From Cyanobacteriota bacterium (GTDB lineage Bacteria > Cyanobacteriota > Cyanobacteriia > Thermostichales > Thermostichaceae), in NCBI GenBank assembly GCA_033764955.1, contig JANRIL010000023.1, forward strand, positions 97,290 through 161,289: a DNA stretch of 64,000 nucleotides. The letters run 5' to 3'. The notes beneath the pieces are model-generated. The model did not search any database and was not told where the DNA came from. It saw only the letters and a program-made list of their open reading frames with translations. The first letter of the stretch is position 1; the number at the start of each line of letters is the position of its first letter. The position numbers were made by a program, and so were the translations under genes. Below, piece by piece: positions 1 to 64,000 of the stretch.

Positions 1-2
1 TC

Positions 3-2540
3 GAACCGGAATCCTCTCCAGTAGAGCCAGAGCAGGAGGTCGATCCAGTTCCTTCGCCCCCGCCAGCTTCTCCTCCACCAACCATTGCCCCTGTCCCTCC
101 GGTTCCCCCCCTGGTTCTTGACCAACTGAAAACCCTGCCTCCCACTTGGGATCCCTCTCCTATTCAGGGAACGCCGCTCCTGCTCATGCTGGTGAGCGTG
201 TTGGGCAGTTTTGGGTTGGGACTGCTGGGGGGATTGGCCTTTCAGCAATGGCAGGATACCCGCATCGCCCAACAGCTTTATGAGCAGGCCGAACAATTGA
301 CCACCCAGGGCGAGTGGCAGCAGGCGATCCAAACCTATCAAGCCGCCCTGATTCACCGCCCCCACTATCCCACCGCTCAGTTGGCGCTGCAAAAGGCGGA
401 ACAAGCCCAGCAGGCCCTCCTAGATAGGATCCAGCAAGCCCGTGCCCAGATTGCGGCTCAACCCCAGAATGGGCAAGCCCGCCTGCAACTGGCTGAGGGA
501 CTCACGCAACTGGGGGATTTGGAGCAAGCCCAGCAGGAACTCTCCACCGTGATCTGGCTAGATCCTGAGAACGTCAGCGCTTATCTGCAAAAAGGGCAGA
601 TCCTCATCCAGCAGCAGCAGTGGGATCCGGCCATCCGCCATCTGCAAGCTGCCCTGAAATGGGATCCCGACAATCCGCAAGCCCAAGCCGCTCTCCAGTA
701 CATCCAAGCCACCCAAGCCCAGCTCACCCCTTTACCCCTCACGGATCCGACTCTGCAACCTCTGCAAGCGGCTCTGGCTAAAAACCCTCAGGATCCCCAA
801 ACCCATTTCGCCCTGGCACGGCAACTGTTACAAATGGGGCGGGTGGATGCCGCTATTGGGTATTTGCAGGCAACCCTGCGGTTGGATCCCGACTATCCGC
901 AAGCCCAGGCGTATATGCAGATAGCTACCCAACAGCAACAAGCTCTGCGACAGGCGCTTAGCCAACTCACAGCTAGCCCACCCCCCGCCACGCGCCTTCC
1001 CCAAAATCCTTCCACCGCTCAACTGACTAACCCCACCCCAAAAACTCCGCTCCCCCCCCCAAAAACTCCGCCCCCCACCCCCGCCGTCCTACAAGCTGCT
1101 GCCAGCGGAGAGATTTCTCCTTCTCGTTCGCCTCTCCCCTGGCTGCTGGGGCTGGGTAGCCTAGGATTAGGGATCCCCTTACTGTTCCTGTTGGGCAAGC
1201 ATCGCTCATCGCTACGCCTGCCCCGACCTCGGCCTATTTCCCCGTCAGGAGGCAACAATCGTGTCTTGCGCCATTATCAGCAGGCTCTAGAGGCTTTGCA
1301 GCAGCAACAGGAGACGCAGGCTCTCACTGAACTGGAAACAGTTCTCAAACTCAACCCCCGTTTTGCCCCCGCCTATCAACTGCTGGGATCCTTAGCCGCT
1401 CAAAAAAGTGATTGGCCGACGGCACTCAACAATTATCGACAGGCGGAAGCCGTCAGTCCTGATCTGCCAGAACTAGCCCAGCAAATAGACCGCACCCTGA
1501 TCGCCTACGGCAAGACTTTACTCAGCCAGAAAGCCTTTGATCAGGCACTGGAACATTTACGGATGGTCATCCCCAGCAAAACCCTCACCAAAAGCGAAAA
1601 GGCTCCTATTCATACTTTGATTGGGCATATTCTTTTGAAACAAAATCTTTGGATTGACGCCCGTAACGAATTTCAACAGGCATTGATTGAGGATGCTAAA
1701 CAACCGGAAGCATTTGTGGGCATGGGGCATGTTTTGCGTTGTCAAGGGGAACGCGAACTCTCCATCGATATGTTTGAAACTGCCCTTGGTTTGGATAAAA
1801 ATCTGGCCGCCGCCCATCACGGCAAGGGACTTTCTTTGTTGATATTGGGTCAGTTATCGGCTGCTTTAGAAGCCTATCAAACCGCCATCGATCTGGCTGC
1901 CTCTCCTCCCCCCGATTTTTATGTGGATTTGGGGTTAGCCCTATTACAAGCTGGCGATCTGCATCGCGCCAAAGAATATTTTCAGCAAGCCATTGATCAC
2001 GATCCCCAAGCTGCCCGCGCCCATTGTGCGATGGGTCAGCTATTGTGGATGCAAGAGGAGGTGGAGGAAGCCATAGAAAAACTGGAATGGTCGTTACAGT
2101 TGGATCCCGAATTGTGGTTGGCTACTGCCATCATTGGCCTGACTCATTTGTCCCGCAAACGGCATAGTATTTCTGGCAAAAAATTTGTCCTCCCGCAGGA
2201 TGCTGATCTGGCGGCCAGCCAATTTGAACGGGTGATTGCCAACGATCCCTCCGTGGCGGAAGCCCATTTTGGTATGGGGGAACTATTTCGGATTCGTGGT
2301 AATTTGCTCTTTTCTGTACAGCACTATCGTTCGGCCATTAACGCCAATGGCAGCTACACCGCCGCCTATTTTCGCCTGGGATCCATCTACGCCAAATTGG
2401 GTCAATTGGATAAAGCCGCCCAGGAGCTCCGGCAGGCGCTACTCCTTAACCCCCACCACACCGAAGCCAAAACCACCCTCAATCGCGTCTTAGCCCGACG
2501 AGTGGATGATTCCTTCACAGAAATTATGAATCCCCCCTAA
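3..2540 (+). CDS. Membrane-anchored tetratricopeptide-repeat protein (5' end outside the window)
   Basis: The frame of ORF 186..2540 stays open back to position 3 (EPESSPVEPEQEVDPVPSPPP...). It has many TPR motifs (e.g. AYLQKGQILIQQQQWDPAIRHLQAALKWDP), two hydrophobic segments and Pro-rich linkers. Confidence 0.85.
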   Translation, partial: EPESSPVEPEQEVDPVPSPPPASPPPTIAPVPPVPPLVLDQLKTLPPTWDPSPIQGTPLLLMLVSVLGSFGLGLLGGLAFQQWQDTRIAQQLYEQAEQLTTQGEWQQAIQTYQAALIHRPHYPTAQLALQKAEQAQQALLDRIQQARAQIAAQPQNGQARLQLAEGLTQLGDLEQAQQELSTVIWLDPENVSAYLQKGQILIQQQQWDPAIRHLQAALKWDPDNPQAQAALQYIQATQAQLTPLPLTDPTLQPLQAALAKNPQDPQTHFALARQLLQMGRVDAAIGYLQATLRLDPDYPQAQAYMQIATQQQQALRQALSQLTASPPPATRLPQNPSTAQLTNPTPKTPLPPPKTPPPTPAVLQAAASGEISPSRSPLPWLLGLGSLGLGIPLLFLLGKHRSSLRLPRPRPISPSGGNNRVLRHYQQALEALQQQQETQALTELETVLKLNPRFAPAYQLLGSLAAQKSDWPTALNNYRQAEAVSPDLPELAQQIDRTLIAYGKTLLSQKAFDQALEHLRMVIPSKTLTKSEKAPIHTLIGHILLKQNLWIDARNEFQQALIEDAKQPEAFVGMGHVLRCQGERELSIDMFETALGLDKNLAAAHHGKGLSLLILGQLSAALEAYQTAIDLAASPPPDFYVDLGLALLQAGDLHRAKEYFQQAIDHDPQAARAHCAMGQLLWMQEEVEEAIEKLEWSLQLDPELWLATAIIGLTHLSRKRHSISGKKFVLPQDADLAASQFERVIANDPSVAEAHFGMGELFRIRGNLLFSVQHYRSAINANGSYTAAYFRLGSIYAKLGQLDKAAQELRQALLLNPHHTEAKTTLNRVLARRVDDSFTEIMNPP

Positions 2541-2679
2541 CCCTCGATCCCCTTTCGGGCACAACCCTCTTTTATGCTGAAGAAGAGGGGGCAATGGCTG
2601 CTTCTGACCAACACGCTTTGCTTGCCCCCGTTGCCGTGCCCTGCTGACGACTGTTCTACCCTTCCCTACTGCCAAACCT

Positions 2680-3339
2680 ATGACACCAGGGTCTTTGCCG
2701 CCTGCCGATAGTTCCACATGGCCAGAATGCCAGTCATCGATGGTGCGCGGTCTAGCCACCCTAACCGATCCCGAACTTCTGCACCTACAAAAGCAAAATC
2801 CTGAGGCTGCCCGCTATTTCATCTGCCTATTTTGTCGCCACGAACAGACCATCGAACACCACCTACAACAAACCGTTCTCCCCAGTGAACTGCCCCAGCG
2901 CCTCCATCAAGTTTGGCAACGCCTCCATCGCCAGTTGGGACAACTGGATCCCCGTTCTGCCGATGCTACCAACCTGCGGACGTGGTTGATCCAGCAAACC
3001 AGCGCCATTTTGCAGGGAGGAGTCGAGGGATCCCCTCTGCTAGCTGCTCCCGTCAGCCCCCTCTTCTCAACGGGATCCCTTAGCTTGGCACGGGTTTCTC
3101 CAGCTCTCGTCTGTTTTTTATTGATGGGATTAGAACGCCTACCGGGGGATCTGCGGTTTATTGTTCTGCTGCATGATCGCTTCCATTGGTCTACCAGCCA
3201 GATTGCCGCCCAATTAAAACTGGATGGCTACATTCTCTCCCCCAGCGAAATTACCGAAAAGGTAGAGGAAGCTCGCCAACGACTATTTCAAGAATTACCC
3301 GCTGATATTCGTGCCCTCTACCTAACGACTAAACCTTAG
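2680..3339 (+). CDS. Sigma-70/ECF-like protein with a region-4-type HTH
   Basis: C-terminal LERLPGDLRFIVLLHDRFHWSTSQIAAQL...EARQRL resembles sigma region 4. Confidence 0.6.
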   Translation: MTPGSLPPADSSTWPECQSSMVRGLATLTDPELLHLQKQNPEAARYFICLFCRHEQTIEHHLQQTVLPSELPQRLHQVWQRLHRQLGQLDPRSADATNLRTWLIQQTSAILQGGVEGSPLLAAPVSPLFSTGSLSLARVSPALVCFLLMGLERLPGDLRFIVLLHDRFHWSTSQIAAQLKLDGYILSPSEITEKVEEARQRLFQELPADIRALYLTTKP

Positions 3340-3585
3340 ATCAGGGCTGCTTCCACCCACTGGATGAACCCCTGGATTGAGAAACTCCACCTCCCTGGTT
3401 TCCCCCTCAAAAGATAGAGAAGATTTCCCCCAAAGTCTGTGTCATCCTGAAGAGAGGGATCCTCACCTCGCATCAGCCTAGGTTGACGAGGGATCCCCTT
3501 GAGTGCCTGCCTGCCGATCTGTCAAGATTGCGAAACGTAACTAGATATGTGATGAATATTTGAGCGCTCTTGTGAGTGGTTTGTT

Positions 3586-4797
3586 ATGACAACGCCTTGG
3601 ATTTCCTCAACTGACGATCATACCCCTGAGCACCTGCTGAATCAGGAACGGAGTGCTTCCCCTAGGGCTGAGTCAACCCCAAATTCTGGTGAGCGGATTA
3701 GCCAATCCACACCGCTTCCCCATCCGGTTTATCACTCCCTTCAGCAGTTATTGGGGGTGCTAGATTTGGATGTTTTACGAGAACTGGAGTCTTTTCGGGC
3801 ATGGCAGCAGCAACAACGGACGGACGCCATTGCCTCCCCTTTATTGGGTAAAAACTTTCCCCACGGGGCACGAGCAAGCAATGAGGGGTTCGCGGATGAA
3901 GGAAATCGCCAATCCTATGCCCCCTATCTACAACCTCAAGATGTCTTGGAGGATCTAGAGCTAGACGAAACCCAAAATCACCCAGGGGTATTTTCGCCCC
4001 TCTCGATTTTATTGATGTGGTTGCTCTCCTGCTTTGGCATTGGCTTGGGATTATGGTGGCTGATTTCTCCAGGGGATCCCAATCGTCCAGTGCGCCTGAC
4101 TGAATCCCCCCCCACCCCCGTGGCGACTCCCACTCCCGTGGTGGCCGCCACCCCATCCCCCACCCCCACCCCCCTAACCATTGATCTCGCCAAGCTACCC
4201 TTAATTCCGGTGCCCGTCTCCGAACGGATCCGCGAGTCGGCTACAGCCGACAATGCTCCCGATCCGGATCAAGATGACCGCTTGACCGCTCTGATTAACT
4301 CCCAGCCCGAACCCCTGACCGAAGAGGTAGAGCCACTCCCCCAGTCGATCAACTGGCTCGATTCTCTGCAAAACGAGACCTCAGAATTGGTGGTTTCTCC
4401 TCCCCAGTCCACCGCCGCCAGCAGCGATGAACGAACCCCTCCTGAATCAGCTTCTGCGCTTGCTGCTTCCCCTGTCCCTGATAGTCCAAACGCCGCTGCT
4501 GCCGCTACCAATCCGGCTCCGGCCTCTGCTCTCAGCCCTGAATCCCCAGCCCTCTCCCCCACGACACCGGATCCCTTGGGGCCGAACCAAGGAGAAGGGG
4601 TTTTTGTCGTTCTAATTCCCTACCAGGGAGATAGCAGCCTCGCCCAAGCCCGCCAGATTTCAGGAGGGGCATTTGTTAAAGATATCAACGGACAAAAATA
4701 TGTGCAGCTAGCCTCATTTGAACAACTGGAATACGCTCGCTACGAGGCAGAAAAGTTACGGAAACAGGGTTTACCCATCGAGATTCGAGATTTGTAG
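3586..4797 (+). CDS. Single-pass membrane protein, Pro/Ser-rich, with a C-terminal SPOR-like domain
   Basis: One TM helix (ILLMWLLSCFGIGLGLWWLI), a low-complexity linker and C-terminal YVQLASFEQLEYARYEAEKLRKQGL. Confidence 0.6.
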   Translation: MTTPWISSTDDHTPEHLLNQERSASPRAESTPNSGERISQSTPLPHPVYHSLQQLLGVLDLDVLRELESFRAWQQQQRTDAIASPLLGKNFPHGARASNEGFADEGNRQSYAPYLQPQDVLEDLELDETQNHPGVFSPLSILLMWLLSCFGIGLGLWWLISPGDPNRPVRLTESPPTPVATPTPVVAATPSPTPTPLTIDLAKLPLIPVPVSERIRESATADNAPDPDQDDRLTALINSQPEPLTEEVEPLPQSINWLDSLQNETSELVVSPPQSTAASSDERTPPESASALAASPVPDSPNAAAAATNPAPASALSPESPALSPTTPDPLGPNQGEGVFVVLIPYQGDSSLAQARQISGGAFVKDINGQKYVQLASFEQLEYARYEAEKLRKQGLPIEIRDL

Positions 4798-4933
4798 GTT
4801 GGGAGCTAAATCAAATTGATCCACTACCCAAAATTCTCCCCAAATCCTATAGCACCCCCGATTGACCGGATGGAAGAGCGCTGAACCCATGGCCTGACAC
4901 CCCAGTCTAATCCCATGTAGAGTGCGAGCCATC

Positions 4934-6202
4934 ATGGATGCTATTAGACAAAAAGGCCATTTCTACCGTCGTGCCAGCTTTGGGGCAACCCTTGATGAAT
5001 TGGAGGCGAATGTCTCCCCCCAGACGTTGCTAGAAGGTTGGTTGCAAGCGGGATCCCAGTCCATTCCCTCTCCGCAACTCCCCATGCTTCCCCCCCTCAA
5101 CCGCGAGAGGGATCCCGCAAGCCAAAAGCAGTTGCGCCTATTGGGAGGGCAATTCGCTACTGGGTTGTTGGAACAAATGGTTACGGCTACCAACCCTTTG
5201 CATGAACGGATCACCACCATCTGGCGAGATCATTTTGTGGTGGGAACCAATAAGTTTAATATCCCTCACTTTTTGCGCGACTATGAGATCAGATTGCGAA
5301 CCTTTGCCTTAGGAGATTTTCGAGATTTGCTCTGGAGTGTCACAACCAGTCCGGCCATGATGCTCTATCTGGATAACCAACAAAATCGCCAGGGCAAATT
5401 GAATGAAAACTATAGTCGAGAACTGCTGGAACTATTCACCGTTGGACAGGGAAACTATACCGAACAAGATATTCAAGAGGGATCCCGTGCCCTGACCGGT
5501 TGGACTATCAACTTTCCCAAGGCTGCTCTCACGGGCGAGGTGGAATCTTTATTCGTAGCCCGCCGCCATGATGGCGGAAGCAAAACCTACCTGGGACACA
5601 TGGGAAATCTTGCTACGCAGGACGTGGTGGATATTCTAGCCAATAGTCCCCATACCGCCCGCCGCATCAGCAGCAAATTGTGGAGTGAATGGGTTTATCC
5701 CAACCCTGAACCCGAAATCGTTACATCGTTGGCTGGTGTTTATCAAGCGCACCAACGGCAGCTAGCCTATGTGGTCGAGGCCATTTTTAGCCATCCCGCC
5801 TTTTATAGTGAGCGGGCTTATCGCAGCCGCTTAAAAGGACCTCTGGCTTTTGTGGTGGGATCCATCCGCCAGTTGCAGTTGCAAGCGGATTACGGTCAAG
5901 TGCTGCGTTCTCTAGCATTTATGGGACAGCGACCCTATGGTGCCCCTACGGTCAAAGGCTGGCCGAGTGATAGCGGCTGGCTGAATGCGGTGGCTCTCCT
6001 GGATCGACTCAATCTGGCGCAGCAGATGACGCAAGACAATGGGGACGAGGGCAAATTTCGCTATGACCCTGCCAATCTAAACCCTCAGGCTGTTGTGCGC
6101 TTGTTGTTGGATGGCGAAACCCCTTCTGGATCCCTTCCTTCCCTTGACATTCGTGACCTAACGGCTCTTCTGCTGGCCTCTCCCACCTACCAACTGGCTT
6201 AA
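4934..6202 (+). CDS. DUF1800 family protein
   Basis: Motifs LHERITTIWRDHF, SPAMMLYLDN, NENYSRELLELFTVG and PTVKGW, followed by the usual DUF1501 partner. ATG at 4934 chosen (GTG at 4922 is an alternative). Confidence 0.9.
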   Translation: MDAIRQKGHFYRRASFGATLDELEANVSPQTLLEGWLQAGSQSIPSPQLPMLPPLNRERDPASQKQLRLLGGQFATGLLEQMVTATNPLHERITTIWRDHFVVGTNKFNIPHFLRDYEIRLRTFALGDFRDLLWSVTTSPAMMLYLDNQQNRQGKLNENYSRELLELFTVGQGNYTEQDIQEGSRALTGWTINFPKAALTGEVESLFVARRHDGGSKTYLGHMGNLATQDVVDILANSPHTARRISSKLWSEWVYPNPEPEIVTSLAGVYQAHQRQLAYVVEAIFSHPAFYSERAYRSRLKGPLAFVVGSIRQLQLQADYGQVLRSLAFMGQRPYGAPTVKGWPSDSGWLNAVALLDRLNLAQQMTQDNGDEGKFRYDPANLNPQAVVRLLLDGETPSGSLPSLDIRDLTALLLASPTYQLA

Positions 6203-6206
6203 ACTT

Positions 6207-7352
6207 ATGATTTGGCAACGCCGACAATTCCTGACCCTGCTAGCCGGAGCGACCGCCGTGCTTGCCCTCAAGCCGAGCGTCTCGGCTCAATCCCGCAAAA
6301 GCCTGCTGGTCATCGAACTAGCGGGGGGGAACGATGGTCTCAACACCTTCATTCCCTATGCGGATCCTCACTATCGGCAACTACGCCCCAACTTGGCTAT
6401 CCCAGACGGGATCCCCATTAGCTCTCAGGTGGCCTTACACCCCGCCCTAGCCGATTGGCAGCCCCTTTTCCAAACGGGAGTCATGGCTCTCATCCAAAAC
6501 GTCGGCTACCCCAATCCTTCTCTCTCCCATTTTCGTGCCAAAGAAATCTGGCAAAGCGCCTCTACGGATCCCAGCCCAGATACAGGTTGGTTAGGTCGTT
6601 ACTTAGAGGCCAGCCAAGCCACCACCCAGGATGGTGTTTTTTTGGGCAACGAATATCCCCTCGCCCTGATGGGATCCACTACCCGCTATCTTTATCTGGC
6701 TCCGAAGTTAGTGGTCAAAACGGATAATGCCTTTGGGCAGGCCATGCGCGCCCTTTATCAACAACCTCTGGCCGAACCCCTAGCCGAACAGGTGCGCCAA
6801 ACGGTTTTAGAAAATCTAGAAGCTGTGCAAACTCTCACCCGCGATCTGGAGGAACAGGCGGATCAGCAGGGATATGCCCCAAGCCCGACAGGACGAAGTT
6901 TTGCCTTAGCCAGCCGACTGATTCAAGCGGGATCCCCGGTGGTTTATCTAACGATTGGCGGCTGGGATACCCATGTCAACCAACCTGTCCGCCAGCAGTC
7001 GTTGCTCAGTCAGCTAGCCTCCGGTCTGACTACCTTCTATCGCCACCTGCAACAACTAGGGAGGCAACAACAGGTTTTGGTGATGGTGCAGAGTGAGTTT
7101 GGTCGGCGGCCTGCCGAAAATGGAGCCAGAGGAACTGATCACGGCACGGCTGGAGTGGTGTTGTTAGTGGGAGAAGGGGTGAAAGGGGGCTTTTATGGGG
7201 GGGATCCCCATCTGGACAGTCTGGAAAAGGGCAACCTACCAATTGTTGTAGATTTTCGCAGCCTCTACAGCGAGATTTTGGATCGATGGCTAACCATTGA
7301 GAGTAAGCAGGTGATAGCTGGGAGTTTCCCCGCTTTGGGAGTGCTGAGTTGA
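6207..7352 (+). CDS. DUF1501 family protein (Tat signal)
   Basis: RRQFL twin-arginine signal; GGNDGLN, SHF, GGWDTH, SEFGRR and GTDHG motifs. Confidence 0.9.
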   Translation: MIWQRRQFLTLLAGATAVLALKPSVSAQSRKSLLVIELAGGNDGLNTFIPYADPHYRQLRPNLAIPDGIPISSQVALHPALADWQPLFQTGVMALIQNVGYPNPSLSHFRAKEIWQSASTDPSPDTGWLGRYLEASQATTQDGVFLGNEYPLALMGSTTRYLYLAPKLVVKTDNAFGQAMRALYQQPLAEPLAEQVRQTVLENLEAVQTLTRDLEEQADQQGYAPSPTGRSFALASRLIQAGSPVVYLTIGGWDTHVNQPVRQQSLLSQLASGLTTFYRHLQQLGRQQQVLVMVQSEFGRRPAENGARGTDHGTAGVVLLVGEGVKGGFYGGDPHLDSLEKGNLPIVVDFRSLYSEILDRWLTIESKQVIAGSFPALGVLS

Positions 7353-7493
7353 ACCCATAAAACGGGATCCCTGTTGCAGAAACTTCAGAGCTATGACTAG
7401 AGAAAGGGGTGGATCCGCTTTCTGTCATTCAGTTCATCCGCAATATTAAACAATTATGATTTTTTAGAAAGTTGCTTAATCGTAGGTAGCCTC

Positions 7494-8045
7494 ATGAGTA
7501 TTTACCACTTAGTTCCTGATGCTAATAGGTATCAATCCTTAGTTGTAGGAAGTGGCAAGAGACTCAATGAAGTAAGTAAGTTTACTTTTGGAAATCCTGT
7601 ATTAGAAACTTGGAAGCCAGTACAAGTCAGACTTGCTACTGATCTTGACAAACCTCCCCTACCAGTTAGTGATTTTCCAGGATTGAGTGGAATGCCTGCT
7701 TTTACGGAGAAAGCAGTAAATGCTCTGGGAGAAATACTTAGAATCAATGGGGAGCTATTGCCATTAGAAAGTGATGATGGAATATTTTATCTCTACAATA
7801 CTACAACTATTATAGATGCTCTTGACGAAGGAAAGTCAGACTTATCAAGGAATCAAAATGGTTTAGTTCGTTTTATTAAAAAACATCACTTTGTTCCACA
7901 AAAGATTTCACAACTTACTATTTTTAGACCTATACAGCTTCCTGATTATAGCTATCCCTGTGTGACAGATCGATTTGTAGAGGTTGTCGAACAAGCTCAG
8001 CTAACAGGCTTTCTGTTTCGCAAGCTTTGGTCAAGTGATGAGTAG
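7494..8045 (+). CDS. Imm11/DUF1629-like immunity protein (Imm-1, no toxin upstream)
   Basis: Motifs DFP..PAF, GELLPL, YN.T..DALD and VTD.FV..LTGF.F..LW. Paralogous to the genes directly downstream of the AHH nucleases in this array. Confidence 0.75.
   Translation: MSIYHLVPDANRYQSLVVGSGKRLNEVSKFTFGNPVLETWKPVQVRLATDLDKPPLPVSDFPGLSGMPAFTEKAVNALGEILRINGELLPLESDDGIFYLYNTTTIIDALDEGKSDLSRNQNGLVRFIKKHHFVPQKISQLTIFRPIQLPDYSYPCVTDRFVEVVEQAQLTGFLFRKLWSSDE
8026..8045 (+). repeat. Conserved immunity-gene 3' junction TTTGGTCAAGTGATGAGTAG (also 9891-9910, 11542-11561, 15597-15616)
   Basis: Identical 20-mer in four places, each followed by [c/t]gag[t/c]tgc and then a toxin cassette. Confidence 0.9.
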
Positions 8046-9349
8046 CGAGTTGCTTATTCAGTCCGCCACCACCGCCGCCTCCCAGCCCAACTCCCACTCC
8101 GGATCCTTGCCATTCTGACCAAAGTAGACTTCACCTCTCTGAGGGCGAAAGCAAAACTAGTTCTGTTTCCCCACAAGCCTTTGCAACTGCTATTAACCAA
8201 TTCTTGGCTCTTGCCAATCCCAATGGCTGTATCCTCACGACTATTGAAGTTTTTGGCTTGGTAGGATACTCCACGGCTCAGTTGTTAGCCTTGGTTGAGG
8301 AGTATATGACACCTGAGCAACTAGCTGCTTTTGCCGCTGCTCTAGAAGAGATTTATAACCAACCCGATCCGTTACCTTCTCCCAGCCCGACTCCCACACC
8401 TACTCCGGATCCTCCCCCAACTCCGGATCCCACTCCCTCCGCTTGTCCTTCTCCCTCTCCTAGTCCTTCACCGGATCCCAAAGTTGACGATAAGATTCCT
8501 GTCAAGGTTGTGGTGCATGACTATCAACAATTTACGATGAAGCTTAATGATAATGGTCATCATACTTCTGATGGTGATTCCGTTACTATTACCGTTGAAC
8601 CTACTGGATATACTCTTAGTCCTGCTACAGGTGAGCAAGATTCTGTTAATTTATCGGCTCAAGATAAATCAAGTGTATTTGATCTCCAGTCAGTTGAGAA
8701 CAAAGTCACCATTGAGGGATTATCCGAGGGAGAATATCCGCCAGCTACCCTAGAATTTAAGATAGAAAAAGTAGAACTAGAACCGACTCCTGCTCCTGGA
8801 TCTAGTCAATCGGTTAGCCTTACTACGTTTGAAGGGAGTGTTTTATTGAGTGCTAACCAGAATATTACCTTTGAAGTGGAGTGTCGTCGTCCTCCGGCTA
8901 GAGGCAGCGACGATCCAGCTAAGCTAGCTAGAAATATGGAGAAAGGAGTACACATAAATTTATCTGGAAATGTGTTTTCAGAGCCATTTGGATATTATGG
9001 GCAAAGGATGCCATGTGGTACGACAGCTCATCATATAGTGCCGAAAGGAAACTTTAGCGGTAGTCCGGTGATGAGTGAAGCAGTACAAGCGTCTAGAGAG
9101 ATTCTGGCTCAGTTTGATATTCACATTAACAGTGCATCAAACGGAGTGGTTTTGCCACAGAATGATAGTATTCCAGTGCCAGGAACACCTCATAATCAAT
9201 CTCCAGGGCTTCATACGAACACTTATGTTCAGGAAGTTAGAAGGAGATTAGAAGCAGCAGCAAACAAATCAGGAGCAACAACATTATCAATACAGACTGA
9301 ATTAAATCAAATACGACAAGAGCTTATTGCAAAAACATTTCCCCATTGA
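8042..9349 (+). CDS. Orphan (headless) toxin cassette 1: Pro-rich linkers, beta-rich domain and AHH nuclease
   Basis: The frame opens after TGA at 8039-8041 with no ATG (VASCLFSPPPPPPPSPTPTPDPC...). C-terminal PCGTTAHHIV...DIHINSASNGVVLP..PH...LHTNTYVQEV is AHH-type. Confidence 0.8.
   Translation, partial: VASCLFSPPPPPPPSPTPTPDPCHSDQSRLHLSEGESKTSSVSPQAFATAINQFLALANPNGCILTTIEVFGLVGYSTAQLLALVEEYMTPEQLAAFAAALEEIYNQPDPLPSPSPTPTPTPDPPPTPDPTPSACPSPSPSPSPDPKVDDKIPVKVVVHDYQQFTMKLNDNGHHTSDGDSVTITVEPTGYTLSPATGEQDSVNLSAQDKSSVFDLQSVENKVTIEGLSEGEYPPATLEFKIEKVELEPTPAPGSSQSVSLTTFEGSVLLSANQNITFEVECRRPPARGSDDPAKLARNMEKGVHINLSGNVFSEPFGYYGQRMPCGTTAHHIVPKGNFSGSPVMSEAVQASREILAQFDIHINSASNGVVLPQNDSIPVPGTPHNQSPGLHTNTYVQEVRRRLEAAANKSGATTLSIQTELNQIRQELIAKTFPH
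8426..8500 (+). repeat. Cassette linker repeat, copy 1 (other copies at 9999-10036, 11649-11723, 15711-15785)
   Basis: The core gatccca[c/g]tccctccgcttgtccttctccctctcctag is in all four copies. The extension tccttcaccggatcccaaagttgacgataagattcct is in three. Confidence 0.95.
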
Positions 9350-9358
9350 GGCTGAAGC

Positions 9359-9910
9359 ATGAATATTTACCATTTAGTTCCTGATGCTAATAGGTATCAA
9401 TCCTTAGTCGTAGGGAGTGGAAAGAGACTCAGAGAAGTAAGTAAGTTTACCTTTGGAAATCCTGTATTAGAGATTTGGAAGCCAGTGCAAGTCAGACTTG
9501 CTACTGATCTTGACAAACCTCCCCTACCAATTAGTGATTTTCCAGGGTTGAGTGGAATGCCTGCTTTCACAGGGAAAGCAATCGAATCTTTAGGAGAAAT
9601 GCTTAGGATGAATGGGGAGCTATTGCCGTTAGAAAGTGATGATGGAATATTTTATCTCTACAACACTACAACTATTGTTGATACACTTGATGAAGACAAA
9701 TCAGACTTATTAAGGGATGAAAATGGTGGAATTCTTCATATTAAGAAACATTGCTTCATTCCTCAAAAGGTTGTAGAACTTACCATTTTTAAGACTGTGC
9801 AAATTCCTCATGATAGCTATCCCTGTGTGACGGATCAATTTGTTAATGCTGTTGAACAGGCTCAATTAACGGGATTTGTGTTCCGCAAGCTTTGGTCAAG
9901 TGATGAGTAG
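9359..9910 (+). CDS. Imm11/DUF1629-like immunity protein (Imm-2, likely cognate of toxin 1)
   Basis: Starts 9 nt after the toxin 1 stop. Close paralogue of 7494..8045 and 15065..15616. Confidence 0.8.
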   Translation: MNIYHLVPDANRYQSLVVGSGKRLREVSKFTFGNPVLEIWKPVQVRLATDLDKPPLPISDFPGLSGMPAFTGKAIESLGEMLRMNGELLPLESDDGIFYLYNTTTIVDTLDEDKSDLLRDENGGILHIKKHCFIPQKVVELTIFKTVQIPHDSYPCVTDQFVNAVEQAQLTGFVFRKLWSSDE

Positions 9911-9932
9911 TGAGTTGCAGGCAAATCAGTGA

Positions 9933-10886
9933 TTGTTCTTCATTGCCAGATCTAACTCACCCAGCCCAACTCCTACTTTCGATCCGACTCCTCCCCCAGA
10001 TCCCACTCCCTCCGCTTGTCCTTCTCCCTCTCCTAGCCCTGACCTAAAGGATCCTGTTCCGTTTGCCTTTAAGTCTGCCGAAAGAGTTGTCTTGAAAGAT
10101 GATATTTATTCCCTGAATATGAACTTTGAAGATAACGGATATCATCAAGATCAAGATCGCATCAAGATAACTATCGAATCTGCCGGATCTTTTAACCCTT
10201 CTACACCTGATATTGCAGCTCAACCTGCGCTTCCTCCTATCCATCTCACAGTCACTTTAGGAAATTCAGAGAAAATTGATTTGCCAGGATTTATCAATGA
10301 TGTCACAATCGAGGCGATGGATTTAGGGAGCTATTCTGATGCTGCTACCCTCAACCTTTTGTTTAATAATTATGACCCAACAGGAGGGAGTATTAGTAGT
10401 TATAGTCAGTTCGAGTCATTGAGTGCCAATCTGCCAATGCTAGAGCTGGGTCAAAAGTATCAATTTAATTTGGAATGCAGGAGATTATTTTATACTTCCA
10501 GCAGTAACTCTGACCAACTGGCAAGGGCATTAGAAGCTGTTTATGGGGATATGCCCTGTGGCACAAGACCTCATCATATTGTGGCTGCAACGGCAACAGC
10601 AGCGAAATTAGCCCAGGATATTCTGAGAGATTATAGTATTGGCATCAATAGTGCTGAGAATGGAGTGATGTTGCCTGCTAATAGTGAGGTAGCGAAGCGT
10701 GTGCCAGGTGCTATCCACAATGGTGGGCATAGTGGTGATTATTATAGATCTGTTAACAATCGACTGAGAATAGCTAGAGATCAAGCACTTAGCAGCAATA
10801 ACGATTACCAGCAGATTAGAGGGAAAATAATTGATGAACTAAGAGAAATTGCTAACGATCTAGTTGATGGAAGCCTACCATTGTAA
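9933..10886 (+). CDS. Orphan toxin cassette 2: Pro-rich linker, beta-rich domain and AHH-type nuclease (PHH variant)
   Basis: PTPSACPSPSPSPD linker; PCGTRPHHIV...GINSAENGVMLP..IHNGGHSGDYYRSV. Only a weak TTG start. Confidence 0.8.
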   Translation: MFFIARSNSPSPTPTFDPTPPPDPTPSACPSPSPSPDLKDPVPFAFKSAERVVLKDDIYSLNMNFEDNGYHQDQDRIKITIESAGSFNPSTPDIAAQPALPPIHLTVTLGNSEKIDLPGFINDVTIEAMDLGSYSDAATLNLLFNNYDPTGGSISSYSQFESLSANLPMLELGQKYQFNLECRRLFYTSSSNSDQLARALEAVYGDMPCGTRPHHIVAATATAAKLAQDILRDYSIGINSAENGVMLPANSEVAKRVPGAIHNGGHSGDYYRSVNNRLRIARDQALSSNNDYQQIRGKIIDELREIANDLVDGSLPL

Positions 10887-10922
10887 AACCAAATCTCTAA
10901 CAAAGACACAGAAGAGAAGCAA

Positions 10923-11561
10923 ATGAATATCTATATTCTTGACCAAGATGTAAATCCTTACAACTTGCTTAATCTTGAATCAAGTGATTCCAGAAGAATT
11001 ACTGCTAACAACAGAGAGAGAAAATGGCTCCATAAAAAGCCAATTAAGCATGAATGGATTCCTTGCAAAGCTTATTGGGTAACTGATGAAAAACCTAAAA
11101 AGTATCCTCTTTCAGACTTTCCCGGCTGTACAGCATTTCTAGCCTTCAGTCAGAAAGCAGTAAATGTATTAGAAGACCTGCTCATTCCAAGTGGTGAATT
11201 ATTACCCATCATTACCGAAGATGGAACCTATTACTGCTACAACGTAACTAACTTTGTGGATGCTCTGGATACAGAAAACTCTGAGTTTGATTATTACTAT
11301 ACTGCTGAGGAAGCTAAATTGCTAGCTCCTGGTTCTTATGGCTATTTAAGGACTAAGGGATTATTAACTGATCGTAGCCTTGGTCATATCATAAATTACA
11401 AGTTTCATCTTGATTTAGTCAAGAATCAAACTGTTTTCAGAATGAATTTATATCACTCAAAAGCTGGTTTGCTTTATGTGTCAGACATATTTGTTGAGCG
11501 GATCCAAGAGCATGGGTTGTTGGGGTTTGCTCCCAAGTTAGTTTGGTCAAGTGATGAGTAG
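10923..11561 (+). CDS. Imm11/DUF1629-like immunity protein (Imm-3, likely cognate of toxin 2)
   Basis: SDFPG..AFSQKA, GELLP, YNVT..DALD and VSD.FV motifs; ends WSSDE. Confidence 0.75.
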   Translation: MNIYILDQDVNPYNLLNLESSDSRRITANNRERKWLHKKPIKHEWIPCKAYWVTDEKPKKYPLSDFPGCTAFLAFSQKAVNVLEDLLIPSGELLPIITEDGTYYCYNVTNFVDALDTENSEFDYYYTAEEAKLLAPGSYGYLRTKGLLTDRSLGHIINYKFHLDLVKNQTVFRMNLYHSKAGLLYVSDIFVERIQEHGLLGFAPKLVWSSDE

Positions 11562-12512
11562 CGAGCTGCTTATTTCAGTTCGCCTCCTTCACGCAGTCTA
11601 ACTCCCACACCTACTCCGGATCCTCCCCCAACTCCGGATCCTCCCCCAGATCCCACTCCCTCCGCTTGTCCTTCTCCCTCTCCTAGTCCTTCACCGGATC
11701 CCAAAGTTGACGATAAGATTCCTCCCTCCAGCATTGTCATTAGTTCCAATGAATATTTGCTTGAAAATGAGTTGTGGGATAATGGACATTATCCTGATGA
11801 TGGAGACAGAGTTAGCATCACTGTTACACCTCTCCTGAATAAGCAAAATGGAGTCACTATCAACTCTCCATACCCACAAGTCGAAACTACCCAATCAAGC
11901 CAATTGCTTTGGGATCAGGGAACCGTAGCAAACCAGCCTCTTCAACTCAGAGCAGTTTTCAGTAAGATAAAGATTGAGGTAGCTTCTGAGGGGACTTATC
12001 CGCCTGCCACTATGGGTTTTCAACTGCTGAACAGTATTTCTCCATCCTCAGCTACTGTTTGGAGTAGTCTTCTTGGAAGTGACGGTCAAGCCAATCAATT
12101 TATAGAATTTGAGGTGGAATGTCGGATATCACCCACTAATCGCCTAGCCCAAAACATTCAACAAGGGAGCCATTTACCTGAAGCGCCTCCCCCAACCTTT
12201 CAACCATGTGATACTCAGACGCATCATATCGTAGAGCAAAATGATCTTTGTGCTCAGCAAGCACGAGATGTATTAGATAGCTATCAAATCAGCATTGATG
12301 ATGCAGTGAATGGAGTTTTCTTACCTGGGAGAAGAGAGTCCTATGCTCCTGGCCCATATCATCAAACTGTTCATACGGACAAATATATTGATACAGTAAA
12401 TGAACTCTTACAAATAGCAAAAACCAATAATAAACCAGTTAATGAAATAGTTCAAATCCTCAATGGATTAAGAGCTAGACTTCTGAACCATGATTCAACC
12501 CTATGGCTTTAG
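11562..12512 (+). CDS. Orphan toxin cassette 3: Pro-rich linker, beta-rich domain and AHH-type nuclease (THH variant)
   Basis: The frame is open from 11562 (RAAYFSSPPSRSLTPTPTPDPPPTPDPPPDPTPSACPSPSPSPSPDPKVDDKIP...). C-terminal PCDTQTHHIV...SIDDAVNGVFLP..YHQTVHTDKYI. Confidence 0.8.
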   Translation, partial: RAAYFSSPPSRSLTPTPTPDPPPTPDPPPDPTPSACPSPSPSPSPDPKVDDKIPPSSIVISSNEYLLENELWDNGHYPDDGDRVSITVTPLLNKQNGVTINSPYPQVETTQSSQLLWDQGTVANQPLQLRAVFSKIKIEVASEGTYPPATMGFQLLNSISPSSATVWSSLLGSDGQANQFIEFEVECRISPTNRLAQNIQQGSHLPEAPPPTFQPCDTQTHHIVEQNDLCAQQARDVLDSYQISIDDAVNGVFLPGRRESYAPGPYHQTVHTDKYIDTVNELLQIAKTNNKPVNEIVQILNGLRARLLNHDSTLWL

Positions 12513-12516
12513 GCTT

Positions 12517-13062
12517 ATGAACATATACCATCTTGATATTGATAATGAGGGCGTCATGTTTCATTTTACGGATCCCAAACAATCCAAGAAACTGCTGGAA
12601 AATGGATGGACGGAAGACAAATCAATTCAAGATACTTGGAATCCAGCCCATATTTCTATGTCAAAAAGACAAAGAGGTAAAATCCCAGGAGACCGTGCTA
12701 CTATTTATGGAACTATTCCAGTTTTTAGTGATTTAGCAGTTAAGGTTTTAGGCAGTTTCTTATTAGAGAGTGGAGAGCTTTTACCGCTGCAACCATGTTT
12801 TGGCACATATTTTGTTTATCACTTTACCTCGTCTTGTGATTGCCTAGATGAACGAAACTCTGAGTTTAGAACACTCCCTTCTGGATCACCAATAGAAATC
12901 ATAAAACATTCATTCTTCCCAAGTAAAATAGGTGATTTACAAGTTTTTAGGGTTCCTCATAAAAAATTTAAGATTTTCGTTCGCGATCAATTTGTCGAGT
13001 TAGTTCGCCAACACCATTTAACAGGATTTAAGTTTGATAAAGTTTGGTCATCCTCTTCTTAG
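12517..13062 (+). CDS. Imm11/DUF1629-like immunity protein (Imm-4, likely cognate of toxin 3)
   Basis: Starts MNIYHL like its paralogues (ATG 12517); PVFS, GELLPL, LDE..S and LTGFKF..VW motifs. Confidence 0.75.
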   Translation: MNIYHLDIDNEGVMFHFTDPKQSKKLLENGWTEDKSIQDTWNPAHISMSKRQRGKIPGDRATIYGTIPVFSDLAVKVLGSFLLESGELLPLQPCFGTYFVYHFTSSCDCLDERNSEFRTLPSGSPIEIIKHSFFPSKIGDLQVFRVPHKKFKIFVRDQFVELVRQHHLTGFKFDKVWSSSS

Positions 13063-13155
13063 ACACTCCAAAGCTCCTATCAGAGAAATGAAGAGTTAAA
13101 CAATATAAGAACAGGTTAAAATCAGATATATTTTCTCTTAATTAGGTCAAAGTGA

Positions 13156-13689
13156 ATGAATGTGTACGAACTTTATCCAGATGCCAATCAATTTCGGGGT
13201 TTCACTGTGGTAAAAACAGAGAACTTAAGTCTTGAGAGTTGCTTCTTTAGAGGAACCCCACTCCTAAATTCATGGCACTCACTTCATATAGAACCAGTCG
13301 AGCAGCATGTCATTGAAAGCAGGAAATTGAGTGACTTTCCTGCTTTTTTTTCAATGATCTGTCCTGTATTTAGTAAAGCATCTGTTGATGTTTTACAAGA
13401 TATTCTTTTAGAGAACGGAGAGGTACTACCTTTAATTTCCTCAATTGGCAATTATTTTGCTTATAATATCACTTGTATAGCTGATGTATTAGATGCTGAA
13501 AGTTCGATTATAAGAAATAAAAATATCGAAAAACATGTATTTCATTCTAATAAAATTAGATCATTGAAAATATTTAAGATTCCGCAAACTATTTTAGTTA
13601 GAGCTTATGTGACTGATGAATTTGTTGATCGAGTCAGTGTGGCTAAACTTACTGGATTCAAATTTAGATTTCTTTGGGCTGATTCATAA
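13156..13689 (+). CDS. Imm11/DUF1629-like immunity protein (Imm-5, orphan)
   Basis: MNVYELYPDAN; SDFP..PVFSKA; GEVLPL; YNIT..DVLD; VTDEFV..LTGFKF..LW. Confidence 0.75.
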   Translation: MNVYELYPDANQFRGFTVVKTENLSLESCFFRGTPLLNSWHSLHIEPVEQHVIESRKLSDFPAFFSMICPVFSKASVDVLQDILLENGEVLPLISSIGNYFAYNITCIADVLDAESSIIRNKNIEKHVFHSNKIRSLKIFKIPQTILVRAYVTDEFVDRVSVAKLTGFKFRFLWADS

Positions 13690-13808
13690 CTAATATTTCG
13701 ATTGCAATCCTTCCTCGAACCACGAGATCTTGGGATTCTCAAGCTAAATTGGAACGGCTATAACTATCGATCATTTATCAACAACTACCAATTTTTCGAG
13801 GTGCCTAA

Positions 13809-14942
13809 ATGTATAACTGGATGTCAAAGAAAATTGGACAGGCAAAGCAAATTGCTAGCAAATATGACATCGAATGGTCATTTGTTTTTGAGCCTCCGGC
13901 TAGTTTGGAGCAAATTAATGATCATGAACTTTCACTAGATATTGTATTTCCACCAAGTTATCGAGAGTTCTTAATGTTACATAATGGTATGACGTTGTTC
14001 CTATCAGAAAATTACTCAACAGCCATCAAGATATATGGACTTTCCGAGATAAAAAGATCTGAAAATCAATCAATCTTTGTTTTTTCTGACGACACTAATC
14101 GAGAATTTCACTCAGGATTTCATATTAGCAAGGAACACTATGAGAGTAAAATAGTGAAATGCTATTATGACTATCCGTATGAAGATTGGCCTTTCCTAGT
14201 TATTGCTAATTCATTTGATCAATGGTTAAAGAGAATATTTAATGCTGTTACCTTTTGGGAGATAGACCCTAAATACTGGTTAACAGCCTACCAATATTCG
14301 GGATGGAGTCAAGATAATATCCTCCGGGTCTCAAAAAATAGATTTCTCGAATATTTATCTGAATCTTCTCAAGAAAGTCAGATCATCAAAGATTTAGTTT
14401 GCCGTGGAAATCAGAAGAGACTGGAAAAAGATTTTCATAGCGCAATCGAATATTTTAATCGAGCAATAAACATTGATCCATTTAATTACTCTTATTTTTC
14501 TTCTCGTGGTTATCTGCTTTTTCAAGCTAATCAGATTGAAAAAGCTCTAAGTGATTATAATTATAGCATTAGTAATTACCCTATGCCTTCTGACTATAAA
14601 TATCGAGGGGTTATTCGTCATCAACTCGGTGACTTATGGGGTGCAGCACAGGATTTTACTTGTGCGATAGAGCATTATTGGACATGGACTAGTTATGACT
14701 TAGGAGATCCATCCATTATTGCTGATATTTATTGTTTGCGTGCTCAGGTGCTTGTCAAAGTGAATAGAGGGATAGGAGCAGTGGAAGATTTAAAAAATGC
14801 TGCTATTATTTACGATCACTGTCATAGAAGCTCTGAATATGAAGCTACTATTATCAAAATTAAGGAGATCCATCTGGATTGGGATGAAGCTGAGATTGCG
14901 GAAGTTGAAGATTGGCTTAAACACCAGTTGCAACGATTTTGA
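13809..14942 (+). CDS. SMI1/KNR4 (SUKH) immunity-family domain fused to TPR repeats
   Basis: N-terminal PPASLEQI..E..L.I.FPPSYREFL..HNG...IANSFDQWL is SUKH-like. C-terminal AIEYFNRAINIDP...RG..ALSDYN are TPRs. Confidence 0.7.
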   Translation: MYNWMSKKIGQAKQIASKYDIEWSFVFEPPASLEQINDHELSLDIVFPPSYREFLMLHNGMTLFLSENYSTAIKIYGLSEIKRSENQSIFVFSDDTNREFHSGFHISKEHYESKIVKCYYDYPYEDWPFLVIANSFDQWLKRIFNAVTFWEIDPKYWLTAYQYSGWSQDNILRVSKNRFLEYLSESSQESQIIKDLVCRGNQKRLEKDFHSAIEYFNRAINIDPFNYSYFSSRGYLLFQANQIEKALSDYNYSISNYPMPSDYKYRGVIRHQLGDLWGAAQDFTCAIEHYWTWTSYDLGDPSIIADIYCLRAQVLVKVNRGIGAVEDLKNAAIIYDHCHRSSEYEATIIKIKEIHLDWDEAEIAEVEDWLKHQLQRF

Positions 14943-14968
14943 GACAAGACTTTAGTCAGTCAACCAGC

Positions 14969-15055
14969 AGCAACAACATTATCAATACAGAATTAATACA
15001 GACTCAATTAAATCAAATACAACAAGAACTAATTGCAAAAACATTTCCGCATTAA
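14969..15055 (+). pseudogene. Remnant of a toxin-1-like 3' end
   Basis: Nearly matches 9274-9349 (agcaacaacattatcaatacag...aattaaatcaaatac.acaaga.ct.attgcaaaaacatttcc.cat), with an 11-nt insertion. Followed by a near-identical spacer (ggctg[a/g]agc) and an Imm start. Confidence 0.8.
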
Positions 15056-15064
15056 GGCTGGAGC

Positions 15065-15616
15065 ATGAATATTTATCATTTAGTTCCTGATGTAAACAGA
15101 TATCAATCCTTGATTGTAGGAAGTGGCAAGAGACTCAATGAAGTAAGTAAGTTTACTTTTGGAAATCCTGTATTAGAGATTTGGGAACCAGTACAAGTCA
15201 GACTTGCTACTGATCTTGACAAACCTCCCCTACCAATTAGTGATTTTCCAGGTTTAGGTGGAATGCCTGCTTTTACAGGAAAAGCAATCGAATCCTTAGA
15301 TGAAATGCTTAGGATGAATGGGGAGTTATTGCCATTAGAAAGTGATGATGGAGTATTTTATCTCTACAACACTACAACTATTGTTGATGCTCTTGATGAA
15401 GAAAAATCAGATCTCTTAAGAAATAAAAACGGTCAGATTCGTCATATTAGGAAACATCACTTCATTCCTCAAAAGGTTATAGAACTTATGATTTTTAAGA
15501 CTGTGCAAGCTCCTCGAACAAGTTATCCCTGTGTGACAGATCGATTTGTTAATGCTGTTGAACAGGCTCAATTAACGGGATTTGTGTTCCGCAAGCTTTG
15601 GTCAAGTGATGAGTAG
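15065..15616 (+). CDS. Imm11/DUF1629-like immunity protein (Imm-6)
   Basis: Close paralogue of Imm-1 and Imm-2 (same 183 aa length, same WSSDE end). Confidence 0.8.
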   Translation: MNIYHLVPDVNRYQSLIVGSGKRLNEVSKFTFGNPVLEIWEPVQVRLATDLDKPPLPISDFPGLGGMPAFTGKAIESLDEMLRMNGELLPLESDDGVFYLYNTTTIVDALDEEKSDLLRNKNGQIRHIRKHHFIPQKVIELMIFKTVQAPRTSYPCVTDRFVNAVEQAQLTGFVFRKLWSSDE

Positions 15617-15843
15617 TGAGTTGCTTATTCAGGCAAATCAGTGATTGTTCTTCATTGCCAGATCTAACTCACCCAGCCCAACTCCTACTTTCGATCCGAC
15701 TCCTCCCCCGGATCCCAGTCCCTCCGCTTGTCCTTCTCCCTCTCCTAGTCCTTCACCGGATCCCAAAGTTGACGATAAGATTCCTCCCTCCAGTATTGTC
15801 ATTAGCTCCAATGAATATTTGCTTGAAAATGAGTTGTGGGATA
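15617..15843 (+). pseudogene. Truncated chimeric toxin cassette 4
   Basis: The 5' part matches the cassette 2 leader and the 3' part matches cassette 3 up to ENELWD; similarity then stops abruptly at about 15843. Confidence 0.8.
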
Positions 15844-16047
15844 TCACGTGTCTCAGTAATTACTATGCAGGACTACCCGCCCCATGCCCTATTAGCTTTT
15901 GTCCCAATCAATCTCAAAGGGATGCAAAGTTAGCGTATCAGCGAAATCACTTGGAAGCCTGAAGGGGGGTGATTGCTCCGTAGCCCCTTTCCCAGGGCAG
16001 TCGAGGGGGGTTAGCCTCTACCCGACCTTCAAGAGAAGAGCAGTATC

Positions 16048-17901
16048 TCAGCAGATCGGATCCCTGGTTGGGGGAGGTGGGAGAGTATAGCCCCGTGGTG
16101 TAATCAGATAGTGATGGTGATAGAAAGTCTGGCTGTTGCCGATCAACACCAGGGTCATCATATCGATCTGGGCTAAATCAGCCGCTTGTAGGGTGGTGCG
16201 GGTCAACGATTGATCCGCTCGATAGAGGGAGCGGGCTAACACCACCGGAGTTTGGGGATCCCGATAGCGCTGGAGAATCTCCCAGGCTTTTGTCAGTCCA
16301 GCCGTCCGCTTTTCGGAACGCGGGTTATAGAGGGCGATGACAAAATCGGAGCTGGCGGCGGCCTCTAGTCGCTCCTCAATGCGCGACCAGGGAATCAGCA
16401 GATCCGATAGGGAAATGGCACAAAAATCCTGCATCAAAGGGGATCCCAGTTGAGCCGCCGCCGCCTGCAAGGCTGTAATGCCGGGGAAGGTTTGTACCAT
16501 CGGATGTTCCCCATCCCAGCCTGTTGCTGCCAAACACTGCAAAACCAAGCCCGCCATGCCATAGATCCCCGCGTCACCTGAGGACACCACTGCCACCCGC
16601 AACCCCCGCTGGGCAAGGGTGATAGCTCGTTGGGCACGGGTGATTTCTTGGGTGATCGGGCTGGCTTCCACAATTTGTCCGGCATGAAGCAAGGGATCCA
16701 GTAGTTCCAGATAGAGCTGATAACCAATCACCACCTCTGCCTGGGTGAGAGCCGCCCGTGCCGCCGCCGTCATCTGGCTGAGTTCTCCAGGTCCCATGCC
16801 GATCAAGGCCAGAGATCCCTGACGAGGGGTGTATTCCTGCTGAGCACGGGCAATCGCTAGGGTGCAGGATCCCTGAGGGTGAAGATAGATCTGTTTTTCC
16901 ACTAGCAACTGCTGAGTCTGAGCCGCTTGTAACGCCGCCGCTTCCGCCACCGATGGGGTTCCCACCGCCTGCTCCACCACCTCCGACGGATGAGGAACGG
17001 CCTGCCCAGCCAATTGGGATGGGGAATAAAAGCGAAGCGGCCACTGATAGCGATCCGCTAGCTCCTGAAGCGCCCGTTCATCCCGCTTCAGATCGAGACT
17101 GGCTAATCCCGCCATCGCCGCAAAGGCCAGATCATGCTGCTGCAACGTCGTGCGAATCGCCTCTACTAACACCTCCGTAGGGATCCCCCGTTCACAGCCC
17201 ACCCCCACCCAGAGGGTACGGGGATGCCAAACCACCCTGGGTTGAGCCGTTGATGGCACAACCTGATCGGTAATCCAAAGCTGAGCTACTCCCTCTTTTC
17301 CCTCCCCACCTCCCGCCAAACCGAGCAGGGAATGGGATCCTGACCAGGCTTGTTTCCAGAGATCCCACCCACAGGTTTGTTTCACCTGCACCGGTTGTTG
17401 TTGGGTGAGGGCGGCAGCTACCGCTGTCCAATCTCCCGTGCCTTTTTGCCATCCATAGGGATCCCCTAGCTGATCGAGGGCAGGCAGGGCTTGGCCGCTG
17501 GAGGCGGAAGTAATCACTGCTTCTACTCCCAACAAAGCCGCCACCCGCCGACTTAAAGCATCCGCTCCCCCCCGATGCCCGCCACTCACACTGACCACAA
17601 ATCGGCCTGTCTCATCCACCGCTACCACACCGGGATCCGAAGCCTTGTCCTGTAAGTGGGGGGCAATCAGCCGCACCACGCATCCCACCGCCAGAATAAA
17701 CACTAGCCCACTCCCCCGCCCCCACAACTCCCCCACCGCCTGCGCCAGGGATCCCTCATACACGCACAACTCTGCGGCCGGTAGGGTGGCGGCGGTGGCT
17801 GCCGAAGTCCAGATGGCGCAATTGGATAAGCCCTGCCGCAGTTGTAACGCCAAGCGACAGCCGCGCGGGGTCGCCGCCATGATCACTATCGACACAAGCA
17901 A
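16048..17901 (-). CDS. cobJ: Fused cobalamin biosynthesis protein CbiG / precorrin-3B C17-methyltransferase
   Basis: N-terminal CbiG motifs (DPGVVAVDETGRFVVSVSGGHRGGA, VGVGCERG, PSVAEAAAL). C-terminal CobJ motifs (GMGPG, VSSGDAGIYGMA, ISLSDLL, YNPRS, TPRGY). Confidence 0.9.
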   Translation of the reverse strand: MLVSIVIMAATPRGCRLALQLRQGLSNCAIWTSAATAATLPAAELCVYEGSLAQAVGELWGRGSGLVFILAVGCVVRLIAPHLQDKASDPGVVAVDETGRFVVSVSGGHRGGADALSRRVAALLGVEAVITSASSGQALPALDQLGDPYGWQKGTGDWTAVAAALTQQQPVQVKQTCGWDLWKQAWSGSHSLLGLAGGGEGKEGVAQLWITDQVVPSTAQPRVVWHPRTLWVGVGCERGIPTEVLVEAIRTTLQQHDLAFAAMAGLASLDLKRDERALQELADRYQWPLRFYSPSQLAGQAVPHPSEVVEQAVGTPSVAEAAALQAAQTQQLLVEKQIYLHPQGSCTLAIARAQQEYTPRQGSLALIGMGPGELSQMTAAARAALTQAEVVIGYQLYLELLDPLLHAGQIVEASPITQEITRAQRAITLAQRGLRVAVVSSGDAGIYGMAGLVLQCLAATGWDGEHPMVQTFPGITALQAAAAQLGSPLMQDFCAISLSDLLIPWSRIEERLEAAASSDFVIALYNPRSEKRTAGLTKAWEILQRYRDPQTPVVLARSLYRADQSLTRTTLQAADLAQIDMMTLVLIGNSQTFYHHHYLITPRGYTLPPPPTRDPIC

Positions 17902-18000
17902 CTCCTCAAGACCAAAAAAGAAAGGCTGTTCCTCAGTCTGGCAGGAGAGTTAGACTATGCCCACTGCCACCTGTGCGGTTGTTGCCTGAATAGCCATGCT

Positions 18001-19758
18001 ATGACACCTTCACCACTCCTCGACCTTGCCAAACAGGGGGATCCCCAGGCGATTGCCCACCTGCTCAACCACAGCCTGCGCTCCCGTGGGTTAACCGCCA
18101 CCGTCACCCGCCAGCACCACATCCTCACCATCCAGCTAACGGGGGATCCATCTCCGGATCCCGCCTCCACCCTGAGTATGTTGCACAAAGGCTTGGTGCG
18201 CTTGGCCGTTCAGGGCATCACCCAAGTTGAGATAGCCGCCTTTCTAAAAAATCAGGCCACCCCAGTCTGGCAGCGCTCCTTCACCCTCTTCCCCCCTGCC
18301 CTCAGCCCCCCTCCCCTCCAAGTGGGATCCCTTCTTCACAACCGCTATCGCTTAGAAAAGCTGCTGGCCGAAAATGCCTTTCGGCAAACCTGGTTAGCCA
18401 AAGACCGAGATCAGCGCCCCGTTGTGGTGAAATGGCTCACCTTTGGTGGACAAATGAGCTGGCAAGACTACGATTTATTTGAGCGAGAAACCAAAGTCCT
18501 ACAGCACCTCAACCACCCCCATATTCCCTGCTACCGAGATTCCTTTGTGATCGAGGGATCCCCTACGGTTTTTGGCCTTGTCTATGACTATGTGCCCGGA
18601 TATTCCCTCAAAGAATGGTTGACCCAGGGAAAACATTTTACCGAATCCGAGGTACGTCAGATTGCTGAGAGCGTCCTCAATATTTTGATTTATTTACATC
18701 AACTCAATCCTCCCCTATTGCATCGCGATATCAAACCCAGCAACCTGATTGTGGGGGAAGATCAAGAGATTTATCTGGTGGATTTTGGAGCGGTGCAAGA
18801 TCACTCCACCCGCGAAGGGCGCACCTTTACGGTGGTGGGTACCTACGGCTATGCGCCCACCGAACAGTTTGGCGGACGAGCCGTCCCCGCCTCCGATCTC
18901 TATGGTCTCGGAGCCACCCTGATTCACCTGCTGACCGGCACCGCTCCCGCCGATTTGCCCCAACGGGAGTTACGCATTCAGTTTGCCGGACGGGTTAGCA
19001 TTGATGCCAGTTTTGCCCGTTGGCTCAGCCGCCTGGTGGAACCCGCCCCCGAACATCGCTATCGCACCGCTCAGCAAGCCCTAGCCGTCCTGCAAAATCC
19101 CCGCCTCGACAGCGTGGATCCCCAAGCCAAAATGAACCTTGCTCAGGCGGAAGTCAAAGCCTTGGTGGGATCCCTGCAAACCCCCCATCAAGTAGATCGT
19201 CTCCTACAAACCTCTCACCTTCGATCCAATAAAATTGGCAAACCCTACGGTACGCAAGTGGAAGTGAAACATTCCCCCAATCAGCTATCCATTCATATTC
19301 CCCGCCGCGGCATCCGATTGTTAGATATACCTTTTTTAGGTATTTGGGGATTTTGGATTATCACGATACTGGTCGGGAGCATCATTCACCTGCTGACCAA
19401 TTTAACAGCTCCCATCGGCCTCCCTCTATTTTTTTTGCTCCTTGCCATAGGGATCCTGACCTGGTTGCTGCAATTTTATTTGGGTACGACAGAAGTAAAA
19501 TTCACCCAGCAAGACTTTCAAATTGAGCGCCGTTTTGCCGGGATCCTCCTGCGCCGAGGGGGGATTATTGCCCCCATTTTGGATGTCTTTCAAGAAACCC
19601 GTTATAATCGCCACTGGAGCGGCGTGCTTCTCCCCAAAGATGACCAAGTGACCATTCAGATGGGGATCCACACCTACTCCTTCGGGCATCAAGCCCTTAC
19701 TAAAGTAGAATGCCTCTGGATTGCCCACGAGATCAAACAATGGATAGGATTAGCTTAG
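18001..19758 (+). CDS. Serine/threonine protein kinase with C-terminal TM segments
   Basis: HRDIKPSN, DFGAV, GTYGYAPTEQ and SDLYGLG motifs. Confidence 0.92.
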   Translation: MTPSPLLDLAKQGDPQAIAHLLNHSLRSRGLTATVTRQHHILTIQLTGDPSPDPASTLSMLHKGLVRLAVQGITQVEIAAFLKNQATPVWQRSFTLFPPALSPPPLQVGSLLHNRYRLEKLLAENAFRQTWLAKDRDQRPVVVKWLTFGGQMSWQDYDLFERETKVLQHLNHPHIPCYRDSFVIEGSPTVFGLVYDYVPGYSLKEWLTQGKHFTESEVRQIAESVLNILIYLHQLNPPLLHRDIKPSNLIVGEDQEIYLVDFGAVQDHSTREGRTFTVVGTYGYAPTEQFGGRAVPASDLYGLGATLIHLLTGTAPADLPQRELRIQFAGRVSIDASFARWLSRLVEPAPEHRYRTAQQALAVLQNPRLDSVDPQAKMNLAQAEVKALVGSLQTPHQVDRLLQTSHLRSNKIGKPYGTQVEVKHSPNQLSIHIPRRGIRLLDIPFLGIWGFWIITILVGSIIHLLTNLTAPIGLPLFFLLLAIGILTWLLQFYLGTTEVKFTQQDFQIERRFAGILLRRGGIIAPILDVFQETRYNRHWSGVLLPKDDQVTIQMGIHTYSFGHQALTKVECLWIAHEIKQWIGLA

Positions 19759-19867
19759 TGAGACACCGATTAGGGATCCCAAAAATTGTCCCCTCTTGCG
19801 TATAACTTGCCCACTTAGGCTTCTCCAAAAGCATCCCTTCAACCGACCGATACGAACCAGCACCAAT

Positions 19868-20125
19868 ATGGCTATCGTCAACCCCTTCTCCCTCAAACTA
19901 GAAATTAGCAAGCTATTTCAACAGGGACAATCATTTTTTGCCCTCTCCAAAGTGGAATCTTGGTTACGGGAGCATCACGAAAATCCTGGCGATTTTGACA
20001 TCACCTTTCACCAAGAAATGCCCTCTCCTGATGACAGCGCCGTCATGCTGATTGGCATTCAACTCAGCCGACGGGATGGGCAAGCGGTGGATCCCTGGCT
20101 AATCGAAGAAATTAATCGCTTGTAG
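19868..20125 (+). CDS. Small conserved cyanobacterial-type hypothetical protein
   Basis: ATG at 19868 (MAIVNPFSLKLEISKLFQQGQSFF); compact ORF between two genes. Confidence 0.6.
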   Translation: MAIVNPFSLKLEISKLFQQGQSFFALSKVESWLREHHENPGDFDITFHQEMPSPDDSAVMLIGIQLSRRDGQAVDPWLIEEINRL

Positions 20126-20215
20126 CCGCGATCGATCGTAACTGACAGGAATGGTTGTAACCCCTATTCCACAACTCAATCAGCCGGATTTATTGAAAAC
20201 CTCACTAATTTCTTT

Positions 20216-20581
20216 TTACTGAACGTATTGATAAACCGTTTCTAACAGTTCTTTGGGAGCATAGGGCTTGGTGATATAAGCATTTCCCCCTTGCCGCATC
20301 GCCCAAAACTTATCAAACTGTTCATTTTTGGAGCTGCAAAACACAATCGGCACCTGCGCCAAATGAGCTTCTGAGCGAATCATGCGACAGAGTTCTAGGC
20401 CACTTTGACCGGGCATGACAATATCCAACAAAATCAAGTTGGGAGGAGTATGGTTTTGTAGCCACTGCCAAGCATCTTCGGCAGTACCCACGGTTTCTAC
20501 GCTAAACCCTGCCTGGGAAAGCAGCCCTGTCGCCACCTGCCGCTCGGTTTGCCCATCTTCCACAACGAGTACTGTTTTCAT
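20216..20581 (-). CDS. Single-domain response regulator (CheY/PilH-like)
   Basis: VLVVED, LLDIVMPGQSGLELCR, DKFWAMRQGGNAYITKP. Confidence 0.9.
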   Translation of the reverse strand: MKTVLVVEDGQTERQVATGLLSQAGFSVETVGTAEDAWQWLQNHTPPNLILLDIVMPGQSGLELCRMIRSEAHLAQVPIVFCSSKNEQFDKFWAMRQGGNAYITKPYAPKELLETVYQYVQ

Positions 20582-20833
20582 TGGAGGATTCCATGATTAA
20601 GTAGCTTTCCTCCTACAATACAGCACTCCCCCTCACCTATGAGGGCTACCCCCTGAACAGCCCAGCTCATTCCAGGATTCCTAAAGATTCGGGTGATCAA
20701 AAGATTATCAAAACCCTATGCTTGTTGCCAATTTTGTTTAAGGATAGGGATCCCTAGCATCATTCATCTGCCCATTTTGCTTCAAAAAAGGGATTAAGCT
20801 AAAAAGGATTTTCTTTCTTGTCCGTGTGAATTG

Positions 20834-21889
20834 ATGCCTGATTTTGCTACCCCTGATTCTACCGACTTACTGACGGAATCCTACCATTACGACCTACCCC
20901 CCCACCTGATTGCCCAAGCACCCATTCATCCCAGAGATGCCGCCCGCCTATTGGTTGTCCACTCAGATAACCACAGCCATAGCACCTTCCGCGACTTGCC
21001 TCTTTGGCTCCAGCCCCGCGATTTATTGGTTCTCAATGATACTCAGGTGATCCCAGCCCGCTTATACGGGCACAAGCAAACCGGAGCCAAGGTGGAAATC
21101 TTGCTCTTAGAACAGCAGGAATCTGATAGTTGGCTGGCTCTGGTCAAACCAGGGCGGCGGGTGCGGGTGGGGGATCGGCTCACCTTTGCTCAAGGACTGC
21201 AAGCGCAGGTGATGCAGACGGATCCCGCCACAGGCGGTCGCATCTTGCAGTTTTTCTGGCCGCCGGATCGCCTCTTTCGTGAAATCTTGCAGGCCATCGG
21301 AGAGGTGCCTTTGCCCCCCTACATCACCGAACGCACTAGCTCCCCCAGCGACTATCAAACCCTCTGGGCTTGTCAGCCGGGATCCGTTGCTGCCCCCACC
21401 GCCGGATTGCACTTCACCGCCGATCTCCTGAATGCCCTCAAAGCACGAGGGATCCTGACCGCCACCATCACCCTCAATATTGGTCTGGGCACCTTCCGCC
21501 CCGTCGAGGTGAAACATCTGCAACACCACCCCATGCATGCCGAGTGGTTGCAGGTTCCCGCCGCCACCACCGAAAAAATTAAGCAAACCCAAGCCCAGGG
21601 CGGACGAATTATCGCCGTAGGTACTACCGTTGTGCGTGCCCTAGAAAGCGCCGCTCAGCAGGGCAACCTGGATCCCTGGCAGGGCAAGAGCCAGTTGTTT
21701 ATTTATCCCGGCTATCGCTGGCGGGTGGTGCAAGGGTTAATTACCAACTTTCACCTGCCCCGTTCCAGCCTGTTGATGCTGGTGAGTGCCCTGATCGGTC
21801 GGGATCGTGTCCTCCGCCTCTATGCGGAGGCGATTGAGCAGCAATACCGCTTCTTTTCGTTCGGGGATGGAATGTTGATCCTGCCTTAG
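20834..21889 (+). CDS. queA: S-adenosylmethionine:tRNA ribosyltransferase-isomerase
   Basis: LIAQAP, NDTQVIPARL, PLPPYI, GSVAAPTAGLHF, TNFHLPRSS and YRFFSFGD motifs. Confidence 0.97.
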   Translation: MPDFATPDSTDLLTESYHYDLPPHLIAQAPIHPRDAARLLVVHSDNHSHSTFRDLPLWLQPRDLLVLNDTQVIPARLYGHKQTGAKVEILLLEQQESDSWLALVKPGRRVRVGDRLTFAQGLQAQVMQTDPATGGRILQFFWPPDRLFREILQAIGEVPLPPYITERTSSPSDYQTLWACQPGSVAAPTAGLHFTADLLNALKARGILTATITLNIGLGTFRPVEVKHLQHHPMHAEWLQVPAATTEKIKQTQAQGGRIIAVGTTVVRALESAAQQGNLDPWQGKSQLFIYPGYRWRVVQGLITNFHLPRSSLLMLVSALIGRDRVLRLYAEAIEQQYRFFSFGDGMLILP

Positions 21890-21890
21890 T

Positions 21891-22115
21891 CTAGTCGTCA
21901 TCATCGCTGTCAAAGTCATCGTCATAACCATCATCATCTAGCAACCCATCGATATCCTCGATATCTTCTTCGGTCACGGCTGCCGTCAGATCCGGCGCTT
22001 GCTCAATTAAACGTCCCTGCCGTCGCAGCCAGTCAATAATCGAAAGGCTGTCTTTCGCGGGCACGACGGTCGGGGGACTATCCCACCGTTCTTCAGTTAA
22101 GGAAGGATTATTCAT
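21891..22115 (-). CDS. Small acidic protein (DUF3134-like)
   Basis: NPSL.E...P..V.P.K..SIIDWL...GRL followed by an acidic tail. Confidence 0.6.
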   Translation of the reverse strand: MNNPSLTEERWDSPPTVVPAKDSLSIIDWLRRQGRLIEQAPDLTAAVTEEDIEDIDGLLDDDGYDDDFDSDDDD

Positions 22116-22224
22116 AGCTAATCACCAATTGGATCATTCAATGGAGGCATTGCGTGGGGGCATTCAGTAAAATCAAAACTGGTTGCCCAACAGCCAGGGA
22201 TCCACCATAACCCAAAGTTGCCCC

Positions 22225-22596
22225 ATGCACCCAGAACCCCCTCCCATTCCCCTCTATCACTGGCATCTGTTTCTGTGCGCGGATCAAACGAAACCAAAAT
22301 GTTGTGAGAAATCCTTGGGTCTGGAGGTTTGGGATTATCTCAAGCAGCGCCTAAAACAGTTGGGTCTAGAGAGCGACCGCCTGCGGGTTTATCGCACCAA
22401 GGCCAACTGTTTGCGAGCCTGTGATCAGCAAATCCCTGGCCCTGTGCTGCTGATCTATCCGGGCGGCTTTTGGTATGAACGAGTGACCTCTGATGTGCTA
22501 GAGCGGATTTTGCAGGAGCATATCTTGTCCGGGATCCCCGTAGTCGAGCATCTGGTGGCTCAGGATCGCTTGGTGTCCTCTGGTTTAACGGGCTAG
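22225..22596 (+). CDS. Thioredoxin-like (2Fe-2S) ferredoxin
   Basis: HLFLCADQTKPKCC, RTKANCLRAC, GP.LLIYPGG.WY. Confidence 0.85.
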   Translation: MHPEPPPIPLYHWHLFLCADQTKPKCCEKSLGLEVWDYLKQRLKQLGLESDRLRVYRTKANCLRACDQQIPGPVLLIYPGGFWYERVTSDVLERILQEHILSGIPVVEHLVAQDRLVSSGLTG

Positions 22597-22622
22597 CTGG
22601 AGTAAGAATTATCCATCTCAGC

Positions 22623-23171
22623 TCAAGAGCGACGGACGCGGTAGGAGCGGCGGCGGGGTTTCTGCCAGCGTTTGCGCCAGCGTTTCCAGCTAGAAAACGT
22701 CCAATCGCTGAGGGAGTGGTTGATGGATCCCAGTTCTAGTCCACAAAAAATCCCGATTAAAAGCGGTTGATGCACCTGTCCCCACTGCCAGAGATCCGAG
22801 AGCCAGGTGGAGGGCTGCCAGAGCCAATAGCCCGCCAAAGCCCCTAAAGCTGCCACAGGCAAAAGGAGAATTCCCAGCCAGACCCCTAGATAAAGCAAGC
22901 GAATCAGGGATCCCACCAACAATCCGTGAGACCAAAAGGAGCGATGGCGCATCAGCCGCCGATAGGGGATCCAAATCCAGCGCAGCCCCAGCCAGCGACG
23001 ATACTGCTTAGAATAAATATCGAGATCGCCGGAAAACATCAGCCCACTAAACAAATAGGCGGTGGCCGTTGCCAAGGTGATATCCGCCTGCTCCGTTACC
23101 AATCCTGTGGCCAGTATAATGGCGGGAGCCGTCCAGAGGGTGATCCGATCATGGGTAGTTGCTAGGGGCAT
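22623..23171 (-). CDS. DUF2227 family metal-binding membrane protein
   Basis: THDRITLW, DLDI.S, W.PY..HRSFWSHG and H.LSD motifs. Confidence 0.8.
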   Translation of the reverse strand: MPLATTHDRITLWTAPAIILATGLVTEQADITLATATAYLFSGLMFSGDLDIYSKQYRRWLGLRWIWIPYRRLMRHRSFWSHGLLVGSLIRLLYLGVWLGILLLPVAALGALAGYWLWQPSTWLSDLWQWGQVHQPLLIGIFCGLELGSINHSLSDWTFSSWKRWRKRWQKPRRRSYRVRRS

Positions 23172-23286
23172 ATTCTGTCTCTCCTCAAGCCCGTGGGGGA
23201 AATCCTCTCCCCGTCTGAAGCTGATTCAAGCAAAAATTCAGCTCTCGTCAAGGCGGATCCCTTTTTCTTCAGGGAACCCCAGCCGA

Positions 23287-24474
23287 TCATGGCTTTGGCT
23301 TCACCACTTCCACCTTGACAGGCACCACACCCGATTGAATCATGCCTAAAGCTTGCGCCGCTCCCAAGGAGAGATCGATAATCCGGTTTTGGATAAAAGG
23401 TCCCCGATCATTAATTTCGACAACCGTTCGCTTACCATTCTCTAAATTGGTTACCTGCACCTGGGTGCCAAAGGGAAGCGTCAGGTGAGCGGCGGTCAGC
23501 GCCTCCGGCTGAGCAGAGTGTCCATACCAGGAGGCCAATCCTTGTTGTTGGCTGCCGGGGAGCACCGCCACCGGATTGCCTGGTGAGGCGGCGGAGAGAT
23601 TCTCAGGGATGCCGGTATCGGCGCTAGGCAAGGGGGGAATCGAGAGGGGGGGAGCATCCAGCAAGAGGCGGCGCAGGCGGTTAGTGGCTAAAAGCGCCGC
23701 ATTCGCCACTTCTGCCGGGGTATCCGCCTGCCAAATGCCCCGATCAAAACGCACCAGTTCTTGGTCGGCACTTTTGATGGCATAAATAGGCTGGGCTTGC
23801 CCCGGCTCCGTCACCAGATCGAGGGTGATGGATTGATCTTTCAGATAGTGTTGCGCCAAATGATTGATTTGTGCTGCCAACGCACTCCCCCGCAAGAGGG
23901 GGCTGGCTGTATCTGGTTCCTCCACAAAACTGACGATGGGCAAATCCCGCACATAAACGGTGGTCACCGAGCGGTTGTCCATCTCATAGTCATAGAGGGT
24001 AGCAACGGGCAACGGAGAGAGAGAGTCTTGTTCATACCGTTGGCCGATCTTGAGAGCCTCCTCCGGCTGGGGCTGATCCTGGAGGGTGGTGATGTCGGTC
24101 AGTAGACTGGGTTGCGGTGAAGACGCCACCTGAGCGGGGGTAACAAAAGCCTGAATGGGATCCTGGGCGGCGGCCTTGCGGGAGGGAGAGGGAGATTGGT
24201 CAGGGCTGGCCGCCACTACCCCCGCTACCACAGAAGAGTCCGTCAAAGGGGAAGGATGCAGGCTGCTGATCCAATCAGACGGTGGATTTAGGGTGGGGGA
24301 AGGAGAGGGATCGAGGGAGGGAGATTCCGTGGCTTGCGCCCAAGGTGACCCCGTAGCAAGGGGGAAGGCTTGTACCACCGTAGCGCCTGCCAGGGTTGAT
24401 TTCAGCAAAAATACGGTGATGCTTAGCAGTCTGTAGCTCCTCATAAGGACGGAGATCCTCCTGAATTCGTACAC
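23287..24474 (-). CDS. rlpA: RlpA-family septal lytic transglycosylase (DPBB domain)
   Basis: C-terminal GLASWYG..LTAAH.TLPFGT.V.VTNL.NG....V.INDRGPF...RIIDLS. Confidence 0.8.
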
Positions 24475-24579
24475 AACATGGGAAGCAGGAGTTAATGTAC
24501 CATAGGTTTTCAGGACTACCTGTTTTGAGTAAAGTTGCTCAGCCGTTTGAAGTCTTATCAGGACAAGGATTCAGAGATT

Positions 24580-25590
24580 TTGGATTATCGTTCCGCAGGG
24601 GTTGACACCGATCTAGGGCGCTCACTTGTCAAGGGGATTGCCCACCGAGTTCAGCGCGCAAAACAACCAGGGGTCTTGGCGGGTATCGGGGGGTTTGCGG
24701 GACTGTTTGCCCTGCCTGGAGGCATGAAAAATCCCGTCTTGGTGGCAGGCACGGATGGGGTAGGAACCAAACTGATGATCGCCCAAGCCTGCCAGCAACA
24801 CACCTCTGTTGGCATTGACTTAGTGGCGATGTGTGTCAACGATGTCTTGACCGTGGGGGGCAAGCCCTTATTTTTCCTGGATTATCTGGCAACGGGCAAA
24901 CTGCAACCAGACTCCGTTTTGCAGGTGATCGACGGCATTATCGCTGGATGTGAGCAGGCGGACTGTGCCCTGCTGGGGGGAGAAACGGCTGAGATGCCAG
25001 GGTTTTATGGGGCAGAGACCTACGATTTGGCGGGTTTTTGTGTGGGTGTGGTCGAGCAATCCGCCATTTTGGATGGGTCACAGGTGCAGGTTGGCGACCG
25101 TGTATGGGGGTTGCCCAGTTCCGGTGTCCATAGCAACGGGTTTAGTTTGGTACGGCGGATCGTGGCGGCTGGCGGCTGGAGGTGGCAAGATGTGCCAACC
25201 GGCTGGACAACGGACTTGGCAGAGACCTTCTTGACCCCCACCCGTATCTATGTCAAAGAAGTGCTGGCGGCTTTGGCGGCGGGATTACCCGTGCACGGTA
25301 TGGCGCACATTACGGGAGGGGGGTGGCCAGAAAATCTACCCCGATGCTTGGGATCCGGTCAATCCATTCAGGTCGATCTGAGGGGATGGCGGATCCCGCC
25401 GATCTTTGCCTGGTTGCAGACGCAGGGTCAGGTTAGCCTCAGGGAAATGTTTCGCACCTTTAACATGGGGATGGGATTGGCTCTGATTGTGCCCCCTGAT
25501 GTAGTGGTGTCCCTCTTCCTGCCGGACGCCTTTGTTGTGGGAGAAGTGGTGGCGGGGAGCGGAGAGGTGGTAGGACTACCCGACGATTGA
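24580..25590 (+). CDS. purM: Phosphoribosylformylglycinamidine cyclo-ligase
   Basis: DY..AGVD, GTDGVGTKL, GGETAEMPG, SSGVHSNG, HITGGG and FNMG motifs. Likely TTG start at 24580. Confidence 0.97.
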   Translation: MDYRSAGVDTDLGRSLVKGIAHRVQRAKQPGVLAGIGGFAGLFALPGGMKNPVLVAGTDGVGTKLMIAQACQQHTSVGIDLVAMCVNDVLTVGGKPLFFLDYLATGKLQPDSVLQVIDGIIAGCEQADCALLGGETAEMPGFYGAETYDLAGFCVGVVEQSAILDGSQVQVGDRVWGLPSSGVHSNGFSLVRRIVAAGGWRWQDVPTGWTTDLAETFLTPTRIYVKEVLAALAAGLPVHGMAHITGGGWPENLPRCLGSGQSIQVDLRGWRIPPIFAWLQTQGQVSLREMFRTFNMGMGLALIVPPDVVVSLFLPDAFVVGEVVAGSGEVVGLPDD

Positions 25591-25802
25591 TCGGGGGCGC
25601 TCAAGGGATCCCACATCATGGTGGGGGTGCAATCCCCCCGGCAAGCTGTGCTACTGTTTCTGATGGACAAAATACCTACCACAACAATTCATCGTGGGGG
25701 ATTGGACAACGTTTCAGGAGGAATGATAGGTATCCACATTCATAACGGGTTAGTTCGAGCCAAATTCGAGCAGCCAATGCCAGCAGTGAGGAACCCTAAC
25801 CG

Positions 25803-26807
25803 ATGATAGAAGTCGAGCAATTGAGCAAAATTTACGGCAGCTTTTCCGCCATTCGCAATATCAACTTTCGCGTCGAACCCGGAGAAATCATGGGTTTCTT
25901 GGGGCCGAATGGGGCGGGCAAGACCACATCCATGCGAATTTTGTCCGGTTATCTGCCGGCTACCTCCGGCACGGCACGGGTGGCTGGATTTGATATCAAC
26001 GACGATTCCATGGCGGTTCGGCAACGGATTGGCTATTTGCCGGAAAACCCGCCCCTCTATACCGAGATGACCGTTGAGTCTTTTCTTTATTTTGTGGCGG
26101 AACTGAAAAAGGTGAGTGCTGGGGATCGCCCTAAGCAGGTGGATCGGGCGATTGAGCGCTGTAGCCTCCAGGAAAAACGTCAGGTGTTGATCCGCAAGCT
26201 CTCCAAGGGCTTTAAGCAGCGGGTGGGGATTGCCCAAGCACTCGTTCATGATCCGCCCGTGATCATTCTGGATGAGCCAACGGTGGGATTGGATCCCAAG
26301 CAGATCATCGAGGTTCGCAACCTGATCAAAAGCTTGGCTGGGGATCACACGATTATTCTGTCCACCCATATCCTGCCGGAAGTCAGCATGACCTGTGATC
26401 GGGTGGTGATCATCAATCGTGGGGAGGTGGTAGCGACGGGAACCCCCAGCGATCCTACTGGGCAGTCGATGTTGGGACCGCAACTACAACTGCAACTGGA
26501 GGGATCCGCCGAGCAGATCCGTGCCCTCTTGCAAGGGATCCCGCAGCTCTCCATTTTGCACCTACAGCCCCTTTCTTTGGAGAATGGACAGGCGCTCCCC
26601 ACCGATCACTGGATGGTGCAGGTGAGCCATCAGTCTGCCGAAGGGGGATCCCAGCCTCGTTGGATGCGAGATGTGGTGTCCACACTGGTGCAGGGTGGGA
26701 TCGGGATCTACGAGGTCCGCCAAAAGCAGGCTTCCCTAGAAGAGGTCTTTTTGCAACTCACCACCCAAGAGGAGTCCAGTTCACCCACGGAGGAAAGCGA
26801 ACCATGA
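25803..26807 (+). CDS. ABC transporter ATP-binding protein (GldA-like)
   Basis: GPNGAGKTT, LSKGFKQRVGIAQAL, ILDEPT, STH. Confidence 0.93.
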   Translation: MIEVEQLSKIYGSFSAIRNINFRVEPGEIMGFLGPNGAGKTTSMRILSGYLPATSGTARVAGFDINDDSMAVRQRIGYLPENPPLYTEMTVESFLYFVAELKKVSAGDRPKQVDRAIERCSLQEKRQVLIRKLSKGFKQRVGIAQALVHDPPVIILDEPTVGLDPKQIIEVRNLIKSLAGDHTIILSTHILPEVSMTCDRVVIINRGEVVATGTPSDPTGQSMLGPQLQLQLEGSAEQIRALLQGIPQLSILHLQPLSLENGQALPTDHWMVQVSHQSAEGGSQPRWMRDVVSTLVQGGIGIYEVRQKQASLEEVFLQLTTQEESSSPTEESEP

Positions 26808-27607
26808 TGCCGAGTATCGTCGATGCCAGCAACAGTGTGATTGCTATTTTTCGTAAAGAACTACGCGGCTACTTTACCTCGCCAATTGCCTATGTAGTGG
26901 CAGCCGCTTTTTGGATCTTGGCGGGTTTCTTTTTTGTTAATTTTGTCGTGCAGGCGGTCAATATTTCTCAGCAGTTTGATGTTTTTAATCAACCGGGACA
27001 AACCTTTGATGCCCCGATGGAGGTCAGCCGCCGCTTTTTGAGTTTGTTGGGCACCCTTTCCCTATTTATTTTGCCCAGCTTAACAATGGGTCTTTATGCC
27101 GAGGAACGGCGGCGCGGCACGATGGAGCTACTCGCCACCTCTCCCATTACCAATCTGGCGGTAGCCGTGGGGAAATGGCTGGCGGTTTTGGTCTACTACA
27201 TTACTCTATTGATTCCGTTATTGGCCTATCAGGTGTTGGCCTACAGCTCAACCCGACCGATGATGGATTATCGGCAAATGCTGTTTGGCTATCTGGGTTT
27301 GGTGTTGATGGCGGGCAGTGTAATGGCCTTGGGGCTGTTTGTCTCCTCCCTCACCGATAGCACCCTGGTGGCTGCCGTCGGAACGTTTGGAATTGTTCTC
27401 TTGCTCTGGGTGATCGACGCCGCCGCCGGACAAAATCAAGGGATCCTAGCGGATGCCCTGCGCCACCTCTCCCTCCTCCAACAGTTTGGCAGTTGGGTGC
27501 AGGGGGTGGTCAGTACCAGCAGTTTGGTTTTATTTCTCAGCATGATCGTGTTGGGCTTGTTTTTGACGGTGCAGTCGGTGGAAGCCCTGCGCTGGCAGCA
27601 AAATTAA
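26804..27607 (+). CDS. ABC-2 type permease (GldF-like)
   Basis: ATGA overlap with the upstream gene; KELRGYF.SP.AY and AEERRRGTMELLATSP motifs; multiple TM helices. Confidence 0.88.
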   Translation: MMPSIVDASNSVIAIFRKELRGYFTSPIAYVVAAAFWILAGFFFVNFVVQAVNISQQFDVFNQPGQTFDAPMEVSRRFLSLLGTLSLFILPSLTMGLYAEERRRGTMELLATSPITNLAVAVGKWLAVLVYYITLLIPLLAYQVLAYSSTRPMMDYRQMLFGYLGLVLMAGSVMALGLFVSSLTDSTLVAAVGTFGIVLLLWVIDAAAGQNQGILADALRHLSLLQQFGSWVQGVVSTSSLVLFLSMIVLGLFLTVQSVEALRWQQN

Positions 27608-27711
27608 GCCCATACCCACAACTCCCTATTTCAGGATCCCCACGTGCTCTAACCCAGGCTCAGCCGATCAGCCGGGGATCCTCTGCGGACAAGCAATCGA
27701 GAGAGGTTGAG

Positions 27712-29298
27712 ATGAAGAACAGCAGTCAAGGAACCAGTGAACTTACAGCATGGTCAGGCATAGTCGGCATCGCGGTGGTGGCGGTAGGGCTGTTACTGGG
27801 ATCCGTCTTTACTGGCTGGACAGCGGCTCCGTTGATCATTATCGGGATCGGGGTGGCTCTGCTGCTGCTCTGGGTCGTCAGCCATCAAGACCTGATCACG
27901 GCCGTTTTGGGGATGCGTTCCACCCGCAGCAATGTCAACGGTTTGGTGGCGGCGCTAGCGATGCTCCTAATCCTGGCATTGATCAATGTGCTGGCGGTGC
28001 GCTATCAGACCAAATTTGACTTGACCCAAGAGGGACTCTATACCCTCTCCCCACAAACAACCCAGTTGGTGCGCCAACTCCAGCAACCCGTCAAGGTTTG
28101 GGTTGCCACTACCACACCGGATCCCTACAGCCGCGATCAGTTAGAGCGCTACCAACGCCTCAACCCCAACCGGTTTAGCTTTGAATTTTTTAATCCCAAT
28201 AACTCCCCCGAACGGGCTCGCCAACTGGAGGTCAAGCAACTCAATACCTTTGTGGTGGAATCGGGATCCCGCCGTCAGCAGTTTCCCCGCCCGACAGGGG
28301 ATCTGGAAAGCACCCTCACCCCCACCCTAGCTAAAGTGCTGAGTACGACAGCTCTGACGGTCTATGTTGTGCAGGGGCATGGCGAGTTTCCCCTCACCCC
28401 CAATGCTCCTGGATCCCCCGGTTTATCGCAGGTGGTAGCGGGGTTAGAGCAGGATACCTATCAAGTCAAGCCCCTTAATCTGATCGACTCGGATATCCCA
28501 GCAGATGCCAGCGTGATTATTGTGGCAGGGCCTCAACGGGCTTATTTCCCTGGAGAAGTGGACAAATTAAAGACCTATCTGAATCAGGGGGGCAAGTTGC
28601 TGTTGTTGCTCTCACCCCAGGTCGAAACCGGATTGGAACCACTACTCAGCGAGTGGGGGGTCAGCTTGGGCAATGATGTTGTGGTGGATGTGAGTGAAGT
28701 CAGCCAACTGCTAGGGTTTGGCCCTTCAGTGGCTCTCGTCAACACCTACGGATCCCATCCCATTACGGAACCTCTGGCAAGCCAAGGGTTAGTCACCCTC
28801 TTTCCCCTCGCCCGCTCGGTTACCACAACCCCCATCGAAGGATACGTAGCCACCCCGATTCTGACCAGTAGCCCTAAGAGTTGGGGAGAAACTGACTTAG
28901 CGGGCGGCAAAGCCCAGTTTGATCGGGATCGGGATAAACCAGGTCCACTCACCTTGGGAGTCGCCCTCAGCCATGCCATGCCCCCAGAGGAGGCCAATTC
29001 ATCTTCCGAATCCACCCCCATTCCTCCTGAAAATCAAGGGCGATTGGTGGTAATTGGTAACGCCAACTTTGCGGTGGATGGCAACTTCCGGCAGCAGGGC
29101 AATGGGGATCTCTTCTTAAATAGCGTCAACTGGTTAAGCGAACAGGCCGGTCAGATCTCGATTCGCCCCAAATCTGCCACCAATCGTCGCTTTAGCCTCA
29201 GCCGCCAAAACTTGAATGGATTGGTGGTAGTGGCGATGCTGGGTCTGCCTTTATTGGCGTTGGGATCCGGTGGCTATATCTGGTGGCAACGGCGCTAG
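27712..29298 (+). CDS. GldG-family ABC auxiliary protein
   Basis: FDLT....YTLS.QT, GHGE, GG.LLLLL.P, GRLVVIGN and N.DLFLNSVNWL motifs. Confidence 0.85.
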   Translation: MKNSSQGTSELTAWSGIVGIAVVAVGLLLGSVFTGWTAAPLIIIGIGVALLLLWVVSHQDLITAVLGMRSTRSNVNGLVAALAMLLILALINVLAVRYQTKFDLTQEGLYTLSPQTTQLVRQLQQPVKVWVATTTPDPYSRDQLERYQRLNPNRFSFEFFNPNNSPERARQLEVKQLNTFVVESGSRRQQFPRPTGDLESTLTPTLAKVLSTTALTVYVVQGHGEFPLTPNAPGSPGLSQVVAGLEQDTYQVKPLNLIDSDIPADASVIIVAGPQRAYFPGEVDKLKTYLNQGGKLLLLLSPQVETGLEPLLSEWGVSLGNDVVVDVSEVSQLLGFGPSVALVNTYGSHPITEPLASQGLVTLFPLARSVTTTPIEGYVATPILTSSPKSWGETDLAGGKAQFDRDRDKPGPLTLGVALSHAMPPEEANSSSESTPIPPENQGRLVVIGNANFAVDGNFRQQGNGDLFLNSVNWLSEQAGQISIRPKSATNRRFSLSRQNLNGLVVVAMLGLPLLALGSGGYIWWQRR

Positions 29299-29310
29299 GA
29301 GGAGAAGCTG

Positions 29311-30795
29311 ATGTTAAAACGCAGTACCTTGGGATTATTGGTGGTGGCGCTCCTTTTAGCCGGGGGGCTGTGGTTGGCCGATACCCTACAAAAACAGTCA
29401 GGACAACGCGCAGCCGATCAGAATCGCCTGCTAACGTTTGCCAGTGAGGCGGTAGCCCAGATTCACATTGAAACCCCTTCTGCCAACGCCGCCGTCGATA
29501 CCCAACCGCAACGCATCCAACTGGAGAAACAACCCCTTTCCCCCACCCCCGCCACCACTTCCAATCCAGCTACTCCCACCTCGCCTACTCCCGCCACCTG
29601 GCAGATCACCCAGCCCTTGACCACTCCCGCCGATGGCTTGGTTGTGGACAACCTCTTGCGAGCTGCTACCACTCTCCAGCCGCAAGCTACGATTCGTGAG
29701 GCAACGGACTACGCTGAGTTTGGCCTAGAGCCTGCCCGTGACCAGCTAACCTTTGTTCTGGAGGATGAGAGCCGCCACACCCTCAAACTGGGATCCCCTA
29801 ACTTTGACGGCAGCAGTCTTTATGCCCAGGCTGAGCAGGGATCCGTAGTAACCATTCCTGTCAGTCAACGCACGGCGCTCCTGCCCAGTCTGTTTGCCCT
29901 GCGAGACAAGCGAGTCGTCACCCTAAATGCCTCCGAGATTGGGTCGATCCACTTACAATCTACGGACAAAGACCGACCTAGCTTGAAGCTGCTCAACTCC
30001 CCTTCCTCCGGCTGGCAAATTGTAGAACCCCGCCCCCTCAACACCGATACCACGGTGATCAACCAATTTTTGGGGCGTTTGACCAATCTGCAAGCCACTG
30101 AGTTTGTGGCTGAATCGCAGGAAAACCTGGCCTCCTTTGATCTGGCTCGTCCCCAAACCCAACTGATCATCTCCCGAAAAGACTCTACCCCCCCCATTAC
30201 CCTAGCCATCAGTGGCAAAAAAGAGGAAAAGGTCTATGCCTTCTCCTCCCAGATTGAGGGGGTTGTCACCTTGGATCCCGAAATTGCCGAGGGGTTGCGA
30301 CCCGATCTGGCAGCATGGCGGGATCCCCACCTAGTGAGCTTGGTGCCCAGCCAAATCGGTGAGATTCAGATTGAAGCGGCAGATGACAGCCTCAGGCGCA
30401 GTTTGATGCCCTCTACTAGCACCCCCGCCACCAGCTCCAGCCCTAGCCCTGCCGAACTCACTTGGGAACTCTCCGATCAGCCAGGACGAGCGGTTGTGTT
30501 GACCAGCCTGTTTACCACCCTTCAGGAGGCAAAAGCAACGGAGTTTTTGCCCGCCAGTGATCGGCAAGCCAATCGTTTGTTGGAGAAACCGGAACTCACC
30601 CTCACCTTGATGCCCCAGGCTGGACTGGCAACAGAACCCGTGCGGATTAGTCTGGCTCAGGAGGGATTCGATCTCTATGCCCGCAGCAGCACCCAAACCG
30701 ATATCCTAAAGCTGGATGTGGGCGTCATGGAAAGCGTGCTCTCCAGTCTGCGATCCCTACGCCCTCTCCCTAGCCCAACGGCTAGTCCCAGTTAG
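29311..30795 (+). CDS. DUF4340 domain protein
   Basis: Repeated W.I..P...AD...V..L..L.A...FGL..P modules; usual partner of GldG-like operons. Confidence 0.75.
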   Translation: MLKRSTLGLLVVALLLAGGLWLADTLQKQSGQRAADQNRLLTFASEAVAQIHIETPSANAAVDTQPQRIQLEKQPLSPTPATTSNPATPTSPTPATWQITQPLTTPADGLVVDNLLRAATTLQPQATIREATDYAEFGLEPARDQLTFVLEDESRHTLKLGSPNFDGSSLYAQAEQGSVVTIPVSQRTALLPSLFALRDKRVVTLNASEIGSIHLQSTDKDRPSLKLLNSPSSGWQIVEPRPLNTDTTVINQFLGRLTNLQATEFVAESQENLASFDLARPQTQLIISRKDSTPPITLAISGKKEEKVYAFSSQIEGVVTLDPEIAEGLRPDLAAWRDPHLVSLVPSQIGEIQIEAADDSLRRSLMPSTSTPATSSSPSPAELTWELSDQPGRAVVLTSLFTTLQEAKATEFLPASDRQANRLLEKPELTLTLMPQAGLATEPVRISLAQEGFDLYARSSTQTDILKLDVGVMESVLSSLRSLRPLPSPTASPS

Positions 30796-30835
30796 GGGTA
30801 GCGCCTGTTGCTAGGTTATTTCCGTCAGAGGGACT

Positions 30836-31315
30836 ATGTTGATCGAATTTCGGGAATGTGACTGGGCTGATCTTTGGATTTGGTTTGAATTTGCCGAGCC
30901 TCCCGTAGAAGCAGAAAAAGAATACCTGGAGCAGGTCTTAAACTCCTGGTATACCCTAGGAATGTTGGGGGGGTTTAACGCGGCCTCTTTAGTGGCTCAA
31001 GAGGCGGGGGTAGACATCAGCTATCTGGATTATCTCCCCCCCGAGGATTCCTTGCCCTCAATGATGCACAATATGGGATCCCCCGAATATCAGGAGGAGT
31101 GGGGACGCTGCTGGTTTGATCTGGGTACTGCCGATGCCCTGTCTCTCGATGTTTTGCTCAGTACCCTCACCACCCTCAGCCTGGAATATGTGGGTCTGCA
31201 ACGGGTGATTGTGGGCGGGGTTAACGAAGATTGGCCTGTCCCGCTGATGCAGGAGGAGTTTAGTGCGAATGGCTATTCTGACAACCATTTCGATGAGGAT
31301 CCTTCCCTAGGCTAA
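30836..31315 (+). CDS. DUF3531 family protein
   Basis: FRE...DLWIW.EF, W..LG.LGGFN, MHNMG..EY...WGRCWFDLGT.D and VGG.NEDWP motifs. Confidence 0.85.
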   Translation: MLIEFRECDWADLWIWFEFAEPPVEAEKEYLEQVLNSWYTLGMLGGFNAASLVAQEAGVDISYLDYLPPEDSLPSMMHNMGSPEYQEEWGRCWFDLGTADALSLDVLLSTLTTLSLEYVGLQRVIVGGVNEDWPVPLMQEEFSANGYSDNHFDEDPSLG

Positions 31316-31357
31316 GCTGGATCAACCTGTTAGATATGTTTTAGAGCGGGCGTAACG

Positions 31358-31660
31358 ATGACCAGTTCCCCCCCACCCGATCATGGACTCCGGTTAGCAG
31401 CCGTCAGTTTTACCTCGATCCTCTTGGCAGAGATGGGAGACAAAACCCAACTGGCAACCCTGCTATTGTCGGCGCGTTCCCAGCATCCCCTCCTCACTTT
31501 TGTGGGAGCCGCCAGTGCCTTGATCGCCACCAGCCTAATTGGGGTATGGGCGGGGGCTTGGGTCGCCAGCAAAGTGCCGCCCCGTCTGATCAAAATTACG
31601 GCGGGTCTGGGCTTTATCGGGATTGGGACAACGCTGCTCTGGCAGGCTTGGCGGGGCTAA
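31358..31660 (+). CDS. Half-size TMEM165/GDT1 (UPF0016) family protein
   Basis: A single LAEMGDKTQLAT motif and three TM segments. Confidence 0.85.
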   Translation: MTSSPPPDHGLRLAAVSFTSILLAEMGDKTQLATLLLSARSQHPLLTFVGAASALIATSLIGVWAGAWVASKVPPRLIKITAGLGFIGIGTTLLWQAWRG

Positions 31661-31751
31661 AAGAATTGGCAAGGGCTATATCTTGCCAAAGACAAAATGC
31701 TACCATTGTGAGCGCTACTTTTTAAGGATCCCCTTTTTTCGGGTCAAGCTC

Positions 31752-31904
31752 ATGGCAAAAAAGCGTAATCTCAAACGAGAAAAAGCCCAACGCAATCGTG
31801 AATATGCGCGGCAGTTTCAAAAAAGCCGTGCCCGCAACAATCCTCGCAATCGCCGCAACTTTAACGACGATGAAAACACCAGCACCACTAGCGCCGAAGA
31901 GTAG
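31752..31904 (+). CDS. Small basic hypothetical protein
   Basis: MAKKRNLKREKAQRNREYARQF; 50 aa. Confidence 0.6.
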   Translation: MAKKRNLKREKAQRNREYARQFQKSRARNNPRNRRNFNDDENTSTTSAEE

Positions 31905-32084
31905 CGCGCGAGTAGGGTGGGGATCCTCGTTTTCCACAAGCCGCTAAGATAGACTCAGGCTTGAGCTTCGGGTGTCTTCGGCCAGGATCCCTTCACTCCA
32001 TCAGTCAGCAATCCTAGAGATCCCTATCCCCTAGCTTGACGTTTGCTTACGTATTTCTGTCCTGAGTTTAGGGGATTTTGACCT

Positions 32085-32372
32085 ATGGCTGGCTCGCTTC
32101 CCGATCCCTTTGAGGCCGACCCCAACAAAGAGGGTTTCTTTTATCCGATTCACGGCACAACCGATGCAGATGCCTCCTTCCCGGAGGTGGTTTTTAATGC
32201 CAACTTGCAGGAGTTTTCCCAACGGGTGGCGATTATTTGTGCCTTGGAGAGTAATGGCAAACTAACTCCTCTAGAAGCCTATGACTATATTAAGGATCTC
32301 TGGCAAAGACTGGAGTCCTCAAAGGAGTCGCTTTTGGATTACCCCATGCCTAACATCTCCGATCTCGACTGA
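32085..32372 (+). CDS. Conserved cyanobacterial hypothetical protein
   Basis: FNANLQEFSQRV..IC.LE.NGKL.P.EAY..IK.LW..L..SK motif. Confidence 0.75.
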   Translation: MAGSLPDPFEADPNKEGFFYPIHGTTDADASFPEVVFNANLQEFSQRVAIICALESNGKLTPLEAYDYIKDLWQRLESSKESLLDYPMPNISDLD

Positions 32373-32557
32373 CCACCGTTGCCCAGTTTGTCCTCGCACC
32401 AACCTTTGCCTTAAACGCTTTAGAAATCGGGTTGTGTTGATTTTTCATTTTGTTGACCCAAAGGACAAGGGATCCCTGGGATGATGAGATACCAGTTTTT
32501 CAAGAGTGGGTGTGGGATGGGGTTCAATAGGCGAGGTGCTGGTAACAGTGCCCATCT

Positions 32558-32836
32558 TTAGGGTTGAAAGATTCGCAGCAGTTGGCGGTGGGTAAGGTCT
32601 GCCAACATCAAGTCAGTCTGGAGGAGGGTCATGCCACCGATCTGAGGTAACCCTTCCAGCAAAAGACTCACCTCCCCATCAGGGCTAATCCGCCAGAGGG
32701 AAGGAGGGGATCCATAGCTGGGTTGACCCAGCAGCCACAGCCTATCTGGTAGAGCCGCTAACCCCTGCACCGCCGCCACAAAATCCAAACTGACCCACTC
32801 TCTTGCCTGCCCTGTCTGGGAAATTTTGAGGAAAAG
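32558..32836 (-). pseudogene. Headless fragment of a beta-propeller-like protein
   Basis: Open frame LFLKISQTGQAREWVSLDFVAAVQGLAALPDRLWLL...LWRISPDGEVSLLLEGL... with a stop codon directly upstream. Confidence 0.45.
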
Positions 32837-32880
32837 TCATACTGAGGATTAGCTTTGACCTGCAATTGCTCCCCATCCGG

Positions 32881-34245
32881 CTAAATGAGAATGTAGAAGT
32901 AGTTACTCGTACCAGAGACATTTTGGTAGGTGTAAGTAAGGCTAGCCCCATCGGTATCTGAGATGACTTCTTCAGGACTCATCGCTCTGGGTTGCCCATC
33001 TATCGAGAGAAACTGTGCAGGCTCTTGGCGAGCATCAATCATCAGGCGCATGGAGCCAAGCTGAGTCGCAACGACTTGATTCATGGCTACTCCCCCAATC
33101 AATTTGAATTTGACTTGCCGGACTTGAATCTGCCAGGGGTGAGCATCAGAAATAGCCCAGACAAACTCACCAATGGCATGAAGGTCATAGCGGAGACCAT
33201 CGAAGGTGTAGAGATGAGGATCCCCTGTGCTAGCGCCTGGAGTGCAGGTAGAGCAAGGAGGGGGTGGCGGTGGCGGGGATGGCGGTGGTGGAGGTGGCGG
33301 CGATGGATTAGGAGAGGGATCCGGTGAGGGATCCGGTGAGGGAGAAGGACAGGAGCCTTCTTCACAAGCGCAAAAGGGTTTCTCGGCGGGGTCACTGACA
33401 TCACAGGGATCCCTCATCTCGGCAGTTTTAGAATCACTGAGTTTGTCATCGGGAAAATCGGGTACGGTATACTCTGCCAAAACATTTACGGTCATTGTGC
33501 CTAGATTGACTGAGAGGGTAGCTTCTGTCTCAAATAAACCTTCCTCATCAGTTTCACCAGTGGTAGCAGCTAGCGTGCCATTTTGTGGTGTTAGGGTAAG
33601 TTTTATGGGAGGTTGTTTGCCATCTTTATCTAAGGCTGGCTGATTATCTCTATCCAATAATTTGACTTTTACCTTAAGATATACTGGCTCACCATCATTC
33701 ACAACTATCGGATATGAAAGGGGGTCAAGTTGCAACTCACAAGCGGGATCAACAGTAACTTCTTGCTGATCAAATCCTCGCTCAAGTAAGCCTAAAACAT
33801 CAGCAGGATGATAAGGTTCAGCAACAAGATATTGTTTGCCTGCTAATAAGGCACATTTAGGAAGTTTTAGTGTTTGTCCTGACTTTGAGATAGCAATTGA
33901 CGAAAAGCTATAGTTTTCATCTTGATCTGCTTTGCCATCCAGACCAATAGGGTGCCAGTTGATCAGGTAGTTATTACCAACGAAGTCGATAGGTATCGAA
34001 CCGACCTCTACTTGAAACAGAGGAATTTCTAAATAAGGAACGGGGATCTGAATTAGAGCACTAATAGATTCAGCTTTTTGCTGTAGATTAGACTGTTTTG
34101 CAGAGAGGGAGTAGTCTGTTGATGGAGAAACCAAGTTAGTTGAAGAGCCACAGGATGTTAATAATAGCAAAGAAGCAATAAATGATAGCTTTCTTAAAAA
34201 GCTAAGGATAAGGTCAAAAGTAAAGTTAAATGATAACTTCATCAA
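32881..34245 (-). pseudogene. Lipoprotein with Ig-like domain, Pro-rich linker and truncated VWD domain (premature stop)
   Basis: Lipobox LLLLTSC; TDEEGLF Ig-like motif; CPSPSPDPSPDP linker; GDPHLYTFDGLRYD..GEF VWD start. The TAG falls in YILI*PDGEQLQV, which looks like a mutated Trp codon. Confidence 0.7.
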
Positions 34246-34745
34246 TCAAGACCCATAATCAGTGGATAAGTGGGAGATATTTCAGAATCTTTGCGCAATA
34301 TCTGAGCTTCACTGATTTCTCCTGGAATAAAAGTCAACCTACACCATTGATCATATTCAGCATCAGCATCTATCGCCTCATCAACTGAATCCAAGACAGT
34401 ACCAAGCTCAAAAAGTAATCCATACTTCCCTTCAGAGATTAGAATGTGTACATCATTCCATAAGTCTGTAATTGTCAAAGACTGTGATTGCTCAATTTGA
34501 AAAGGGACTAAAATTCCACGCTTTGTCTCTGGCATCAAATTAGGTATTTTATTATCTCGATAAACTTTCACTTGCAAGTGATATCCTCCCTCAAAAATAC
34601 AAAATCCAAAACATTTGACTGACCAGAAAAAACCTTGGCGTATAGTTTCCTCATTCCACCCAATACTATTTCCATATGAAGCCCGCGACGTGTACAAGAC
34701 AATTGAATTATGGGTAGGCTGTAGAGAGAAATCTTGTATAAGCAT
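34242..34745 (-). CDS. Nin/ComJ-like nuclease inhibitor (immunity protein)
   Basis: W.EE.I.QGF.W, R.I.VPF.I, I..G.Y.L.FE and A.ILR.D motifs; lies directly after a NucA/NucB domain gene. Confidence 0.75.
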   Translation of the reverse strand: MLIQDFSLQPTHNSIVLYTSRASYGNSIGWNEETIRQGFFWSVKCFGFCIFEGGYHLQVKVYRDNKIPNLMPETKRGILVPFQIEQSQSLTITDLWNDVHILISEGKYGLLFELGTVLDSVDEAIDADAEYDQWCRLTFIPGEISEAQILRKDSEISPTYPLIMGLD

Positions 34746-34760
34746 AAAACAATTTAAAGC

Positions 34761-37223
34761 CTATGTAGGGTTTCCGAAAGCATCATAAATCACAAATCTT
34801 ACTTGAGTTCCATCAGGGTGAGTCGATTCAGGCATATATTTGCTAAAGTTAGAACCCGAACCCATATTATCAGATCCCTTAATACATTTTACATGTGCAT
34901 TCCCATTGTTTTCTAAGAACACAGCAGGAGGATATTCATCACGTTGTTGGCCTGAAGGACATTGTTGTATATTTAGTGGTGGTTTCTTTGCATTTCTGAG
35001 TGTTTTTACTCTTCGAGATGTTGAATTTTTTCTGTCAATTGTTAAAATGTCTGGTGTAGATCTTCTCTCTTTAACATGCTTAGCGCTCTCTGGATACTTT
35101 ACCTCAGAGAATCCCACATTAGGCAGTGTAGTTTGAGGAGTTGGACAAGAAGAGCTTCTTGTCGATAAATCTGTTGTCAAACATCCTAAACTAGCTTGAT
35201 TCCCTAAGGTCGCTCTCATCCCCACAAAAAACTCTACAGCATTGCTATCTTGAAAGCTTGCTGCTATCGGGATCTCTACAAAACTAGGATAAACAACTTC
35301 CTCCTCTGGTTGACTAATTTGCACATTCGCATTGGGGCTAAATATTGTCTCTGCTCTTCCATAAACCTTTCCTCCTATCCTCGGAAAACTAATCGGTGGA
35401 ACCGGAACCACAACAGGTGGAGTTGTGGGTACAGCCACTATCCCCCAAACGGTTGGATTGACTCCCAAGTTGATCCCTGCCTCAAACACCCCTGACAAAT
35501 CAAGCTGCCCTTCTTTGAGAGGGGAAAAACTCCCTTGACTATAGTTAGCACTAAACTTCCACTCCCCATTTTCATAGACAGCTTCTGGATTTAGACTAGC
35601 TCCACTATATCTCCACCCCAATCTGCCACTAGCAATCGCCTCCATCCCTGCAAACTCTTCTACTTTTACAGAAAAACGTAAGTTGACCCACACAGCAACA
35701 GGCCCAACAGTTCCAGCAATAGTAGTAAAGAAAAAGGGTATATCAGGACTATTGAGAAGTTGATCCACCTCTCCTAATCCATTCATTTGCAGATAGCTAT
35801 CAATCACTAAATCTTGATAACCAATACCTATCCTAAAATAGTCAACACCAAATTCATTGGTAGAAAATCTTAGTTCTGGCAGTCTAAAATCTGGGCAGAT
35901 CTGATAAGAATATCCCCAACTGGCAGCAAGGCTAAAGTTACTGTTGACCTCTCCTACAAAATCTTCCCACTGAAAAGGAATGGTAATAGCTTGATTTCCT
36001 GCTAAGGTCTCGATTGGATAGGTCTCTCCACCTGAGAAAAGTTGAGAACAAGTGGATAACTCTGATTTATTAACAACTTGAGGATTGACCGCAGTCTCTT
36101 GAAACTGAGTGGATCCCTTGATGATCACGTCGTTAGGCAAAGCTGGTTCTAATTGAAGTTGCAAAGTTTGATTGATTATTTGATAGGCCAAAACTCGCAT
36201 GGGTGGAATGGAGGCATTAGCTCCTACGATCACATCTCCTCGATAAATGGTGGGAAGTATTTTGTCTAATTTGAGGGTTAGTAAATTTTGCTCCCAATCT
36301 GTTGATTCAATCAGTTCCTCAGCTTGTTCCGGCAATACTTTGACATGGGGAGCAATCACCGCCTCCGGCGTAGACACCGTAAAACTCACCCTGGCTGAAG
36401 CCATCCCAGTCTGAGCTTTACTTTGGTTTTCCCCGATTTGCGCCGTCAGGGTTTCCATGACCACACTATTGGCTGGATAATCCAGAACGGCTCCTCTCCC
36501 CACCACCTGATTTTGAGCATTGCGCCACTCAATCCGCTGAGAAATATCCCTGCCCTCGCCATCGATAGCCACCGCTTCTAGCCTGAGCGTTTCGCCAATC
36601 GTGAGCGGGATCCCATCTTTGTCCTCCACACCAATAATTTGAATGGTTCCGGTGGGTGGTTCGCTTGCTTCTGCACTGGGTGTGACATCAGGACTAGGGA
36701 TCCCTGAGGGGAATGAGGATCCCGAACAAGGAATCGGGTTCAACAAAGCCACTGACAATCCAAATCGCCTCTCCACCTCCGTTTGCACCTGCACCTTAGA
36801 TGGACAAGGGAGATTGTTGGGAGGTTCTCGCAGCACCGCCACCGCAAAGGCCACGGCTGCATCCTGAGAATTAACCTGACCATTGCCATCCAAATCGGCG
36901 GCAGCCAACACAAAGCCATTGCTGCTATTGAGTTGTTGCTCATTCAAAGAAATACCAAACCGACTTTCCACCTCCGCCCGAATTTGGTCATTGGCAGGAT
37001 TCGCCACCGAGTTTGGAGGCTCTTTGAGCACCGCAATCCCAAAGGCAATGGCGGCATCCGTCGAGTCAAAAGTTGTGGGATCCCCTTCAAACCAAACTTG
37101 AGTGGAATCAGGAATACCTGGAGTGGTTAGGGTGCTGGGGGGGTCTGAGCCACAGGAAAGCAAACCCAACAGCAGGGATCCCATCAACAAATAGTGAGTA
37201 ATTGTGCGGAAAAGGGATCCCAT
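34761..37223 (-). CDS. Multidomain lipoprotein with a C-terminal NucA/NucB-family DNase (putative polymorphic toxin)
   Basis: Lipobox LLGLLSC (ATG 37223). C-terminal KYPESAKHV...LTIDR....RR...RDEYPPA....G.A.VK.I..SDN.GSG...DGT.VRF aligns by eye with Bacillus NucB motifs. Confidence 0.85.
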   Translation of the reverse strand: MGSLFRTITHYLLMGSLLLGLLSCGSDPPSTLTTPGIPDSTQVWFEGDPTTFDSTDAAIAFGIAVLKEPPNSVANPANDQIRAEVESRFGISLNEQQLNSSNGFVLAAADLDGNGQVNSQDAAVAFAVAVLREPPNNLPCPSKVQVQTEVERRFGLSVALLNPIPCSGSSFPSGIPSPDVTPSAEASEPPTGTIQIIGVEDKDGIPLTIGETLRLEAVAIDGEGRDISQRIEWRNAQNQVVGRGAVLDYPANSVVMETLTAQIGENQSKAQTGMASARVSFTVSTPEAVIAPHVKVLPEQAEELIESTDWEQNLLTLKLDKILPTIYRGDVIVGANASIPPMRVLAYQIINQTLQLQLEPALPNDVIIKGSTQFQETAVNPQVVNKSELSTCSQLFSGGETYPIETLAGNQAITIPFQWEDFVGEVNSNFSLAASWGYSYQICPDFRLPELRFSTNEFGVDYFRIGIGYQDLVIDSYLQMNGLGEVDQLLNSPDIPFFFTTIAGTVGPVAVWVNLRFSVKVEEFAGMEAIASGRLGWRYSGASLNPEAVYENGEWKFSANYSQGSFSPLKEGQLDLSGVFEAGINLGVNPTVWGIVAVPTTPPVVVPVPPISFPRIGGKVYGRAETIFSPNANVQISQPEEEVVYPSFVEIPIAASFQDSNAVEFFVGMRATLGNQASLGCLTTDLSTRSSSCPTPQTTLPNVGFSEVKYPESAKHVKERRSTPDILTIDRKNSTSRRVKTLRNAKKPPLNIQQCPSGQQRDEYPPAVFLENNGNAHVKCIKGSDNMGSGSNFSKYMPESTHPDGTQVRFVIYDAFGNPT

Positions 37224-37506
37224 TTTTAGAAAATGAGTTGAAGAAATTAGAGACTTTTCTGAACTGCCCACGAAGTATCAGACTCAAGTGTTCTTTGAAA
37301 AAAGACTGTGGTAATTCTTAATAAAGAGCAGAAGTCGAGGTATTCTTGAACACACTTCAAGGAACTTGGGGATCCCTTACGGCTGGAGTGGCAGAGGAAG
37401 CGATGGTTAAACAGAATCTCTCGTATTTAGAGATTAGTAGCCAAATTTACAGCTAGCCGATCTCTAAATCCGCTGGGATTAAGGCTGAACCTTAGCCACC
37501 CCAGAT

Positions 37507-38409
37507 ATGCCGACCCTCAATAAACCCTGGATCCATCACCTGTGCCTGATTTTGTTGCTTTTTGGACTGGGAGGTTGTGGTTCCCACTCCCTGCATACGT
37601 CACTGCCTCCCCCCGATAGCACGGGCGTTATCCTCTTCACCCAATCGGATAGTCGCTGTGGCACAACGGATCCCAGTTGGTTAGACAGTGAGCGTGCGGA
37701 TCAGTTGGCGCAAACTCGGCAAACTACCCGTCAACCGTTTGTCCCAATCACCATTCCGGTAGCGATTCATGTGATTACGCAAGACGGTGTGGTGGGAGAT
37801 GTGCCGGATCCAGTTTTGGATGAGCAGATGAAGGTGATTAACCAAGCCTTTGCTAACAGTGGCTTCACCTTCGCCTTGGCTTCTGTGGATCGCACCACCA
37901 ATCCGGCTTGGTTTGCGATGGAAAACGGATCTCCAGAGGAGCTAGAGGCCAAGACTACCCTCAGCGTGGATCCCTCCACCACCCTCAATATCTACATCGC
38001 CACCGCTGCCGATTTTTTGGGATGGGCTTATTTCCCCTATTCGGTGGCTTTGCGGCGCAACCCAGCTTTGGATGGAATTGTGATCGATTATGAGTCAGTG
38101 CCAGGGGGAGCGAGGGTACAGTTTAACGAGGGAGATACGGCCACCCACGAAATTGGTCACTGGCTAGGTCTCTACCACACCTTTCAACTGGGGTGTTTTC
38201 CGCCGGGGGATCGGGTCGCCGATACTCCTTACGAAGGGGATCCGGCGGAGGGCTGTCCGGTAACCCGCAATACCTGCAACCAACGGGGGCTGGATCCAGT
38301 ATTTAACTTTATGGACTACAGCGATGATCCCTGCATGAACCAGTTTAGTCTGGGGCAAGTGGCACGGATGCAGCAAATCGCCAGCCTGTTTCGCCCACAG
38401 CTATTTTGA
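37507..38409 (+). CDS. Lipoprotein zinc metalloprotease, M43 (ulilysin/pappalysin-like)
   Basis: Lipobox GLGGC; THEIGHWLGLYHTF; GD.VADTP; Met-turn NFMDY. Confidence 0.92.
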   Translation: MPTLNKPWIHHLCLILLLFGLGGCGSHSLHTSLPPPDSTGVILFTQSDSRCGTTDPSWLDSERADQLAQTRQTTRQPFVPITIPVAIHVITQDGVVGDVPDPVLDEQMKVINQAFANSGFTFALASVDRTTNPAWFAMENGSPEELEAKTTLSVDPSTTLNIYIATAADFLGWAYFPYSVALRRNPALDGIVIDYESVPGGARVQFNEGDTATHEIGHWLGLYHTFQLGCFPPGDRVADTPYEGDPAEGCPVTRNTCNQRGLDPVFNFMDYSDDPCMNQFSLGQVARMQQIASLFRPQLF

Positions 38410-38484
38410 GGGTCAAGCGGCGGGATCCCTCTCGACTGCTAAGGTGAACGGAGAGAAAATGGCGGCAACGGTCAGGAGCTTGGC

Positions 38485-39756
38485 ATGGAGCTGATGGTAG
38501 GGATCCTGCTGGGGCTGGGGGTGGGCTTACTGCTGGGCGGGGGGATCCTCTGGCGCTGGCGACAAACCAGCCGTCAACTGCTCAGCCACCTGGGATCCGA
38601 ACTCAACCTAAAGCTGGCCCTTTTGCCCCTCAGTCGAGTTCACTTCCCCATCCTAAAGCGGCATCGAGAACAGCAGGCGCAGATCCAGGTACTGGGGGAG
38701 CAGATTCAAGACTGGGAGCGGTTAGCCACCTGGATGCCCCTGGGGTTTCTTTTGGTGGACGAGAACAACTGGGTGATCCACTGTAATCCAGTGGCACAAA
38801 AGCTCCTGCATATTCAGCATTGGCAACCCCGCATCAAATTGTTGCTGGAATGGGTGCGTTCCTACGAATTGGATCAACTTGTGGAGGAGGCACGGCAGGT
38901 GCAGACCGACAATCGCCAGCAACCCCAAACTCACGAGTGGTTATTTTATCCCACCGGAGGCGAGAGCAAGCCCATTCCAATTCGTGGCTGGGCCATTTCC
39001 CTTTCCCAAAATCAGATTGGCATCTTTTTGGAGGATCGCATCGAGGCCAAAACCCTGGTGCAGCAACGAGATCGCTGGGCTTCCGATGTGGCTCATGAAC
39101 TAAAAACCCCCCTCACCTCAATCCGGTTAGTGGCGGAGACCCTGCAACCGCGTGTGGATCCCGCCCTCCGCCATTGGGTGGATCGTCTGCTGAATGAGAC
39201 GATTCGTCTGGGCAGCTTGGTGCAGGATTTATTGGAGCTGAGTTCTCTCAATCTAGCAACCACCGCTGCCCTCCGCATCAGCTATCTGGATATGGTGCCC
39301 CTTCTGCAAGAGGCGTGGCAAAGTCTAGAACCGCAAGCTCGTCCCCGCGGTCAATGGATGGATTACCAAGGCCCTGACAGTGTGATGTTATGGGGGGATC
39401 CGCAACGGCTGTATCGACTGTTTCTCAATCTCTTGGACAACAGCATCAAATATGGGAAAGGGGAGAGTGCGGTGCATGTGCAGATTCATCCTGGAGAGGG
39501 ATGGATCAAGGTGGAGGTTTTTGACCACGGCATCGGTCTACCCAGCAATGCCTTCCAGACGGTGTTTGAGCCATTTTATCGAACCGATACGGCGCGTGCC
39601 CGTAGCGAAGGGGGAACCGGCTTAGGGTTGGCCATTGTTCGACAAATTGTTGAGGCACATGGGGGAACGATCACCGCTCAAAACCATCCTGAAGTGGGTG
39701 GACTTTGGATTCAATTCCGACTGAATGCCAAACTTTTGGAGGCCAATTATCCCTGA
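38485..39756 (+). CDS. Sensor histidine kinase, SphS/PhoR-like
   Basis: SDVAHELKTPLTSIRLVAETLQ H-box, NLLDNSIKY, D.G.G and GGTGLGLAIV; PAS-like region. Confidence 0.85.
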   Translation: MELMVGILLGLGVGLLLGGGILWRWRQTSRQLLSHLGSELNLKLALLPLSRVHFPILKRHREQQAQIQVLGEQIQDWERLATWMPLGFLLVDENNWVIHCNPVAQKLLHIQHWQPRIKLLLEWVRSYELDQLVEEARQVQTDNRQQPQTHEWLFYPTGGESKPIPIRGWAISLSQNQIGIFLEDRIEAKTLVQQRDRWASDVAHELKTPLTSIRLVAETLQPRVDPALRHWVDRLLNETIRLGSLVQDLLELSSLNLATTAALRISYLDMVPLLQEAWQSLEPQARPRGQWMDYQGPDSVMLWGDPQRLYRLFLNLLDNSIKYGKGESAVHVQIHPGEGWIKVEVFDHGIGLPSNAFQTVFEPFYRTDTARARSEGGTGLGLAIVRQIVEAHGGTITAQNHPEVGGLWIQFRLNAKLLEANYP

Positions 39757-39782
39757 CCGCAAGGGATCCCCCTTCCCCTGCC

Positions 39783-40328
39783 TTAGCTGCCCATCAAAGA
39801 AGTCACCGCAATCCAGCCGCTCCCCAGCCAGTTGAGAGCCATTGCCCCTCCACAAAAGGTGAGCAGAACCAACACCCCCAACCGCCACCAGGGAAGATCC
39901 AGCGCGATCGCCGCTCCCCACAGTTGCCAAGCCACAAACCACAGCAGCGCCAGCAGACCTAACAGGGATCCCGCTATTCCCCCCAGAGCTTGGGCAGGAG
40001 CCAAAAACAGCCAAGGCAATCCGGCAAAACCACTGATCATCAAAAGAGCCGACAACGACGCAGAACGGCCAAAACTGGAAGCCAGCAACCAGAGCAGTCC
40101 CGCCCCAGCCAACCAGCCCAGGCAGCCCCCCAGCATCGTGCCCACCACCAGCCATGGGTCAAATCCAGAGCGCCGTCCCCCATCAATCCCACTCAGAAGC
40201 GCCACCACTAGAGCCGCCTGCCATAGCAAAGGGGTTTGTCGCATCGAGCGAAAGGTTCGATCTGGAAAAAACCAGGTTCCGTAAAGGTTATCCAAAAAAG
40301 TGTCTAGCATAGATGGAGGCAACCCCAC
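39783..40328 (-). CDS. Yip1-like membrane protein
   Basis: LYG..F.PD.TF followed by about five TM helices. Confidence 0.6.
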   Translation of the reverse strand: MGLPPSMLDTFLDNLYGTWFFPDRTFRSMRQTPLLWQAALVVALLSGIDGGRRSGFDPWLVVGTMLGGCLGWLAGAGLLWLLASSFGRSASLSALLMISGFAGLPWLFLAPAQALGGIAGSLLGLLALLWFVAWQLWGAAIALDLPWWRLGVLVLLTFCGGAMALNWLGSGWIAVTSLMGS

Positions 40329-40406
40329 AGAAGATAACGCCGGGTCAAGTGTGATAAGTTTCTGAAAAGATCCGATCGGGTCAATGGGTAAAACGCACTG
40401 TGTTTT

Positions 40407-41225
40407 ATGATTCTAACTCTTGCTCCGTCTGCGGAAGAACACGCTCAACAAGCCTTTTCAGAGGCTACGCTCCTGCAAGCCTATAAGAGTTTCAGCGAAT
40501 CGGGCGGTTTGGTATTGGAGGAGGTTTTCTCTGTTGTTCTGATTGAGCGGCTCTATGATCATTTTGTAGAAAATTACCGTAGCTATTTTGAAGACAAAAG
40601 CTATGCCGATGCCCTGTTAGTCGGCCATAAACGGTTGATGATCACCGTGGATTTGGTGGAGCCCTTCCATGATCCCCTCGTTTATGCCAATCCCTGGGTT
40701 TATCCCCTAATTCAGAAAATTTTGGGAGCCAAGTTTATTTTGAATGGTTTTGGAGCCGTGATTGCGTTGCCGGGATCCCACTCTCAGCATATCCACCGTG
40801 ATCTCTCCAGCCTTTTTCTGGATGATATGGCGGATGCGATTGTGCCCTGTTATGCCTTAAACGTGATTATTCCGCTAGTCGATTTAACGGAGAGGAACGG
40901 CACGACACGCATTTGGCCGGGATCCCATACTCGCTATGATCAATCGGTGGAAAAACTTTCAAAAACCCTCGAATTTCAGGATCCGTTATTAAAACGGGGA
41001 TCCTGTTTGTTGATTGATTATCGCCTGATTCACAGTGGCTTGGGCAATACCTCTGGAGAGGTGCGTCCGATTTTTTATAACACCTACAGCCGCCCTTGGT
41101 TTCGGGATCCGGTCAACTATAAAAAGCAGCCAGGGGTGATGATTAGCGCTGAAGCTCTCAGCAGGGTTCCCAAAATCTATCAAGATCTGTTTGCTGCCAG
41201 CAGTCCCCTTCCTTCCCTTGGCTAA
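40407..41225 (+). CDS. Phytanoyl-CoA dioxygenase (PhyH) family Fe(II)/2OG enzyme
   Basis: Q.IHRD, IPLVD....NG.T..WPGSH and G..L..DYRL.H.G.N motifs. Confidence 0.85.
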   Translation: MILTLAPSAEEHAQQAFSEATLLQAYKSFSESGGLVLEEVFSVVLIERLYDHFVENYRSYFEDKSYADALLVGHKRLMITVDLVEPFHDPLVYANPWVYPLIQKILGAKFILNGFGAVIALPGSHSQHIHRDLSSLFLDDMADAIVPCYALNVIIPLVDLTERNGTTRIWPGSHTRYDQSVEKLSKTLEFQDPLLKRGSCLLIDYRLIHSGLGNTSGEVRPIFYNTYSRPWFRDPVNYKKQPGVMISAEALSRVPKIYQDLFAASSPLPSLG

Positions 41226-41279
41226 GCTAGAGGCAGTGATACTCGCCTCGGATCCTGGGTGGATCCCTACTGATCATTT

Positions 41280-42326
41280 ATGAAACTTTCCAGCAAAAAT
41301 CTTCACCTTTACAGCGATGTCCTTTATGACGTGATCGTCGTCGGGGGGGGAGCGGGAGGACTATCGGCGGCCATCTATCTGGCTCGCTATGGCCTGCGTT
41401 GTTTAGTGATTGAAAAGGGGCGAGGTCGATCGTTTTGGATGCAGGATCTGCGTAACTATTTGGGGCTGGATCCCGAAACGCCAGGGCGGGATCTGCTCAA
41501 CCAGGGGCTAGATCACATTCTGCAACTGGGGGGCGACTATCTGCGGGGCTTTGTCGAATCGGTCACGGATCAGGGAGAAACCTTTGCGGTCACGGTGAAA
41601 GTTGGCAAAACCCAGAGTATTTATCCGGTGTTTCGTAGCAAATATGTGGTAGCCGCTTCTGGCATCATCGATCACCTGCCACAACTGCCGGATATGCAAA
41701 ATGTTTATGACTATGCCGGATATAGCCTGCATGTCTGCTTGATCTGTGACGGCTACGAGATGAAAGATCAGCCAGCAGTTTTGATTGCGGGATCGGAAGC
41801 CCACATCAATGTAGCCTTTGTCCTCAACTGGTTTACTCCCTACATTCATGTGCTTACCCACGGTTTATTTGAGGTGAGTGGTGCCATGCGGGATAAGCTG
41901 GCGAGCTACGGCTTTCCCCTCTACGAATCGGCGATCCGGCGCTTTTTGGGCAGCCACCATCAACTGAGTGGCGTTGAACTGACGGACGGGCAGGTAATCC
42001 AGGCCACCACAGGTTTAGTGGCGATGGGATCCCATTATCACAACGCCTATCTGAAGGGGATCCCCTCATTGCGCTGGGAGGGGGAAAATCTGCTCACCAA
42101 CGAATGGTGCCAGACGGATCATCCCCGCTTGTTTGCCCTGGGGGATCTGAAAAAAGGACTCAATCAAGTGGCGATTGCCGTCGCAGATGGCACCCTAGCC
42201 GCCACCAAAATTTGGCGTGAAATCCGACAATCCTCCCCGCCCCGCCGCTGGCAAGACCGTTTGTCACCCCCCATAGGTGCGGATCCCAAAGGCGAGCCGA
42301 TTGCGGATCCGGTGATCGCACGATAA
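41280..42326 (+). CDS. NAD(P)/FAD-dependent oxidoreductase, thioredoxin-reductase-like
   Basis: DVIVVGGGAGGLSAA, CLICDG and FALGD...QVAIA..DG motifs. Confidence 0.88.
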   Translation: MKLSSKNLHLYSDVLYDVIVVGGGAGGLSAAIYLARYGLRCLVIEKGRGRSFWMQDLRNYLGLDPETPGRDLLNQGLDHILQLGGDYLRGFVESVTDQGETFAVTVKVGKTQSIYPVFRSKYVVAASGIIDHLPQLPDMQNVYDYAGYSLHVCLICDGYEMKDQPAVLIAGSEAHINVAFVLNWFTPYIHVLTHGLFEVSGAMRDKLASYGFPLYESAIRRFLGSHHQLSGVELTDGQVIQATTGLVAMGSHYHNAYLKGIPSLRWEGENLLTNEWCQTDHPRLFALGDLKKGLNQVAIAVADGTLAATKIWREIRQSSPPRRWQDRLSPPIGADPKGEPIADPVIAR

Positions 42327-42355
42327 TGGGGATAACCCTCTCGGAAGCAACCCCT

Positions 42356-42976
42356 ATGACCTCACAGGTTTATCCCTGGCCCTACTGCACGGGGGGCATT
42401 CCCGACCAAGCTTTTGAACGGATCCCTGGCATCCCTTTGAGTGCGCGGGAGGTGCGAGTGCTGGTGCTCAGTCAACTGCGTCTGCAAGCCAGCGATTGTC
42501 TGTGGGATATTGGGGCGGGTACGGGCACAATCTCGGTGGAGGCGGCGCTGTTATGTCGGCAGGGGCGGGTGATCGCCGTCGAGCGGGATGCGGAGGTGGT
42601 GGAGTTAATTGAGCGCAACTGCTTGAAGTTCGGCCTGAGCAACGTCAAGGTGGTACAGGGAACCGCTCCTGAGTGCTTGCCAACCCTCTCCCAGGATCCC
42701 TACCCGCCACCGGATCGCATCTGTATTGAGGGGGGACAACCCTTACAAACCGTGCTAGAGGAAAGCTGGCAACGGCTGAAACCGGGGGGGCGAATCGTGG
42801 CCACCACCACCTCCTTAGAAGGACTTTATGGGCTCTCGACGGCGCTAGCCAGCGTGCAGGCGCGCCACGTAGAGGTCAGTCAGTGTGCCGTGAATCGGCT
42901 AGAAATGCGTGGGCGCAGTCAAATGTTTGTGGCGCTAGATCCGATTTTCGTCTTGAGTGGGGAAAAAGGGGACTGA
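42356..42976 (+). CDS. cbiT: Precorrin-6Y C15-methyltransferase (decarboxylating)
   Basis: GIPD..F...PGIP...REVR, WDIGAGTG.I.VE and L.PGGRIV motifs. Confidence 0.9.
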   Translation: MTSQVYPWPYCTGGIPDQAFERIPGIPLSAREVRVLVLSQLRLQASDCLWDIGAGTGTISVEAALLCRQGRVIAVERDAEVVELIERNCLKFGLSNVKVVQGTAPECLPTLSQDPYPPPDRICIEGGQPLQTVLEESWQRLKPGGRIVATTTSLEGLYGLSTALASVQARHVEVSQCAVNRLEMRGRSQMFVALDPIFVLSGEKGD

Positions 42977-42987
42977 GGCCGCATCCT

Positions 42988-44415
42988 ATGACGATCCCAT
43001 GGGATCCCATCCTGAAAGCACTCAAGACCTACTGGGGCTATGACCACTTTCGCCCACCCCAGGATGAGATTGTGCGCTGTTTACTGGAAAAACGAGATGC
43101 TTTGGTTGCCCTCCCCACCTCCTCCGGCAAGTCCCTTTGCTTTCAGATCCCGGCCATCCTCACGTCGGGGATAACTCTGGTCATTTCTCCCTTGATTGCC
43201 TTAATGGAGGATCAAGTCCAGGATCTGCGAAAACGACGACTCGCTGCCGCCACCCTGCACAGCCAGATGTCTGGGTTTCAGCGCCGGCAGGTTTTACAAG
43301 CTGTGGCTCGCCACCAGATCCGCCTCCTTTATCTGGCTCCTGAAACCCTCTTTAGTGAGGCTGTTTGGCCGATTTTGGTGGATCCTGCCCTGCCGATAAA
43401 CGGCTTGATGATCGATGAGTCCCATACCCTGGTGCATTGGGGAGAATCCTTTCGCCCAGATTATCGACGGCTGGGATCCGTGCGTTCTGCCTTGGGCAAG
43501 TCCTTTCCGGTAGCCGCCTTCACGGCTACCGCCGATGCTTATACACAAAAGGTTTTGCAGGAGGTCTTGCAGTTGCATCAGCCCACCCTAATTCAAGTCA
43601 GTCCTTTTCGACCCAATTTACATCTCCATATCTCGATGGCTTGGACACCCGCCTTACGCAAGCAGCAAACCCATCAATTTATTCAGCGCCAGCAGGGATC
43701 CGCTGGGTTGGTTTATGTACGCACCAGGCAGGAGGCCAAAGACTTAACCGCATGGCTGAGAAATCAAGGTTGGCTGACCGCAACCTACCACGGCGGACTG
43801 GGAGCTGAGCAGCGTCGCCAATTGGAGCAGGATTGGCTGGAGGATCGCTGTCCGTTTTTGGTTTGTACCAATGCCTTTGGCATGGGCATCAACAAGCCCA
43901 ATTGCCGTTGGGTTCTCCATTATCGGCCTGCGGCTTCCATCAGCGATTATGTCCAAGAGGTAGGGCGGGGTGGGCGGGATGGCGAAGTGGCGCGAGCGTT
44001 GATGCTGGTATCAGAACCCAGCGGTTTTTTGGATCCGACGGATCGCCAACTGGCAGATTTCTTGAGCCAGCAACGCCAACAATCCCAACGTCAGGCTAGA
44101 CAAGCCTTAAAACAGCTCCCCGATCACGGATCCTTGGCGGAATGGTTGGCTCAAGCGGGATCCGAAGGCAAGCTGACCTTGGCGTTGTTGCATCAAGCCG
44201 CTTGCCTGGAGTGGAGGGATCCCTTCCACTTTCGCATCCTGAAGCGTGACTTTCCCAATCAAAGGGATCCCTTATTTCAAGACCCCGCTGAGGGGATGCG
44301 GCAGTTGATCGAAAGCCGCCACTGTCGCTGGCAGGTGATCCGACGAGCCTTCGGAGATGTCGGTGGGGATCCCTGTGGGTGTTGTGATAACTGCCGAAAG
44401 CAACAGAAGCGTTAA
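42988..44415 (+). CDS. recQ: RecQ-family ATP-dependent DNA helicase (short form)
   Basis: LPTSSGKSLCFQ, SPLIALMEDQV, DESH, WG..FRPDY, AFGMGINK, QEVGRGGRDG and a C-terminal CR...C..CDNC zinc site. Confidence 0.88.
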   Translation: MTIPWDPILKALKTYWGYDHFRPPQDEIVRCLLEKRDALVALPTSSGKSLCFQIPAILTSGITLVISPLIALMEDQVQDLRKRRLAAATLHSQMSGFQRRQVLQAVARHQIRLLYLAPETLFSEAVWPILVDPALPINGLMIDESHTLVHWGESFRPDYRRLGSVRSALGKSFPVAAFTATADAYTQKVLQEVLQLHQPTLIQVSPFRPNLHLHISMAWTPALRKQQTHQFIQRQQGSAGLVYVRTRQEAKDLTAWLRNQGWLTATYHGGLGAEQRRQLEQDWLEDRCPFLVCTNAFGMGINKPNCRWVLHYRPAASISDYVQEVGRGGRDGEVARALMLVSEPSGFLDPTDRQLADFLSQQRQQSQRQARQALKQLPDHGSLAEWLAQAGSEGKLTLALLHQAACLEWRDPFHFRILKRDFPNQRDPLFQDPAEGMRQLIESRHCRWQVIRRAFGDVGGDPCGCCDNCRKQQKR

Positions 44416-44678
44416 CCATCAAATCGGAAGGATGCATTGAAGCAACGCTACATCCTGGACTTTCGGGAGTCTTATTCAAGTAATTTTGCTTAACGTGATG
44501 AGTTTTAACCTAACAGGTAATATTTGAGGATCACTATCTAGGGGAAATGGATATCAGCTAAATGAGCCGGATATCCGCTAGGGAATAATCGGCTATATTG
44601 CTACCTTAATTTTAGCCGCACTATCCTCGTAGCACTGCCGTCAAGTAAAATAAACCGCATAGAACCCTCAACCTCGAT

Positions 44679-45950
44679 ATGATGATTACTATCTTTTTCC
44701 CAGTTATTCGTCAAGTATTCGTGTTATTGATGGTTATTTCAATGTGTTGCTGTGCCATGGTACAGCCAGCACACGCAAATACCGTATCAGATCTCACAGA
44801 CCCCAGTCTTTATCTAGAAGCCACTCCGTTTCTAAAAGACGGAGAAACTCCACCCAATCTAGAATGGCTAAAATTGGCAGAAGAAATTAATAACGACTGG
44901 CTAGTACAGCCGATTGAAGAGAATCCGGCAACCTTGGTGATAGCACCTAAGCAGGGGGATCTATCAAAGGCAAAGCATATTCTTGTGCCGATGGGGCGTC
45001 GATCAAGTGCCTTTGGAACGGCGATAACTACTAGTCTCAATTTGTTTCGGAGTAAGGAATTATTTGTCGTATTAACTATTGTCAACTATAACAATATTCA
45101 GGAATACGGGAAAGCGTTGCTGGAGAAGTCTAAATCTGATCAAACTGATTTAATTATGCCTGTCGGTTCAATTGCCGCTGATTTTGTCATTACAGAATTT
45201 GCAGGGGAAACTTTGCCCGTTGTAACGAACACAGCTAAGGATCCAGTACTCATGAAGCAAATAGATAGTTATGATAGGGGCAGCGGAACCAACATTGCTT
45301 TTACAACATTTAGTATTCCCATCGAAACTCTCAAAACTTACTTACTTCAGTTAAAGCCAAACCTTAAGAATATTGGGATACTCTATGAGTCATTTAATGA
45401 AAGTACAGTTAAAACACAGGTGGAACCTTTAGTCGCAGAGGCTAATTTATCAGGGATCCAAACATTACTCTATGCAGTAGATGATGAGGACTTTTCCAAA
45501 GAGACTCTGATTAAACTAATTCCGCAAGCTCTACAAGATATGTCTTCTAGTGACCCTGCCTTAAGTAACAGTATCTTTTTTGTGACAGGCAGCGCATCTG
45601 TTTTTCAAGAAATTGAGACTATTACCAATCTCAGCAGAAACGTAGTGGTGGTGGCTACCTTACCTGATGTCGTCAAAGAAGGATCCAGCAGTGCTGATCT
45701 CTCCATTGGCGTCAATATTCAAAGCTCAGCTTATGTAGCAGCGCTTTATGTCGTAGATATTTTATCAGGACAAACTAAGCCCGGTGATCTGCCTGTAGGT
45801 TATGTTACTCCACCAGACGTTGCTATTAACTTCTTGAGAACTTACCAAAACCAGCTTAAAATTCCCTTTGACTTCTTCGAGCTAGCTAGTTTTATTTACG
45901 ATAAGACAGGCCAGCCAGTACGACTGTTTGGGCAAAACTTGATTGGCTAA
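44679..45950 (+). CDS. Periplasmic ABC-type substrate-binding protein
   Basis: Signal peptide ending AHA; IGILY; GV.....Y.A..YV.DIL.G..KPGDLPV..VTPP..AIN. No ABC permease or ATPase adjacent. Confidence 0.7.
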   Translation: MMITIFFPVIRQVFVLLMVISMCCCAMVQPAHANTVSDLTDPSLYLEATPFLKDGETPPNLEWLKLAEEINNDWLVQPIEENPATLVIAPKQGDLSKAKHILVPMGRRSSAFGTAITTSLNLFRSKELFVVLTIVNYNNIQEYGKALLEKSKSDQTDLIMPVGSIAADFVITEFAGETLPVVTNTAKDPVLMKQIDSYDRGSGTNIAFTTFSIPIETLKTYLLQLKPNLKNIGILYESFNESTVKTQVEPLVAEANLSGIQTLLYAVDDEDFSKETLIKLIPQALQDMSSSDPALSNSIFFVTGSASVFQEIETITNLSRNVVVVATLPDVVKEGSSSADLSIGVNIQSSAYVAALYVVDILSGQTKPGDLPVGYVTPPDVAINFLRTYQNQLKIPFDFFELASFIYDKTGQPVRLFGQNLIG

Positions 45951-48358
45951 CTAGGTGATTCTGATTTCTGGGATCCCTTGCGGAATTCTGACCAAAAGAG
46001 GATCCCAAATACAATACTGGCTAAGCCAACCCAACTTAGCGCAATAAAATCTTCCCTGTAGAAAAACAGTAATTGACCAATCAAAATTGGCCCCATAATT
46101 TGTCCAGCTCGCTCTAACAGGCGGTAGATGGATCCTGTAGTTGCTTGCCCTAAACGTTTAGCAACATCTGTTTCAGTAATATAGGTAAGGCTAGGTGCAT
46201 TAATTGAACCATGACCTATACCCAAGAGAGATACTCCACAGGCAAGTAAAATTACAGTAAGGATAGGAAAATTTTCCTGCCAAATGGTTGAAGCAGAAAC
46301 TAAACCCATCAAGAATAGTCCAATACCACTAGCAACGCAGCCAAATACAAGCACAAACCTGATATTACCAATTCGGTCAACATATCGGCTAGTAGCTGCA
46401 CTCGAAAGTAAAACTCCTGCGGCATAAAACATCATAATTTGACCAATATCCTCTTGCCCAAATTGTTGCCTCGACAGGAGAAGTGGCAAAGCAAAGACTG
46501 TAACTCCAGTAAAAACAGCTCTATATGGTAAGCCAATTAAAAAAATTGTCTTGATAAATTTCAGGTCACGAAATACAGAAGTCAGACTTTGTAATAGAGA
46601 AGACGTGTTTTGCGGAATAGAAGAAACTGCACCATCTTGCTGATTCAAGTCAGTAACAGTTTGGGTAGTAGCTGCTCCCGGTAGGATCTGAGGGATTAAG
46701 CCTTGCAAGTAAATTAATGCAGACAAGCCAACCACGGCACCTACCAAAAATACTCCCTGAATACCTAAATAAATAGAAAGTAAAGCACCTATTGCCACAC
46801 TAGAAAGGCGTGCTGCAAAGAAGTCAAAGACCATCAGGTCATTACCTTGCGTTTTCCTCTGCGGCGAAACAACTTCTAAGATATAGGACTGAACTGCTAC
46901 TGTTAGTATTCCTTGCCCAGCTCCCGCTAATGCTCTAATCAAATACATAGCCCAGAAGTTTTGAACACCTGCCATTGCTAAAGCTACCAAACCTGTTAAT
47001 AGTCCAGACCAGAGCAAAACGGGTTTGCATCCATAACGATTAACCCAACTGGTAGCGGGTAGCATTGCTAGTGCCCATCCCAAAAAATAAGTTGTAAATA
47101 ATGTAGGAACAAGATGTATATCTACCTGAGAGGCATCAGCGATCCCATTCAGATACTGTGGCAGGAAAGATATACTTAACCCATCCACAAATGAAAGAAT
47201 AAAGTAATACGGCTCAATCAATTTCATCTGAAAAACTTCATACTCAATTGTATTTACATCCGGTTTGCGAGTAAATAGTTTGAGCAAATTAAGAAACATG
47301 GTGGACAGAAAAGCAGAAGCAATAAATAGTGATAGGAAATTTTTAACGCTTCGCCACAGTCGCCTGTAAAGAATATCCTTTGGTGTCTTTACAACCATAC
47401 CGTACTCAGGTGTTTCAGGATTTTGGGAAGGTAAAGCCACCTCATATTCAAAAAATCCACCTACCTGTTGTGATTCCTCCCCCCTTGCCCCCGCTTCATA
47501 AAGGGTTTGATTGCTAGAACGTACGGCAATATAACTAATCTCAGGGTTAAAGTCTTGATAACTTTCTAGAGTTTCAGTGATCCCAGTTAGATCCTCAAAA
47601 TCTAAGTTGAGTTGAATGGGAGCATTCAAACGGCTGCCTAGCGATAGCATAAGGCCTTGGGTCTTTCCCTGAATCCCACCACTATAAAGGAATGTCAAAG
47701 CTAACATGACAGCAGCGGCAAGGATCAAATAAGTAAAACTAAAACTAAAGTCTAGCCACTTAGCGTTATACTGACCGATAGACAAATAAATGCGTATTGC
47801 CAAAGCGAAGAAGACGGCGATTAGGGCAACTCCCACAACCCAGACAAATCTAAAACTTTCATTAATATCGTCGGTGACAGCTTGCTTCGTTAAAGTAACC
47901 AATATGTCACCTACCTGCTCAAATTTGTTTTTAAGAGGCAGCTTGACCCTATAATCTGTCTTATTTTCTTCCAGCATATAAATATCTTGCTTGCCAATAC
48001 TGGGAGTAGGTATATAGTTAGTGTCATTTCTAGAGAATCCTTGGCGATTAAGATTAAAAGTTTCTTGTCCATTCACATTAACAACTTGTACTTGCTGAAT
48101 ATCTAAATCCGTATCAAGGATAGATTGTGACAAGCTGGCAAAGCCTGAAAACTGTTCTAGTGGCAAGCCTGCATTCAGGTAAGTTTGCAGAGAGTTTTGC
48201 ATAATCTGGCCTTGAGCAACTACTCTGTCAACTAGAAATTGCGGGTGATTTTTATAAGCGTCTCCAATACCCACTAACATTACTGTTGTAAAGCTAATGA
48301 CTAAAATAACTACTGCGATAGCAGTATTGATCAAGGCGGTTTTTCGATTGCTACGCAT
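45947..48358 (-). CDS. MFS transporter with a ~370-aa N-terminal membrane/periplasmic extension
   Basis: C-terminal 12-TM MFS-like region (RYGCKPVL, IRALAGAGQG, YVDRIG, ER.G...GP). The N-terminus has two TM-loop-TM modules. Confidence 0.75.
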   Translation of the reverse strand: MRSNRKTALINTAIAVVILVISFTTVMLVGIGDAYKNHPQFLVDRVVAQGQIMQNSLQTYLNAGLPLEQFSGFASLSQSILDTDLDIQQVQVVNVNGQETFNLNRQGFSRNDTNYIPTPSIGKQDIYMLEENKTDYRVKLPLKNKFEQVGDILVTLTKQAVTDDINESFRFVWVVGVALIAVFFALAIRIYLSIGQYNAKWLDFSFSFTYLILAAAVMLALTFLYSGGIQGKTQGLMLSLGSRLNAPIQLNLDFEDLTGITETLESYQDFNPEISYIAVRSSNQTLYEAGARGEESQQVGGFFEYEVALPSQNPETPEYGMVVKTPKDILYRRLWRSVKNFLSLFIASAFLSTMFLNLLKLFTRKPDVNTIEYEVFQMKLIEPYYFILSFVDGLSISFLPQYLNGIADASQVDIHLVPTLFTTYFLGWALAMLPATSWVNRYGCKPVLLWSGLLTGLVALAMAGVQNFWAMYLIRALAGAGQGILTVAVQSYILEVVSPQRKTQGNDLMVFDFFAARLSSVAIGALLSIYLGIQGVFLVGAVVGLSALIYLQGLIPQILPGAATTQTVTDLNQQDGAVSSIPQNTSSLLQSLTSVFRDLKFIKTIFLIGLPYRAVFTGVTVFALPLLLSRQQFGQEDIGQIMMFYAAGVLLSSAATSRYVDRIGNIRFVLVFGCVASGIGLFLMGLVSASTIWQENFPILTVILLACGVSLLGIGHGSINAPSLTYITETDVAKRLGQATTGSIYRLLERAGQIMGPILIGQLLFFYREDFIALSWVGLASIVFGILFWSEFRKGSQKSESPS

Positions 48359-48867
48359 GGATTGCTACCTATCATTAATTGAGACTATTCACCGATTCAG
48401 ATTTAATATATTATGGCTCAACTATGCTGAGTTTCCTATTTGTTTCCGTGAAATCATAAAATGTATAAATATGGTGTGACTAATGCTAATCTCTGTGTGG
48501 ATGCAATCGGATTAGCAATGAATTGAATAAGGGTTATCTTTAGCTCCAGCATAGTAGCCTTTGGTTTTGATACTACTTCCTAAATTTATCCACTCAACTT
48601 CTTCCTCTCAATCCTGAGCTATGATTTCTTTCTTACAGACCTCGACGAATATCAATACTACAGTTTTTTAGGCAAATGAGATCTGCCTAAGCTAAAGTGG
48701 TAGGCGTCTTAGCTTCAACCTGCACCCTGCCAAAATAAAAAGCTCCTCCCTGAAGTGACCTTCTCATCAGAAAAAATTATTAAGGATCTTGACTATCCTA
48801 CCTCATAAAGATTTAGGCTATAAATGTACCTGTATAAAATGTAAGGTAGTTTGCCCTGGTTTTCACC

Positions 48868-49755
48868 ATGGTTAACTCCGCTGTAGCAAGGGGATCGGTT
48901 ATGCAGTCACTTGACAAGGATCCTCACGGATCTAACTCATGGATCCCTGTAGAGCCAATTTTTGGCTATGGATACCCTCCTGATTCTGGATGGCGGCGGG
49001 TGGCTAATCATCGGTCATTAATAATCTTGGTAGGAACTACAGCCGTAGGCAAGGGAACCGTTATAACTCTGACGCGACAACAGCTTGAGCAACACAATCA
49101 GAAGACTCTTCTATTACCCAATCGTCGCCAATTGACGGACAAGATTATTTTGATGGATAAACCGATTACTTGTCGACTACAGCGGATGAAACTGACTCAA
49201 CAATTTCGAGAAAGAGTGGCGGGTGGAATGGCCAGCATTCTCGACCATCTCTGGATTCAAGTATCGAATACGGATCCATCGATCTTAATCTTTGATGGTT
49301 TACGAGGAGAATCAGAAGTTTCTTATGCAATAGCTGCCCTGCCAAACGCTCGGTTTGTTTTGTTAGAGGCTCCTGCTGTGACCAGATTGCAGCGTTTGCT
49401 CAAGCGGCAGGATCAGTTTGATATGGTCACAACTATTCCTGAGACAGAGCAAGATACGGATCTATTTCCGGAGAGCTTTGATCAGCTTAATGTGGGTGCA
49501 GTTGATCATCTTTTTTCTAGCTTTGAACAAAAACAATTATTAAAGTGGGCACAAGACGAATCGATCTTAAAAAGTAACTTAGTTAGTAAAATACAAATTC
49601 TTTTGGAAGAATCACAAAACTATAATACAGAAACGACTAAGCAAACCTTACTCGATTTGGCGTCTAGTCGGACACTAGTGGTTGACACCTCTCAAGTTTC
49701 ATCAGTGGAGGCGAGCAATTTAATTGGGCAATTCATACAACTTGTAACTACTTAA
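48868..49755 (+). CDS. P-loop NTPase/kinase-like protein
   Basis: Walker A-like LVGTTAVGKGT; IFDGLRG; kinase-like lid R.QRLLKR. Confidence 0.7.
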   Translation: MVNSAVARGSVMQSLDKDPHGSNSWIPVEPIFGYGYPPDSGWRRVANHRSLIILVGTTAVGKGTVITLTRQQLEQHNQKTLLLPNRRQLTDKIILMDKPITCRLQRMKLTQQFRERVAGGMASILDHLWIQVSNTDPSILIFDGLRGESEVSYAIAALPNARFVLLEAPAVTRLQRLLKRQDQFDMVTTIPETEQDTDLFPESFDQLNVGAVDHLFSSFEQKQLLKWAQDESILKSNLVSKIQILLEESQNYNTETTKQTLLDLASSRTLVVDTSQVSSVEASNLIGQFIQLVTT

Positions 49756-49772
49756 AGTTGAGACCAAAGATT

Positions 49773-50912
49773 ATGTCACTAACTAATTTCTTTATAGTGG
49801 ACAGCACATTGAGAGAGGGTGAACAATGTCCTCGCGTTAACTTTTCAACGGAGCAAAAGATTGAGATTGCCTATTCTCTAGCTGAATTTGGAGTCGAGTT
49901 CATTGAATTGACTTCGCCAGTTGCTTCTCCTCGATCTCGCCAAGACTGTCTTAAAATTAGCAGCTTAGGACTACCCTGTAAAATAGTGACTCATATTCGA
50001 TGCCATTCCGAAGATGCTCAAATCGCTATTGATTCAGGTGTTAATGGGATAAATATTGCCATAGGAACATCAAGACTACTTCGCGAACATGGACATGGCA
50101 AAAATATAAATCAAATTATTGATTTAGCAACAGAGGTTATCACTTATATTCATAGTCAAAATCCTAATTTGATAATAAGATTTTCTGCTGAAGATTCTTT
50201 TCGTAGTTCCTTCCAAGATTTATTATCAGTTTTCCTGCCCATTCAAAAGCTAGAGATGATTCATCGAATTGGCATTGCTGATACTGTAGGCATTGCTACT
50301 CCCTTTCAAGTTTATAGTCTAATTAAGAGTCTACGACAATTGGTGGGTTCAGCGATGGATATTGAGTTTCATGGACATAATGATACGGGATGTGCAGTAG
50401 CGAACAGTCACTCGGCTTTGGAAGCAGGAGCTACTCACATTGACACCACTATTTTAGGGATCGGAGAACGAAATGGTATCACTTCTTTGGCCGGATTTAT
50501 CAGTCGCATGTATACTATCAGTTACGAATCTGTCTCTAGATATAACCTAAAGAAATTAGTTCCCTTACATAATCTTTTGTCAGAAATGATAGGGATCCCA
50601 ATTCCATTTAATCATTGTATTGTTGGCGAGTCTGCTTTTATCCACAAGGCAGGTATCCATAGTAAAGCTGTTTTAAGCAACCCCCAGTCTTATGAAAGTA
50701 TTGATCCAATGGTGTTTGGTTTAGATCGTCAGATTATAACTAATCATCGTTTAACGGGCTGGAATGCTATTGCAGATCGGGCTAATCAATTGGGTCTAAA
50801 CCTTGATGTGGATGAGATTCGTCAATTAACTCTTTACATTAAACAGTTAGCTGATCAAAAGCTGCTAACTCAGAATGATGTCGATCAAATTCTTTTGGAT
50901 GCTAGCATATGA
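49773..50912 (+). CDS. Homocitrate synthase, Thermus LysS/fungal Lys20 type
   Basis: DSTLREGEQ, IELTSPVASP.SR, THIRC, RFSAEDSFRS, ADTVGIATP, EFHGHNDTGCA and HKAGIH.KA motifs. Confidence 0.88.
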   Translation: MSLTNFFIVDSTLREGEQCPRVNFSTEQKIEIAYSLAEFGVEFIELTSPVASPRSRQDCLKISSLGLPCKIVTHIRCHSEDAQIAIDSGVNGINIAIGTSRLLREHGHGKNINQIIDLATEVITYIHSQNPNLIIRFSAEDSFRSSFQDLLSVFLPIQKLEMIHRIGIADTVGIATPFQVYSLIKSLRQLVGSAMDIEFHGHNDTGCAVANSHSALEAGATHIDTTILGIGERNGITSLAGFISRMYTISYESVSRYNLKKLVPLHNLLSEMIGIPIPFNHCIVGESAFIHKAGIHSKAVLSNPQSYESIDPMVFGLDRQIITNHRLTGWNAIADRANQLGLNLDVDEIRQLTLYIKQLADQKLLTQNDVDQILLDASI

Positions 50913-51802
50913 TTACCTACGCTCCCTTCGCCGAAACCTTTGGCACTTTCATATATAGTAACCAGGCCTCCATATTCTGTTTAGAACGAAATCAGATTTT
51001 GGAGATATTCAAGGACAAAGGAGCTATCCTATTTCGAGACTTTAACTTGTCTCTAATAGACTTTAAATCCTTTAGCAGTTTATTTTGTGATCATTTTATG
51101 CCCTATCGTGGAGGAGCTATTCCCCGTGAGGTGATTGATAATGACAATACTGTTTTGTCCGTCACGGGTAACCACCTTAAATATGCTGTTTCACTCCACG
51201 GAGAGATGTACTACATGGATGAACGACCAGACCTGCTCTGGTTTTATTGCAACCGACCCGCTCAGGAGGGAGGAGAAACAACCCTCTGTGATGGAGCAGA
51301 GTTTCTCCGTCACCTACAGCCCAGCACTCAACGCTTTTTTGAGAATAATCGCCTCAAGTATAGGCGTATCTATCCTCTGCAAATATGGCAGAAGATGTAC
51401 CAGACTGAGGATCTGTCCGTTTTAGATAAAATCTGCCAAGCTAACAACATTCGTTATACTTATAACAAGCAAACAGGATCGTTAACAACCGAATCAATCC
51501 AATGGGCTGTTCACTCCAGTCCTGGTAGGGTGGGTAAGGTGTTTATTAATAATATCCTCCCTATCTTGGATGGAATTGTTGGTCAGACCAGCAGTTGGGT
51601 CATGTTAGAGGATGACTCAGAGATCCCTAAGAGTATTTGTCAGGAAATACGTCAGGTTGCTGAAAAGATAACTTTTCCCGTAGTCTGGCAAGCAGGTGAC
51701 TTGCTGATGGTTGACAACACTCGCTTACTTCATGGTAGAAGGGCTTATATCGACGATCACCGTTCCATTTACGTTAGGTTGGGGAAATTGCTGTGCAGCT
51801 AA
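50909..51802 (+). CDS. TauD/TfdA-family Fe(II)/2-oxoglutarate dioxygenase
   Basis: GAILFRDF, LHGEM, WFYC..P...GGET.L.DG and W..GD.L.VDN....HGR motifs. ATGA overlap with the synthase gene. Confidence 0.88.
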   Translation: MITYAPFAETFGTFIYSNQASIFCLERNQILEIFKDKGAILFRDFNLSLIDFKSFSSLFCDHFMPYRGGAIPREVIDNDNTVLSVTGNHLKYAVSLHGEMYYMDERPDLLWFYCNRPAQEGGETTLCDGAEFLRHLQPSTQRFFENNRLKYRRIYPLQIWQKMYQTEDLSVLDKICQANNIRYTYNKQTGSLTTESIQWAVHSSPGRVGKVFINNILPILDGIVGQTSSWVMLEDDSEIPKSICQEIRQVAEKITFPVVWQAGDLLMVDNTRLLHGRRAYIDDHRSIYVRLGKLLCS

Positions 51803-53280
51803 AAAGTGCTAACCCTGCAAAAGTCTTGTGGAATCCTCTACCAACTGGTTCAGGGTTAAAAGCTAAATTAGTGGGGGCAACCCTAGTCACTGTGACCCTT
51901 ACTGCTGCTATCATCCATATTCCTTGGCTATTAACGTCAAGGCGAAATATAGAAAGTATAATTAGTCAAACTAATGATCAGATCACTTTAGGTGTTTCTC
52001 AAAAAGTAGGCAGTTTATTCGATTCTGCTAGTACATCTTTAGGCGTCATCGAAAACATTTTTGCCAATGGTTGGGTTGATCTTAATAATTCGATAGAACG
52101 AGAAAATTTCTACTTTAACTTCTTAGAAGAAAATCCTGCTTATTCTTTTGTTGTCTTTGGATATTCTAATGGTAATCAGTTAGCTGCTAGCCGTGATGCC
52201 CAAGGAACCTTAAGAGTTTTCTTTCGGCAGTGGGATCCTGGCAAAAAAATCTCAGATGTATCAGTTCACCAATACGGACTCGTCAATGGGAAGTGGGTTG
52301 TTACGAAAAAAGATACTTATCAAGAGAAATTTTTTGCTCCTGATAGACCTTGGTACAAAGTGGCAATAGACAATCTTCAGAAACGAGTTTGGACTGATGT
52401 CTATATGTTTAACACAGATAAAGTGCCTGGCATCAATTTTAGCCTCGCTCTAATTGAGGATGGTAAAACTTCAGGAGTCATCAGTATTGCTTTTGAGCTA
52501 GCTCAGATTTCCGGTTTTTTGAGAGATATCAGAGGTAAAGCCGATGAGATTTTCTTGATGAATGGCAAAGGGGATCTCATTGCCTTTACGGGAGATGAAG
52601 ACGGATTTAGCCTAAATCAAGATCAAAAATCTGTTCGCTTAAAAAGATTAGAAGAAACAGATAGTTCTTATTTGAGCATGGCAAGCCTTGCTCTCAAAAA
52701 TAAGGGTTTTTCTATAGAGCAAATGGGTGAAAGACAATCTTTGATACATCAACATCCCTCTGGAGAAAAATACTATATTACGCTCAGTCCGCTAACTGAG
52801 TATGAAGAGTTAGGTTGGCATGTTGGTACCGTTATTCCTGAGTCAGCTTACACATCTGAAATTGATCAAAACACGAGAATTTTATTCTTTATTATTGCAG
52901 GTAGCACCATTATTGCTGTGATTCTGGCTATTTTATTAACCGAGAAAGTGATTGCTCAGCCCTTAAGTATTGTTGCCGAGTCTACTTCTTTGATTGAGAG
53001 TGATCACTTTGATCCTGATACGTTGTCGAGGATGATTAATCCGGTACTTCGTAGACAAGATGAGTTGGGGCAATTAGCTCGTGTGATACTCCAAATGTCT
53101 AATCAGGTGTATACGCGGGAGAAGCAACTTAAAGAAGAAGTTAAAGAATTACGAATCGAAATTGACGAGGCAAAACGCCAGAAACAGGTGAACGAAATCG
53201 TTGATAGTGAATTCTTTCAAGATCTGGCTGAGAAAGCCAAAACTATACGGCGCAACCGAGATAAAAAAGATCTCAAATAG
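51793..53280 (+). CDS. Cache-HAMP membrane sensor with a short coiled-coil tail and no enzymatic output domain
   Basis: TM1; dCache-like region (DRPWY...VWTDVY); TM2; HAMP (QPL...R.DELGQLARV..QM); tail LRIEIDEAKRQKQVNEIVDSEFFQDL. Confidence 0.82.
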   Translation: MQLKSANPAKVLWNPLPTGSGLKAKLVGATLVTVTLTAAIIHIPWLLTSRRNIESIISQTNDQITLGVSQKVGSLFDSASTSLGVIENIFANGWVDLNNSIERENFYFNFLEENPAYSFVVFGYSNGNQLAASRDAQGTLRVFFRQWDPGKKISDVSVHQYGLVNGKWVVTKKDTYQEKFFAPDRPWYKVAIDNLQKRVWTDVYMFNTDKVPGINFSLALIEDGKTSGVISIAFELAQISGFLRDIRGKADEIFLMNGKGDLIAFTGDEDGFSLNQDQKSVRLKRLEETDSSYLSMASLALKNKGFSIEQMGERQSLIHQHPSGEKYYITLSPLTEYEELGWHVGTVIPESAYTSEIDQNTRILFFIIAGSTIIAVILAILLTEKVIAQPLSIVAESTSLIESDHFDPDTLSRMINPVLRRQDELGQLARVILQMSNQVYTREKQLKEEVKELRIEIDEAKRQKQVNEIVDSEFFQDLAEKAKTIRRNRDKKDLK

Positions 53281-53299
53281 GCTGCTATGGATCCATTAG

Positions 53300-55450
53300 C
53301 TATTTGCCTGCCCGTTCCATCAAAATCTGTTGTGTACTCCGAACGGGTTCCTCAGGTTGCGGGATCCGTTGTAGGTATTGACCATCCGGCTGGAGATCCC
53401 AGGCTTGTCGATTATCAGCCAGCATAATCCCTAAGATCTCCTGCAATTCTTTCATGAGATGGGGATCCCGAATAGGGGTTACGGCTTCAACACGTTTATC
53501 CAAATTACGAGTCATCCAATCAGCGCTTCCAATATAAATCTCCTCTTGACCTCCGTTATAAAAGTAGAAAATTCGGGAGTGTTCGAGTAATCGACCTACC
53601 ACACTGATCACGCGAATGTTTTCACTCAATGAGGGGATCCCTGGTTTCAGGCAACACATGCCCCGTACAATCAAATCGATTTGTACCCCAGCTTGGCTGG
53701 CTTGATAGAGCTTAGTAATAATCAACGGGTCGACTAGCGAATTAACTTTAGCAACGATACGTCCTTTATGGCCTTGGTGATAGTGATGAATTTCTCGTTC
53801 GATCATCTCTGTCATGCGCGCCCGCAAGGTAACGGGAGCCACTAAAAGCTCACGAAATTGTCGCTGACGAGAATATCCTGTTAATAAGTTAAATAAATCA
53901 GTGATGTCAGATCCAAGATTTTCATCACAGGTTAGCAACCCCAAGTCAGTATAAAGTCGTGCTGTTTTGGGATTATAATTCCCTGTGCCAATGTGAACAT
54001 AACGTCGCAACTGATCTCCTTCTTGCCGTACCACTAAAGCTAGCTTACAGTGGATTTTTAAGCCGGGTAACCCGTAGGCTACATGTACCCCAGCCTTCTC
54101 CAGTTTTTTTGCCCACTGAATATTATTTTCTTCGTCAAAGCGAGCCTTTAACTCTACTAAAGCAGCCACTTGCTTGCCATTTTCTGCCGCTGTAATTAGC
54201 GCGTTGACAACTGGAGAGTCTCCTGACGTTCGATAAAGTGTTTGTTTAATGGTTAAGACTTGTGGATCTGTTGCCGCCGCTTCGAGAAAGCGCAAAACAC
54301 TCGTGGTGAAAGATTCGTAGGGGTGGTGTAGGAGAATATCTCCTGCCCGAATCACAGCAAAAATATCCGCCTGTTCGTCATCGCCATAGCCAACTGTGTG
54401 ACGCAACCGACTGTTCATGCCAAAGTTCCAAACCGGGTCCTTTAAGTGGGGAAGTTCAATTGACAAAAATGACATTAAACTGCCCAAATTGAGTAGCCCT
54501 CCTACAACATAAACATCCTGGGATCCCAGGTTTAATTCTTCTTGCAGCCGCAGACGAATATTTTCGGGAGTATGGTTGGCAATCTCCATCCTCACAACCG
54601 AGCCAAATCGCCGTTTTCTTAGCTCGTCTTGAATCGCTGATAAGAGATCGTCAGCTTCTTCTTCTTGGATCTCAAGATCGGCGTCGCGAGTAATCCGAAA
54701 TGGGTAATATTCCAAGATCTTCATCCCCACAAACAGGGATTCCAAGTTATGAGCAATCACCTGCTCAAGAGGGACAAAGGTGAGGGTGTCATCAATCCGC
54801 ACAAAGCGAGGTAATACCGCAGGAACTTTTACCCGTGCAAAATGTTCTTCTTGAGTTTGGGAGTCTTGGACAACAACAGCAAGGCTCAGGCTAAGATTGG
54901 AAATATAAGGAAACGGATGTGCCGGATCGACAGCTAGCGGGGTTAGAACGGGAAAAATACGATTATCAAAATAATCCTTGAGAGACTGTCTTTGTTGATC
55001 AGACAGGTCAGGATAGTTAAGGATATAAATATGATTTTCTGCCAAAGAATTGCGTAACAATTCAAAACATTGATGATGTTTCTCCACCAATGGATGAAGA
55101 TGACTATAGATAAGTTGTAGCTGTTGATTAGGGGTTAATCCGTCGGGAGTTAGCGTTGTTACTCCTGTCTCCTTTTGCCGTTTAATAACAGCTACTCGCA
55201 CCATAAAAAATTCATCCAAATTGCTCTCAAAAATAGCCAAAAACTTGAGACGTTCTAATAAAGGAGTTCGCTCATCGAGAGCTTCGTGTAAGACTCTGGC
55301 ATTAAACTGAATCCAGCTTAACTCTCGGTTAAAATAATGTTCAGGATTGGCAAAGCCCACCTGCACGGGCATCCCTTTTGGCTGCTGAATGGTTCCGGAG
55401 AGTTCAGAGTATTCGACTTTTGCGGCTGAGGTCGAGGTGCCAGAAGACAT
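53300..55450 (-). CDS. ppk1: Polyphosphate kinase 1
   Basis: YFNRELSWIQFN.RVL, SNLDEFFMVRVA, HHPYESF, ELKARFDEENNI, HCK, TGNYN and LEHSRI motifs. Confidence 0.97.
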   Translation of the reverse strand: MSSGTSTSAAKVEYSELSGTIQQPKGMPVQVGFANPEHYFNRELSWIQFNARVLHEALDERTPLLERLKFLAIFESNLDEFFMVRVAVIKRQKETGVTTLTPDGLTPNQQLQLIYSHLHPLVEKHHQCFELLRNSLAENHIYILNYPDLSDQQRQSLKDYFDNRIFPVLTPLAVDPAHPFPYISNLSLSLAVVVQDSQTQEEHFARVKVPAVLPRFVRIDDTLTFVPLEQVIAHNLESLFVGMKILEYYPFRITRDADLEIQEEEADDLLSAIQDELRKRRFGSVVRMEIANHTPENIRLRLQEELNLGSQDVYVVGGLLNLGSLMSFLSIELPHLKDPVWNFGMNSRLRHTVGYGDDEQADIFAVIRAGDILLHHPYESFTTSVLRFLEAAATDPQVLTIKQTLYRTSGDSPVVNALITAAENGKQVAALVELKARFDEENNIQWAKKLEKAGVHVAYGLPGLKIHCKLALVVRQEGDQLRRYVHIGTGNYNPKTARLYTDLGLLTCDENLGSDITDLFNLLTGYSRQRQFRELLVAPVTLRARMTEMIEREIHHYHQGHKGRIVAKVNSLVDPLIITKLYQASQAGVQIDLIVRGMCCLKPGIPSLSENIRVISVVGRLLEHSRIFYFYNGGQEEIYIGSADWMTRNLDKRVEAVTPIRDPHLMKELQEILGIMLADNRQAWDLQPDGQYLQRIPQPEEPVRSTQQILMERAGK

Positions 55451-55514
55451 AGCGGTTAGCTGCCGAAGGTTTCACCTGTGAGTATAAGCGAAACCCTGTA
55501 ATGACTAGGCAAGG

Positions 55515-56573
55515 TTAAGAAAGGCTCGCGTCATCCCAAAAGGAAATCCCTGCTCGGTGGGCTACTATTCTCCCGATGACTTCCCAATAGGAACGAACCC
55601 ATTGAAAAGGGATCCCCAGATCTGCTGGATGAACTCGCATAGTGGTGGTGTTCTCTTCAACCGCCATTAGCAGGGGTGGATTGGAACGATTGACCAGTGC
55701 CAACAAACCTGGGCTACCAAAAGCCGTGGCAGGAGCCACCACCACATCAATATGGCCTGCCTGAAGATCGGTGGGCAAGCTGAGTTGATGGGGCAAGACA
55801 AACTGTGGGGCATAGCTCAACCCCGCCAGCACCGAAGGCAAAAAAGTAAACCCAACTTCTTCAGCGGCAGCTCTAGGGTGAACGGGCGTGGGCGGATCAC
55901 TGACCCGCAACACCGGAGCATGGGCAGCCGGGATCCCCAATTCCCGCACCACCAAATGGCTGAGGATCGCCTCTACCCCCGCTAAGGGATCGACCCCCGC
56001 CGCCTGCTGATAGTCTGTAAAATCGAGATCATCGGGAAAACGAGCCACTAGTGCCAGCGCTTCGCACCCCCCAGCCACCAACTGCCGCGCCGCCCCCAAC
56101 AAACTGCTGGGATGTTGCAGCCTACCATAGCTGGCTCCAGAAGGAGCCTGACCCAGGGAAATTTGCAGGGGCTGGTCGGTAGTTTGACAAGCGTGAATGG
56201 TGAGACCCAACGTGGCCTGAGCGGCCTGGATCACCTGCTGCTGCCTCAGCCAAAGATCAGCTTCGATAGCCGAGTCCACAACCACACCAAGCCGATTCTG
56301 CCGCACCCGCCGCAGCCCCCAGGCTCCCTGACAAAACTGATCCAGCCCATACCCCTCCACATACAACGTATTGGGGAGAGGCCAAAATAAACTGGCTCCA
56401 TTCAAAACATTGGGATGGGTGATCAAAATATCCACAGCCGCGGCTAACGCACGGGCAATCGGCAATCCATCGCCAGCATATCCCCCCACCGAACAGCCGA
56501 TCCCTGTGGGCATTAACAGCAACGCCACATAAGGTTTCTGAAAAAGGGAGGGATCCCGCCAAGCCGCCAGCAT
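55515..56573 (-). CDS. DUF3326 domain protein
   Basis: PTGIG..VGGYAGD, THPNVLNGA, GVD.LAG.EA..SH and PRAAAEE.G.TFLP motifs. Confidence 0.85.
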   Translation of the reverse strand: MLAAWRDPSLFQKPYVALLLMPTGIGCSVGGYAGDGLPIARALAAAVDILITHPNVLNGASLFWPLPNTLYVEGYGLDQFCQGAWGLRRVRQNRLGVVVDSAIEADLWLRQQQVIQAAQATLGLTIHACQTTDQPLQISLGQAPSGASYGRLQHPSSLLGAARQLVAGGCEALALVARFPDDLDFTDYQQAAGVDPLAGVEAILSHLVVRELGIPAAHAPVLRVSDPPTPVHPRAAAEEVGFTFLPSVLAGLSYAPQFVLPHQLSLPTDLQAGHIDVVVAPATAFGSPGLLALVNRSNPPLLMAVEENTTTMRVHPADLGIPFQWVRSYWEVIGRIVAHRAGISFWDDASLS

Positions 56574-56760
56574 AAGGAGTAGAGTTGTCTCAGACTGTCT
56601 TTGGGTCTACACAGGATAAGGGCGCGAGTAGCTAGGGATCCCTAGGCAAAACTGTCTTGACCAATTTTTCTTGACCAATTAGGTATTTGCTGGACTTCAA
56701 TTGTTGCCTTCCCTCTTCTAGGATAGATTTTATCTTTACGTTTTTTAAGGATTGACCCAT

Positions 56761-57090
56761 ATGCGTCTCATCAAAGCCCTGCTGGGCGGGATCCTCAGTT
56801 TCTTTGGTATTTTGTTGGGGGGACTTTTGGAAAATATCACGGGCGCGTTTCGATCAGAAGATAGCCAGCCGATCCCTGCCCCTCTGGATGTGGCGGCTTC
56901 GACTGCTGCCAGCAGCTTCTCACTACCCGTTTCTCAACCCGTGGCTTCTTCATCTGTGGCTCAACCTAGCCAACCCATTTCTCCTTTCATCCCAAACAGC
57001 ATCACCGCCCCTCCCCCCAATCGTCGCCCTGGCAAAACCATGACTGCCTTCAAGCTCATGGCACGGGATCTCTCCCTCCGGCAGGGCTAG
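56761..57090 (+). CDS. Hypothetical protein
   Basis: Hydrophobic N-terminus and C-terminal RRPG..M..F..MAR, a pattern typical of small cyanobacterial proteins. Confidence 0.6.
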   Translation: MRLIKALLGGILSFFGILLGGLLENITGAFRSEDSQPIPAPLDVAASTAASSFSLPVSQPVASSSVAQPSQPISPFIPNSITAPPPNRRPGKTMTAFKLMARDLSLRQG

Positions 57091-57167
57091 AGGAGTGGGT
57101 AGGCTGGATAGTTTCGTGAATAGTTTCCTGAAGAGTTTATCAACCTTGGGGATCCCACCAACCTTAA

Positions 57168-57926
57168 TTAGCCCCGCGTCAGGACACCGTGATGCTTGAG
57201 ATCGGTCTTGATCTCCGCTATCGATAATTGCCCATAGTGCAATAGCGACGCTAAGAGAGCGGCTTCGGCTTGTCCGTGGGTGAAGGCTTGCCGGATGTGA
57301 GATAGACTGCCCGCTCCCCCTGAAGCAATGACAGGTACAGCTACCGCTTCGGCTACGCTGGCGGTCAGCTCTAAGTCATAGCCTGCTTGGGTGCCATCGG
57401 CATCCATACTGGTGAGTAAGATCTCGCCTGCCCCCCGGTCGGCGACGGTTTTGGCCCAGGCAATAGCATCCAGTCCTGTCGCCTCTCGCCCCCCTCGCAC
57501 CATCACCTGCCACCCGCCCTCTGGGTTGCGGCGAGCATCAATCGCCACCACAATACACTGTCCACCAAAGCGACGACTCGCGGCATGAATCAGATCAGGA
57601 TCTCGTACTGCCGCTGAATTGATGCTGACTTTATCTGCTCCCGCCCGCAACAGAGCACGCATCGTCTCTAGATCGCGGATCCCTCCCCCTACTGTCAGAG
57701 GAATGAACACCTGTTCAGCCGTCCGCTGTACCACATCAAAAATAATGTTGCGATCTTCGTGGGTAGCCGTGATGTCCAAAAACACCAGTTCATCGGCTCC
57801 CGCTTCGTTATAGATCTGCGCCAACTCCACCGGATCCCCAGCATCCTTCAGATCCAGAAACTGGATCCCTTTCACCACTCGACCGGCTCGCACGTCCAGA
57901 CAGGGCACAATCCGCTTCGCTAGCAC
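57168..57926 (-). CDS. hisF: Imidazole glycerol phosphate synthase subunit HisF
   Basis: [39 protein letters not shown] and PVIASGG motifs. GTG start with AGGAG upstream. Confidence 0.97.
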
Positions 57927-58160
57927 CGTTTTTGACTCCTCATGCAAACTTTTTATACCTATCCCTACCAATGTAAAGGGATCCCCTACGGCATCCATCT
58001 ATTTTTTTGATATATGTCATGCAACTTGTCTTTTGTATCTCAACGGGGAGCTATCTAAATTAGAAGCATGAGCGACCTGAGGACAAAACCCCCAGAAATG
58101 AAGAACTCTCCAGATGTTTAATTCTGAGATTTTGACCTTAAGCCTCTAGCCATTTTCCCC

Positions 58161-58529
58161 ATGACTATGGAGTGCTTAGCCATGACCACCACTTTCTCTC
58201 TCGATCAAACCACCCCTGCTTCCTCGATGGCTCCGCAGCGCCATGTCCTCCACAAGGGGGATGTTTTGCGTCTACCTTTTGCCCATCAGACCTTGCATAT
58301 TCTATCTGGCTATGCCTGGGTAACGGCTGGACAAGGAGACTGGGTGATTGGAACTGGAGAAACCCGCTTTTTGGTGGCTTCGCCTAGCCTAACCTTGGTA
58401 TCTAGCCTGGGAGAGAGTCCGGTCATCTTAGATCTGGCTGTCAACGAAATTCCCCATCCATCAGGCTGGCAAAAACTGGGGCAACGGATCCGTTCTTGGA
58501 TAGATTCACTGGTTTCTAGCCAACTGTGA
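58161..58529 (+). CDS. DUF2917-like small cupin-type protein
   Basis: L.KG.VLRL....L.ILSG.AWVT..D.VI..GE pattern. Confidence 0.5.
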   Translation: MTMECLAMTTTFSLDQTTPASSMAPQRHVLHKGDVLRLPFAHQTLHILSGYAWVTAGQGDWVIGTGETRFLVASPSLTLVSSLGESPVILDLAVNEIPHPSGWQKLGQRIRSWIDSLVSSQL

Positions 58530-58592
58530 TGAGTTCGCTACCAAGCATAGGGGATCCTAGGACGGTTGCCGAAGAGGATGCTATGGGATCCC

Positions 58593-59531
58593 CTACTCCA
58601 CAATCGAGTTAATCCAGTTGATATAGCTCGACACCCGAGTATAAACACCATATTTGTTGGGGCGGGCACAGCCGTCGCCAGTGCTAGTCAAGCCGATGAT
58701 CAACCAGTTATCGCTGTCCACGGGAATCGCCAAAGGCCCGCCACTATCCCCAAAACATGCATCCTTGCCTCCCTCAGGAAATCCGGCACAAATCATGTCA
58801 TTCTTAACCGCCCCTGCGTAGGATTCTGGGGAGTTGCAAACAGCATTAGACACAACAGGTACTTCTACCTCCTGTAAGATATCACTGCCATCTCCCGTTT
58901 CAGAGATAGCTCCCCAGCCCACGGCCGTAGCAACTGTGCCCGGATCATAGAGGGGAGCATCAGAGACAGTGGCAAGGTCAGGAAACGTATTCACCACCGT
59001 AGCTGGCTGACTGAGGCGGAGTAGGCCGATATCCCCTAAGCGAGGCGTTTTAGGCACAGGTAAGGCAGGATAGGTTTCAAAGCTGCTGATATAAGCATCA
59101 AAATAGGTCGCACCCAAAGATCGATAGGCTGGATGGACAAATGCTTCCGCCACCGTGATTTGCTCACCCGTGTCACTGGTTAAGTCTGTCCGCCCCACCA
59201 CCACATTCACGGTATTCACGTTATCGACTCGTGCCCCCGTTTGCAAACAATGCCCCGCCGTCAATACCCACTCTGGGGCGATCAAAATGCCGCCACAAAA
59301 CTGAAAATTGTTCTGTCGAGGATTCACCAAGGCTGCCATCCAAGGATATTCGCCAGCATCCGCATCATTGCCATTAACAATAGCCTGAAGAACCTCTAGC
59401 CCCCCTCCAGACTCAGGATCCTGAACAAGAGTAGTGGGCAAAACTCCACAAGCTGTTGCTGTCAACCATCCGAGACTGACACTCAATAAATTGAAAGATA
59501 GCCTAGGGCAAGTTTTCTTAAATGTCTGCAT
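58593..59531 (-). CDS. Trypsin-family (S1) serine protease, probable lipoprotein
   Basis: LTATAC lipobox-like motif; IVNG mature N-terminus; LTAGHC, DIGLL and GDSGGP triad motifs. Confidence 0.93.
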   Translation of the reverse strand: MQTFKKTCPRLSFNLLSVSLGWLTATACGVLPTTLVQDPESGGGLEVLQAIVNGNDADAGEYPWMAALVNPRQNNFQFCGGILIAPEWVLTAGHCLQTGARVDNVNTVNVVVGRTDLTSDTGEQITVAEAFVHPAYRSLGATYFDAYISSFETYPALPVPKTPRLGDIGLLRLSQPATVVNTFPDLATVSDAPLYDPGTVATAVGWGAISETGDGSDILQEVEVPVVSNAVCNSPESYAGAVKNDMICAGFPEGGKDACFGDSGGPLAIPVDSDNWLIIGLTSTGDGCARPNKYGVYTRVSSYINWINSIVE

Positions 59532-59785
59532 AATCCCCTTTTCCCAATGGGAATATTTGGCAAGTATCCTGGGCAATAGCAAAGCTTGTCAAGAGAAGTC
59601 TCCCCAAATTCTGACCTAACTGAGTATGGGCAAGCATCTGAAGAGGGATTCTCTTTATTCTTCGCTGAGGGTTACTACAACCCTCCAGAAAACATGAGAA
59701 ACTAAGGCGCATCGGTAGGGGTTTGAAACTAAGAATAAGAGACCCAAAAGAGAATGATAGGGGTGGGGCGGTGGATCTGAAACAC

Positions 59786-61180
59786 ATGTCGCCGATTGAT
59801 CAGAGATCCCGTCTCTGGACGGTATTGGCGTTGTTGAGTGATGGATGTGGTCTTTGGTTGTCATTTGTGGTGGCTTTTGGCCTGCGAACCTTAGCCCCCC
59901 ATGCCCTCCTGCCCCTGGATATTTATATGGGGTTAGCCACGGTTGCCGTGATCAGTTATTGGGGGATTACGGCTTGGTTGGGGGGCTATCGAGAGAGCAA
60001 GCTGCTCTCCCGTTTTGATGAAGTGGTAACGGTTTGGGCGGGGTTGGCGCTGGCTTTCGCGCTGATTTTGGCGGGAGCCTTTTTTATCCGTTCCATTTCG
60101 TTGTCGCGGTTGGTGGTGGGCTATGCGGCGGTGCTGGCCTGGATGTGGCTAACCCTGACCCGCTTGGGTTTGCGTGGCTGGATGGGTTGGCTGCGGCGGC
60201 GGGGATGGGGGATTCGTGAGAGCTTGTGGGTGGGGGAAAATCCTCTCTTGAGTGAGGTCAAGGAACGCTTGGAGCGGTTACCTCAACTGGGCTTTCGTCT
60301 GGTGGGAGTGGTGGGTAACTCCCCAAAAACAACCGTGGAAGGGATCCCTTATGTTTGTGATCTGGAGCATTTGACCCATTACCTACAATCCCATCCCCAG
60401 ATCGGTGAAGTTTGGTTTGCCCAGCCGGAACTAGCCACCCAAGAGCGCCTGCTTAGTTTGCACTATCTGGGGCGAACCGACCTAAATGTTCGCCTTTTGC
60501 CGGATATTTTGGCATTCGTCACCGTTAACCTCAGCCTCCAATTGGTGGATGGCATCCCTTTGCTCACCCTCAAGGCTCCCCCCTTGCGTTTTTGGCACAA
60601 CCGTCTGCTCAAGCGCAGCACCGATGTGGTGGGATCCCTGTTGGGACTGATCCTCCTCAGTCCTTTGTTGGTGGGAATTGGACTGGCGGTGCGGTTGTCT
60701 AGTCCTGGTCCGATTCTTTATCGTCAGGAGCGGATTAGTCTGGATGGGCATTGTTTTTGGATCTATAAGTTTCGCACGATGCGGGTCGATGCCGAAAGCA
60801 ACCAGCAACCGGGCTGGACAATTCCCGATGATCCCCGCCGCACCCCCCTGGGATCCCTGTTGCGCCGCTTTAATCTGGATGAACTACCCCAACTATGGAA
60901 CGTCCTACGGGGAGAAATGAGCTTAGTAGGGCCACGTCCCGAACGTCCCTATTTCGTAGAACAATTTAGCCGTGAGATCCCCAAGTATCTGGATCGCCAT
61001 CTGGTGAAAACCGGAGTGACGGGCTGGGCACAAATTCATGGCTTGCGGGGAGATACCAGCATCGCCCGCCGCACCCAGTATGACCTTTACTATGTACAAA
61101 ACTGGTCTTTCTTACTGGATCTGCGGATCATTGTGTTGACCATCTGGCAGGCACTGGTGGGCAAAATTGAGGGCTATTAG
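59786..61180 (+). CDS. Undecaprenyl-phosphate sugar phosphotransferase (WcaJ-like)
   Basis: KR..DV, KFRTM, DPR.T..G..LRR.NLDELPQL.NVL.GEMSLVGPRPE and TGWAQ motifs. Confidence 0.93.
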   Translation: MSPIDQRSRLWTVLALLSDGCGLWLSFVVAFGLRTLAPHALLPLDIYMGLATVAVISYWGITAWLGGYRESKLLSRFDEVVTVWAGLALAFALILAGAFFIRSISLSRLVVGYAAVLAWMWLTLTRLGLRGWMGWLRRRGWGIRESLWVGENPLLSEVKERLERLPQLGFRLVGVVGNSPKTTVEGIPYVCDLEHLTHYLQSHPQIGEVWFAQPELATQERLLSLHYLGRTDLNVRLLPDILAFVTVNLSLQLVDGIPLLTLKAPPLRFWHNRLLKRSTDVVGSLLGLILLSPLLVGIGLAVRLSSPGPILYRQERISLDGHCFWIYKFRTMRVDAESNQQPGWTIPDDPRRTPLGSLLRRFNLDELPQLWNVLRGEMSLVGPRPERPYFVEQFSREIPKYLDRHLVKTGVTGWAQIHGLRGDTSIARRTQYDLYYVQNWSFLLDLRIIVLTIWQALVGKIEGY

Positions 61181-61420
61181 GGGATCCCCATCTGGGGAAA
61201 TTTTTCGGTTATCACGGAGACTTTTTGCCAAACCAGCCATAAAAATGTCCTGTCACAGTGCTAAGCTAACTCCACGCCCATAGCTCCCTGCTGCCGTCAC
61301 CTGAGCCCTCCCTTCTCCAGCCCGTTTTTGGGAGGAGACCTGTCAGGGGAATCTCAACGAGAGGATAGTTACGGGATAGAGAAGATTAAGCAGAGATTGA
61401 GCGTAAGGAGAGAGGTCACC

Positions 61421-61783
61421 ATTCAAGAGCCACTTTCACTAACCGTCAGCTTGCGCGGTAGCCACGAAGTCCTTCCCAACTGCCAGGTTTTTCACCTGAC
61501 TGGACTTTTGGATGCTTTTTCTGAGCCTGTCTTTCGTAAGGTTGTCAGTAAGTTTATTGAGGAGGGATCCGCCAACGTGGTTCTCGATCTCTCCCATGTC
61601 GATTTTGTGGACAGTTCAGGGGTGGGAGCCTTGGTCAGTTTGGCGAAACAAGCCCGTGACAAAGGTGGGGATCTCCAGATTGTCACCAACCCACGGGTTA
61701 CCCAAACGGTCAAATTGATGCGCCTAGAAAAGTTTTTGCCCTTGCAAAACACCCTCGATGAAGCCGTCAGCCATTTTGGGTAG
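61421..61783 (+). CDS. STAS-domain anti-sigma factor antagonist
   Basis: LTGLLDAFS and VVLDLSHVDFVDSSGVGALV motifs. Start uncertain, possibly ATT at 61421. Confidence 0.85.
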   Translation: MQEPLSLTVSLRGSHEVLPNCQVFHLTGLLDAFSEPVFRKVVSKFIEEGSANVVLDLSHVDFVDSSGVGALVSLAKQARDKGGDLQIVTNPRVTQTVKLMRLEKFLPLQNTLDEAVSHFG

Positions 61784-61786
61784 GGC

Positions 61787-62551
61787 ATGGTTTCATCCTG
61801 GGGAACCTTCTGGGGAGTTAGTGCTGGAGCTGGGGATCCGGCTTGGTTAACCGTGCAGGGACAACACATTCTGAGAACTGTCGATCTGGTGGCCTTTCCC
61901 CAAGATCGGCAGGGGCAGCCGGGGGTGGCCTATCGGATTATTCATTCCCATCTGCGGCCTGAGCAAGAGGTGATGGCCTTGGCGTTGCCCTTTGTGCAGG
62001 ATCAAGCGATTTTGCAGCAGGCTTGGCAGCAGGCCATCGATCAGCTTTGGCCTTGGCTGGCTAGTGGAAGGGATGTGGCCTTTGTCTGCGAGGGAGATGT
62101 CAGTCTTTACAGCACCTTCACTTATCTGGCTCAAACCCTGCGGCAACGGCAGCCAGAGGTGCCTATCCACGCTATCCCTGGGGTCTGTTCTCCGCTGGCG
62201 GCGGCGGCAGTCTTAGGGGATCCCTTAGCGCTGGGGGAGGAAAAGATTGCCATTCTACCAGCCATGTATAGCGTGAATGAGCTGGAGAGCGTACTGGCTT
62301 GGGCGGATGTTGTTGTGCTGATGAAGGTGTCCGCCGTTTTTGATCAGGTTTGGCAGTGGTTAGCGGCTCATCAGCTTTTGCAACAGGCAAGTTTGGTGGT
62401 GGAGGGGGGCAGTTCCCAGCAGCAAATTTATCGCACGTTGGTAGGATTAGAGGACTTTCGCCCCCCTTATTTTTCTTTGGTGGTGATTTGGAAAAACCGC
62501 TCTCCCAGCCATGTCTCCCTTCAGGAGTACTCGCTTTTCCTCTCCAGATAA
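61787..62551 (+). CDS. cobI: Precorrin-2 C20-methyltransferase
   Basis: GVSAGAGDP..LT, VAFVCEGD.SLYSTF, IPGV.S, VVLMKV and PYFS motifs. Confidence 0.88.
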   Translation: MVSSWGTFWGVSAGAGDPAWLTVQGQHILRTVDLVAFPQDRQGQPGVAYRIIHSHLRPEQEVMALALPFVQDQAILQQAWQQAIDQLWPWLASGRDVAFVCEGDVSLYSTFTYLAQTLRQRQPEVPIHAIPGVCSPLAAAAVLGDPLALGEEKIAILPAMYSVNELESVLAWADVVVLMKVSAVFDQVWQWLAAHQLLQQASLVVEGGSSQQQIYRTLVGLEDFRPPYFSLVVIWKNRSPSHVSLQEYSLFLSR

Positions 62552-62569
62552 CCCAAGATTGATGACTTT

Positions 62570-62778
62570 GTAAACTACCCGACGCTCATGCTAGGCATAG
62601 GGCGCAGGCTTTCAATAGCCCTGCATCATCCCTGTCCAAGGAACAGAAAAGACGCGAACCTTCAGGCTGGTTTACAGCAGCCCCCCATTTCGCAATATTG
62701 ACCGCACCATTATAGTCAGCGTCACCATGCCAGCCACAGTTACCACACTTAAAACCCTTACCTTGTCTGTCTCCCAAA
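62570..62778 (-). pseudogene. tnpB: tnpB 3' remnant and IS200/IS605-family right end
   Basis: FKCGNCGWHGDADYNGAVNI (zinc-ribbon half plus RuvC-III), then on the minus strand ...GTCGGGTAGTTTAC, a typical right-end terminus. Confidence 0.8.
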
Positions 62779-62806
62779 TATAGTCATTCCAAATAGGAGT
62801 GAGAGA

Positions 62807-63360
62807 CTACCCACCACAATAAGTGCGGATAACCTGATCAATAGAAGTACCCTCCTCCGCATACATTCTCAGTCTCTTTAGCGCGCTAAAATCATGCTCA
62901 ATATCATTCAGGTCAGGAGAGTACCTGGGCAGAAATACTACTTCATGACCTCCTTCTCTGACTAGTTCTTCAATCCTTTTCTTTCGATGTATTGGCGCAT
63001 TGTCCATAATCAATACTGACTTCCTATCAAGTGCAGGTATCAAGTATGTCTTTAGCCATTTCTCAAATCCGATTGCGTTTAAGCTTCCCATAAATAACAT
63101 GGGTGCTATCAAGTCTTTTTTCTTCTTCCGTCTTCCAGCTACTAAATTCTCTTTCGTGCTTCTCTTTCCTTGCCTCTCTCCATATATCCTCTTCCCTCTT
63201 CTTGACCATCCGTAAACACAATGCTTCATCTCCTCAAAGCCTGATTCATCTATGTATACAAGGCTCTCAACCCCATATCGCTTAATCAACTCCCTCAAAA
63301 TTCGATAGTATTTCATTCTTTCTTCTTTATCTCTTTCTCGATACCTTAGATCTTTTTTTT
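62807..63360 (-). CDS. IS630 transposase, DDE catalytic part (different frame, joined at an A8 run)
   Basis: VYIDESG, IMDNAPIH and LPRYSPDLNDIE motifs. Confidence 0.88.
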
Positions 63361-63653
63361 CCAGTAATCTGCATCTCTTTAAGGGCATACCATATCGCAT
63401 TCACCCTAACACCAAACTTCTTGGCTCGGTCTACTAGTTTTACTTCTGGGTTTTGCTCCACATCTTTGCGTAATGCTTCCCAATTAAGCTTGCGCTTCCT
63501 CCTCTCTATCTTGGTGGATTCTAAGTTTTCTCGGTCTAGCCATCGATAGATAGTAGAAGCACTAACCTGGAAAAGTGTTGCTGCCTTTGATACTGCCCCT
63601 CCCTGCTCTACATACTGGACAACACGCTCTCTTAGATCTAAACTGTAGGGCAT
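63327..63653 (-). CDS. IS630 transposase, N-terminal HTH part
   Basis: MPYSLDLRERVV...A..FQVS.STIYRW. Confidence 0.88.
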   Translation of the reverse strand: MPYSLDLRERVVQYVEQGGAVSKAATLFQVSASTIYRWLDRENLESTKIERRKRKLNWEALRKDVEQNPEVKLVDRAKKFGVRVNAIWYALKEMQITGKKRSKVSRKR

Positions 63654-63731
63654 ACCCTTATTTCCTTTATTTTCTTAACCCTGGATTATTATACTTTCCT
63701 CTGAAACTACCATCCTTATTTGGAATGACTA

Positions 63732-63944
63732 TATCTGTTGAGCAAGGTTGCTCGACAGGTTAAAGCGGTTGCGAACTTCGTAATAGACCAGACTTTGCAA
63801 TTTCACCGAGTTCATGACCTTGGCTGGCGTATTCTGGTTTACCCAGTTACACGCTTCCCCAAACGAGTGCAAAGTGACCTCAAGTTTTTGAGCTTGTGTC
63901 TCGCTAGGCTTGAGTTTGCAGGATATAGTCAGGACTTGATTCAT
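63732..63944 (-). pseudogene. tnpB: tnpB 5' remnant
   Basis: MNQVLTISCKLKP...L..TL..F..ACNW....YYEVR.RFNLSSNLAQQ, cut by the IS630 end. Confidence 0.8.
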
Positions 63945-64000
63945 AGCCCCATTCTACTTCATGAGAATCTGTGGTGATGCCTAGAGACTTATTGCTCGTC

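Follow-up and report, generated by a model that had tools for sequence, protein, structure and literature searches.

The window (the whole stretch of 64,000 nucleotides of cyanobacterial DNA that we analysed) holds an array of three headless cassettes, each with an Ig-like domain and an AHH nuclease, together with six Imm11 genes and one SUKH-TPR gene (Table 1). The first-pass annotation had read three nuclease tips here, of AHH, PHH and THH type, each followed by an Imm11 gene, and Pfam searches bore this out, as all three tips pass the AHH cut-off and all tips in the array belong to this one nuclease family. The three further Imm11 paralogues it had listed, at 7494, 13156 and 15065, are also present; five of the six Imm11 genes score above the cut-off, the one at 13156 (E 0.01) being 25-40% identical to the remaining Imm genes, while allele a of type 1 is 74-81% identical to the other type 1 alleles. 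The SUKH-TPR gene was likewise recovered, and the array is indeed AT-richer than its surroundings (GC 0.395 vs 0.545 in the left flank and 0.551 in the right). A ~130-aa Ig-like domain precedes the nuclease in every tip. The cassettes are headless, as had been proposed, but cassette 1 is longer than first described, since its 435-aa frame starts in an earlier Pro-rich linker and runs through the tail of Pro linker 1, a helical domain, Cys/Pro linker 2, the Ig-like domain and the AHH nuclease. A frameshift near 8200 was ruled out, the frame being open there. The island ends with a fourth linker copy and a stub of cassette 3. The upstream element at its left end also matches C44:209-332, which covers the 3' end of a gene and intergenic DNA (92%, blastn), and a promoter scan, at chance level as a whole (23 vs 21.7), found no promoter-like site in it.

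Table 1. Features of the array and of a separate, similar locus in the window.
Feature	Position	Strand	Remark
Upstream element	7360..7492	+	93% to DNA preceding C4 head gene (blastn); runs straight into Imm gene
Imm11, type 1 allele a	7494..8045	+	Pfam PF07791 E 3e-7
Headless cassette 1	8063..9349	+	Open frame 435 aa; AHH E 9.5e-14 (Pfam)
38-bp linker core, copy 1	8426..8463	+	Cassette 1
Imm11, type 1 allele b	9359..9910	+	E 2.6e-8 (Pfam)
Headless cassette 2: linker, Ig-like domain, PHH-type AHH nuclease	9933..10886	+	AHH E 2.5e-12
Linker core of cassette 2	9999-10036	+	In frame
Imm11, type 2	10923..11561	+	E 2.1e-8 (Pfam)
Headless cassette 3: linker, Ig-like domain, THH-type AHH nuclease	11565..12512	+	AHH E 5.4e-13
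Linker core of cassette 3	11649-11686	+	
Imm11, type 3	12517..13062	+	E 1.8e-10 (Pfam)
Orphan Imm11-like gene, no tip, no close C4 copy	13156..13689	+	Pfam E 0.01, below cut-off
Right-hand fragment of ~100-bp dispersed repeat	13724..13763	+	9 further genome sites
SUKH (SMI1/KNR4) + TPR gene, orphan immunity candidate	13809..14942	+	PF09346 E 4.5e-11; TPR_1 E 1.5e-12
3'-end remnant of third tip-1 allele	14962..15055	+	Alignment with 9267-9349
Imm11, type 1 allele c	15065..15616	+	E 5.2e-9 (Pfam)
Chimeric junction	15597..15843	+	Pairwise alignments; repeat families D4 and D5
Separate, similar locus	32884..37271	-	
Shortened VWD-type lipoprotein	32881-34245	-	
ComJ-like gene	34242-34745	-	
Lipoprotein head B with NucA/NucB tip	34761-37271	-	

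A search of the assembly (48 contigs, 3.8 Mb, 89% complete) for a full-length gene carrying the linker, whose failure would have spoken against the first-pass annotation, found one at C4:64451-62610, on a contig other than that of the window. This gene, head A, encodes a predicted lipoprotein of 614 aa with the same 38-bp core in frame, and its product consists of a signal with lipobox (LAAC at residues 16-19, a pattern match read from the sequence), a Cys-rich domain, Pro linker 1, a helical domain, Cys/Pro linker 2, an Ig-like domain and an AHH nuclease (Pfam E 6.9e-13). Beyond AHH and Pro-rich noise it has no Pfam or NCBIfam match, and no homologue of the Cys-rich domain was found among proteins of 337-1075 aa; most of the 32/41 matches in the homology search were Pro-rich noise. 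An apparent likeness of its helical domain to a domain of head C (see below) was not significant. The frame upstream of the gene, where MafB systems have mafA, looks from its sequence like a PadR-type regulator. On C4 the head gene is followed by an Imm11 gene and then by three orphan tip/Imm11 cassettes. A headless paralogue of this locus (88% identity over 5052 bp), the array in the window repeats the cassette series without the signal and the Cys-rich domain, and its cassette 1 is an allele of the head's own tip (91% identity to head residues 183-614). Thus, the proposed reservoir of orphan cassettes gains a head gene, but the array is a second, headless copy and not the head's own locus.

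The near-identical repeat noted ahead of the tips corresponds to a 38-bp core with four copies in the window (0-1 mismatches) and seven in the 3.8-Mb genome (<=5 mismatches), all inside the two toxin loci and in frame 0 in 7/7 reading frames tested. Every full cassette of the window begins with this linker-2 core in the head's reading frame, and nucleotide identity among the tips that follow the core is only 46-52%. Within the junction at the island's end, the left part is the leader of cassette 2 and the right part the start of cassette 3, which breaks off a few codons into the Ig-like domain; the join lies inside the core at 15711-15748. This chimeric junction is direct evidence, at the level of sequence, that the linker has acted as a crossover site. 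The first-pass annotation's suggestion of a Cys/Pro exchange handle thus holds for the linker, yet the linker is not the sole joint, as one C4 cassette begins at the nuclease and the 3' ends of Imm genes are also common to copies. In addition, a run of Pro codons connects the Imm gene at 7494 with head linker 1, and the same run follows the type 1 Imm gene on C4.

One might regard the linker as mere low-complexity Pro-rich DNA that slips and duplicates, with the array arising by unequal crossing-over and no selected exchange function. Pro/Ser/Thr linkers are indeed common among the lipoproteins of this toxin family, and the PDP codons include GGATCC, the central part of a palindrome that has 4915 copies in this genome; on the other hand, the 38-bp core is missing from the genome's other Pro-rich genes (<=5 mismatches), the tips behind it are 35-40% identical and therefore not tandem duplicates, and unrelated handles of 45-327 bp fill the linker's part at other loci, so that we consider this reading very improbable. 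The linkers contain GGATCC, and the 38-bp core lacks the full octamer GGGATCCC. Since GGATCC is so frequent (3.1 per kb), we drew no conclusion on the GGGATCCC palindrome as an agent of crossover.

The residues given for Tox-AHH in the part of PMC3482391 used here are [AG]HH, N, H, H and Y. All three window tips keep HH, N, H, H and Y, with A, P or T in the first position, and C4 cassette 2 has HY in place of HH. The dN/dS values between window and C4 are 0.08-0.32 (0.18-0.32 for the headless tips), with bootstrap intervals below 1 for six of the seven tip segments. The exception is Ig-like domain 3, in which the loci agree at 99% beside neighbours at 83-91%, a pattern that recent exchange would produce. 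The purifying selection on the headless tips could have been inherited from a full-length gene in a donor strain. These comparisons bear on another reading, which we judge unlikely, namely, that the array is a captured immunity locus: the toxin locus of another strain minus its head, kept for its six Imm11 genes and the SUKH gene, whose tips are passengers that do not return to a head. A foreign origin would agree with the dS of 0.2-0.8 between the loci, and the three type 1 Imm alleles, the two tip-less immunity genes, the Imm gene directly behind the head's upstream element and the terminal cassette stub all suit it; moreover, Imm11 is known in homogeneous polyimmunity loci, according to a passage of PMC3482391. 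However, all three tips remain open frames with the catalytic motif despite their divergence, the linker cores are 95-100% identical between the loci whereas flanking genes are at 78-93%, and the near-identity of Ig-like domain 3 also argues against it. In part, this reading is compatible with the one we prefer.

We modelled the complex of C4 tip 1 and its Imm11, which scored 0.92 against 0.37 for the best of three controls. Of 78 solved complexes, 51 attain the passing mark, as do 2 of 108 mismatched pairs; the runs for our pair share at least 98% of contacts, with partner pLDDT of at least 91. This pass may reflect likeness to solved pairs, and it does not say which family member binds. Allele-variable sites are enriched in the predicted interface both on the Imm side (21/37 vs 44/146, p 0.004) and on the tip side (9/31 vs 12/123, p 0.015), in both cases with no control for surface exposure. 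Two invariant cysteines flank the border between Ig-like domain and nuclease, with a variable loop between them. Folding from a single sequence (pLDDT 33.7) was discarded in favour of a 13-row alignment (pLDDT 85.9). Foldseek gave no match at E <= 0.001, VIA-align returned generic beta-sandwich matches only (best Z 6.3, rmsd 2.4, 77 aligned) that barely cover the nuclease part, and Atlas searches gave no usable match for the Ig-like domain.

Two further lipoprotein heads (B and C), with very varied tips and in some cases orphan cassettes, occur in relatives from the order to which Thermostichus belongs, and the Ig-like+AHH module is present on both. Head B bears 17 tip classes among the 19 proteins examined and head C four among five, hence for these two heads the same N-terminus is seen with different, unrelated tips. 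The head sequence is repeated downstream in 5 of the 33 head-B and head-C loci examined. Atlas searches with head B gave only leads below 0.9. In the phylum sample, 2 of 401 genomes had matches at 1e-8, of which the second was confined to the nuclease part; a metagenome scan yielded six loci with matches of only 24 residues, a genome scan with P0025 none, and one with the alignment four loci, all among those known from this analysis. The literature searched gave no published description of this toxin system; AHH architectures from cyanobacteria might be among those listed in the PMC3482391 supplements.

The tip repertoire also bears on whether these lipoproteins are weapons at all or surface nucleases that scavenge or process extracellular DNA in the mat. 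That no delivery system was found in the 89%-complete genome, that some head-B proteins bear CBM_2 domains and that one tip type is NucA/NucB would suit surface nucleases. The cytoplasmic immunity gene behind each tip, the existence of deaminase, nucleotidyltransferase-like, EndoU and DUF6310 tips and the gathering of allele variation at the predicted tip-Imm interface all speak against this reading, to which we give very little credence.

Taken together, the array probably belongs to a polymorphic toxin system with a lipoprotein carrier, as its second locus, which lacks a head. The head would be lipid-anchored in the envelope and would reach neighbouring cells by contact or vesicles; the nuclease would be released, perhaps when the variable loop flanked by the two invariant cysteines is cleaved, and Imm11 would bind and block it inside the producer. 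A new tip would be loaded onto the head by homologous recombination in the linker, whether inside one locus, from one locus to the other or with DNA that enters the cell. In the meantime, since an Imm gene occupies the start position of the head gene, the locus in the window most likely acts as expressed immunity. Toxicity, export and the exchange of tips onto the head are our inference. Counting against this explanation, head A was never seen with a different tip because only one copy was found, and searches of the 89%-complete genome identified no delivery machine. The core is 38 bp long (about 75-150 bp including flanks), which is short for RecA and counts against it as well.

The system points to a lipoprotein toxin family with swappable tips in this cyanobacterial group. 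Since 13 of the 19 head-B tips lack a Pfam match, the family also supplies toxin and immunity domains that have no assignment as yet. For antagonism between strains in cyanobacterial mats the system offers a concrete candidate, and the chimeric junction renders the exchange handle directly testable. More tentatively, and with more doubt than confidence, the Thermostichales may possess their own lipoprotein weaponry for kin discrimination, with at least three unrelated heads, a common tip pool, reloading through Cys/Pro linkers from stores in cis and trans, and entry independent of TraAB and T6SS, perhaps by envelope exchange or vesicles with the neighbouring VWD lipoprotein as receptor. If this is true, a lineage of mat-forming phototrophs would have a new way of delivering polymorphic toxins. 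Characterised lipoprotein polymorphic toxins are known from myxobacteria, in which they require TraAB, and a comparable, apparently non-homologous cyanobacterial set would imply a second route of lipoprotein transfer between cells or an unrecognised exchange system.

VENN, Rhs and Hint are the handles of the orphan cassettes in CDI, Rhs and MafB systems. Head A, at 614 aa, differs from CDI toxins in lacking a filamentous haemagglutinin or VENN/PT domain (Pfam), from MafB in having no DUF1020/MAFB-N match (Pfam), and it has no RHS repeats, PAAR or T6SS sheath domain (Pfam). In the 89%-complete genome, VipB, PAAR and RHS_repeat were not found while their controls were, and the ShlB (CdiB) search was uninformative because no control was found. 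The PA14 (TraA-type) family was not found either, in a search whose control was found in 2/14 and in which TraA and TraB were not themselves queries; nor was a long OmpA protein, the one OmpA match being a 264-aa frame. Myxobacterial SitA lipoprotein toxins, including SitA5 with AHH/Imm11, are delivered by TraAB outer membrane exchange, and their orthologues are reported solely from traAB species in the passages drawn on here (PMC5562445, PMC8546572, PMC12077181). Since such AHH/Imm11 lipoprotein toxins are known, the new polymorphic toxin class envisaged by the first-pass annotation is reduced to a lineage-specific variant. As far as those passages describe SitA, the two share a lipobox followed by a low-complexity region, several non-homologous N-terminal families, modular C-terminal nucleases, AHH with downstream Imm11, and extra Imm11 genes. 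They differ in that here orphan cassettes stand in tandem with a recombination handle, the Ig-like domain travels with the nuclease, and neither Pfam nor NCBIfam recognises the heads; SitA itself has six escort domains. PMC3482391, in the part used here, also describes toxins with lineage-specific N-terminal domains (MAFB-N, Microscilla-N, and Amoebophilus APD1/2 with lipobox), and its authors foresaw more. With these our system shares, on that description, a Sec signal (with lipobox in APD1/2), a lineage-confined N-terminal domain and polymorphic C-termini, but lineage and domains are different; APD effectors are host-directed and show no cassette swapping, whereas the system here has immunity genes and orphan cassettes. 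The general scheme of orphan C-terminal cassettes in CDI, Rhs and Neisseria MafB (PMC3482391, same part) is matched by a full-length gene followed by headless tip and immunity cassettes that open with the head repeat, at low GC, and departed from in the lipoprotein carrier, the Cys/Pro linker as handle and the second, wholly headless locus. Judged by analogy, the array resembles the orphan arrays of CDI, Rhs and MafB in the way it works, and myxobacterial SitA in its build.

The array of toxin and immunity genes that the first-pass annotation had proposed at 7494-15843 was borne out by Pfam searches, which returned three frames ending in AHH domains, six matches to Imm11, the candidate immunity gene (five of the six over the cut-off), and one SUKH-TPR gene; its AT-richness relative to the flanks was likewise recovered (GC 0.395 against 0.545 and 0.551). 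The DNA repeat said to precede the tips, i.e. the C-terminal toxin parts made of an Ig-like domain and an AHH nuclease, has a 38-bp core that occurs in four copies in the window and three on C4, another contig of this genome, all in one reading frame; elsewhere in the 3.8-Mb genome no copy was found at five or fewer mismatches. Since the three window nuclease domains share 35-40% mutual identity and the Ig-like domains 25-41%, simple tandem duplication is excluded as the origin of the array. A piece of a dispersed repeat, possibly a MITE, also lies here (see table).

Searching the genome by blastn with the region revealed a full-length head gene carrying the linker: a paralogous locus on C4, with 87.9% identity across 5052 bp, starts with a 614-aa gene encoding a predicted lipoprotein (head A), whose lipobox is a pattern match in the sequence. 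Downstream of head A come an Imm11 gene and then three orphan cassettes (tips without a head) with Imm11 genes, the final one beginning at the nuclease, without linker and Ig-like domain. The window corresponds to the C4 series from linker 1 on, without the signal and the Cys-rich domain, and the 130 bp 5' of its first Imm gene are 93% identical to the DNA 5' of head A. An AlphaFold2 tip model built on a 13-row alignment (pLDDT 85.9) has a beta-sandwich ahead of the nuclease, and fold searches with it gave generic Ig-like matches only (best Z 6.3). The window holds a real polymorphic toxin cassette array, the head gene of which has been identified.

Features of the window and of related loci (positions without a prefix refer to the window)
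Feature	Position	Strand	Content or match
Head A gene	C4:64451-62610		Short signal with lipobox LAAC, Cys-rich domain, Pro linker 1, helical domain, linker 2 with core, ~130-aa domain, AHH nuclease
First Imm gene and Pro-codon run	7493-8107		C4 type 1 Imm and spacer
Cassette 2-like stretch	15597-15752		Cassette 2 leader (98%)
Cassette 3-like stretch	15695-15843		Cassette 3 start (96%)
Dispersed repeat piece	13724-13763		~100-bp repeat, short inverted ends; 9 other genome places
29-bp direct repeats, head-bearing C4 island (L001)	C4:57661-57689, C4:64585-64613		93%
Same 29-bp sequence	7365		Opens window island
Same 29-bp sequence	C44:214		Gene 3' end, another contig
Head B gene, window copy	34761-37271	-	NucA/NucB tip
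Head B gene, C47 copy			Different tip; orphan cassette repeating 327 bp of head at 95%; VWD lipoprotein
Head-B locus, window	32881-37271	-	First 1080 bp 92% identical to L052, tips differ
Head-B locus L052, on C47	L052:8266-16487
Long lipoprotein	L114:7228-12297		Head B, VWD and LRR domains (Pfam)
Head-C gene, G001	L130:6192-7189		Two frames, small tip, DUF4288 gene
Second low-GC block	44679-53280		GC 0.38-0.43
IS630-like transposase fragment (putative)	62807-63400		Close to contig end

Two places bear evidence of the linker as a crossover site. In the alignments, the cassette 2- and cassette 3-derived parts of 15597-15843 join inside the linker core, and from 8063 on, next to the C4-like first Imm gene, the window matches head A from linker 1; both junctions are products of past recombination. 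They leave the arrival of a new tip on head A unseen, because head A was found in one copy only. As to the island borders, the 29-bp repeats that flank the head-bearing C4 island centre on the genome's common palindrome, and each adjoins a linker remnant. Text of PMC5861425 gives GGGATCCC as the HIP1 variant of Yellowstone Synechococcus, and we counted it 4915 times in this genome. Direct repeats also flank toxin loci in two other genomes, G017 (L023, 127 bp, 96%) and G011 (L129, 67 bp, 93%), as circle integration would leave. By sequence inspection, the second low-GC block carries putative ABC-type binding protein, MFS fusion, homocitrate-synthase-like and TauD-like genes; the transposase fragment was named in the same way.

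Between the window and C4, tip segments have dN/dS of 0.08-0.32, and six of the seven have a bootstrap interval below 1 (Ig-like domain 3, 99% identical, is uninformative); ten Imm gene pairs have 0.13-0.28. These low values may date from selection in donor strains, without bearing on the present silent state. When C4 tip 1 was modelled in complex with its own Imm11, the score was 0.92, against 0.37 for the best control. Of 78 solved complexes 51 reach the mark set for this score, as do 2 of 108 mismatched pairs; the score has no power to rank Imm11 family members, and a pass may also come from resemblance to solved pairs. The runs share at least 98% of contacts, with partner pLDDT of at least 91. 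In a comparison uncorrected for surface exposure, variable sites are enriched in the predicted interface, both among four type 1 Imm alleles (p 0.004) and between two tip 1 alleles (p 0.015). Two cysteines, invariant in 13 of 13 aligned tips, flank a variable loop ahead of the nuclease and could hold it as a disulfide-bound release loop.

The Ig-like+AHH module is rare, occurring in 3 of 23 family genomes by domain search, in a fourth (G003) from a separate search, and in 2 of 401 genomes of a phylum sample; the family placement follows from one carrier being a Thermostichus MAG. Three metagenomic proteins with the module have hydrophobic N-terminal leaders, in which a lipobox is not evident. 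In relatives, it rides on two other lipoprotein heads, B and C. Of 30 genomes of the order, 13 carry head B, at 31 places in all; two of these places are in this genome, where the window VWD-type lipoprotein is shorter than the 896-aa C47 copy. When 19 of the 31 proteins, one of which runs into a contig end, were clustered by their C-terminal 110 residues, 17 tip classes resulted; left out were five long proteins with no evident toxin end (LRR-like repeats close four of them), two cut at contig ends, two split genes and three further proteins. The long forms show that head B is not restricted to toxins. Pfam matches were obtained for six of the 19 tips, several under cut-off (NucA/NucB twice, AHH, DUF6310, deaminase and nucleotidyltransferase), and the genes 3' of head-B tips include SUKH, Imm11, ComJ-like, DUF4279, DUF5953 and DUF6086, the last three and ComJ being what we take to be immunity families. 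Head C, in 6 of the 30 genomes, has four tip classes in five proteins, EndoU included. Two tip classes are common to different head families. Self-comparison revealed head sequence repeated downstream in 5 of 33 loci, one repeat being a distinct 78-bp Cys/Pro linker. VWD lipoproteins follow many head-B loci but neither head-A locus, which speaks against a requirement for them in the head-A toxin. Long lipoproteins (1680-1960 aa) without a toxin tip, of head B, VWD and LRR domains, are found in Thermostichus-genus genomes (L114, L119, L120 and L121; Pfam for L114 only), and are candidates for a receptor or an ancestral adhesin. G001 is a single contig of 3.0 Mb, therefore its head-C gene places a trace of the system in a finished genome.

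In this 89%-complete genome, searches for VipB, PAAR, RHS_repeat and PA14 came back negative with controls detected, and the sole OmpA match lies in a 264-aa frame. Contact transfer or vesicles are guesses at delivery, and a lipoprotein route independent of TraAB seems rather unlikely. SitA orthologues are known in traAB species only, according to PMC5562445. SitA toxins are described in PMC8546572 as lipoproteins in which the nucleases are modular and the escort domains are of six non-homologous kinds, and PMC12077181, in excerpt, places ahh-imm11 loci among SitAI5. Lineage-specific N-terminal toxin domains, some after a lipobox, are described in parts of PMC3482391, where a wider spread is predicted. 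We found no description of the present system in the open-access literature. Its lipoprotein toxins resemble SitA in build, and its array resembles the CDI, Rhs and MafB orphan arrays in working, membership being established in neither case; the array is a new, lineage-specific form of a known polymorphic toxin kind.
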